A stretch of DNA of 64,000 nt from Bugula neritina (GCA_964035545.1 OZ037772.1:6494889-6558888); one strand, 5' to 3'. Counted from the stretch's first letter, positions 1 to 64,000 are shown. Notes: a model not told the origin generated them from the letters alone. Translations and numbers: made by a program.

Positions 1-164
1 AAATACCTATACAAGCTGAGGTTAAAAAGCAACTTGTGTGCATCTAAACTAAAGCGATAACAATATTTTTCAACTTCAGCAGCATAGAAACTATATTGTA
101 CGTACTGCTATACTATAACAAAGTAGACGTTGTAAAGTTAGTGGAGAGACTTAAAAAGCTGTAC

Positions 165-2910
165 CTGTAGTTCTCGGGGGCCGTTACAAGACCACTCCCT
201 AAGGCTGCTTTGTTAAGTGCCATAAAATCTCTCTCAGTTTCTAGTTTCTGTGTTTGCTGCAAGCCAGGTAAATTCACTCCCCAGTTGGCAAATGCTACAA
301 ATACACATCATAAACTACTGTTATATAATATAATGCTACATGTGTAAGTTGCATATGCTAGAAGCAGCACAAAGTTGATAGTCACTGTGTGCAGTGGTTT
401 GGGGGTCTTGTGTTTGGAGTTGGGGTCAACACTCCATGAATTCCAACTCCAACAGTGTGACAGTGAACTACTGCAGCACTCAGTGACCACCAGATTTGTG
501 CTGCTTCTAGCAGCTTTTATATGTGCCAATATAAGAATCTTCAGTTAGCATAGCTACTTTAGCATCTTTTACAGCTGAGTGTGACTTTGTTAAGATAATG
601 TATGATGCAAAAGAGTGGAATACCAACATTGTAGATGATGAAAAGTTTACAAATTATGTGCAATACACAGAAATTATTTTGTCATAAATTAATTTAATCT
701 TAAAACATGCTTTATCAAACATTAGGCTGCAGTTTGCAAGTGTTTTTCTCGTAATGCTTAAACTGAATTGTGGGTAGAGCCAGAGAATGGTCTATTTAAA
801 AAGCATTGAAAAATTTAGCTTTCTGTTTGAGATTAACTCATCAGTATGCCAAATTCAACTCCACATTTCAGTGGCAATATTTTTTCATGAATGTGTTTCA
901 TATACTTTAGATTATAAACTAAATGAGTTGATAACTATAACATTTTATTGGGGGGGGGGGGGAAGCTTAACACTGATGTTCACTGCTAAGTCAGCCGGAG
1001 TTTAAGTTTATTAATCTTTTGCTCTCTTTGAACTCAATTTCAAGCTTTACTTGATACACATTCAGAACTATACAGACTCCTTCTAGAAGCATCCGTCGTA
1101 TATCATTAGGTATTGCAGTATCTGTGTGCTAATTATTCTCTTGTTATGTGTATATTAATCAATAAAACAATAATAGTTGCCATTTTCAATTGATAGTGCG
1201 ACATTTGTTATGACTACACAAACAGATACTCAAACAGGCAATAAAATACAGGCACTCTTATCAGGGCAGCCTAGTCTGAGAAATAACACCTGCTGTTGCT
1301 AAGAAAAAATAATTATTTTGTATTTTTCTTGTAAAATGACAAAAGTTTTTAAATGTTATTGCCCTCATTGAAAAACCTGGTGTAATTAAAGCGTAATTGA
1401 TATTTTTGTTGACATAACTTTGCTGCTTGAGAATAAATGAAAATGAAGAAAATTAACTGCTTAAATTTCTCTTTGATTCTCTCCCCCTAAACCTTCCAAA
1501 CTCTCAAGCTAAATGTTTGATTCATCCTCCCAATATCCAAAGTCAATTATTAGTTGCAGTTGACTGTTTCATGTTGAAGCATTAAAACGCTACTATATAT
1601 AAGTTGATGTCCAACAGTGATAAAAAGGTGGCAGCATGTGGTGCTTTAGCTGTCTCAGTTGCAGTCAACTTTATCATATATGAGTAACAATTGTAACTTA
1701 ATAACACTGGAGGCAATAAATATAACATTGCATATTACTGCTTAAATATATCACCTAGCTGTCAACTGGCAGAATTTTATGTCATCAGGCAGCTTGAAAT
1801 TTATTGAATTTCCCTAGCTTGCTATTTTTACTGAGAAAGAAAAGTTATTTGTCGTCGCACTGCAGAAGACTTTGAGAGCACATGTTAATAAGTCAATAAG
1901 TTCAACATCATCTTGTCACGGTGCATAAACATATAGATTCAAAGAGTTATGACTGTATGTACAAATTTAAATCTTAGTCATTAGTTGGCAATCACTTTGA
2001 ATAAAACGGGTTAAGTTGGTATAAAGTGAGTCATTTTAAAATATGAACGTAGAGAGTATAAGTACAGCAAATTGTGACACAATTTGATGCCAGTGTGACT
2101 CACCTTCTGCTACCCCATTTCTGCTGCCCATTTGTTTAGCTCCATATGTAAATCCTTCTGGGGGAAGGCTTCTTCCCCTTCGCAATGGCTCTCCAAGCTT
2201 AGACTGTAACATTATTTACATGACTATACATTTTAGTTGCTTAAGTAATGACACTAGGAAGTTATAATACAATAAAATTATGTTTAAGTTTATATTATGC
2301 ATAGACTTGTTTTGCATCACTAGTGATGGCTATATAAATGTCATTAAAAGATATAGGTATAGTAAATTATATTTTAAAATAAAAAAGTCCTTTTAAAAAG
2401 AAGCATATTGACAACAATAGTAATTTGAATAACTCTACTTTAATTGCTGCCTTTACTTTTTAATAATGAACATACAACTAAGAGTTGATGGCAACAAACA
2501 GCCAGCTAAAACTGTAATAAATGAATACATGCATATTTAGATCAGTTATAACAGAGCAAAACTTTCAAAGTATTCATAGTTGCATCATTTTGTATTGTGC
2601 TTCTCTGGGTCTTTCATTCTCATTCTAATTCTCTAATAAATTTAAATTCAAACTGACTATCATTATTTCCTCAAATACCTACATGTAAATTAGCTTTGTA
2701 GATAAGCTAGTATATTTTTGTTAATAAAAAAATACTTCATAATATAAACGCATAGGTTCTCAACAGTGACGATTGTGATCAAAGTTAGAATAAAAGTTTT
2801 GTCTGATTTACCCTTGCATGGATTTCATTCACTAGCATAGTCTCACGTTTATCTCCGAGGACTCCAGTGGCCCTGTAATTATAAGCTCCAGCTGCTTGTA
2901 TAGCTGCCAT
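165..2910 (-). CDS. CFAP77: Cilia- and flagella-associated protein 77 orthologue, first three coding exons (2910-2812, 2203-2104, 294-165); gene continues left of the window
   Basis: Spliced in frame at GT/AG sites: MAAIQAAGAYNYRATGVLGDKRETMLVNEIHAR|SKLGEPLRRGRSLPPEGFTYGAKQMGSRNGVAE|AFANWGVNLPGLQQTQKLETERDFMALNKAALGSGLVTAPENY. Colinear with the remembered vertebrate CFAP77 motifs LGVVRDSM..ELGKPR...LPG..F.YG...GVPEA...W...[21 protein letters not shown]. Confidence 0.88.
358..510. mobile_element. MITE, CTAGAAGCAGCAC-TIR family
   Basis: Ends CTAGAAGCAGCACAAA ... TTTGTGCTGCTTCTAG. Related copies at 10359-10455, 34842-35759 and a single end at ~46192. Confidence 0.75.
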
Positions 2911-3033
2911 TTTAAAAGCAGATAAATTTAAAATTAGTAAGTACAAGTTAGCACAATGGCAGAAGTTCTGATTTGCAGTAGGAGCAATCAATTAATTATA
3001 TACATGCATGAAGTTCTATGAGCTTTTGTTTAT

Positions 3034-3046
3034 GTTACTAAGGGAC
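3034..3046. promoter_or_regulatory. Candidate RFX X-box upstream of CFAP77
   Basis: GTTACTAAGGGAC lies ~125 bp upstream of the ATG of a ciliary gene; imperfect match to the X-box consensus. Confidence 0.4.
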
Positions 3047-4337
3047 AGACCCCGTCACTGAGGAAATGACATTGTGTTGTTACTTTGTAGTATTCAACAA
3101 ACTTGATCTATCTTTACTCAATTTGATAAGTTTTATTAAACAAAATTTAAACATTATAAATTTTAAATTTAAACAATATTTCTAATTTGTAAATTTTTTT
3201 CTAGTATTTTGTTACAAGAAATGCTATTAGGAATACCACTGTTTAGGAACATTCACGCATGAGCCGAAAATCGTTATTTGTTACAGTTTCAGTTTGAGTT
3301 GAAGGTGGGCGTGTTATATGTTAATTATTATGAATTGTACTTATAGTAGTAGACTCTCACTGCGACTGTAGTTATAATTATGATTCGAACATCAAATTTA
3401 AAATGCTAAAGTGCAACTTTTACCAAAACCTAAATTTCATCAAATTGAAATTGAACTTCAAATTGGGAGGGCTAGACGGCCTAGACCCAAGTTGAAGTTG
3501 AAGTTTAAGTTGGAAAATCAAGATGCTCATCACTGTGAAGTTATGCAATAACAATAATCATACTGATTGGTAATTAAGTTTGACATTTAGATATTAATAT
3601 TCATAGTGATAGTCATACTCGTAGTAACTAACTTACAGTTAGTGTTACTGAGTTAATTACAGTTTGAGTTAGTTTTACTGCTGACTTGGTCCTGTGTGAT
3701 TCAAATTGTGGCTATCACTGTGACTCTTAGAGTTGCACTTACTGCCTCTAAGTACGATTTAAAGTCACAGTGATAGCCACAATTCCACGGATAGTAATAC
3801 TGACAGTCACAGCCGTAGCTGGCAGTGTAAATTCATTGTGAACCTGAATTTGAATTAACATAAAGATGGTCATGAGGGTAAATGGTTTTTAAATATTCAC
3901 TTACCTATGCTATCATAATGAAAATAAACCATGATTTTAATAGATGAGGAATCTTGCATTTTAATCATATATAATTCTAACTAATTATATGTGATTAAAA
4001 AGTTCTATGTAATTGCTAGTAGCATATTGAAACTAGCTGGTACATAAAAAAGGAAACACTCTGATGCCAGTAAAATGTAAGACATGGGAGATAAAATCAT
4101 TTGGTTTTAGTATTGTTTCCTGTAGTCTATAAAGCATATATTGAAAGGTTTTTAAATATAGAAGTTGAGAAGAGAGATTGATCATGTTTTTGATGAAGCC
4201 AAAATCTAATTGATCTTATTGATTCAGTTGGCCACATGTCTAAAAGTAGACATATTGTTAGTAGTTATTTAATGCATCAGTTGGAGCAAACATTTTGAAG
4301 TTAATGTAAACTGTGGCTTAGACGAATTACTCAGACC

Positions 4338-4629
4338 CCTAAATACACTTTGCCCTACCGTAGGCCGTAATGTAATATGTCAGCAATTTTTAATGCGTCC
4401 GAGCTGAAGTTCTCAAAATGTACGGTACGATCTATGACACTTCATTAGACATTTATGTCCAATGAACTGACGAGAACGTTTTCCTGTCCAATAGAAGCTC
4501 GCCACAACTTGTCTGAATCAAGCAGTGCTTGATCCTAACGTACTGCAACACCATACAGGAAGCTCGGACATTTGCAAAGATGACTGACATCTGCTGTTAC
4601 GGCCTAGGGTACAGCAAAGTGTGTCTAGG
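4338..4629. mobile_element. MITE-like element with ~33-bp imperfect TIRs
   Basis: CCTAAATACACTTTGCCCTACCGTAGGCCGTAA ... TTACGGCCTAGGGTACAGCAAAGTGTGTCTAGG. Confidence 0.65.
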
Positions 4630-5849
4630 AGATATGATTAACTGAATTTGTGCTGACCATTGTCATTTCACTTCTTTGCTGCCGAATACAAGCTGCAGTT
4701 ACAGTTACTTATTCTTTATTGTGATAACAGACCAATTAATTGATGCACTACATACAACGACTATAGTTGATAGCTATAAACAGCAGAAAAGTAATCAAGG
4801 TTTTTCTATCTTGCAAATAAACTTTTACACAGCACAATATTCTGCTTCTATTTCAACCTAATTATTTTTTTACAAGGTTTGTTCAATAAAGAAAACTGAA
4901 ATGATTATTTCTGGATTTGTGCTTGAATACTGTCTTCTGAACAACATATCTTATGAGTTTATGTAGGTCTATTTTCTATGAACAAATTTTCTACTTTCAA
5001 GAAATTAACTAAAGAAGTGTGGAGTTATGGCCATGATTGTAAGCCTAGCTGAAGTTCTTTTGGTGGTACAAACTGTGTATAAGGTGAGCTTACTACGTCT
5101 ATACTCGGCACATAGCGCGGTAAATACACTTCTATAGTTGATTTGGTGGTGCAGTAATAGAACGTACCCCTCACTGTTTGATAGTTGATGTTATAAGATT
5201 CACAACTTTTTATTAGGTTTCATCTACAACTTATAGGCTTCTCATTATAACATAGAGTTATCATGTTTTGTTTTGCGTAAGTTCTATGTCTAAGGTAGTT
5301 TAAAAACTACAGTTGATTTGCTTTATGCCGATTTTAATAAGATTCAAGGTAAAGCAACTCTAACTCTGAGTTCAGTGTCAATATTTTTGTTGTTTCATTG
5401 TTGTTGTCACTTCAATTTGGTATTTACCAAATAATATCCCAACTACTTAGTAATATCCAAAAGTGTATACAATTGTTCGGGAGGTCAACAAACATAGCAA
5501 TTATTGCATTATTGATTTTCTATATTTTCAATGACAATTTTTGTGGCTGAAAACAATTGGATCAATTGAGGTTCTGAGACAGTATACCCTGTCGTCATTG
5601 AATATTGATTTACATTGCACACGATTGTTCCTTACAGATAACACCTGGTGTCCGTTTGCCCAAAACTTGTATCTTTGCTGGTAAAATATCTTGAGAGTTT
5701 TTCTGCACCAGTTTTATGCAAGGTGAGAGACTTGCTTTTCCTTTTTGATTAATTTTTAATAAAAGTTATATATGTATATGATGTTTTTTAGTATTGGCTT
5801 TTATTAGATGAGTTTATCTTATAGGTGTGTACTTTAGCTATTAGAAGCG

Positions 5850-6420
5850 ACTGAGACTGAGTGAATGACTAACTAGTAAATTTTAGTGTATGAGATTGAG
5901 TGATTAAATAAGTAGTAAATGTAAGTGAGTGAGTGAGAACAATTAAGTGAATAACTAGTGAATGTGAGTTTAACTAAATGATTAAATAAATAATAAATGT
6001 AAGTGAGTGTGCGAATAAATAATAGAGTGTGACTGAGTAATTAAATGAGTAATGAATCTGAATGATAGAGACTGAGTGAGTGAGTATCGGTGAGCGAGAC
6101 CAAGTGAGTGAAAGACTATTTATTGTTGACGATGGCATGTGATTGAATGGATAACTAGTGAATGCAAGTGACGGATATGTGAGTGATTTTAGTAGCTAGT
6201 GAATAGAGTGAGACTGAGTGATTTTTCATCAATTAATGAATAAGAGTAAATGACATTGAGTAATTGAATAACTATTTATTTATTATCAATGAATGTGATT
6301 AATTAACTGCCAAATGTAAGTGAGTTAGAGTGAGTCAATAACTAATTTAGGTGAGTGATTGATTTGTGAGTAAGTGAAAAACACTCAGTAATCAACTGAT
6401 TACCAGAGAAAACTAGTGGG
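5850..6420. repeat. Degenerate (TGAG/GTGA)-rich simple repeat in the probable 5'UTR intron
   Basis: Many TGAGTGA/ACTAGTGAAT units between a donor AAG|GTGAGA at 5722/5723 and an acceptor TTGTAG ending at 6724. Confidence 0.6.
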
Positions 6421-6767
6421 TTGAATTATTAGTGAGTAATATCAACCGATCTGGGCCTATAACTGATTAATGACATATTATGTTAACAGATTTGAATATT
6501 TAATCTTTGAGGCCGGATGACTTGAAATATTTAAATTTTAACTTTTTCATTTGTGATCAACACTTGTTCAAATTGTGATACTGACTTATTAAGGATAATG
6601 TTGAATATTACAGAATTTGTGTAGTTAGTAAAGGATTCCTCAAATTGGAGAAGGTTTAAGATGAGATACTGGTAAACAATTCTGTAAATAAACAACAAAG
6701 TTTAAGATGGACTATTACTTGTAGATTGATGGGATTGGATTAGCGTAGCATCACATCATCAGATAGA

Positions 6768-8085
6768 ATGGGTTCAGGTGCATCAAAGAAAAGTGAAGTC
6801 ATAGTTGAGGAGACAGTAGAGGAAGTAGATAATTATGATGAGCTGTATAGTGATAAAAAAGACGAGGAAATAGGTCAGTTTTATTCACTCAACTCTATCA
6901 TACAGGTCAGTTTACAAAACTCGTTCAACTTTAACTTTCTAGCAAAAAATTTTGTAGGTCATTTGTATTGATTTGGTTCTCTTTTAGTATTTTTACAAAG
7001 CTTCTGGCACCTGCCTTTAGATTGATTGGAGATAGTCATGTTTTGTTGATCACAAACTCACAGACATACAGACATACACACGCATTAATCTGTTCAGCTT
7101 TATTTCTAAGAGGAGACCAATCCTATAGGTTCAAAATATTATTATGCTTTTGTTTCATCAATGTAATAAGGATGAATTTATAAAAAAGTTTATCAAGTTG
7201 CAAGAGAAAATTTGACTATTGGGAGGTGATGTGAGCTTTATGACTCGTGGAAAAAAAATATAACGCTTTTCAGTTCTATTTCATGTTGGCCAAAGGCTGA
7301 TAGCGTATGCAGTCTTTAGACAGTTTTACTATGTTTTACCCTCCATATAAGATTGATCTGTTTATGTAGGCCTAGCTAACTGTATTTAATAAAACTCTTC
7401 TAACTTCAAATTCCAAAAAACTCTCAACATTTGTGATTCGGAAGAATATGATTTTTAGATGTTTAAAAACTAGATTATTTTAACTTAGTGCATTCTAACT
7501 ACTGCAATGGCTACTTGTCATGTAAAAGTTTTATAAGCCACTTTTTAGGAGAATGTGTTTAATTTTTACTTGAAAATTAGTGTCGGAAAGTATTTGTTTT
7601 CGTCAAACTCTCTCAGCCTTCTTTACTATGCAAAGTCAAAATCTGCAGAAAAGCTTCCCCATATATATATATATTTTTTTTTATGTAATTTAACTTTAAA
7701 TTTTTGGTCCTAATTTGCTAATGTGTACCAAATAATATACAGTGACCTCTATGCCGGTTATCTGCAGCTGACTGGGGTATTATTCCACACTGATCTCTAA
7801 TATCTGCTTGTTTGTAGTTGACGTTCCTCTAGAAGCATTTCCTAGCCTACAGAACTCTAGATTCTGGCAGAGTAACAATCCTGTAGAACCAGTGTTTGAT
7901 CAGGGGACGGGTAAGCTACTCCCCAAACCTCAGTGCTACGATGTGAAATTCATTGAAGAACTCAAGGAGAAAACCGTCAAGACTGAAGTGAGTTGCACAT
8001 TTTAATCAGTTTGGAGTTATCTTATATAAGAGCATTTTAAACAGAGTCCAATAGTTATTTATGCACACGCACGCGCGCGCACGCA

Positions 8086-8117
<32 letters not shown>

Positions 8118-11100
8118 CACCAAAAATGCACCAAACATACATCAAACACACACACACAAAGGCACATAAGCCTAAGTTTATATTGATGTTATGGTGCTGC
8201 GTTTGTCCTAAAGTCCTGAGTTAATACTCAGTTTGTTGTGTCAGTTTGATGAGATCCTGCTGACGTCTGCTGTGGAATCTCTGGTGGAAGAGCTGACCAA
8301 AGACTGTGACTCAGTCGCAGACAAGGTTCTCACATTCTACAGATGGATTAGGGAGACGGAGTCAGACGTCCCCTCAGCTAATGTCGACCACCCGGCTTAC
8401 TATTTTGCTAAGAATGTCAAACAGCCCATTGCTCTGCTGGAATTGTTCCAGAAACTCTGCGAGTGAGTAGACAGTCATTGTGATTAAATTCGGACAGCTT
8501 GTATACAGCACAAAAGTTACAAATAACTTGGAATGTTCTATCTGCAACATATCCCTGAATATTGTGTTTATCTTTATATTCATAAATAATGTGAGAAATT
8601 GTAATATTTTGGGTTTTTGTTCAAATGCTGGAGATTTTCTTTTAAAAGATTAATCTAAGACTATCTAATGTGCATCAAGAGGAATTATTACATGGCACTA
8701 TTTGTTACACAATTTTTTATTGTAATGTACATATATTTGATTGATGAAATTATTTGCTATTAACAGCTGAAATGTGATCAACTATTGTGCTCTTCTAGCA
8801 ATATAACCTGCCTATTAGCAAGATCACAAGCTTGAAATCTCATCACAATATATTTTAACAGAGAAATTACTTGTTTGTATCCTGCAGTAAGATATCATGC
8901 CTTTCCTTGTCATGCTTGTTTTATTATTTATTATCTGCATTTTAGATCAGCAAAGATAGACTGTAAAATAATCAGAGGTTATGGGAAGGGGGCTTCATTC
9001 GCCAAACAACTAGGTGAGGGGGCGTGGGGCTATTTTTATCTGCTAGAGTTTTGACTTAGCACCAACAGTTGTAGAAAGAATCAATTAACTTTATCTTCCT
9101 GTTTAATCCTGTGAAGTAAATAAAAGCGGAAAATCTAAATTTTGTAGTTCTTTTTCAAATTAATCATTATTTATAGGATTTTCCCTTTATTCGCGTTTAG
9201 TGATATCTGATTTTGTTAGAAAATATGTTAAGTACAACTTCAGTTTTTTCTGTGCCTCACTTCTTATGAATCTTTCTAATGGCTTGAGGCTTGACTTTGG
9301 TATAAGTTACAGTATAAAATGCACTTAGGCCTTAGGGGGAGGGGGGAGGCATATTCACAACCAGTTGGAAACCCTTGGAAAACCTAGTATAGCATGTTAT
9401 TGTTCTACTTCATACATTTACTTCTCTTTTTAGAGTAATCCTTTTTTATAGCTCCAGTATTCTAGACCACAGTTCTTAGTTTTTGAATACAGAAAGTTAA
9501 AAAAAACTGCCTTGCTTTGAGTTTACATGGGTTTTCCTATATTCTTTTATATTTTACTGTTTGTCATCCCCTTTTCTTCCACCCTCTTTTCCTTCTAACA
9601 TGCATATCCTGTCACACAGCACCTCTTTATATTATTATAGCTCATTCTAACCAACTTGAATAGTTTTATAAGCAGCTCAGAGTTGGGGGTGAATGAGTTT
9701 GGGTTCTACTAAACACCCCACTTCAACCTCAAGAACCCAAACTACTGCACTCATCTACCCCCATCTCTGAGCTGCTTATAGAACCACTCAGCCAACTTAG
9801 TGTTTTGTCATAGAGGTGGTGTTGTAAAAAATTTCATTAACCCAAGTTCTACATTGTGCTTATGCATTGTGTTTGGAGCATTGGTTACACACCACCTGAA
9901 TACAAATGTGTTTTCTCATTCAGCTCAACCAACTAACTAATAAATTTGTTCTATTGATTGAATTATAACACCAAATATTCTGATAATAATACAAACAATA
10001 TTTAAAGTATGATATTAAAAGGCATTCATCAGATTCATTCACCCATTTATATATTTTTTTTGTTTCAACATCTACACAAATTTTAAGAAGAACTTTTAAG
10101 CTTAGCTGGGAGATATAATTTTACATATTCTTTTCAATATATTTGTGTTACTGCATACAAGTAACGACTAATAAATAAAGACTGTATATATGTGTTCAAG
10201 AGTTGCAATTCTACTAGAACTTGTAGTATGCAATATGGGTTAATGTATATAGTCTATACGATCCAACCTAACATTGCAAGCTCAATTAACATAATTATTA
10301 ACCCAGAATATAGGATAAAAGTCGTGTTCATGAACTGGGTATTTCATATTGACAATTGCTAGAAGCAGCACCAGGTTGGTTGGTGTTGGGAGCTCAAAAC
10401 ACTGGTGTGCATGCAACTTCTGTATTCAGCCACCCTAACTCAGTGCTGCTTCTAGCTGAATTATTTCATTTCACACCAATCTATAACTTTATTGTATAGT
10501 CTGAGTTCCACGCTGTAGTCTGATTTGAAGGGACCGAGAAGATAAAGTTGCGAGAGCCGAACCACCACTGGGTGGCCGTGGCTATAGAGAAACACTGGTA
10601 CCTGATAGACCTCATCTGGTGTCGGCAGCAACAGACAGACTTCTACTTCCTGTGCGAACCCGCCATATTTATCTACAACCACTATCCTCTCGAGAAAGAC
10701 TGGCAGCTCTTGTTCCGTCCCGTTACAAAGCCTGAGTTCATTGAATTAGCGTAAGTAATCTCCCAGGCTAATATTTTATTTCCACTGAATATTCCAGGAC
10801 CTTCTCCATATGTTTGAGGGGACAATTCCCGTGCTACAGAAATTCTCAATCGATGGAAATTATGATAGATAAAATAAAAACTGTCAATAAATAAATAATT
10901 TTTATAAATAAACAGTGTTTACAAGTAAATGGATAATGTTGATAAATAAATTGAAATGCTAATAAAATTAATATTATTTCAACTGACAAGTAAAGATATC
11001 AGCTAAATACTGCCACTTTGCCATTCATCCAATTGTCTCAATACTCTACACATTCTGTATTCACAGGTTTTTACACAAGTCATTCTACCACCACGACTTG

Positions 11101-14100
11101 GAGCTACAGAGTCACCAGTCCTTCAGGTTCAAGTCCATCACAGGTGTGTGCCCTCCCTTCTTCATTATCTGATTTTAGATCCCAGTCTATGTTTTCTCAC
11201 ATTCAATACTCTGGACCAGAGGTGTCCAACTTTTTCAGCGGAAAGGGGTGGGAGTCACTGAAATGTAATATTCCATGCCGAGGTCCACATTGTAAACTTT
11301 AGCTTATGCTGGAGGCATTAGTATTTTTCCAAATTATTTTGAGTCACTACACAATAAAGTCCCAATAGTTACTGCAGGCTGCATGTTTTGCAGCTGTTTA
11401 TAAATAAGGCATTTAAAAGGTGGTTTTTCACTCTATTTCATGTATGCTGTGAAAGACATTTCTAGTTTTATACCTTTGAGGTTCACATTAAGGTAGGCTT
11501 GGGGGACCACATTTGGCCCTGAGACCAACTGTTAGACAGCCCTGGTCTAGATGGTAACCTCAGGTCGTTCAGAGCTTAGCCCAGTTTCTCTGAAACTCCC
11601 AGCTGTGCATACTAATTCAGTTAACATGTGTTCAGCTTTTGTCAACTTGTCGGCTGGTCTTTTAGGAGAGGAAGTTATACGTCTCGGGTATAAGGAGGAA
11701 AGAATATGGAGTTACCGTCTGACATGTGAGAAAAGTGGAACTGTTGTTAAGAGTTTAGGAGGAGTGCCTCTGGAGAAGTGTGTCATGGTGGAGGTAATTA
11801 CCAATAGCTTTTTATTTTGCTTAAAAATCTGTAGTCTCCTTGGTGTAATGGTTAGTGCGCCTGTTTGCAACATGGAGGTCTCAGGTTCGAACCCCAGTGG
11901 GGGGAAATTTTATAATTTAGCTGGTTGCTTGACTTGCTTCTATATAAATAGCTTTAAAAATGCTTAGATTTAGTCAAATGCTTTTTCGAAAATCATTTTA
12001 ATTCAAGAAGTTTAGTCAAATATCTTTTTATATCTATGTATAACCACCTGTCATGTCATTCCATATGTTGACAGGCGTTTGAAGGTACCGTGAGGTATAA
12101 CATCAGAATGCCAAGTGTCGGCAACTACAGAGTAGACATCTTCTGTCAAGATCCAGAATATGTGGCCACCCCACCTTCTCTAGTTACTACCTACATTATA
12201 CAGGTGAGTGGTAACCTGTCACTGAGTGTCACAAAGCATGACACAATAGCTGTCAGTGTGACATGCCACAACTTGTCACTGTGTGTCAAACAGCATGCCA
12301 TAGTGTGACATACAGCATTTCACACAACATGACTCAGTGCGTGGCAGGTCTGTTCTTTGTCTAGCTGCATTGTTATTCTAAATAATCACTAGTAAATCCT
12401 TATTAGTGTTTACGATATCTCAATATCAAGACTAGTCTGAAAGATGTTGAAATATATATTAAACTTTTTGAATTCTGAATAAACTATTGCCGTTTCTACT
12501 TTAATACCAAAGTTGAGGTAAAAGGAAGAACAACTTCATATCTCATTGAATAAATTTGTACACACATTGTCTACAACTGTTATTACTTGACTATACATTT
12601 TTATATTATCAGTTATTATAGTATAATTTTGTGTATCTCTACTGTGTTTTAGTGTCAAAAAGGCCTCGTAGGGTTCAGAAACTTTCCTGAACTAGAAACC
12701 ACCCTGTGGGGTCCCACAAAGCAGATGTTACAGTACGGCCTCTTGCCCAAGAGTCATAAGAGAGGGAGGTGAGTTGACATGTCACATCAGGTGCTCTCAG
12801 GTGTCACATCAGGTGCTCTCAGGTGTCACATTCGGTGCTACTGGCTGCCATGTGGAAATTTTGAAATTGTCTTCTCACTAATTCAGGTTTTGTTCCCGAG
12901 TTCATTCTCAAGCTTTGTAATAAGTAATAGTAATAGCTGAAAAGTATGAGCTGCACCCTATAACCTTGCTTATATTATGTTTAAGTATATTATATTACAT
13001 TATTTCATGTTATTTTCTATTATAATATTCTACATTAATATATTTCATAACCCTTTTGGTTTTATTATACAAACACCGTAGATTTAGGAAGGTTATTTTA
13101 TCATAAAATTGCTCCTTTCCTGCTGGTGGTTAAAGCACTAGCTTGGTAAACACTACGTCAGCGGTTCAACTCCCAATAAAAGTCATGTTAAGAAGAGCAT
13201 TCAGTCATAATTGCTCTCACAATAGAAAACGAGTTCTTAGCCATCCTCACTGGTTCCTAAAGGGATTTTAAATCCAGTATTTAGCACGCTATATAAACAT
13301 CACTCTACCAGGGGTCCTCACAGTGATTGTAGACCTATGTGAGTTTGAGTATTTGTTGGTATTATTTTATTCTGTTAAATCTGTCTCCAGGGTGTTTGTG
13401 GAAGAATCGGCTCAGATAACTTTCGACTCTCCGAAAGAACAGTACCTCGTCTGCCATCTTGATACCGAACAGGAAACAGATTTCGACCTTGAGCAGTGTG
13501 TTATTGATTCCTATAACAGCGAAGACAAAGGTGGGTCAAGGTCATTACCTCAACTTACTACTCTAATCTAACCAGGGAAAGTATGATTTGCTATACAGTA
13601 GAAAATGGTTTCACTTCAAACAGATATTTGGAGAAAAATGATGTCTTTATTTAAAAGAAAAATAATTTCCATCTATTTTCTGGTTAGATATCTATTAGCT
13701 AGCTTTCTGTAATACCTAGCATTTATTTTTATGAAACTATAGTGGAATTGTCTTTCCTTCGTTTGTTTATTATGACTCACCTAAAATATTAGCTGTGTTA
13801 TACTGCATTACATCTATTATGATTACCATTTTATTCTATAACAGGGAATTGATGTATCTAGTGTGTTTTAAAGGCATGGAGTAACTAAACGTTTTTAAAA
13901 GCATCTTTGAAAAGTACTAAGTACTATGGCACTAATACTAATTTTATTAAACAATTAATTTTATTTATAATTTTAAAAGAACATTTATAATTACTGCTTT
14001 TAATTATTTGTATAACATTATAAAAGTAGTGTTTTTATTATTATAACATGGTAATTTCGCTTCCAGATAGTATAATATTAATATTCATAATAATGTGTTC

Positions 14101-16886
14101 TCAGTTATCAGTTATTGTGTTGCTATAGAGATCGCAGTGAATGTACTACTGCCCCTGATTGGTCTATACAAGCTGGACATATACCTGGAGCCAGAGAAGC
14201 AGGAGGGTGAGAAGGTCTACCTGGTGTCATACCTCCTCGAGTGTATCAAACCTTTCTCTCAGCGCCTCGTCTTCCAGAACTACGGGGACAAACTCGGTGT
14301 GCAGAGCATGAAGAAAGGTAGGTCAAATGGGCGGGGCTAGTATACACTGTCTATGTGCAAAGTACTAAAATAGGTCAATAGTGGGCGGGGCTAGTATACA
14401 CTGTCTATGTGCAAAGCAGATGAAAGGAGGTGGAGCTACCTAACTTGTTATTTTTTCAAGCAATTAAATTGAATATATTTTAGGATTTTGTATCTGCAAA
14501 ACTTTGAATAAAAATAGGAATTACTTATTAAACTTTATCAAAACATTAACTAGACTGAGGACCAAGGAAATATTAGACTAGTGAGGGTGGATACTGATAC
14601 ATCCCCGTATTTTCTAGTGTTACAAGAGGCTACTCGGACTAAGAATCTGCACAAACTGAGAGCCGCTGTCGCGCTGATGAAGACGAATAAACTGGTGGAT
14701 AAAGTAGCGGAGGAGGCAGCATTGGCTGAGGACATGCTTCAGAAGATGGAGCAGATTGATGAGATGAAGGTGCGTTCTATACCCCCTCTAACTGGGGGCA
14801 GCCCTATCTGATGAGAACTTGGGCTAAATCACTCCTTGCAAATATTGAATTATCCTAAATCGAAAAAAGTTTGATTGAGTTTGCTAAGCTTTGTCGTATT
14901 ATACAGTAGCTAGGAATATAAGTTATGGAATAGTTTTGACAGTTGAAAACTCAAGTAGATGTTAGCTTGTGGTTTTAAGATTGAAATTCATTGATTGATC
15001 GATTCATTAATTGGTTAGTTGTTTTATTACATATAACAGACATAACAACACGTGAAACTCAGGGTAAACACTGGTTATAATAGTAGACATGAACAAATTT
15101 GGAAACAAGTCAGAACTCTGTTGGATTATTTAGAATAAAATAAAAAAGTATCAACAAAAGTTTGGATTCAGACTAAGACCTGAGCTACTAAATGTGTGAC
15201 AGTAAGCATAGCCTTAGGTTCATGATGAATTCTTGCAGCAAGCTATAGAGAAGACTGACAGGGGTACCATGAGTGAGATGAGAAACTATTCTAAACCTCC
15301 AAGGGCAGTTCACAACGTGTTGACCGCAGTGCTGCTTCTACTTGGTGACCACGAGGATATCACGAGGGTAGGTATTCATCGTGTAGTCACTCGTGGCTGT
15401 CTGACTCACCTCTTGCAGTCATCTCTCTTTAAAGATATGCCAAGACATTATGATGGGGTTACGTGTTTACCTGATTCAGAGTTGTGTGCCCTTTCAAGCC
15501 TGGTGTACATTAAATATTTCAGCTGCGCATTAACTTGATATACTTGAAAGTTCCTCTGTGATTTCAGGGTGTTTTTTTCTTAATTTGTTGTGACTTATTT
15601 ATATTTGTAGTTTGTAGTAGTTTGAAAGTGTTTATAAAGATGTGACTTAGATACTGGTTTATTAGGTTGAATGAATTTTTATGTAAAGTACTGAGTTTAT
15701 ATGATTACAATAAGTGGGAGGAGCTAGCTTACAATATTGGAACTAGCATAATTATTATGACACTCCTGTTTTATAGATATTAGTTTCATAAATGCCTCTC
15801 TGGTAAAAGATGTCTTCTATCGCTTTTTAAATTACTAACAAGTTTTGAACCATAAAGAGGAGTAGCTGTGATTTAAGGGTTGAAGCACTGGCTCATTTAA
15901 CACACCGTCAGTGGTTCCATTCCCAGTAAAGGCTAATGGTAATGTTAGGAAGAGCATTCAGTCATAATTTTGCTCCTGTGCAACAATAGAAAACAGGTTC
16001 TTGGCCCTTACCCTTACCATCAGGGGTTTTCATAGGGGTGGTGACTATAAACTCACATGAATTTTTAGACTATGAAGTGCAGAAGTGAGCCATGTATAGT
16101 TGTCATATTGAGTGACAAATTCAATGTGAATATTTTTTCCTCCATAAAATCGTAAAACAGACTTTCGAGTTCGTAAATCACCGTGCATGGAAGTATTTCT
16201 CTCTACTCACAATGTGAATCAGTTGGTGTTTGCTAATTATTTCCCTTCTCTTATTGGTTAGTTGTGGACAGAAGTGCAGGTGAGATGCGGGAATCTCGGC
16301 AAGTACAGCATGAGCAAGCGTATCAGATCTTTCAACATCCTCTATGTTCATCACGAGATATCTCGGAGATCAATGGATATTCTTGAAAAGCACGAACTGG
16401 AGATGTTGCAAGACATCAGTCCTGGCGCCGCGCTCTTCTACTCGTGGGTGAGTATCACTCACTAGTACTAGTAGTACTCACTAGTATTAGTAGTACTCAC
16501 TAGTATTAGTAGTACTCATTAGTGTTAGTAGTACTCACTACTTACTAGTACTGGTACTACTTTCTAGTAATAGTACTACTATTTGCTACTAGTGAGTGAT
16601 TAACTAACTAACTAATTACTGTTGTCTGATAGTAACTAAGGTGAGGGTCACTAATAGTAGTGAGTGACTATAACTAGCTGTTTAGTGAGTGACTGACTAT
16701 TCTATTCCATTTCTGCAGGCTTGGTCAGTCAACATGGAGGTACTCAACCGAGTTGATCACAACTTGACTGTTCAGCCGGCAAACGCAAAGAGACAGAAGG
16801 AGATATTCGCTATGATTGCCAGAGGGGATTGGCCGGTGATTGAGTCTACTGGAGCAGTGCCAGAGGTTACGCCTGGTGATAATTGA
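6768..16886 (+). CDS. KY (kyphoscoliosis peptidase)/hillarin-like transglutaminase-fold protein with Ig-like repeats and a C-terminal dynein-MTBD-like domain; 15 coding exons, ~731 aa
   Basis: Exons 6768-6873, 7818-7987, 8245-8462, 8946-9013, 10531-10750, 11067-11143, 11666-11793, 12075-12203, 12653-12768, 13391-13530, 14129-14317, 14618-14769, 15239-15367, 16262-16447, 16719-16886 join in frame (2196 nt, all GT-AG). KY-family motifs LFQKLCESAKIDCKIIRGYGKG, HHWVAVAIEKHWYLIDLIW, DFYFLCEPAIFIYNHYP..KDWQLL..P, MPSVGNYRVDIF, LPLIGLYKLDIY. N-terminus MGSGAS. Confidence 0.88.
9667..9780. mobile_element. Short MITE (TATAAGCAGCTCAGAG TIR)
   Basis: TATAAGCAGCTCAGAGTTGGGGG ... CCCCCATCTCTGAGCTGCTTATA; related ends at ~40601 and ~59195. 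Confidence 0.7.
10359..10455. mobile_element. MITE, CTAGAAGCAGCAC-TIR family
   Basis: CTAGAAGCAGCAC ... GTGCTGCTTCTAG. Confidence 0.7.
11217..11544. mobile_element. Old non-autonomous hAT (Charlie-like) element
   Basis: CAGAGGTGTCCAAC ... GTTAGACAGCCCTG followed by GTCTAGAT; same TIR type as 53269-54989. Confidence 0.65.
11835..11905 (+). mobile_element. tRNA-derived SINE head / tRNA pseudogene
   Basis: A box TGGTGTAATGG and B box GGTTCGAACCC with imperfect stems. Similar heads at 28625-28693 (-), ~39085 and ~41015. Confidence 0.65.
15860..16050 (+). mobile_element. tRNA-derived SINE with conserved core GTTAGGAAGAGCAT(T/C)CAGTCATAATT
   Basis: Degenerate A/B boxes followed by the core. Other copies at ~13125-13290, ~20200-20360, ~32960-33170 and ~51320-51500. 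Confidence 0.7.
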
Positions 16887-17853
16887 ATGAGACATCAGTG
16901 TTTGAAGGAGACATCAGTGTTAAAATGAAATATCCGTCTATTGTATATTATGGCTTGTTTGTAACTAATATTCTATTTGATGTAATAAATATACAGTAAA
17001 ACAATGACTCACTCGATGTTATGTGAAAAAAAAAGATAAATTTTAAAATCATCAACTTATACTAAGTTTTGATTCATTTTGTATAAGTAAGATGAACATT
17101 ATTCTATTTAAAACTGACTTTTAAGAAAAAATATTATTCACAAATTGCAAATACATGCATTTAATAATTTCTTTTTAATATAATAAAATCATGTTTCACA
17201 GTGAATAACTTTTCGAGATTTCATAATCATGAGCTTACAGTTGTGTGGGCTGTGCTCACTTTGTAGTCCGAGTTTTATATCGAGTTGTAGAGTAAGCAAC
17301 GTTAAATGTTTACAGAGTAATGACATAATGACAATTACGACTTAATTGACTGGATTATTTTCTGGAGACAAGGGAAAGACAACTTTAGATTTTTTTCAGT
17401 TGGTGTAAGTTTTGAATGTATAAAATTATAGTGTCTCATGGTAGGCATCACCTACTCCAGAATATTTACTTGGTACTACTTTCACATGCTGTCTGTCACT
17501 TCTCTATTGCGCTGTGTTCTCTAACTATATATTAGGGGTTACTTTCTCTTTGACAAGTATATAAGTTTATTGTTCATTATCATTTGAATGATGTTACAAG
17601 AAGTACACTAGCATATAAATAAGAATGTCAATCATCTCGTGGTGATAATCATAAACTAATAGTTGAGTTGTTTTAAATGTATATAATTATAGGGAAAGAT
17701 AACTCCATATTACAGTTCTAGCTAGCTATTTACAGAAAAACCGCTAACAATGCTTTTTAAAAGATAATCTCAATTGATTGCTGACCCAAAAAATAAAATA
17801 TCATAGAAAAATATTATATGTTTGATAATAAAGTTGATTATAGTTTTGCGTCA

Positions 17854-20800
17854 CTACTTGGTACAAACGACGCAGGTGAGTTCACGTGCATTGATGTAAG
17901 GTGGGCAGTGAGAAAGGCCTCCGTATTCTCCACAAAATCCTGATACAAAAAACATCTGTGGTCCTCCGGTTATGTTCTGAGTACCTACAACAAAGAATTC
18001 ATAAAAATTTTAAAAATTAGTGTTTTAGAAATGTTGCTCTAACATTTTGGAGTTGTCTTACTTTTCCTTTTCGGATGGTTGCTTTGAGTTGCTTCACTTG
18101 CTTCTTTCATATTTGATTGAACTTCCGGCTGCAGTTTTGCTTTGATGCAACTATTTCATAGGGCGAATGAAAAGATATTTCGCATAATGCGATAATGAAC
18201 AAACGAAGTGTATGTATGCTTATACACAATACATCTTGTTTGGAGTTATCTTTTTTGAAGTTACACATTCTAGATAAGTTTAGAGTTGTCCCACCTGAAA
18301 TAACATCCGGCTCCATGTCCACACACTCAAAGATCAGTTTCGTATCTGTGGCATAACTACTCATCAAATAGCCTTCGTACTGTTTATCCCAACCCACTGG
18401 ACATGTTCTTTTAGCTGGCACCATAAGCTGCAGAAACATTAGAGCACAGGCTATACAACTTGCAACTAGTAATCATTGCAACATAAACTGTGCTCCTTAT
18501 ATATGAATAATATGACATGTGTTCCTTATACGAAACAGCTTTTGTGGCACCTCCTTACCTTTGTAGTGCCAGTTGTCAAACATACACTGCAAGCTACGTT
18601 GTGTCCGTGAGCATTGTCCGGAAATATTCCATATCCTTCGTAGGAGAGATATTCCGCTGCATACAGCTAAAATGTTATTATGTAACTAACTGAATAAGTT
18701 GAATGCATAATACCATTAAGTAGTACAGTTATAAAATATAAAATTGACTAATACAAAAATATACAATGAAATAATATGATGGTATATAAAAGTTATCTGT
18801 GTCATCACTAAACAAGTCAATGAGTCAACTTTGAAACTCACCCAAGAGAAAGCATAGCTGTCATTCTTCATGTCAAACTTGTTCCACTCCGGGTCGGTGG
18901 GCATACATAAATACTGAGCCCCACCCCCAGTGGCTGCTTTACTGCTAGACGAAGAACCAGCGCCAAACCCTGCATATTCAATTCAAACAAATATTTGATA
19001 AATGATCTGATGAATTATTTCAACAATACTCGCAGTAATGACTAGATACCAGTTGCGATCGTAAACTGATACACACTACTATACTAGCAAATATTTCAAA
19101 TTATGATAATATGAACATATATATTTCTGTTTTACTTCAAAAAGTTCCAAAACGATTTTCAAAACTGTTGAAGGAATTTTATAATAATAATAATATACAT
19201 TACATGTTTCTGATAATTGCATCATGCTGCTTTTATTGATAAAATACTTTTATTAAAGATATTTTACAATTGAGCAATTACTGTGACGTACTTTCCTATC
19301 ATTTTCATGCAGTTGGTATTGTTTACTTTTTTAGTACCAAAACGCTTTAATCTTAAACAATTAAAACTGTGCTAATTTAACTAACTTGAAAATGCAACTT
19401 TATCCTGCACCAGCACATATACCAGCGTACCAAAACATGAATATTTGAAATTAAACTGGAAATATTAGCTAAATTTGCTGTAAACTTTCATGTTTAGTGC
19501 AATGTAACCATATGTACTAATCTAGGTTGTATTATTCTATTGTTGTACAGAACTGTGATATTATATACTAAGAGAAACAGCGTCTCAAATGCAGATATAA
19601 ACGCCCTATGATTAGTTTCACATGACTGGAGCATGCAAAAGCCAATCAGTTTTGAGGATACGATTTGCAGTACAAGTGGATCTGGTAACAGAATACTTTG
19701 TATTGTTATCTTAGCTGTTGTTGATTTAAGTAAACTAGAATCACTGGCAATGCTGCACAAGCAACACAACACTTTCATTTTTACCAATACTTATATATTT
19801 TTATCTATATCATTTTTGCTAGAAGCAGCCATGATGTGAAGCGGGGCTGTCCAATAGGCAGCCCCAGGGCCAAATTTGGCCTCCAGCTTACATCTATGTG
19901 GTCCTCAAAGGCGCGCATAACAAATGAAAATATTTTGCTTATATATATAAATTGCATGGAGTGGAAAAACCCTTTTAAATGTGGTTTTCAGATACGCGTT
20001 ATAAAGCCTGCAGTAATTGTTGGACTTCATTGTGTAATGATTGAGGGATTTTGATTAAAGTTATTTGAAAATTACTGAGAGTGTGGCCCCAGCCAAAGCT
20101 GAATTTTACACAGTGCCCCCCAACCACTGAATTTTTTATTTTAGTAGCTCTTGGTCTGAGTTAGTTGGCACCCCTGTCTAGAGGGGTGCCAACTTTAATG
20201 GCTTATAAAACTTAAGTCATGGGTTCAATTTCCATTAAAAACTATTGCTGCGATACTAAAAAGAGCATCCAGTCATAATTCCTTCTGTGCCACATATGAA
20301 CAAATCCTTAGCCTTCATAAAAAATTATTTCATTAGGCTTCTCACAGAGATGACGAGATTAAAACTTTGTGGGTTTTATCAAGTGTTTTTATTCGCTATT
20401 TTCTAGCCTCAGTTTCAACTTCCCAACGTACTGAGGGAGGTGATTATAATAAAGCCAACATGACAGCTTCACAAGTAAATTAAATGTGGTAGGTTGGGAT
20501 TACCCGGTAGCTCATCTGATGTAATGACTGGCCAGAGGCCTGCTGTTCGAATCTCGGTGGTGAATATATTTTAAATGAAATAGAAGCTAGATCCTACTTC
20601 ATTGTTAAAATACAAACTTTTATACAACTAGGTTCAGAATTGGTAGCAATGATATGTGAGAATAAGAACTTAAAAACTAACACACAAAAAACAAATTCAA
20701 TTTGGTTAGAGCTTTTATAGTGAAACACTTGCTGACCTGAGTAAACAAGTTTAGCCGACGCTGGGCAGGTCACTTTACCCCATCTGGTGTACACAACTTC

Positions 20801-21350
20801 ACTAGTAGGTGGTGAAAGGCTAGCTGGTGAAGAAGTGGGCGTGCCCGGCTGTGAAGAAGTGGGTGTGCCCTGTTGTGAAGAAGTGGGCGTGCCCTGCTGT
20901 GAAGAAGTGGGTGTGCCCTGCTGTGAAGGAGTGGGCATGCCCTGCTGTGAAGAAGTGGGTGTGCCCTGCTGTGAAGGAGTGGGCATGCCCTGCTGTGAAG
21001 AAGTGGGCATGCCCTGCTGTGCCTTTAGATTATTTAACTCCGCCTTTATCTCACTGAACCTGATGGCTACTCCAACTATGGTGCCAAAAACCAGAATCAA
21101 AGAAATTAGACTCAGTACTATGGGAATCCTAGAGTGGGTGTTTTCCCAGCAACTAAAACATTATATCACAATCTAATAGACGTGGTATATATTTGTAAAC
21201 TATTCTCCTGAGATGTTTTGCGTTACGTTAAGAAAAGTGTGTCTAGGGGGATACTTGCCTTGGTTTGAACTGTCTGAAGGAACCTAGTATTTGGCTGCCA
21301 TCTTTGCTCCAGGTTGTAGCTGTATCAGTTTCATCATTGGGAGCAGCCAT
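17854..21350 (-). CDS. Type II membrane protein with a short-chain collagen C4-like (spongin NC1-related) C-terminal domain, copy A; 6 coding exons, ~335 aa
   Basis: Exons 21350-21259 (GC donor), 21152-20737, 18969-18842, 18666-18559, 18427-18295, 17984-17854. Family motifs VVYTRWGKVTCP..LVYSG, GGGAQYLCMPTDPE, YAAEY, HNVACSVC, MVPAKRTCPVGWDKQYEGYLMS, FECVD, CPPY...ELTCVVCTK*. One TM helix and a coiled neck near the N-terminus. Confidence 0.88.
19842..20176. mobile_element. Non-autonomous hAT (Charlie-like) element, internally deleted
   Basis: CGGGGCTGTCCAATAGGCAGCCCCAGGGCC ... GTTGGCACCCCTG followed by TCTAGAG; homologous to the ends of 53269-54989. Confidence 0.7.
20828..21019 (-). repeat. 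Coding 24-bp minisatellite, 8 units encoding QQG(T/M)PT(S/P)S
   Basis: Tandem GAAGAAGTGGGCGTGCCCTGCTGT units inside coding exon 2 of C4-like copy A. Confidence 0.95.
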
Positions 21351-22354
21351 TCCGCTGATCACCCTCTTGCAGTTTCTAGATTATAACCTGCAGCGGATAA
21401 ATTCACTGATTGACTGATTTTTAGACTATAAGAGCTTCAATATTAGAACTAAAAATTCTTTTGTTCTATTGTAATGTAATAGTAGCTTTTGTTTTCTTCA
21501 ATGGAATCATTTCTGTACTATTCATTTTGCTTCAAGCTAAGCTTGCCACTTGACTAAGCAGCTTTTCAATTCAGCACAGGATCCCTTTTATTGCATCACT
21601 AATAAATACATGACGTAATTTGAGCCACCCGCTGCGCAAATGTGTTGCATGTGCACATGTATGTCACAGTGCACGTGCTACCTGTGCACATGTGTCACAC
21701 TGCATGTGTTACTTGTGCAAATGTGTCTCACTGCACCATCTTTTTACCATAATAGTTTAGATCCTCCAAGTGGCATGCTTTGCTAAGACAGTTATATTTT
21801 ATGAAATATAAGTTGTATGGTTGCAAAGTTTCAATTGAATGCACAGATTTGATAGAGATTATTGATGCAAAAAAAGCTTGTTGACATTAAAAAATAATTA
21901 TTATGTTTTTTTTAACTCCTACGACTTAGTTATTTTTTATAAGTTGCAATTGTAGTGATGGTGTTATGTAACTTTAACAGGTACTTGATTATTTAATTAT
22001 GATAATATAGATTTTCCAAGATTACTGTAAAATATTCAACCACTTTGTAATTTGGAAAAACTTGAAACTTTTAAAACTAATCCATTCAAACTAACCATAA
22101 AAAGTTGAATCATATAAAATGTTCTTGCTTCTACAGGGTGTACAGCGGTAGATCTCTTTGAAAGAGCCTGTATTAAAATACTATACCGGTATAATAGAGT
22201 GCTCACTTTTCATAAGCACAGAAACAATAGCTTACACACAATACAAGTTATAGCTGCGAAACTCTTCTGTCAATTAATGTTGGCAACCAAATAATCATTC
22301 AGTACATTCAAACATTCTTATTGTACAATCAAAAGATTTCAAAACATAATACCT

Positions 22355-22368
22355 GTTTCTATGATAAC
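22355..22368. promoter_or_regulatory. X-box-like motif upstream of C4-like copy A
   Basis: GTTTCTATGATAAC; same position as GTTTCCATGGCAAC in copy B. Confidence 0.45.
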
Positions 22369-23967
22369 AAAAAATATGTTTATATAATTTTCATATTATG
22401 TCATGCAGCCTTTTGCACAACCTGCCACGAAATGTCACACAACCTGTCATCCTGTGTCATATAACAAGCCATAGTTTGTGTCACTCAACCTGACTCAGTC
22501 TCTGGCAGGTTTTTTCTTTGTCTGGCTTTGTTGCTATTCTAAATTGATCACTCATAAATGCATATCAGTGTTTATGATAATTACTTTAATATAAAGAGTA
22601 ATTTGGAGATATTGGAATATATATTAAACTTCCTGAATTCTGAATAAACTATTGCCGTTTCTACTTCATAATACAAGCTTTGAGATAAAAGGAAGAACAA
22701 CTTCATAGCTCATTGAATAAATTTGTACACACATTGACCACAACTATTATCACTTGGCTAAACATTTGTGTAGTATAAGTAATTATAGTATAACTGCACT
22801 TATGTAGAAACCAACAATCATACAAACCAACGAGATGTGTCTGTTCTAGTGCATCTATCTCATGCACATAGTGAAATTGTGAAGCATTAGCAGGAGTGTG
22901 CTGCAATGAGCTAACGTTTCTAACAAAATTAATGCTAATGATTGGAAAAAATGAGAAACGTGGTGTAATATGAATATGATCGGGATTTTTTAGTATTTGT
23001 ATAATTACAAACATGGTCCATTTCATCTTTTGCTAAGCAATGTGCCTTTGGATCCTTTCATCATTTACTATTCACTGGGCAGTAAGCAATGTTTTCTTTA
23101 TATCTCTGACCAGATAATTTCGAAAGCTTTTTATTGTTTCTCTGCATGATATGTGATTTTTTTTATTGAATAAATTCAGATTTTCGAGCTGAGCACCATG
23201 TCTCTTGGCTCTTTACTTTCATTCCTCTTCATTGGTATAGCATATATTATTCATTCCAAAACTGCTCATATATTTGAATCATAATTTTTTTTAATTTTTT
23301 TCAACATAATATAGGCTTTATGCCTACTAAATTAGGACATTTTCAAATTTGCAGCCATTTTGGATTTCACGAAATGCTCAAGGGTGGCAGGTCCACACCC
23401 AACTGGAAACATTTACCTGGACCCTCACCTTAAATAATCAAAAGAAATCAAAAATCTTTATCCGAGGTTGCGAACCCTCAGTTCTACCAAACTAGTATTA
23501 TTGAATGTTTATAGAGTGATGAAATAATGACGGTTAGGATTTGAACTGAATTACTTCCAAGAGACAAGGGAAGAACAACTTTTGACTTTTTTCAGTTGGT
23601 GTATAAGTTTTGAAAGCATAAAGTCTCATGATAAGCACCTCCTTCTCATTAATTTTTTAGTGTTGTTTTCACATGCTGTCTGCCACTTTTCCAATTTGTT
23701 AACTAAACATTAGGAGTTACTTTCTCTTTGAAAAGGATATAAGTTTGTTGTTCGCAATCAGTTGAATGATGTTACAAAAATTACATTAGCATATAAATAA
23801 GAATGTCAGTAATTTCATGGTGATATAAATCAATATTTAAGTTACTTTAAAGTAATTTGATAGAATTTACTAAGAATGCATATAATTAGAAGGAAAAATA
23901 ACTCCACAATACCGTACTGGTGAAATTTGCAAAATACGATAATAATCTAGCATAGGCATATATTATA

Positions 23968-23974
<7 letters not shown>

Positions 23975-24044
<70 letters not shown>

Positions 24045-24069
24045 TATATATAATATTATATTATATATA
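23975..24069. repeat. (TA)n microsatellite
   Basis: Direct observation. Confidence 0.95.
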
Positions 24070-24896
24070 GTCATATCGAGAGCAGAAACCAGTAGGATAT
24101 TTCCAACTTCATGTCTGGTCTCAGTTTGTGCAGTGCTTGAAATAATAATAATTGTGGGGGGAGGGAGGAGTAGGCATGTTGTGCTCCGTAGGCTTTTCAA
24201 TGCCTCTTAATTCGGGTCAGATGTTACAAAGATTACCACCTCAAGATTTATTTTAACCAACTAGAGGTAAGTAGTCTTTCCATCATACAATGATAAATTG
24301 AAAATACTTGACATGATTAGGATTGCGATGTTATATTGAAATTACTGTTTCAACTTGATAAACCAATGAACTGAACCTATTAGGTATAAGGTTTTATTTA
24401 TCAGCTGCAATTGAGTTCACTGTTGTGGCACTAGTCATGGGTTTTCCTGGTTTTTCCAATTCTCAATGTTTTGCAATGTATCCAAGTGATTTTCTGATTG
24501 GATGATATTTTTATTGAACTTCATACCATATATACACAAGCACTACAATTCTGGTAGCACTATTTCACCATCAGGCATCTTGTGAGTATATTATGCTTTC
24601 TGTCTAAAATAAAGTAGTAAACAGTTATAAATTAAGACTCTAGCACAAATTCAGCACCATAACATTTACTTTTAACTTATGGCTTATTAATCATAGAGTG
24701 TGTCAGTGTGGGTGTAGTTTGTGTGTCTCTGTGCCTGTGTGCATGTTCACATTATTGTTGACCTTTTATGGTAGTTTCTACTTGTTTATGATGTGAACTT
24801 TGCTGCCTGCTTAATAAACTGACAACTGAATAGAATAGTATTCATAATGTTGTCCATTGTTTAATTTTTTTACTATTTTTCTTAGGTAAATTGAAG

Positions 24897-25772
24897 ATGG
24901 CTGATGAAGTCCTGGATATAGCCGTTGCTCCTGCTGAAACTGTTGTTGATTGTGTCGACATCGCCCTTGATTCCAAAGCAGGTAGATGTGGCATTGCATG
25001 GAAGATTACCATGTACTTAATTCTGTTGGCTCTGACATTGGTGAACTTTGTTATTGGAGTATTGGGACTTGAAGAGTTGATTCCTCTGATCAGGTCATAT
25101 TATGCTACTGATCGTGGGCTATTTCCCCTTTTAATGATATGGATTACTGGTTATATTTTTGAAACGGCTTTCTTTTTTAGTCTTTTTGCTCGAATAGTTT
25201 GTTATATATATGATATTCGCAAAATGCGTACCAGAGTAAGTCCTGAGTTAACTATAAAACAACAGCAACATAAAGTTCTAAAATGGAAAAGGTGTCGCTG
25301 TCGCTGTCGCTGTCGCTGTCGCGCCTGTTGGAGTATAATGAACTACATTCTAAGTTTTCTTTTCTCTGACATCATGGTCGGGTTGGGTAGAGTTTTAATA
25401 GCATTTCAACATTCTGCCCAAGTTTCACTTCTGCAGACTCCTATTGAGAGACTGTCAAGCATTGTAGCTTTCACTGTCACCTGCATTCAAATCTTGTTGG
25501 TAACCGGTCAGCTTACATGGAACTTAGTAACTAGCAAGAAACGTACTGGAAAATGTTGTTCAAAAGAGTATCTTTTGGATATTGTTGCTCTTTTTTTAAC
25601 GTGTATGGCTTTAGCTCCTCCTGCGATGAGCATGTTTATAGGCATCAAAGCTTTTAGTGTTGAGGAAGAATTTGTATTAAATTTACCTTGGCTGATTGCA
25701 CCACCAATTGGTTTATTTTTTATTTTGTCTATACTTGTCTCAATTATTGTTGGGTGCACTAAAAGTTCATAA
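24897..25772 (+). CDS. Uncharacterised ~291-aa multi-pass (about 6 TM) membrane protein, single coding exon
   Basis: 876-nt ORF in AT-rich DNA. ATG lies just after a polypyrimidine/TAG acceptor (24885); upstream donor GAG|GTAAGT at 24266; AATAAA at 25931; six hydrophobic segments. Confidence 0.75.
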   Translation: MADEVLDIAVAPAETVVDCVDIALDSKAGRCGIAWKITMYLILLALTLVNFVIGVLGLEELIPLIRSYYATDRGLFPLLMIWITGYIFETAFFFSLFARIVCYIYDIRKMRTRVSPELTIKQQQHKVLKWKRCRCRCRCRCRACWSIMNYILSFLFSDIMVGLGRVLIAFQHSAQVSLLQTPIERLSSIVAFTVTCIQILLVTGQLTWNLVTSKKRTGKCCSKEYLLDIVALFLTCMALAPPAMSMFIGIKAFSVEEEFVLNLPWLIAPPIGLFFILSILVSIIVGCTKSS

Positions 25773-26409
25773 ATATATGTATTTTTTATTTATATTGTTT
25801 ATTAACTGTCTTTTAAATTTTGGCAGTAACTTTTTGAATATACTATTTTTTTAGATTCCTATTGCACATTTATGTATTTTTGAACAAAATATTTGTTTTA
25901 TAGTTTTGTTTGTATGGATTCTTTAATTGTAATAAAAACACAAATTCAAAAGTCTACTCTCTGCCTGGTATACTCTCCTAGAAATAATTATGAATTCAAT
26001 AGAAGAAAATTTAAGTCAATATATAAATAAAATCAATTTAATAAATATTGCTTTTAAATTATCAAAATAGATTCAACATTTACTGTGGTATCTCTCAATA
26101 ACGTATTTTAAATTTATTTTAGGACATTGATTGGAAAAATTTGTCGATTATTTTCTTACTTAATTATATGTGCTGCATTTGCACCTCTGTTAGCAGACTT
26201 CAATTTTGACAGCCAACATGTGTTTAAGAATAGAGAACATAACCTCTAGTCATACTACTCTGTTTTGCAAAACTTTGATTATACAGATACACACTCGCAC
26301 ACAAACAAACAGGCACACTGTGATTAGTAAGCCCAAGTTTACGTTGATGTTAAGCTAGGTGCTGTGTTTGTCCTAAAGTCGTGAGTTAATACTCAGTTTG
26401 TTGTGTCAG

Positions 26410-28308
26410 TTTGATGAGATCCTGCTGACGTCTGCTGTGGAGTCTCTGATGGAAGATCTGACCAAAGACTGTGACTCAGTCAAAAACAAGGTTCCCACAT
26501 TCTATACAGTTAGATTAGGGAGACGGAGTCAGACGGCTCCTCAGCTAATGTCGACCACCCGGCGTACTATTTTGCTAAGAATGTCAAACAGCCCATTGCT
26601 CTACTTGCCGACAAGGTTCTCACATTTTATTATTTGCATTTTAGATCAGCAGCAAAGATAGACTGTAAAATAATCAGAGGTTATGAGAAAGGGGTTTCAT
26701 TTGCCAGCCAACTTATAGGTGAGGGGACGTGGGGCTATTTTTATCTGCTAGAGTTTTTATTTAGCACCAACAGCTGTTATAGAAAGATTCAATAAACTTT
26801 GTATTTGTGTTTTATCCTGTGAAGTAAGTTAATAAAATGAAAATCTAAATTTTCTAGTTTTTTAAGTCTATCATAATTGATAGGATTTTCCCTTTAATCA
26901 TTTTTTGGTGATATCTGATGTTTTACAAAATATATGTCAAGTACAATTAGTGACAAGTCAGGTGGCTGGTTGCTGACAAGTTAATGACAAGTTAGTGACA
27001 AGTTAGTGTCAGGTTAATTTTGGTGACAGGTCCTTGTGACAGGTGACACCTTAAAGTGTCACTGGCAGGTCTTTATGACAAGTCAGGGACAATGTTTGAG
27101 ACTTTTTCATTGCTTAATTTTCACTCACTATTATTTTTCTTCAACTTGGGTTCCTAAAAATAATTATTTGAGGTTTCACACCCATTTGTTTTATTGTTCG
27201 AGTGTTTATATATATTTATTTTTGCGAGTTTTCTAAGCCATACAAGTATGTGTTTCTTTGCTGGACCATGTTCTTCAGCTTCTAGTTTGCTTTGCTTCTT
27301 ATGAATTCTTATAAATTGCTTGACTAGAGTATAATTATACTGCTGTGCTAACTTAAGTTATAACAGTATAAAATGCACTTAAGCAATAGGGGAAAAATAT
27401 TCACAATCAGTGGGGAAAACCCTTGGAGAGCATTTACCTTGAAGATATAGTTTAGCATGTTATTGTTTTACTCCATAAATTTACAGCCTTGCCAACAACC
27501 ATTGTTTTAACTTCTATAAAACAACTTTTTATTGTTCTCTGCATGTTATTGTAGCTTTAGTATTCTAGACCATAGTACTTGGTTCTTTTTGAAATGAAAA
27601 AGTTTAAAAGAATTGGCTTGCTTTGAACTTACTTGTATGGGTTTTCCTATATTCCTATTTATACGTTTTACTGTTTGACCTAGATTGTCACCCCTCTCTC
27701 CTCCCCTCTTCCCTTCTCTTACACCCCCTTTCCTTTTTACAAGCAAATCCGGTCACATAGTACCATTTCATGTCATTAGAAATCTTGAATTGTTCATTCC
27801 AACCAACTCATTGTTTTGTCATTTTACATATAACCCTAGTTCCTCAATTATAATTTATATATAATAAATATTTAAATATACTTACTATATATTGCATTGC
27901 ATTGCTGGTTGTAATTAGACACACCACATAAATATAAACCAACATGGGCAACTTTAGCCTATTTTTAGTCTGTCTGCATAACATAAAGTTTTTTCATTCA
28001 CCTCAACTATTCAACTAATTCTAGCTGATGCAGCTAATGGTTGCACTAGTATAAAATAAAGGTGAGTGTCACTAATAGTAGTGAGTGATTATTTAACTAG
28101 TTGTTTGGTGAGTGACGACTATTCTATTCTATTTCTCCAGGCTTGGTCAGTCAACATGGAGGTAATCAACCGAGTTGATCACAACTTGACTGTCCAGCCG
28201 GCAAACCTGAAGAGACAGAAAGAGATATTCGCTATGATTGCTAGAAGGGATTGGCCGGTGATTGAGTCGACTGGGGCAGTGCCCGAGGTTACACCTGGTG
28301 ATAATTGA
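26410..28308 (+). pseudogene. Deleted duplicate of the KY-like gene (relics of exons 3, 4 and 15 only)
   Basis: The exon 3 copy has a 2-nt insertion (TTCTATACAG vs TTCTACAG) and has lost its donor. Exon 4 copy at ~26646-26718, then intron 4 sequence that jumps to the last exon (28141-28308). Exons 5-14 are absent. Confidence 0.88.
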
Positions 28309-28624
28309 ATGAGATGTCAGTGTTTGAATGAGATGTCAGTGTTTAAAGGAGATATCAGTGGTTAAAGGAGACATCAGTGGTTAATTGAGATATCAGTGTT
28401 TTGTATATTTATATGGTGTTGGTTGTAACTAATAATCTATATGATATAATTAATAAACAGCAAGAAATGACTCAGTCAGCAATTTGTAATGTAAAGACAC
28501 ATTTAAAACTGACATCATTTAATTTTACTAAGCTTTCATTACTTTTAATTGATAAAAAAGTTGAGCATCTCTCTATTTGAAGTTGGCTTTCAAGAAAGGA
28601 ATTGTTTATGCTTAAAAAAATCTT

Positions 28625-28693
28625 GTGTTAACTGGGAATCGAACCCAAGACCTTTGGCACGCAAGCAAGTGTGCTAACCATTACGCTACGAGA
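28625..28693 (-). mobile_element. tRNA-derived SINE head
   Basis: Minus strand reads TAGCGTAATGGTTAGCAC...GGTTCGATTCCCAG; absent from the paralogous region near 17130. Confidence 0.65.
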
Positions 28694-29623
28694 ATCACTG
28701 AGTAAACTAAATATTACAATGTGTACAATATACCGAGTGTTTGGTTCAACTCTCTTTATTATAACAAAACATTTCTTTACAATTATGAATACATTTTTGA
28801 GGTCTCAATAGCCACGTAATTATTTAGTTGTGTGGGGTGTGCTCACTTTGTAGTCCAAGCACAATCTTGAGCTGTCGAGTTTATGATGATGAATGTTTAT
28901 GGAGTCATAATATGACAATTATGCTGTGAGCTTGATTCCGTGTCTTCAGGGGAAGACAACTTTCGATTTTCTTTTAGCTGCTGTTAGTTTTGATAGTATA
29001 ACATTATAGTGTTTAGTGATAAGCATCACTTTCTTCTGAATACTTACTTGGTGCTATTTTCACATGCTGTTTGCCACTTCTCCATTGCGCTGTGTTCACG
29101 AACTATACATTAGGGGTTACTTTCTCTTTGACAAGTATATAAGTTTATTGTTCATTATCAGTTGAATGATATTACAAAGATTACACTAGCATATAAATAA
29201 GAATGTCAATCATCTTGGGATGGTAATCATAAACCAATATTTAAGTTATTTTAAAATCAATTTGATATAATTTATCAAGAATGTATATAATTATAAGAAA
29301 AGATAATTCCATAATACCGTACTGGTGAAATTGCGATATTCTGTAATAATCTAGCATAAGCATTCCTTTGCCATGGATATGTGTGCACTTGTGAACCTAA
29401 CATTATAATTATGCTATTATTTTACATGCAATTCATAGTATTTAAGACAAATCTATTTACAGAAAAACCAGTAACAATTTGCTTTTTAAAAGATAATCAT
29501 TTGAATAGATAATTGCTCATATGACCAGCTTTAATTGCAATTGATTGCAGACCCAAAAGGTAAAATTTCGTAGAAAAAATATTATATATAAGTTTGATAA
29601 CAAAGTTGATTAGTTGTTCGTTA

Positions 29624-32600
29624 CTACTTGGTACAAACAACGCAGGTGAGTTCTCGTCCATTGATAAAAGGCGGGCAGTGAGAAAGGCCCCCGTATTCTC
29701 CACAAAATCCTGATACGAAAAACATCTGTGGTCCTCCGGTTATGTTTTGCGTTCCTGAAACACAGAATTCATAAAAGTTCAGAAAAATAATATTTCATAC
29801 AAGTTATTATAGCATTTTGGATTTGCCTTCTTTTCAAGCTTGTTACTTTGAATTGATTCACTAGCTTCTTTTTTATTTAGATTTGGAGTTGTTCCTTCGT
29901 TTTTATTAGAGACTTGCTACTAGTTATGTATACTTGGAGACAAACTATTTTGTTTGGAGTTGTCCTATTTGAAACACCTTTTGCATGATAAGTTTAGAGT
30001 TGTCTCACCTGAAATAACATCTGGCTCCATGTCCACACACTCAAAGGTCAGTTTTGTATCTGTGATATAACTACTCATCAAATAGCCTTCGTACTGCTTA
30101 TCCCAACCCACTGGACATGTTCTTTTAGCTGGCACCATAAGCTGCACAAACATTAAAGCACAGGCTACACAATTTACAACTAACTTTTACATTCATCCAT
30201 TGCAACATAAACTGTGTTCCTTATATATGATCATGATGTCTCAGGATTTGCGGCACCTTCTTACCTTTGTAGTGCCAGTTGTCAAGCAAACACTGCAGGC
30301 TACGTTGTGTCCGTGAACATTATCTGGAAATATTCCATATCCTTCGTAGGACAGATATTCAGCTGCATATAGCTAAAATGTTATTATGTAACTAAATAAA
30401 TACATAAATACAACTAAATTAATGATGCAAACAATTAATCTAATTTCAAAAACCTGATTAAATAAAGAAGATGAATAATTGAAATATGAAATTGATCATA
30501 TATATTGCAAAAATATACAATATATATATAATATGATTAAACAATATAACAGTTATATCATCACTAAACAAGTTAACGGCTCGATGAGCCAACTTTGTAA
30601 CTGACCCAAGAGAAAGCATAGCTGTCATTCTTCAAATCAAACTTGTTCCACTCTGGGTCGGTGGGCATACACAAATACTGAGCCCCACCCCCAGTGGCTG
30701 TTCTACTGCTAGACGAAGAACCAGCGCCGAACCCTGTATATTCAATTCAGAAATATAATATTTGATGAATTATTTCAACAATACTTGCAGTAATAATTAG
30801 ACATCAATTGCGATCTATAATTGACTACTACATCATGTTAAATTTGATTCGAATATGATATTTTCTATCTTTTACTTCAAAATGTTCCAAAATCATTTTA
30901 AAACTGCTAATGAACTTTTATCATAATAACAATAAAATTAATAATAATACACATTGTTTCTAATAATTGCTTCAAGTAATGAAATATTGCTTATTCCAAT
31001 AATGGTACAGGCTTATGCTTTAAATAAATGAATTCGTATTATATGTAAATATTAGCTACCAGGTTTTATTAATTTAATTATTATATTGAATTTTAACTAA
31101 CTTAACACATTCTATAGTCTATATTCTTATCAAATAATTATAATTAGTTGAAGTACTTATACACACACCTCTATCTGAAGGAATTGTGGCCATTAATTTT
31201 ACACAGTTTAGAGTTTTTCAATAATTAATAATTATTACATTCTCTTTGTATTATAGCTGAAGATGCAGACCAAAAGCTATGCATGAAAATTATACTGTGC
31301 TTTCTATTATTAACTATAATCAAGTTTATAAATAATGCAATGTTGTTATGTTGCAAATGTATATCTTTATGCATATCTTGTCTAAGTGTTGCAATATACA
31401 ATGCTGTATATAATATTACTTCAATTGTTTTTGCAAAGCTTGGTGATAGAAAAACAAAAATAAGGCTTCTTACTGCTAGTGAATAAATTTTATAGCTAGT
31501 ACTTGCTGTTAGTTATTTAGGCCATTGTAATCTCCTATGCAAAACAGTTTTCAAAACTGCATGCAACTTATCCCATTATAGTGGTGCTAGTCAAGTTGAT
31601 AATGACCTTAAATTGATAACTTGGCTTTTCAATGTGTGTATGGAATGGAAATGATTATAGCCGTTATAGTTTCACTGAGTAAAGGGGGAGGGTAGAGGGG
31701 GGAGGGGTAGCTTTGATGATTATAGCTGTCGCTACTATATAATCTGTACAAGCAGTTCTAATACACTGGAGGTCGTGGCATCTTGTGCTAAGCACTGGTT
31801 TAGCCTTAGAAACTAGTTGTGAACAAGTGTTTATATAGGGTGGGAAGGGACATACCCTTAATATTTGTACTTGTTCTGAATGAATTACTCACAGATCAAA
31901 ACATCATCTGGGTTTAATGAAACTAGCAGATATATGTTGATGAACTAGTATTGTTGAATTCAGATTATATTATAAAACCATATTAATAACTTTGCTGATG
32001 GAATAATAGATTACAATGTTATAAAATTTAGGGGCCAAAAAAACCAAGTTATTATAACTAAATAGTTTTGACTGACATAACTTGATAGACTAGAATGGTG
32101 TTATAAACATTAGCATTATAATAGACTCTGCCAGTCAAATTAAACTATTATATAAGATTTACAGTTATAAATCATTAAGTCATCATTTTAGGAGACTCCA
32201 TTGGATTCATGAGAAATCAAAACATAACAGAGCTAACTTTTTAGGAAGCTGAGGTTAAGCTAATAGCAGTTATTGCTAAATTACTTTTTATTTTGATACC
32301 ATTTTTTCTATTCATTAAACTTGCGTTAACTTTGCAAAATTTCATTGAAAATGCAACTTTGATGTTTGAGATAAGGTTTGAAATATCAGCTAAATGGCAC
32401 TAAACAGCCACAATCACTGTGGTTCTATTTCTTCAGATTATGCTAACAGATGCTCGTACGATGGAGTTTAAGGTTTCTGTTTGCATGAACTTATGGTTGT
32501 GATCTCATTCGATGCATCTGTTTCCAAACATTAAATGAAAAATCCTCCATTCGCATAATGCAAGCTCATGGAAACGTAGTGCAATGTAATGTCATGTAGT

Positions 32601-35600
32601 GTAAGCTGCATTACGTTATTCTGTCGTGCAGAACTGCATGTATGAAACTAACTATAACTAAAGTAACAGTGTTTTGAGTGTAGAAATAAATACCATAATT
32701 AGTTTCACATGACTGGGAAATGTAAGTCAATCAGTTTTAGGGATACGAGTTGTAGTACAAGTGGAGATAGTAATATAATACTTCGTGTTGTTATCTTAGC
32801 TGTTGTTGATTTAATTAGATTTATAGAGTCATGCTACACAAACAGCACCAACACTTTTGCTAATATTCTGCCTTGTATCTAACAATAAGTTCTTTTACTA
32901 ACATTATGTTTCCATTGCTTGTCATTATGCAAAGCATTTGGAAACAGTTGCATGAATGAAACCATAACCACAAAGCCATGGAAGCTCAGTCTATGTAACA
33001 CACACGAGGCCATGGGTTCGATTCTCTATCAAGGCCATTGGTGGTGTTAGGAAGAGCATCCATCCAGTCATAATTGCACCTGTGCCCCATCTGAATAAGC
33101 TCTTAGCCTGCTTTAACACAAACCCCTTTCATCAGGGTTCTTACAGAGATAGTTTGCATAAACCCTGAGGGCTTTATTTAATGTTTTAACTGGCAATTTG
33201 CTAGCCTCAATTCCAACCTCTTAACTTAGCTTACTCATGGAGAGGCGACTATATAAATTATAAAGCCAAGCATAACAGACTTATAGGTAAATAAAATTTA
33301 TGTGGTTTTGAGATTGCGAAATAGCCTTTGTGGTGTGATTGTTAAGCTCCGCCTGCTTGAAAGTGAAATGGGGGAAAATATTTTACATAAAACAGGTCTT
33401 TACTTCATATTTCAAATACATACTTTTGTATATTAGCTTTTAAAAGGTTAGCTATAATTATATACGTGAGAGTAAGAGCTGAGAATTAACACACGGACAC
33501 TGTAGTTTAAACTTCAAAGCATTACATAAAATGAAAAATAATGTCAATTTGCTAGAATTTTGCTGACCTGAGTAAACAAGTTTGGCTGACGCTGGGCAGG
33601 TCACTTTACCCCATCTGGTGTACACAACTTCACTAGTAAGTGAAAGGCTAGCTGGTGCCTTTTGCTGTGAAGAAGTGGGCGTGCCCTGCTGCGCCTTTAA
33701 ATTGTTTAACTCCGCCTTCATTTCGCCGTATCTGATGGCCACTCCAAATATGGTGCCAATAACCAGAATCAAAGAAATTAGACTCAGTACTATGGGAATT
33801 GTAGAATAGCTGTCTCCACAGCAACTAAAACAATGTATCACAGTCTATATTAGATATAATATTTGAAAAATATTTTTCTATTAAAACCTGCTTATAATTA
33901 AACAAATAGTTTAGTTGGTGATAGTGGAAAATGTTTTTTTTTCTCGTTCTAATCTCCAATTAGAGTTCAGAGTGACTTGATATAAGCTAAAATATTTATA
34001 AAGCAATTTAAGATTTCATCAACTGACTGAGTCATATTGTGTATGCGAAGTGATGCGGTAAGATATATAACAGTTATGCCATCAAATTACTACTTTTAAT
34101 AAAAATTTGCTTTATATTTCTTATTAATATCTTCAACGCCATATTAGAAACAGAAAAAAATAATGATATTTTTATGACTTTAGGTAAAAATGGCACAGTT
34201 TGAAAAAATGGCACTGCTAATAAGAGCACAAATGGCAAAGTAGGAAAAAATTGCTCACTAAAGCTAAATTTCACCAAACTCCAAACTCAAACCCTCAACT
34301 TTAAACTGCAAACCCAAACTTAACCCCCCCCCCCCCCCCCCCCCCGTTTTAAACACCCAACTCCACCCTAAACAGTATTATTGAAAATGTGCCAATTTTA
34401 CCTGTGCCATTTTTACTGGACACATGTTTTTATAGCTAATATGTCAGAATGCATTCCACGAATAGGAGTGAAAAGTGCATTGCGAGTTGCTAAGCGTTTT
34501 TACTTTGAGTCACATTCACTATGGGTATTATACAGCACTCAGTCTGAAGGATCTTTATTACTATGAGTCACACTCACTTTATATTATATACACTCATTTT
34601 GAGCTCACTTTAAATCACCATCACTAAAAGTCATACTTTATTTAGGCGCATTGGTAGAGAAACTATACATAATACATAAAAACCCATGCTCTATAATCTT
34701 TTGATAAAATTTGACTAGAAGTGCGAGTTGAAATTTTTGTAAAAGCAAAATTTTTGTGGCACAAACCTGACTGTTGTTGATTATAATCAACAACAGTCTC
34801 AATTGTTCCAATACTGAACCTATATACATGTCAGAAAATCACTAGACGCAGCACCAAGTTAGTGGTCAATGACTGCATTGGTTGGGGTCTAAAGTTTAGA
34901 GTGGGAGGTTTGGTGTTTAGAGAACATTCACGGGCTTTCCATGTACCGATCTCAGATCGATCTCGCTGAGATCGATCTGAGCAATGTGCTCAGATCGATC
35001 ATTTTTCCATGAGAGTGTCAGATCGATCTCTCGGAGTTGCCTCCTCTTAGGTGAAGACTACTTTATTAGTATATTTTTTTCACCCACCTAAGTGGTAAAA
35101 GCTACTGCTGTTAAAAAACAAAATTTTCATAGTCTAAAATTTAACGTCAGCTATAAACTCTACACAGTAAAGCTTTTAATATGAAGTAATTTGGCCAATT
35201 TAAGATAATTGATTTTAATATTTTAGCTTGACAGCTTATATAAAATTTATAGCTGTTGTGCAGCTTATTTATAAAATTACGGGATTATTAGGCTTAAGAT
35301 TGCGCAGCAAATAACTAATGGCAGTGCGTTATACTAGTCGTTTAAATTCAATTTAAATGCTCTCACTTTTTGTATCTTCCACCGTCTATAATTTTACATA
35401 ATTAAGTTTTCTTAATCATTTTACTAAAATTCAAAGTTTTGTCACTTGAAAAAATGGCTATCTTAATTATTAAGTACTTTGCTTAGTAATTAACAATAAG
35501 TTATCATTTTCATTAGCAGACAACATTTTAGCGAGCAGTCATTTTTCTACTTCTCGAATCGATCTTTCGTCTTTCCATGGTCTTATTGCCTTGAGATCGA

Positions 35601-35879
35601 TCTGAGTTCGAGCTCTACAGACCGACCAGCTCAGAACGACTGAGATCGATCTTTGGCGTCTTTCCATGGATCGATCTCCCTGAGATCGGTACATGGAAAG
35701 CCGGTGATTGTGTATCCAAATACTGTACTCAGTCACCCTAAACTCAGTGCTGCTTCTATATAGTGATATTCTACATCTCGTACTCACCTTGGTTTAAACC
35801 GTCTGAGAGAACGCAGTACTGGGTTACCATCTTTGCTCCAGATGGTAGCTGTATCACTTTCATCATTGGATGTAGACAT
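29624..35879 (-). CDS. Type II membrane protein with a short-chain collagen C4-like domain, copy B; 6 coding exons, ~282 aa
   Basis: Exons 35879-35788, 33824-33568, 30733-30606, 30372-30265, 30141-30009, 29754-29624. Same exon sizes as copy A except exon 2; ends CPPFINGRELTCVVCTK*. Probable 5'UTR exon donor at ~36928. Confidence 0.88.
34183..34417. mobile_element. Small inverted-repeat element with repeated AAAAATGGCAC subterminal motifs and an internal C-rich tract
   Basis: GGTAAAAATGGCACAG ... CTGTGCCATTTTTACT; absent from the equivalent short intron of copy A. Confidence 0.55.
34931..35704. mobile_element. Non-autonomous DNA transposon with GATCGATC-rich subterminal regions, nested in a CTAGAAGCAGCAC MITE (34842-35759)
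   Basis: TIR GGCTTTCCATGTACCGATCTCAG ... CTGAGATCGGTACATGGAAAGCC; the two halves of the host MITE flank it. Confidence 0.85.
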
Positions 35880-36144
35880 TCCGCTGATTACCTTTTTGCA
35901 GTTCTAAGACTATATATAACCTGCAGGAAAAGACTACTGGATAACCAATTTTTAGATTAAAAAATAGAGCTTGCTCAACACTAGAACTAAAAGTTGTTGT
36001 TGCATCCCAAAGTAAAAGTAGTTCTCATTTCCTTCAGTGAAGATGTTTGTGGACTATTCACTTTGCTTCAAGCTAAGCTGACCATTTGACTTAACAGCTT
36101 TTTAATTCAACACAAGATGCCTTTTACTTGACTTAATTTGAGCC

Positions 36145-36505
36145 ACCCGCTGTGCAAATGTCTCGCCTGTTCATATGTGTCACACTGCATGTGTCACCTG
36201 TGCATACATGCCACACTGCATGTCTCACCTGTTCGTATGTGTCAAACTGCATATGTCATCTATTCATATTTGTCACACTGCATGTATCACCTGTGCATAT
36301 GTGTCACATTGCATGGGTTACCTGCTCATATGTGTCACACTGCATGTGTTACCTGCTCATACATGTCACACTGCATGTCCCACCTGTGCATACATGTCAC
36401 ATTGCATGGGTCACTTGTTCATATATGTCACACTGCATGTGTCACCTGTTATTATGTGTCACATTGCATGGGTTACCTGCTTATATGTGTCACACTGCAC
36501 CATCT
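36145..36505. repeat. 30-bp minisatellite (~12 units, GTGTCACACTGCATGTGTCACCTGTGCATA) in the 5'UTR intron of C4-like copy B
   Basis: Direct observation; only ~3-4 units at the paralogous site 21630-21740. Confidence 0.92.
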
Positions 36506-37195
36506 TTTGTATCACAATAGTTTAGGTTTCCAAAGCAGCAGACTTTGTTAGAACAGCTGGATCTTATAAGTTATAAGCTATATCCTTGGGATGTTTTAAT
36601 TGAATGCACAGATTTGTACATATCATTAATGATTGATGTGCGAATAAAGTTCATTGACATCAAAATATACTGCGTCTCAACTCTTATGACCTATTTCTTA
36701 TTTTATATTAATGTATGTTTTTTTTGATGGTTTGTGTGATTTAACTTGAATGGCAGTTTGATTATTCAATGTAACAGTATAGATTGCTGAAAATTGCTTT
36801 AAAACATTCCACCATTTTGCAATTTGGAAAAACTTACTAATTGAAATAAGTTAAACTCTATTCAAACTAACCATGAATAGCCTGATAATATGCTTGTTTT
36901 TATAGACTGGGAATTTAAAAACTTACCTGCACAAACAGATGCGTATAGTGAGCAGGTAAACACAGTGATATGCTTGCCTCTATAACAAGATGTATAGCTG
37001 GAGGTCTCTTTGTAAGAACCTGTATTGATAGAATACTGTAAATAGAGCGTTCACTCTGTATATGCAAAACAACAACAGCTACACAAGCAGTACAAGTAGC
37101 ACAAGCTCTAGTATCAAATGTTGGCAACCAAATAATAATCCAGCTCATTCAAATATTTTTATTGTAATCAAGAGATTACAAAATATATAATACCT

Positions 37196-37209
37196 GTTTC
37201 CATGGCAAC
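37196..37209. promoter_or_regulatory. Consensus RFX X-box upstream of C4-like copy B
   Basis: GTTTCCATGGCAAC, ~270 bp upstream of the putative 5'UTR exon donor. Confidence 0.55.
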
Positions 37210-39137
37210 AAAAAAACTATTTTTATATTGTGTTATTATAATCCAAGTGTTGATCTATAACCAACATTAAGCAAGAAAAATGTGCCTTGTGCACCCAATT
37301 TTGGTCACTTGTAAATAATTTTCAATTCTGAGTTTAGAAGTGTTTACAAAATGTCGTATTTCACAATTTAGTTTTGGCCTTAACTTCAGGAACTTCGTTT
37401 CCTTGTATGATTCTAGCAGGTTGAGTTCAAACCATTTTGCTGTCAAAAATAATTTATGTTTCAAGCCAAGCAATACATTTGCATTCATGTCATAACATTA
37501 TATATCTATAATCAAAATCTACTGTAGATCACAACCAGCTAAGCATAACCTATCAGTATTTAAATTACATAGCCCATGGTTCTTAAACTATAATGTTAGC
37601 AGTGAATAATATGAAGCCTTTTACAGCGAAAGAGACCTAAGGCTATAAATAGTCAAGTGGGGAAAAACTGCTTATATGATACCTAGCCTTTGTTATGATA
37701 AAAGTCAAAATTTGTAATTCCTATTTTACCCGAATAAATTCAAACTGTAGGTATATGTTACAATCACATGCATCTCGAACCCTGACAATGAGTTCTCCTA
37801 TATAAACTTTTTCACATCAAATTATGCTAAAAACATGATGACTTTGAGAAGTTTTGAACTAAAGTAGACGACTATAGTAACTATGTCACCGCAGCCACTT
37901 GATCTGGGAATAACTGCTCTGATGAAATAATTGAGAAAAAGCCTGTGTTCTATATTAAAATGTAGCAAAACCAGTTTCCATGCATGAGAATTTCAACATA
38001 TACACCAAAATCTCTTAAGAAAAGTAAAGAGATTGAGTTATCTGAATGTCAATTTGACAAAGCTATGCTCTGCCAGCCCTATTTGTACCAGACATGTGAT
38101 GCTAGACCACCGGGTGGCTTTTCAGATCATAACTCTTCTCTGACTAGAACAGTGATGATTTGAAAGAAAAAAACTTCCCTCATGTATCAAACAGCATATA
38201 GGGCAGCCTCTATGTGATGCAATAAGTGTTGTGAGACGTCTTTTACATAAAACAAATTAAAGCATTTGGCGCTACGTACCTTATTAAAAACATTATTTGC
38301 TGAAAATCTAACGAGAAAAGCACTATAGATTTCTTAAAAATATATAATTAACTCAAACTTCAAACCCAGTATTAAGCTGCATGATAAAAAAGATTCAATT
38401 GAATCGACAACAGCGTGATAGATGCACTAATATATTATACAGTGTACTTGTCGATTCAGCACACATTGTCTCTGCACATGCCTACATGCACTCTTGTATT
38501 TTGTACATATGCATATTCAGCAAATTGAAAATATTTTTGATGAAAGTTTCATTGGTATTACATAATATATTGTAATTATAAATCACACTCTCACTCAAAT
38601 TCAACATAGCTGTATATAATATATATACTCACCAAACTTGTAGCTGTATATACCTAGTTAACGAGTAGCTGTATAGTTACTCTACTCAAATCTAACAATC
38701 ATCTAAAAACAACTACAATTGATGTGAAAAACAGTTAATGAATGTCATACACATCTTTGCTGTCAAAGTATAACCACATGTAAATCATTATTGGACCAAA
38801 TTAGACTTGACTGTTATAACGTTGTGCTAAATTCAGTAAAAGTTTACTTGGTGGATCAAATTAATTGATACCACATCTCAAGATAACTCTATGTAGATGT
38901 GTAGTATAGTTATATATGCCATGCTGGAGTTAGCCTAGAGAGAGTACAACTCCTAATATAGCTTATTTCACCACTGCTCATCATAATGTAAGATTAGGTT
39001 ATGCTATACAAAGCTGCATTTGATTAGCTGTTATTTTGACTGTTATATAGAAATAGTATTACCAGTATGAGAATCTGCAGAAGTTCCTGCGTGGTGTAAT
39101 GGTTAGCGTGCCTGCTAGTAAGTTAGAGGTCTCCCTA

Positions 39138-39490
39138 TAATATATGACATATTACTTTACATTACATATAATTATATTATATTATATATAGCTTATATTT
39201 TATATTATATAGTTATATATAATATATTATATAGCTTATACAGAGTATATTATATATAGCAATATAATATATTATATAGAGTATATCATATATAGCAATA
39301 TAATATATTATATAGCTTATATATAGAGTATATTATATATAGCAATATAATATATTATCTAGCTTATATAGAGTATATTATATATAGTAATATAATATAT
39401 TATATAGTTATATAGTATGGTATATAGCTATATAAATAATGCATTACGTTGCTATATGAAATATAATAACGTTATAGTTATATATAGCAT
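39138..39490. repeat. AT-rich minisatellite (TATAGC/AATATATTATATAG units) abutting a truncated tRNA-SINE head
   Basis: Direct observation. Confidence 0.8.
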
Positions 39491-40020
39491 CCCCTTGTAC
39501 AAGCTACGTTATTATTATTCATAGTAAAACCATTTCTTCCCCAACACTACATTTCCAGTTGATCAAGACATATTACTTAGCTGTCTTTTGTGCCTGCATG
39601 GAGCAAACATCTTCTAGTATATTTGTTATATTTTTAAACAAGTTATTCCAATTTGAGAGCTATTTTTGAAAAATTATCTTTAGAATTTTGGTACTATTAA
39701 AACATTATAGTTATTGTATTGTGGTAATACAGCATTATAGTGTGTAAGTTTTATAATTATCATTATAGATATGAACCATGCATGATATTATTTGATCAGG
39801 TGATATATTTTCAAGTTCTAGCAGTTTCATAATAAAGGATACAATAGTTGTGTTCCTTTCATTACTTCTATTGCAGTGTTTTAACAAGCAATAGTTTAAT
39901 CTTGCAATATTCTTATTATTTCTAAAGTAAAATTTATAGTTTAAAGTTGTCTGCACTTTACAGCTCAACAAAATGTTTTGCTTTTAGTAACAGCAGGTCT
40001 ACTAAAAGACATACTTGTAA

Positions 40021-40400
40021 AGGCCTGGTCACACACTCGTGGGAATCGCACGAAACTCGTGTAAATACTGTCGTTAGTTATCCTCTCATTATGACCAGCC
40101 ACACACTCGTTTGACGAAACACATAATGAATAGTCTGTGAATAGGCGTTGCACAAGATAAAAACAGCAGAAGAGTGCCAGACACAGAAACGTGGTAAAAC
40201 TGAAATAATCGCTGTTGCTAAAATTCTATTGACCAACTAAGTGGAGCTTATACCGTCAATTGCACTCTTTCGTCCACCGTCGGTGGGTGCACTGAGCGAA
40301 CATGATTTTGTATGAATTCTCTCAAATTTGATTGTACGTTTGGGGTTTTTATGTCGAATAGACGATTTCGTGTGATTCTCACGAGTGTGTGGCCAGGCCT
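40021..40400. mobile_element. PIF/Harbinger-type MITE
   Basis: TAA|AGGCCTGGTCACACACTCGTGGGAATCGCACGAAA ... TTTCGTGTGATTCTCACGAGTGTGTGGCCAGGCCT|TAA; 3-bp TAA target-site duplication. Confidence 0.88.
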
Positions 40401-40683
40401 TAAATGTCCTGCCTCTATATATTTCGTGAGTTGTTAAGCAACTTGTGACAATATGAGAAATAATGGGGGTATATTGTATATTAGTAACAGTCATTTCTAA
40501 ATTGAACCGTTATCAAATGATTTAGCAAGGCAATCCCATTAGATAGTGAGTCCAGTTAAAGGCCCAGTTCAATATAATTGACTTAAGAAATTGAATGGTT
40601 CTATAAGCAGCTCTGAGTTGGGAGTGACTGAGTGCATCTCTTCCTATAGGGTCATGTGGAGACATCAATTTGCTGCGGTATCG

Positions 40684-42019
40684 TCACAAGCTTGCTCTGT
40701 AAGTCACCAAATCTCTGGAAACACTTTGAACATCTGTGACACCTGAAAACACAATATGACTTTGAGATTGGTCAAATTCTTATAAATTGCTAATGGTTTT
40801 GTAACATTAATAACTATTTCATCAGCAGTAGCACATAGAGAACACAACTCTAGTATAAGTAAAGCATCGTGCTTTGGCATTTTACTACTGGTCAAATTAA
40901 TATATTTGAAGCATTTATTAGTAATCTTATCATGCAGTATAATATTAGGTGACACCCAAACATCCCTTGTTGTTTTTGCTCTTAGCTTTCTGTTGTTAGA
41001 AACCCCGTAGGCCCTGTGGTGGAATGGCTATATAGCAGGCTAAGTTTGCAACCAGGAGCTGTCGGGTTTGAATCCCAGTGACAGCCAAAGTTTTTACACT
41101 TTTGCATATTATACAACTTATAATAAATTTAAATATTTTTAAATATGCAAGTGAGAAAACTAAATTTGAATTTCTAACATATGAGTCCATTTCTAAAACA
41201 TGTGAAAAATAGTTTAGTATTACCTGACAGTTGCATGGCTAGCTTGAGTTCATTGCGTAGAATGGTAAGGACATTCCGGGCACCTTCCTCACCCTGGTAA
41301 AATATCATAGTAAGAACTACTCTAATACCTGTGTTTGATTATACTGCATATACTGACACCAGGATTGTGAAGAAAGTCAGCAAATAGCTTAGAAATGTTG
41401 CAACTTCATATAATTAAAACAAACACAGTTGATTTTATTATTTCTATTTTTGAATAAATGATGAAAAAGTCAAAAGGTCCTTGTAGTTGATGATCCCCAG
41501 ACTAAACTCATAGCCTGCAGTACTTACAGCTACAGTGAGGCCGTACAGCGGAGGCCTACCAACAAACACAGCTCTTGCCCCCAAGGCTAAGGCTTTCAGA
41601 ACATCAGTGCCAGTTCTGACTCCACCATCTAAATATACTTCTGCTTTACCATTGACTGCTTTCACTACTTCTGAGAGGACTGATATCTGATTAATAAAGA
41701 AAATAAAAAAGGAAACTTGTAGGAATAAGTTTCAGGTACAACTTTAGTATGTATAGAGTAGCAGACGTATCAATTAGCAGATGTATCACAGCAGACCAAT
41801 CACAGCAGACGTGTCACAGCAGACGAATCAAAGCAGACGCGTCAGAGAAGCCTTAATAGAATTATTTATAGTTGATGTTTCTGAGCAGACATATTACTTA
41901 CTGTAGAACAGACCCCATCCAACTGTCGTCCACCATGATTTGATACATAAATAGCTTTACACCCTGACTCCAGTGCTTTTACCGCATCAACTCCTATATA
42001 GTCATATATACATATAATC

Positions 42020-42100
<81 letters not shown>

Positions 42101-45100
42101 TATATATATTCACATATAATTATGCATATAATTATATAAATATATATCTTGTACATATGTATAACCATGTGAATACATATACTCACATATAATATACATA
42201 TAACCATTTACGCACATATATCCATACACAGAAATTCATATATACAAGCATTCATATATACACACATTCGTATATACACACATTCATATAAACACACATT
42301 CATATATAACATACATTCATATATACACAATAGATCTCAGCCAATCTCTCACCTGTGAGAACTCCCTTAGCAATAACAGGCAGATTAGTTATAGTTGTCA
42401 GCCACCGAATATCCTCCCAAGTTAACGTGTTGTCAAACATGGTGTGCAGAACTGCATATTTATTATTCTGACTCGACTGTAGCGGGCTTTTGAGGGAGTC
42501 TAAGTTCTTAAAACTGAAAATAAATCTACGGTCCAACAAGAATTGTTTACAATTCTTATCAAATGATTAATGAACTGTTGAGTTATATACTTTCAGTACC
42601 TAACATCACAAGGATAAAACTTATGAGGGTAAAAAACTAACACTGTAAGAAACAACTCTGTTAAATTCTGCATTATTATTATATTAGAGTATACAGGAAA
42701 TGTGACCCACGAGCTGGAAAATGTAGAAGAAGGATGGCCTGGTAGATATCCAACAGCTTGTAAAACTTAGTGTGTTTATATGAGTTTAAGAGCTCAACAA
42801 TTTGTCTAGGGTAGAAATATTTTGGTGTGTTATAGGAGGTTGGTCCTATTGGCTGAGCCTACTTGAAAAAAGACAATGTGAAAGTGATTAAAACAGAAAT
42901 GACCAAGTTGAGGTTGCACAGGTAAAATACCTGAGGTGTGGAGGGAGTGAGAACTTGTTAGTAATACTAGTTCTACGTGTGCCTTGTTCTGGTCTATCAA
43001 CTGTCACCACTAGAGCCTTACAACCAGCTCTCTCGGCCTGCTTCACCAGCTGTCTGGTCAGATCTCTGTCTCTGTGGAGGTCAACAAGTACAGTAACACA
43101 AGTCTTGACAAATACATTCAGCATCAAATAAAAGCTCCCAAACATGATGGGAGGTATGGGTGAAAATGTGAATAGATGACCCTTATTCAAAGTTGTTGCA
43201 AAGTTATTATAGCTTCAGTACCTGAACTGAAAAGATCAACAGTGAAATATTAGCCTGTGGTTATTAAATATAGTAAGTAAGTAAGTAAGTAAGTAGGTAA
43301 ATAAGTAGGTAAGCTAGTAAGTAGGTAAGTAAGTAAGTAAGTAAACAAGTAAGTAGATAAGTATAAGTAAGTAAATAAGGGAATAAGTAATTTATAGGTA
43401 ACCAAGAAAGTAAGAAAATGAGTAAGTAGGCAAAGAGGTAGCTAAGTAAACGTGTGACTAAGTGAGTAGGTAGGCAAGTAAGTAAACAGATAACTAAGTT
43501 AGTAAGTAAGTAACTAAATAAGTAAATAGGTAATAAAACAGGAAGTAGGTTTCTAACTGATTTGGACTCATTTTCATTCTAACAAATATATATTTTAACA
43601 TGAATGCTATATTGATGTAAGTTATATGTGAACTATCTTTGAAAATATAGAAGAGCTATGTTTACCTATATCTAAAATACAATACTACTCTATTCCCATG
43701 TTTATCTGATATAAGAATGATAATTGGTGAGAAATATCAAAACTTAGCTGAATGGTAAGAGATTACAACAAAATATTCAATTAGGTGCAGTAGTGGAGAA
43801 ATTGAGATAGCCTAAAGATCTCTAACTTTCTAGATAAATTTTGTTTTGGGGCTCTAGTTAAAATTATTGCAGGACTTGGACTTGCTACATTTCTAACATA
43901 GAATACAGGCTTTACTCAATTTCTTCATTACTGCACCTACCTTTGAGTTAATTGATTAAATGAGCTGTTTGTATCGACACGCCTGATTGGTTGAATGGCA
44001 GTCCATACTTGCAGACGTATAGCTGAAACCACAGAAGAAGTTCTGGAACATTCTCTGCTAGTTTTCCCAGACTCACAGTTGACCCTGTACTCAGGCACAT
44101 GCAGGTCCCAAGAAAAGCACTGGCTGAAAAAGAGATCACTTGATTGGATAAAAGGCTGCTACGGCTTTATCAATTGAACAAGATTGAAAGTAGTAGAAGA
44201 GGACATTTCAAACTATCAAATATAACTGATTAAAAGAAATTATCAAAATTATCAAACAAACAAAACTCTTTAAAAGATCGGTCATCGTCTGCTGTAAAAC
44301 ACACAAATTATTGAAAGATGAACAAATGTGGTTAACATCAAACACATAGGCCCTGTTAAGTAGTGGTGTACAAAATAGTTCATCTTTACCTCGTGCCATA
44401 GCTAGTTCTCCATCAGAGTGTGCCAACTTCTGTATTCCAGTCGGTGCTACGCAGACAGGAAATGAGATTTCATGGCCGAGTAGAGTAGTTTTCATGTTTA
44501 TATTTGACACGTCTACCATCATTCTAGGTCTTAATCTTAGCCTAAAAAACGCAATAAAATCCACTCTAACTGCTATTTTACAAGTATTATATATTTATAC
44601 ATACATTATATACACATAAATATTAAGAATTTTTGAAGAGGTGATGCTTCAGAAATGGCAAATGTTGCAGTTGTTTGTATGGGAGATAACCTAAAATTTG
44701 ATCTAAAGTAAAGTATGATGAAGCATTTTTTCTTGTATAGAATATCGTAAATTCTCTCCTGCAGTATGAGTCATTGTTTGATGCAGGGGAGAAAAATTTC
44801 GTTACGCTTGATTTAGTGCATCACATACATGGATACAAGACACAACATTCCACAAGGATAGAAAAACTTCCAACTATTTATAACCAGTATGCATTTTTAT
44901 AACTCACAATATGTGTAAAAATTTTATGCGGTGAGGGTTTTAGGTAATCACATATAGGGATAGGCAGAGAAATTGCAGAGAAATTGAGAAAAGGCTGGGT
45001 TCTAGAATAGAAATGTTATAGCAACAGAAATTATATTCGCAGTCCTCTCAGGAGCTTCAACCGTGCCCCAAACCAAAAAATTTATTAAGCAAATGTTAGA

Positions 45101-45499
45101 ACTGAGGCTATGTCAACTTCTCAAATACTGCTTCTACAAGCAAATGTGTTATAGTGTCAAACTGTTACGACAACACATGAATAAAGAGAGGAAAATCTAG
45201 CACAAAAATGACAAAATCCAGGCATCTTTCCTGAGAGTTTTAGTTTCTATACCATGTCATCTATCAACACAACATCATGTCTGTCTATAACCAGTGAACC
45301 ATGACAACCACCTGCATAGTGTGTCACAGAGCGGGCAGCTGCTTCCTACTATGACTCACCGCCGAAAATCAGCAACGTTGTCGGAAAGAGTTTTCCCATC
45401 GTCAGCGCCGCAAGAATAGTAATCCCGGACTCTCTTGTCTAAGAGGGACAAAGCCTGTTCTTCGTAATCATTAACACAGACCAAACTGTTGGTAGCCAT
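40684..45499 (-). CDS. HAO: FMN-dependent 2-hydroxy-acid oxidase (HAO/glycolate oxidase family), copy a; 9 exons, 362 aa
   Basis: Exons 45499-45360, 44541-44390, 44123-44009, 43071-42931, 42513-42353, 41993-41902, 41686-41528, 41293-41224, 40742-40684 (1089 nt). Motifs [73 protein letters not shown]. Confidence 0.95.
43272..43530. repeat. Degenerate (AAGT)n microsatellite in HAO-a intron 3
   Basis: Direct observation. Confidence 0.85.
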
Positions 45500-45802
45500 T
45501 GCAAAGCTCTCTTTCTATACTAGTAACGTAGCTACTACTGCAAGCTACCTGCATAATATCTTTATCCTGCTATATTTTAACCACTAGGAGATAAAAGGAA
45601 GATTTATCAGTTTTAACCTTTGACCACACAAAATATTTGACCTAGAAACTTTAGCTATACCAGAGCTGTATCGGAAGGTCAATGTTATATGTCTTGGAGA
45701 AAGCAATGGACTTGCGTAATCAGCTGATACTTGCTTCTGATTGACTGAAGAGTATAACGCACACTCTCTTTGCTATAATGATGAAACATACAGGAATATT
45801 AA

Positions 45803-46146
45803 GCCTAGGGCCACACGGCGCGTATTTTCGCATGCGAAAATTGAAATCACAAGTAGCAAAGGTGTCCACTGTGCGCGTTGAGAAAACATTCGCACTTGTC
45901 GCTCTGCATTTTCAACGCAAGTGCGAATCGTCTCTGTCGTCGTCACCTAATTGGCTGGTAGTTATTCAGCGAGCCCAATTTCTTTATTTTAGTGCTACAT
46001 TCCAGTAAATTGCGTTTTATTGAAAGCGAGTGCGATTTAAAAATGAATGCTTTATTTATCACGCATCACTGACGCTACAGTGGACACCTTTGCTACTTGT
46101 GATTTCATTTTTCGCATGCGAAAATACGCACCGTGTGGCCCTAGGC
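45803..46146. mobile_element. PIF/Harbinger-type MITE with ~70-bp TIRs
   Basis: TAA|GCCTAGGGCCACACGGCGCGTATTTTCGCATGCGAAAA ... TTTTCGCATGCGAAAATACGCACCGTGTGGCCCTAGGC|TAA; ~300 bp upstream of the HAO-a ATG. Confidence 0.9.
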
Positions 46147-47407
46147 TAATAGACGCTTACGATATATTGTACTCATTATATTGAAACTTGGTAGAAGCAG
46201 CACCAATTCAGTGGTCACTGACTGCAGTGATACAAAAAAGCCCAACCTTATTTCTAATTTTGCATTTTTTAAGACATGCAAATAGACCATTAAGTCTAAC
46301 CTGCCATCCAATCTCACCATAGCTATATATGAGTACCTTCAATGCTATTAAAATAATATTAAAACATGATTCTATCTATTCAAGTCATTAGAACTTTTGA
46401 CATAAATTAGTATTACATATAATAAGCTCCTGACCATTACTCACTTTAGAGCATATAACAGTATACATGCTTATAAAATTAATTCATCACTTCAACACAT
46501 TTATATTGCAGCGTCTTACCATCAAACTTATAATGTCATATCAACATTTTCTTCAATCAATATGTTGTACAATCTAACCATTCAACCATTATTTGGATTT
46601 TGAAACATACTTCTTTTACTATCTCACATGTAGATGTATGTGAGCTAAGTACAAAAATTATTTTTTGGCCTCCAACTGCCTGGTTGGAAATCATTGATCG
46701 GAAGTAGAAAACTCCTATTATGTAATAGACATTTCATAAATTGTTGCACTTTCTCAAAGATCATATATTAAAATGATAAAATACACACAGGAAATATGCA
46801 GAGTATAATTTAGCTTATTTAAAAGGTCATGGTGAGGCTCTGAGGGTAACTCTTTTACTTAAACAAAACTATTGCAGTACTGGCATTGTGTAGCAGATGA
46901 GGCGCTGTGCTACAAAATGAAACATTTTAAGAAATCTAAAATGACAAAAAACCCAAGCTAATATTTGTAGTTATATATCTCCAACAGCATGTTTGTATTA
47001 TGGCTGTTATAGGTTTTACATTTGTATACAATCATATATTTTTATAATAACATGCATAGTTTGAACAATATGAAATACAATAATATTTGAAAGCAAACAA
47101 AGTGTTATTAGGAGTTATGTGCACCACATGTGACAGTCAATGAATAATGAAAGATGCTTTTACAAGTAAAACACTACGTACTATAGTTTAATAGTTAGTA
47201 CATTAAGTACTATGCTATAATAATACATCAAGTAACAACAATTCATAGAGTATTTATCTCTGCAGGACGCCAAAGACGATGATTTCATAGAATAACATGT
47301 TAAATACTATTTACTAAGCAGTACATTAGGCAGTAAATTCAGTATAACCACATTAAGTCACTTCTGTTTCACGGAATCACATCCAGGTGACTTGACTACT
47401 TGAACCC

Positions 47408-52845
<5,438 letters not shown>

Positions 52846-53268
52846 TGTTTAGAGTACTTTATTAGTGCAACTATAATAAATAGTTATTGCATTTACTGCG
52901 GTCTAAATTCCTGTTTTAACTTCTTGAACTTCTGACATCTAGCTGGTGGCACAAATTGAAATGAGTTTTTTGCAACAGTTATGACCAATGGACTTGGAAA
53001 CGATATTATTTCTAGTCCAGTGGTTCAGTACTGTAGTCTAAGGTTAATAGGCCTCATGTATCTTTAGGCTGGGGACCTGCTGTGTAAAGTACATCTGATG
53101 AGTTCTATAAAACTTGTTATGGAATAATTAGTGGCTCTCTCTGAACTTAGGCCTATAAGAAGTAACCTCCAATTATTTTTCATTCATTACACTATGAAAG
53201 TGAGTCACGGATGTGTTTTAAAAAATTAGACTTTTGAAAGTCCTAAATGATCAGCGAAAGCTCTAGAT

Positions 53269-54989
53269 CAGGGCTGTCCAACAGGCGGCCGCGGGCCGGA
53301 TCCGGCCCTCCAGCTATATTTGTGTGGCCCCCCAAGGTATAGCCAGTTACAAATTTTTGTTCATCAAATTTGCTAACTAGCCTGAAACAGCAGCACATAG
53401 GATAGTTGAGAGCATCCCACTATGAATTTCTATTAAAATGTAGTTTAAGTTCTTCTACAATATTGTTCTGTGGGTGGCATGCGTGTTGCCTACTTGTCAT
53501 TGTTTAGCCTGCAGATCAAACTACAACCAATAACAGCAAGCTAGTCATTATAGTCTGTTAGCTAGCAAGCCTGTGACTTATAGCAATGTAGACGCCTATA
53601 ACATTATAATATGCTCATCTCTACGCGTTCACTGAAGTGTGAAGTTATGCACAGTGCTTACTAGTGAAAAAGAAATATACCATTTCCAGTGTAAAAATCC
53701 ACAATTTATATTAAATCTAAAAGTCATTGCTTTTTTATTCAGATATCATGTTTTCCTGCTAAGATATTTTATTGGTACTAAAAAAAATCAACTTTTGAGG
53801 CAAAGTTAGCCAAAAATGTGCAGTTTTTTTCTATAACTTTGCAAAAGAATGAAAAAATTCCAAAAAAGTTGCACTGGGAAAAATAAGATTCACAACATAG
53901 TTTTTTTATTTTAATTCTAGTAGCCTACAATCAAATGAGATTGTTTTTACTGGTACTGAATTTTTACACAGTTACAATGCAAACCTCAGCAAGGCAGTTG
54001 CAGCTAAAAAGTTGCCCTTAGCTATCCTGTGCAGACAGATATTTTAAAGTAATTTAAACAGGACTGGCCATATAGAGACAAGACTTTTTTGAAAGTATAG
54101 CTAAGATCTCATTTTTATTGATTGTATTGTGAAAGATAAGTAATTGAAGAATCCCTGACACACTTCACTTATGCAGTACTAAAGTATTATTGCGTATATG
54201 TTCGTTTTCATTTACATACTGTTTTAAGGTTAGATGCCTAAACAATTTTGTTTTATAATGAATTTTGTGCGAGTATGTACTGAAATGATTTGGGAGTTGT
54301 AATCATCTTGACCTTTGACCTTTAACTGCTTGTTAGACGCTGCACTGCACTGAGACTGCACTGCACTGAGACGGCTTGAAGGTTTGAACTTTCAATTTTC
54401 AGTCAAATGAAATACACAAAATAGATACTACACTTCACTCACTAATCAGCACATAGTCCAGCAACTAAGGGTTGCATGTTCTGATACGAAACTAGATATT
54501 AACAGAATTGTTCAAGGCAAACAGTACTCACTGTGTACTCACAACTGTCTCACTGATGGTTGTAAAATACAACTATACCGGTATTAGTACAGACTTTTAG
54601 CACTGGCGCATCTTGTTTAAATTTGCATGTGCAATCATGAATATATACTTTGTATGTATATATGTATAATTTTTTATGCACAAACATAAATGCATATATA
54701 ATTATTGATTATTTAAGTAATAAAAATGAAAGGTTTCTTGTTTACCTATTTTAATTAAATGCATATATATGCACATACACACACGTAAGTAATATATATC
54801 TATTTAAATATATTATAATTTTAATAAACATGCAAAGCCTAGCCATTGCTTATAATTATAATACATATAGCCTGCAGATGTTTAATGAATCTTGAAAATT
54901 GATTTTAAAAACAGAAAAGATTTTGTGGCCCTCGGCCCAAGCTAAAACTTGCAGACTGGCCCTCGGTCTGAAAAGGTTGGACACCCCTG
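53269..54989. mobile_element. Non-autonomous hAT (Charlie-like) transposon, 1721 bp
   Basis: CTCTAGAT|CAGGGCTGTCCAAC ... GTTGGACACCCCTG|CTCTAGAT; perfect 8-bp TSD of the NTCTAGAN type; no transposase ORF. Confidence 0.93.
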
Positions 54990-55701
54990 CTCTAGATTGT
55001 TCCGTGCACCCAGTAAGCCACAAAAGCTCTTCAAATTTTCAAAAATAAGTCAGAAGTTGTCTTCTCTTAATTTTTGTTTAAATCGGTTCAATATCTTGAA
55101 ATTATTAAAGATACTTCATTTGATATAATTATACCTAAAAATTTCTGCAAGTTTCCTCCTTTTTTCAAAATATCTAGACTGTTTTGTCTGTCCAGGTAAA
55201 AACAAAAACTTTTTAAACTTTTTTCAGGAGTTGTTTTCCTCTAGTTTTGTTTAAATCGGTTAAATATCTTAAAATTATTAAAGATAATGATTTTAAATAA
55301 TCATAATTTCACAAAAAGTAATGAGAATCATGAGTAGGTTGTCTAAACTTTGGAGGGTATTTTAAATTTGTACGATATTGAGATTTACCAACAATTATTT
55401 AAATTGAACTATATATTATTATATAAGAAATGTGTTTAAAACAATGATGTTGGTTATACCATACCATATCATACAACTATTACCTGCAGAATTAACACAA
55501 CACAGGAAGTGTTACCTGCAGAATATAAGTATAATATACTATACCTGAACACATCATATTAATTATGTGGATGAAATCAGAATACTTTTAGTTTAAAAAT
55601 CTATGCAATGGATAAAGCAATACAGGACAAAGTATGGTAAGCATTACATCACCTCTGCTTCCTGTAGAAATCACATCTAGGTGAACTGACTACTTGGACC
55701 C

Positions 55702-58700
55702 TTACAGACGTGCTGCGTAAGTAACTAAACTCTGTGGAACACCCTCTACGTCTGTTACTCCTGAAATTGACACAATAAATTGAAAGCCGCTAAATGCTAT
55801 AATATATTAAATAACTGCAATATTAAAATTTATAATATTCTGGTGTTTGTATTAAATGTGTGTTGGTTAGCTCTTGCTCAAGAATTGAATTATCTTTTTA
55901 CAAAAAAATATTGGGAAGCACTATACTCTTGCTCCACAGTATGGTGAGCTGATAATTGTAAAATTCAACTTTTTAATTTGAATACAATCATCCCTTGAAA
56001 CGAACTTTTAAATAGTTGCACTTGTGCGATCAACTCAATTTTTTAAATATTGTCAAACGAAAATAAAATTAATGTTTTTTTTAAAAGTATATTTAAATTA
56101 ATATTATAAATTTACATATTAAATTATTTATTAAAATGTATTTTCCTGGATTTATTACTTGAAATAAAGTAAATTTTCACCCAATAATTGATCAAAGGGA
56201 AGACAATTAACAATTTAGAAATTACTTGATAATTTTGCTTTTGAAATTAGTGTATGCAATCCAGCAACTGTGGAAAGAAAATAGGAGTTATCTCCGCTCG
56301 ACAAATGTTTATTTATGGTTTGGTAATATCATTTATGTATAAACATATGTGTGGTTCTATGTGTATTGTGTAATGGTAGCACTCGGGTTATAAATTTCGT
56401 GAGACAAATTTAGGACCTGCCTCTCCAGAAATGAATAAACCTATGGATTTTGTATATGTTTTAGAATATCTATTTGATAATAATATGGAAACAAAATTAT
56501 AAGACAAGTAAAATTATTATAATAACCAAACCCAAAAGAAATAAAATAAATATATCTATATCCTAGCAATCCTTTGAAATCCCGCTGTGTATAATTTACT
56601 GCATGGCAACAAAAAATTGATAAGCCTGTTATACATAAATTTGGTGTAACTTTAAAGATCAAACGATTCCATCAAGACAGTTTCCCCAAACAACCTATGT
56701 AACTCAAATAAATTCCTAATTTCAACAATATTCCTTCGAGTGCAATTCGCGTGACTTTAAAATAAACTTTTCAATTCAATGATAGCTTCTCCAAGCACAA
56801 GTTATAAAAATATAGCAAAACAAACAATAATAAAAAAAACTAGTACATCACAAAAAAATAGATCAAGTTACTTACAATGAAGCTTCTCAGTCCGAAATTA
56901 ATTAGATTTAATTCAGTTAAATATAATCTAAATTATGTCACACAAAACTAAGCACACTGCAACTCCTCCGATCGTTTTACATGTTGCTGCCTCTGTGCTG
57001 CCTTTTATAGTCGACGTGTTTTGGATTTCGAGGTATTAGCGGTAGCTTTAATTTGAATGATCAACCAAGTAAGTTGCTCGTTGGCCCGCAGCTTCAGGTT
57101 AAAAAATGTAATAGGAAAGGAGTTGTTAATGGAACTTCTTGGCTTTGATTATATAAAAATATTTAAGGATTATAAGCTATACCAGCATCATTTCTACCAT
57201 GTCCCATATTCTGGAATATATGTTTTATAACAAAATTATATATATATAATAATATGTACTATAGTTGTTCACGTGTTGACTTTGAAAGTATTAGGTTTTA
57301 TAGGTGAAGTAAACACAAGGTTATATCAAATCTGTATAATTCATCAAGTATATAATTAATATTAAATGTCATCTATATATGTTAGTATGACTGAATAATC
57401 ATATACGTCCCAGTTTTATTCATGTTTGTTTACCATTTATTGTTCATGTAAGACGAGGTTAAAATTACAAATCCCAACACATGAACAAAAGTATGTAGGG
57501 CCTAAGTAAAATTATCCCTACACCACAATTACTTGTATAATACCATATTACGTATACTAAGCATATTATATTTGCATTATTCAAAGAGCTTTAAATCATA
57601 CGTTTAATATGTTAATGTTTAAAGCAATTTCCATGTGATATCATGGCGGTTGGTTCATTTGCACATTTTAGTTTCAGCCGTACTCAAGTATCAAGTCCAT
57701 TGCTTTCAGAATATGTCTTCCACATTCTTTCTTGAATTTTGTAGATAAACTGTAATCTACATACAGTGATGGAGTAGATATAATAATTTATAGTTACGTC
57801 AACCTGTCACAGCAGTCATCTCACTGAAAGTCACAAGGAGGCAGGCAAACCTCGGCACCAGCAGAACCATATATCAGCAAGTTGGTGGAATATCTTAAAG
57901 GTATAACTTGTGAAATACAGAAGTAAGAGTTAAGCATAAAAGGAAAGAAAGCCTAATTATAATTATTTACTGTTTCAGATACTACTCTGCAAAAACACAA
58001 AACACCATGTATTCTCTTATCTGACAATATTCAGATTTCAAATTTGAAACAAAATTGTTTGTTCTAATTTAGATGAAATTTTAGTGTTATACCTGAGATT
58101 TGGTTGGCTAGCTTGAGCTCACTAGGTAGAATGGTAAGGACATTCCTGGCACCGTCCTCACCCTAGTAAAATATCATAGCTTAAGAACTACTCAAACACA
58201 CACAAAAAACAACCATATATGTTTGTGCTAAAAGCAGTCATGGCTTATGTTAAACTAATCATCGCAAAATCACATTATATAAATATATCTTGAATCATTT
58301 TCCATAACCAGACTGTGGTAACTTCGGTAGTTGTGAATTCGGCTTATATGGTAGGCTAAGCAATGGCCGGCAGATTGTTGTTAAAAAATACTCAATCATT
58401 TTCAAAAAGTCTTTGGATTTGGCTAGGGATACACAAATCAAGGTTATTATTGGTGTTAACCGTGGCTAACATTTTTTGAACTTTGTTGAGCTCCAAATGC
58501 CCTTTTGCCAGACTTACATTATTATAGGAGAGTTTTGATCATCTAGGCCCTAAGGCTAGGGTCTAGGGAACCTAACCCTTCTACCCCCCCCCCCATTCAA
58601 AGCAATACTTTCTTTGAAGTCACACATCGTACAAAACACAGTGCTGCCTCACACTCACCTCTTAAAGTCAGTCGTGATGTCAGAAAATTTGCTCATTGTT

Positions 58701-58796
58701 GGCACCTCCATAGAAAAAGTCACCAGTTTTTGCATCCAACAACTTCAGTGCCAGTTGTTCATAATCCTTTACGCAGACGTAAGTACTAGTAGCCAT
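55702..58796 (-). pseudogene. HAO pseudogene (copy c): exons 1, 8 and 9 only
   Basis: Exon 1 (58796-58659) has a 2-nt deletion giving ...EQIF*. Intron 1 sequence runs into exon 8 (~58162-58093); last exon 55760-55702 (..YAARL*). Exons 2-7 are missing. Confidence 0.9.
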
Positions 58797-59786
58797 TGTT
58801 TAGAAGACTCTGTTAGAACTACTAATAATTCCTTATTTTACTGTAGTCTATATTGTTACTGTTTAGACTGTATAATATAACTTAATAGTACTACTGCTCA
58901 TAATATGAATACAGTTGTGTGATACTAGCTAAGTTTAGCTAATAGTAGCTGTCTTCAGCATGTCAACTGGCAAGTTTTGTATATATTACTATCTTAGTGT
59001 TAACCTTTGACTCCCAACTGCCTACAAGAGTTGAAAAGAGTTATTTGCATCAGTTGAGGGGGGGCAACCCACTGACGTCATGACAAAAAGCGTTATTTAC
59101 TGCGCATCATTTTTGAGCAGATATGAGAGGGGTGAATTGTTTACATCGGAAATTAGACATGTGCTTGATCGGTTAACAGGTAATCAATGTATACTAGCAG
59201 CTCCGAGTTGCTGGTGCATGAGTGCAGTAGTTTCGCTTTCCGAATGTGAACTTGGAGGTCTCAATAAACACCAACTCCAACCTTGAGAACCGTGAACTAC
59301 TGCACTCAGTCACCCCCAACGTTCAACTGCAAGTCAAACCAATCTGAGTAGACCTAGAATTACTCAACTAGTATAGTAGTATTACTATAAGTATGAGTAT
59401 TTGTATACAATCATATAATTTTATAATAACATGCATAGTTTAAACAATATGCAATACAACAATATTTGAAAGCAAACAAAGTGTTATTAGGAGTTATATG
59501 CACCACATGTGACAGTCAACAAATAATGAAAGATCCTTTTACAAGTAAAACACTACGTACTATAGTTTAATAGGTAGTACATTAAGTACTATGCTATAAT
59601 ACATCAAGTAACAACAATTCATAGAGTATTTATCTCTGCAGAATACCAAAGACGATGACTTCATAGAGTAACATGTTGAATACTATTTATTAAGCAGTAC
59701 ATTAGGCAGTAAATTCAGTATAACCACATTAAGTCACTTCTGTTTCACGGAATCACATCCAGGTGACTTGACTACATTTTGGACCC

Positions 59787-62746
<2,960 letters not shown>

Positions 62747-63821
62747 CTAAAACATAATCAAAGAAATTCAATACCTAATTATGGTATGATAACGTATATT
62801 GGCATCAACTAAACACAATATAAATGCCGCCATATTACAATTGAGGATATAGAACCTTTAAAAACATGTTCCTGAACTAGCTATTTGTATACTTACAGTT
62901 TTTTTCTCATTTAGGAATATCAACATATTTTTTTAAGTTTTTAGAAATGAAACTATGTTCAAAGCATTAATTCATACCCTGTTTACATCATGCTTATTAT
63001 TAATCGCCTATGCTTTATATTTTTATCCATTGAGACAATTAAAACAATTTAAAAAAATAATTGCATGCATAATTGTTTAGCCTCGTCATTTACTCAATCA
63101 GATATGGCAGTTAAGGAGGGGCATGTAAAGGCCACTAGGCTATCAACTTTTAATACATCGGAAACAAAACAAACTTCAAATTGAATTAAAGTGATTAAGA
63201 AATTCGTATTTGACAACATCAGCTGTGCGTTTTAGCATCTAGCAAACAATAGTCAATGGTCATGAACATTGGCGCAAGGGTTTGAGTCAGCAATTTTATA
63301 GTGATGCTGCCATTCTCAACAATCTTCCCATAGCATTCTGGAGATGGTGCATTGATAAAGGCAATTGTTGCCCTCTTCTAAATTTGAATTTGACACCAGT
63401 GGCTGTGTGTTTTAATGATCGTGAACATATCCAACATCATGGAGCAAAGTGAGTGTCAAAGCATTTTGTAGCCATTAATTTCATGGAAGAGAGATGTCAT
63501 AATACAAATCTGTTTACATTCTAAGCTCCTCTCACTTATTATATGTAAATAAATACAGCATTATATATGATAAATCATAATAAGCCAGTATCTGATTCAC
63601 ATCAATTTATGAGTACCTAGGAATTATGAATTATATTTGCAAATAAACTACAACAAATGAGACATTATAGGACATAACTTGTCAAGCTTCAGGATTTGAA
63701 GTATGTGTAATTGAAGTATCTTATGTAACTTTTATGCAGTTGCAATATCTGCATCCACCACAACCTGCATATTCAGACTCAACTTTTATTTGTAGAGGTC
63801 ATTATTGGTCCAAGTCACTAG

Positions 63822-64000
63822 GACACCTATTCACTGCGTTTCCATTATCGCATTATGCGAATGGATTTTCTCATTCGCCTTATGGAAACAGTTGCATCGA
63901 AGAAAAACCGCAGCCGGAAATTACACCGAACGGCTCCTTCGATGAAAATTTTCCTTCGCATTATGCGTAGGATGGAAATGGTTCCTTCGGTTAAATCGAA
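63822..64000. repeat. End of an interspersed repeat running off the window
   Basis: CACTGCGTTTCCATTATCGCATTATGCGAATGG...GGAAACAGTTGCATCGAA; diverged copies at ~18115-18212 (-), ~32480-32582 (-) and ~32905-32975. Confidence 0.6.

What the first reader, a model, noticed from the sequence alone, without database searches (positions are those of the whole stretch)
15239..16760. Stand-alone dynein microtubule-binding-domain-like module fused to a myristoylated transglutaminase-fold scaffold
Seen: exons 12-15 encode a helical run (AEEAALAEDMLQKMEQIDEMKQAIEKTD) followed by TMSEMRNYSKPPRAVHNVLTAVLLLLG...WTEVQ...SMSKRIRSFN...ILEKHELEMLQDISPGAALFYSWAWSV. Established: the dynein heavy-chain stalk tip has the pattern l.Elrsy..PP..V..v..AV..LLg...W......fl..i..fd......v...S.aa..l..Wv. 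Inference: this domain has been co-opted outside a motor, in a protein that starts MGSGAS (myristoylation consensus) and has a KY/hillarin core, suggesting a membrane-to-microtubule linker, possibly ciliary. I know of no characterised KY/hillarin protein with this module.
Basis: partly seen in the sequence, partly recalled or inferred. Interest (0 to 1): 0.85.

Follow-up and report, generated by a model that had tools for sequence, protein, structure and literature searches.

The report
Motor-less dynein foot on KY scaffold
This invertebrate gene joins a probably lipid-anchored, enzymatically dead scaffold to a copy of the small 'foot' that dynein motors use to grip microtubules; the same motor-less foot is reused in many undescribed proteins from corals to amphioxus, but whether it still grips microtubules is untested.

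Summary
Confirmed. The window holds a 15-exon gene (6768-16886, +; 749 aa; all GT-AG, frame unbroken): MGSGAS start, KY-type transglutaminase fold without the catalytic Cys, two KY Ig-like domains, then a ~200-aa helical module (E12-E15).

The module is a dynein stalk-tip/MTBD homologue. A family profile hits only dynein heavy-chain entries in the PDB (best E 2e-10). A model of the nearest relative matches mouse dynein MTBD at Z 17.8.

The fusion is not peculiar to this gene. An orthologue has E10-E14 in order, and 19 mollusc/brachiopod proteins carry KY plus module, 16 starting MGxxxS/T. The module also sits on EF-hand and other proteins from cnidarians to amphioxus, and in at least four other genes of this genome with the same two introns. 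The scan noted several of these before.

Caveat: the H1 tubulin contacts are kept, but the H6 arginine is aspartate and the H3 contacts are lost here. The fold also occurs in radial-spoke proteins away from the lattice. Best reading: a static membrane-to-microtubule tether of low affinity (0.45); rival: a non-tubulin binding module (0.38). No RNA evidence was obtained. No paper describing the family was found.

The parts
6768..6873 (+). E1: start codon, MGSGASK N-myristoylation consensus, acidic linker
   Evidence: first ATG after an in-frame stop; MGxxxS/T in 16 of 19 KY+module relatives
7818..7987 (+). E2: N-terminal linker
8245..8462 (+). E3: transglutaminase-fold core, part 1; Pro at the catalytic-Cys position
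   Evidence: motif position from my knowledge of the PF01841 motif
8946..9013 (+). E4: transglutaminase-fold core, part 2
10531..10750 (+). E5: transglutaminase-fold core, part 3 (His and Asp positions kept); weakest acceptor site of the model
   Evidence: E=4e-10 to KY relatives
11067..11143 (+). E6: start of KY Ig-like domain 1
   Evidence: needed to keep the frame; domain role inferred from position
11636..11793 (+). E7: KY Ig-like domain 1
   Evidence: domain role inferred from position
12075..12203 (+). E8: end of KY Ig-like domain 1
   Evidence: PF23265 E=0.0046
12653..12768 (+). E9: inter-domain linker (WGP motif)
   Evidence: E about 1e-4 to KY relatives
13391..13530 (+). E10: KY Ig-like domain 2
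   Evidence: 78% identical in orthologue L021
14105..14317 (+). E11: end of KY Ig-like domain 2
   Evidence: PF23265 E=6e-4
14618..14769 (+). E12: helical hairpin cap and CC1-like helix of the module (aa 540-589)
15239..15367 (+). E13: end of CC1, MTBD helices H1-H2 with the E-x-R and PP motifs (aa 590-632); phase 0-0
16262..16447 (+). E14: MTBD helices H3-H6 and start of CC2 (aa 633-694); phase 0-0 exon shared by all non-motor copies checked
16719..16886 (+). E15: CC2-like helix with a Pro + basic motif, tail and stop (aa 695-749)
   Evidence: (67% in L019)
16984..16989 (+). AATAAA, candidate polyadenylation signal 98 nt after the stop
   Evidence: such hexamers are common in this AT-rich DNA
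26410..28309 (+). Broken partial duplicate of the gene: E3 (frameshifted) run into E4, then E15; E5-E14, including the MTBD exons, are missing

Best explanation
A static membrane-to-microtubule tether. SHOWN (sequence and homology): one 749-aa ORF with an N-terminal MGxxxS motif, a transglutaminase fold lacking its catalytic Cys, two KY Ig-like domains and a C-terminal dynein-derived stalk tip (short CC1, H1-H6, short CC2) capped by a helical hairpin in place of the AAA ring. INFERRED: Gly2 is myristoylated and holds the N-terminus at a membrane. The dead enzyme fold and the Ig domains act as spacer and partner-binding scaffold, as in other inactive KY/hillarin/Cyk3 proteins. With no motor to slide CC1 against CC2, the tip is fixed in one registry and binds the microtubule surface through the conserved H1 residues: weakly, without ATP cycling, and in a pose that differs from dynein's at H6. 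A motile cilium or sperm flagellum is the likeliest site, but this is the weakest step.
For: Fold: model of the nearest relative (Ridgeia P0004, pLDDT 89) matches dynein MTBD at Z 17.8, rmsd 2.6 over 157 residues, and MT-bound 6rzb at Z 15.2. Sequence: the family profile hits only dynein entries, best E 2e-10. Yeast tubulin contacts E3122 and R3124 (PMC7042235) are E in 49/49 and R/K in 49/49 family members; this protein also keeps R at K3117. The family core is basic on average (+3.7). MGxxxS/T is in 16/19 KY+module proteins and in two non-KY carriers, so the module recurs on membrane-anchored proteins. A 162-residue chain of the Toxoplasma intraconoidal microtubule (9ya2_L, probably ICMAP2, which binds the outer lattice, PMC12819142) scores Z 9.9: a possible non-motor precedent.
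Against: The R3201 position on H6 (salt bridge to alpha-tubulin E415/E420) is D in this protein and in 46/49 relatives. Most relatives have an R one residue earlier, but this protein has Q. R3152 and R3159 on H3 are T and G here. Net charge of E13+E14 is only +1. Radial-spoke chains 7jtk_C (Z 12.2) and 9fqr_Xl (Z 10.2) share the fold; the latter is probably EFCAB5, placed in the RS3 stalk bound to other proteins (PMC11779644). The structure is of a proxy, not of this protein. No expression or localisation data.
Confidence: 0.45

Rival explanations
1. The dynein-derived tip has been repurposed to bind a protein other than tubulin (as the similar domains of radial-spoke proteins appear to). The protein is a myristoylated cortical or ciliary-membrane adaptor that links KY-type partners (septin, filamin, Rho) to that partner.
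For: Charge reversal at the R3201 position fixed across the family, a family-specific G-K-T-G-K insertion after H3, and loss of H3/H6 basic residues in this long-branch member. Same fold in radial-spoke chains, one of which has an orthologue in this genome carrying the module. A dynein MTBD can itself bind a light chain (6l4p title). Inactive transglutaminase-like proteins act as scaffolds (PMC3718969).
Against: The invariant H1 E and R/K residues are tubulin contacts in dynein; their full conservation from cnidarians to amphioxus is simplest to explain by a retained tubulin interface.
Confidence: 0.38
2. The family binds microtubules, but this fast-evolving copy has lost that ability and serves only as a folded cap or dimerisation element.
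For: Long branch; no basic residue on H6 and near-neutral charge.
Against: Strong purifying selection on E12-E14 against the orthologue; all three H1 contacts kept.
Confidence: 0.1
3. E12-E15 belong to a separate short transcript, or to a decayed dynein fragment, and the fusion is a modelling artefact.
For: No RNA reads could be examined. Short stand-alone module genes exist in this genome, and Ridgeia P0004 is annotated as a 191-aa protein.
Against: E11 has no stop and splices in phase to E12. An orthologue has E10-E14 in order at 68-78% identity. 19 database proteins have the whole architecture in one chain. No dynein AAA or stalk exons flank it.
Confidence: 0.04
4. An active transglutaminase or peptidase targeted to microtubules by the module.
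For: His and Asp positions of the triad are kept in E5.
Against: No Cys at the catalytic position (Pro here; Gln in most mollusc relatives, which also lack the His).
Confidence: 0.03

Closest known systems
Dynein heavy-chain stalk tip and microtubule-binding domain (Pfam MT PF12777; PDB 3err, 5ayh, 6rzb, 6kjn/6kjo)
   Same: CC1-H1..H6-CC2 fold (Z 14-18 on a proxy model), E-x-R and PP motifs, the two Trp, the H6 Ser, a Pro + basic motif in CC2.
   Different: No AAA ring, linker, buttress or long stalk; CC1 proline absent; helical-hairpin cap; five-to-six extra residues around H2-H3; Asp at the H6 Arg; own intron positions; below the Pfam cut-off.
KY / hillarin / LTD-1 / Cyk3 transglutaminase-like scaffolds (PF01841 + PF23265)
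   Same: Transglutaminase-fold core followed by KY Ig-like domains; catalytically dead like Cyk3 (PMC3718969).
   Different: MGxxxS start instead of a LIM or SH3 domain; C-terminal dynein-derived module, not seen next to this genome's hillarin-like and other KY paralogues in the stretches fetched.
Radial-spoke proteins with a similar fold: 9fqr_Xl (1509 aa, probably EFCAB5) and 7jtk_C (probably RSP2; chain names inferred)
   Same: Non-motor chains whose domain aligns with the module (Z 10.2 and 12.2). The genome's own 9fqr_Xl orthologue keeps the H1/PP motif.
   Different: Structural spoke subunits bound to other proteins; different architecture; 9-13% identity. From memory, unverified (papers not held): the radial-spoke structure papers may already call the RSP2 domain MTBD-like.
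Toxoplasma intraconoidal microtubule protein, chain 9ya2_L (probably ICMAP2)
   Same: Non-motor globular domain on the outer microtubule lattice with 8-nm period (PMC12819142); Z 9.9 over 126 residues.
   Different: Z is within the range that helical bundles can reach by chance; 10% identity; binds as a dimer; the paper does not compare it with dynein.
Uncharacterised lophotrochozoan KY + module proteins (e.g. Lingula LOC106169646, Mytilus LOC127719716, Biomphalaria LOC106062437) and EF-hand + module proteins ('trichohyalin-like')
   Same: Same module and, for the KY group, same architecture and N-terminus.
   Different: This gene is shorter (two Ig domains, like the Mytilus 767-aa form) and its module is divergent (about 31-57% identity by exon).

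Membership tests
Dynein heavy chain | AAA+ ring with linker and tail | tested here: not met
   749-aa ORF with KY core; no dynein motor exons in the gene
Dynein heavy chain | Long antiparallel stalk whose registry is driven by the motor | tested here: not met
   Only about 25-residue CC1/CC2 remnants capped by a hairpin in the proxy model
Dynein MTBD fold | CC1-H1-H6-CC2 fold and sequence homology | tested here: met
   Profile E 2e-10; Z 17.8 on a relative that is 57%/43% identical to E13/E14. The window's joined protein itself was not folded.
Dynein MTBD fold | Pfam PF12777 above gathering score | tested here: not met
   E13 15.7 bits, P0004 19.8, P0116 16.3, against cut-off 24
Dynein MTBD fold | Six tubulin salt-bridge residues on H1, H3, H6 | tested here: inconclusive
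   3 of 6 kept (all H1); H3 pair T and G with an Arg two positions before the second; H6 Arg is Asp
Dynein MTBD fold | Microtubule binding | not testable with these tools
   needs biochemistry
KY/hillarin-like transglutaminase-fold proteins | Transglutaminase core (PF01841) | tested here: met
   E3-E5 align with PF01841-positive relatives, E5 at E=4e-10; single exons do not reach Pfam
KY/hillarin-like transglutaminase-fold proteins | KY Ig-like domains (PF23265) | tested here: met
   E8 E=0.0046, E11 E=6e-4 exon-wise; full-length relatives far above cut-off
Active transglutaminase/peptidase | Cys-His-Asp triad | tested here: not met
   Pro at the Cys position; His and Asp present (motif position from my knowledge)
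Hillarin / LTD-1 proper | N-terminal LIM domain | tested here: not met
   E1-E2 hold one Cys and no LIM pattern
N-myristoylated proteins | M-G-x-x-x-S/T start, conserved | tested here: met
   MGSGASK; 16/19 relatives. The modification itself was not tested.

The most novel reading that the evidence does not exclude
Early animals detached the dynein foot from its motor and turned it into a mobile, registry-locked microtubule anchor. It was shuffled on phase-0 exons onto several membrane-attached proteins (myristoylated KY scaffolds, EF-hand rods and, by an unchecked scan note, a CatSper-gamma tail), giving an undescribed class of membrane-to-axoneme tethers in ciliated invertebrates that binds tubulin despite a charge reversal at dynein's key H6 arginine.
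Probability: 0.4. Interest if true: 0.8.

Novelty: new variant of a known kind. Interest (0 to 1): 0.62.

Why it matters
The dynein MTBD is normally treated as a part of the motor only, with affinity set by the AAA ring through stalk sliding. A large natural family of motor-less versions with a built-in cap gives natural tests of what the foot does alone, of which contacts are needed (the H6 Arg is Asp in nearly all of them), and candidates for the poorly known links between ciliary or cortical membranes and microtubules in marine invertebrates. It also corrects annotation: about 100 database proteins called 'trichohyalin-like', 'uncharacterized' or even 'DNAH2' carry a domain that Pfam misses. 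If the module does not bind tubulin, it is a clear case of a motor part repurposed, linking it to radial-spoke proteins.

Tried and rejected

A relative (P0004) served as structural proxy.

Dead ends: E14 alone finds nothing in the PDB or Pfam. A first 14-exon model broke frame until E6 was added. A single-sequence fold of full-length Mytilus P0125 failed (pLDDT 33) and was not used. The tree on the 62-column E14 region is poorly resolved: it shows a long branch and a loose link to P0004, and cannot count KY-module fusion events. Two radial-spoke papers were not held. Paper searches for MTBD-like non-motor domains gave nothing relevant.

Rejected: chance match (shuffles); fragment of a dynein gene; active enzyme; a second intact copy at 26-28 kb (broken).

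Full report
Observation. From the sequence I built a 15-exon model, 6768-16886, in which all introns are GT-AG and the frame runs unbroken for 749 codons. The finding's coordinates cover E13, E14 and the start of E15; the module begins in E12 (14618). Against a profile of 49 database relatives, E12, E13 and E14 score 20, 41 and 52 bits, far above shuffles.

One gene. Three other lines support a single chain. E11 splices in phase into E12 with no stop. A contig of a related species carries E10-E14 in the same order at 68-78% identity, and another carries E14 and E15, with mostly third-position changes. Nineteen database proteins from bivalves, gastropods and Lingula (two from unnamed assemblies) hold a KY core and the same module in one chain. 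Sixteen of them start MGxxxS/T and the other three look truncated.

N-terminal part. E3-E5 align with the transglutaminase cores of these relatives, and E8 and E11 hit Ig-like_KY. The catalytic Cys position holds Pro, while His and Asp are kept (motif position from my own knowledge), so the core is a pseudo-enzyme. Inactive members of this class (Cyk3, hillarin, LTD-1) act as cortical scaffolds (PMC3718969). There is no LIM domain.

The module is a dynein stalk tip. E13 alone retrieves only dynein entries from the PDB. The nearest longer relative, Ridgeia P0004 (57% and 43% identical to E13 and E14), hits DNAH6 at E=1.6e-5. The family profile hits 50 PDB sequences, all dynein heavy chains or their fragments, best E 2e-10. 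An AlphaFold model of P0004 (pLDDT 89) shows a two-helix cap, a CC1-like helix, H1-H6 and a CC2-like helix. It matches mouse dynein MTBD at Z 17.8, rmsd 2.6 over 157 residues, well above unrelated bundles at Z 8.5 or less. The ESM Atlas gives the same answer. Scores to low- and high-affinity dynein states are tied (Z 14.8 and 14.2), so the registry cannot be read from the model. Pfam PF12777 stays below its cut-off, which explains why the domain is unannotated.

A mobile family. The module occurs on EF-hand/charged-helix proteins of cnidarians, molluscs, annelids, nemerteans, a bryozoan, echinoderms, tunicates and amphioxus, and on other architectures. No arthropod, nematode or vertebrate sequence appeared among the named hits, but these searches are word-limited. 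In this genome it is in at least four more non-motor genes on contig C4: an EF-hand rod (1.52 Mb), a second KY protein (19.90 Mb) and two apparently short genes (19.894 and 20.43 Mb). All of these, the orthologue and Ridgeia share phase-0 introns after H2 and after the final Trp, whereas two of the genome's dynein genes read through the first position. This points to one origin of the non-motor module and to spread by exon shuffling (inference). The scan's first readers noted several of these copies independently.

Does it bind microtubules? Yeast dynein uses K3117, E3122, R3124 (H1), R3152, R3159 (H3) and R3201 (H6) (PMC7042235). I mapped them through the alignments and counted. E3122 is E in 49/49 and R3124 is R/K in 49/49. 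R3152 is K/R in 35/49. R3159 is G in 47/49, with K/R one position later in 46/49. R3201 is D in 46/49, with R one position earlier in 43/49. The window protein keeps all three H1 residues, has T and G on H3 (an Arg lies two positions before the second) and Q-D on H6; its core is nearly neutral (+1 against a family mean of +3.7). So half of the interface is kept and a key contact is reversed. Solved structures give precedents both ways. Chain 9ya2_L (Z 9.9), by size probably ICMAP2, sits on the outer lattice of a Toxoplasma microtubule (PMC12819142). Chains 7jtk_C (Z 12.2) and 9fqr_Xl (Z 10.2) are radial-spoke subunits. The latter is 1509 aa, probably EFCAB5, which lies in the RS3 stalk bound to RGS22, LRRD1 and STKLD1 (PMC11779644); its orthologue in this genome still shows the H1/PP motif. 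These three Z values are in the range that helical domains can reach without kinship, and the chain names are inferred.

Mechanism. Most likely (0.45): a myristoylated, enzymatically dead scaffold whose capped dynein foot holds a microtubule statically and weakly, tethering membrane to lattice, perhaps in cilia or sperm. Fold, fusion and motif conservation are shown; myristoylation, tubulin binding and location are inferred. The close rival (0.38) is that the foot now binds a non-tubulin partner. Minor rivals: this copy alone has lost binding (0.10), the fusion is an artefact (0.04), an active enzyme (0.03).

Novelty. Both parts are known folds and the architecture is already in databases as uncharacterised models, so this is a new variant of a known kind. 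I found no paper on KY-MTBD fusions or on this non-motor family in the searchable library. Non-motor domains of like fold exist in solved ciliary structures, and from memory (unverified) one may already be called MTBD-like. The finding is real and testable, and would surprise a dynein specialist. Its value lies in the family rather than in this one divergent gene. Interest 0.62.

Noticed in passing
window 26410-28309 (+): Broken partial duplicate of the gene: frameshifted E3 joined to E4, then E15; E5-E14 deleted. Part of a larger local duplication (17765-19224 ~ 29532-30974; 20266-20851 ~ 33061-33691).
   Followed up: yes
G000:C4:~7.167-7.169 Mb (L009/L030): Orthologue of bovine sperm chain 9fqr_Xl (probably EFCAB5; E=3e-7) whose C-terminus keeps the dynein H1/PP motif, bridging dynein MTBD and a radial-spoke domain in sequence.
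   Followed up: partly
G000:C4:19893663-19894498 (L031/L033/L043): Apparently small stand-alone module gene next to the second KY+module gene. It keeps a Lys at the H6 arginine position, so it is the most dynein-like copy and a good first binding test.
   Followed up: partly
G000:C4:~1.516-1.521 Mb (L002/L010), ~19.900-19.910 Mb (L004/L014), ~20.430-20.432 Mb (L003/L012): EF-hand + charged helix + module gene, second KY + Ig + module gene, and a short helical-repeat + module gene; all share the two module introns.
   Followed up: partly
PDB 9ya2_L, 7jtk_C/7jrj_I, 9e5c_2e: Non-dynein chains of Toxoplasma, Chlamydomonas and Trypanosoma microtubule complexes resemble the MTBD fold (Z 8-12). The Toxoplasma paper does not remark on it.
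   Followed up: partly
ESM Atlas cluster (row 5): Oomycete proteins of about 400 aa combining IMPACT N-terminal and MT-like domains: another motor-less use of the fold.
   Followed up: no
G000:C193, C41, C125 (L006, L007): Small contigs with dynein genes full of in-frame TAA/TAG: probably ciliate contamination of the assembly.
   Followed up: no
P0018: A 764-aa amphioxus protein with the module is named DNAH2 in databases, a misleading transfer of annotation.
   Followed up: no
window 24888-25769 (+): Intronless ORF of about 293 aa, hydrophobic (several likely membrane helices), no Pfam hit.
   Followed up: partly
window 18110-18982 and 29968-30974 (-): Duplicated gene with a GGGAQYLC motif and no Pfam hit; from memory it resembles short-chain-collagen-C4-like secreted proteins.
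   Followed up: no
window 20597-21160 (-): ORF with a hydrophobic helix followed by 12-aa tandem repeats; the paralogue at 33461-33844 has far fewer repeats.
   Followed up: no
window ~41400-62800 (-): Tandem array of FMN-dependent hydroxyacid oxidase genes (PF01070) with long (TA)n runs in the introns.
   Followed up: no
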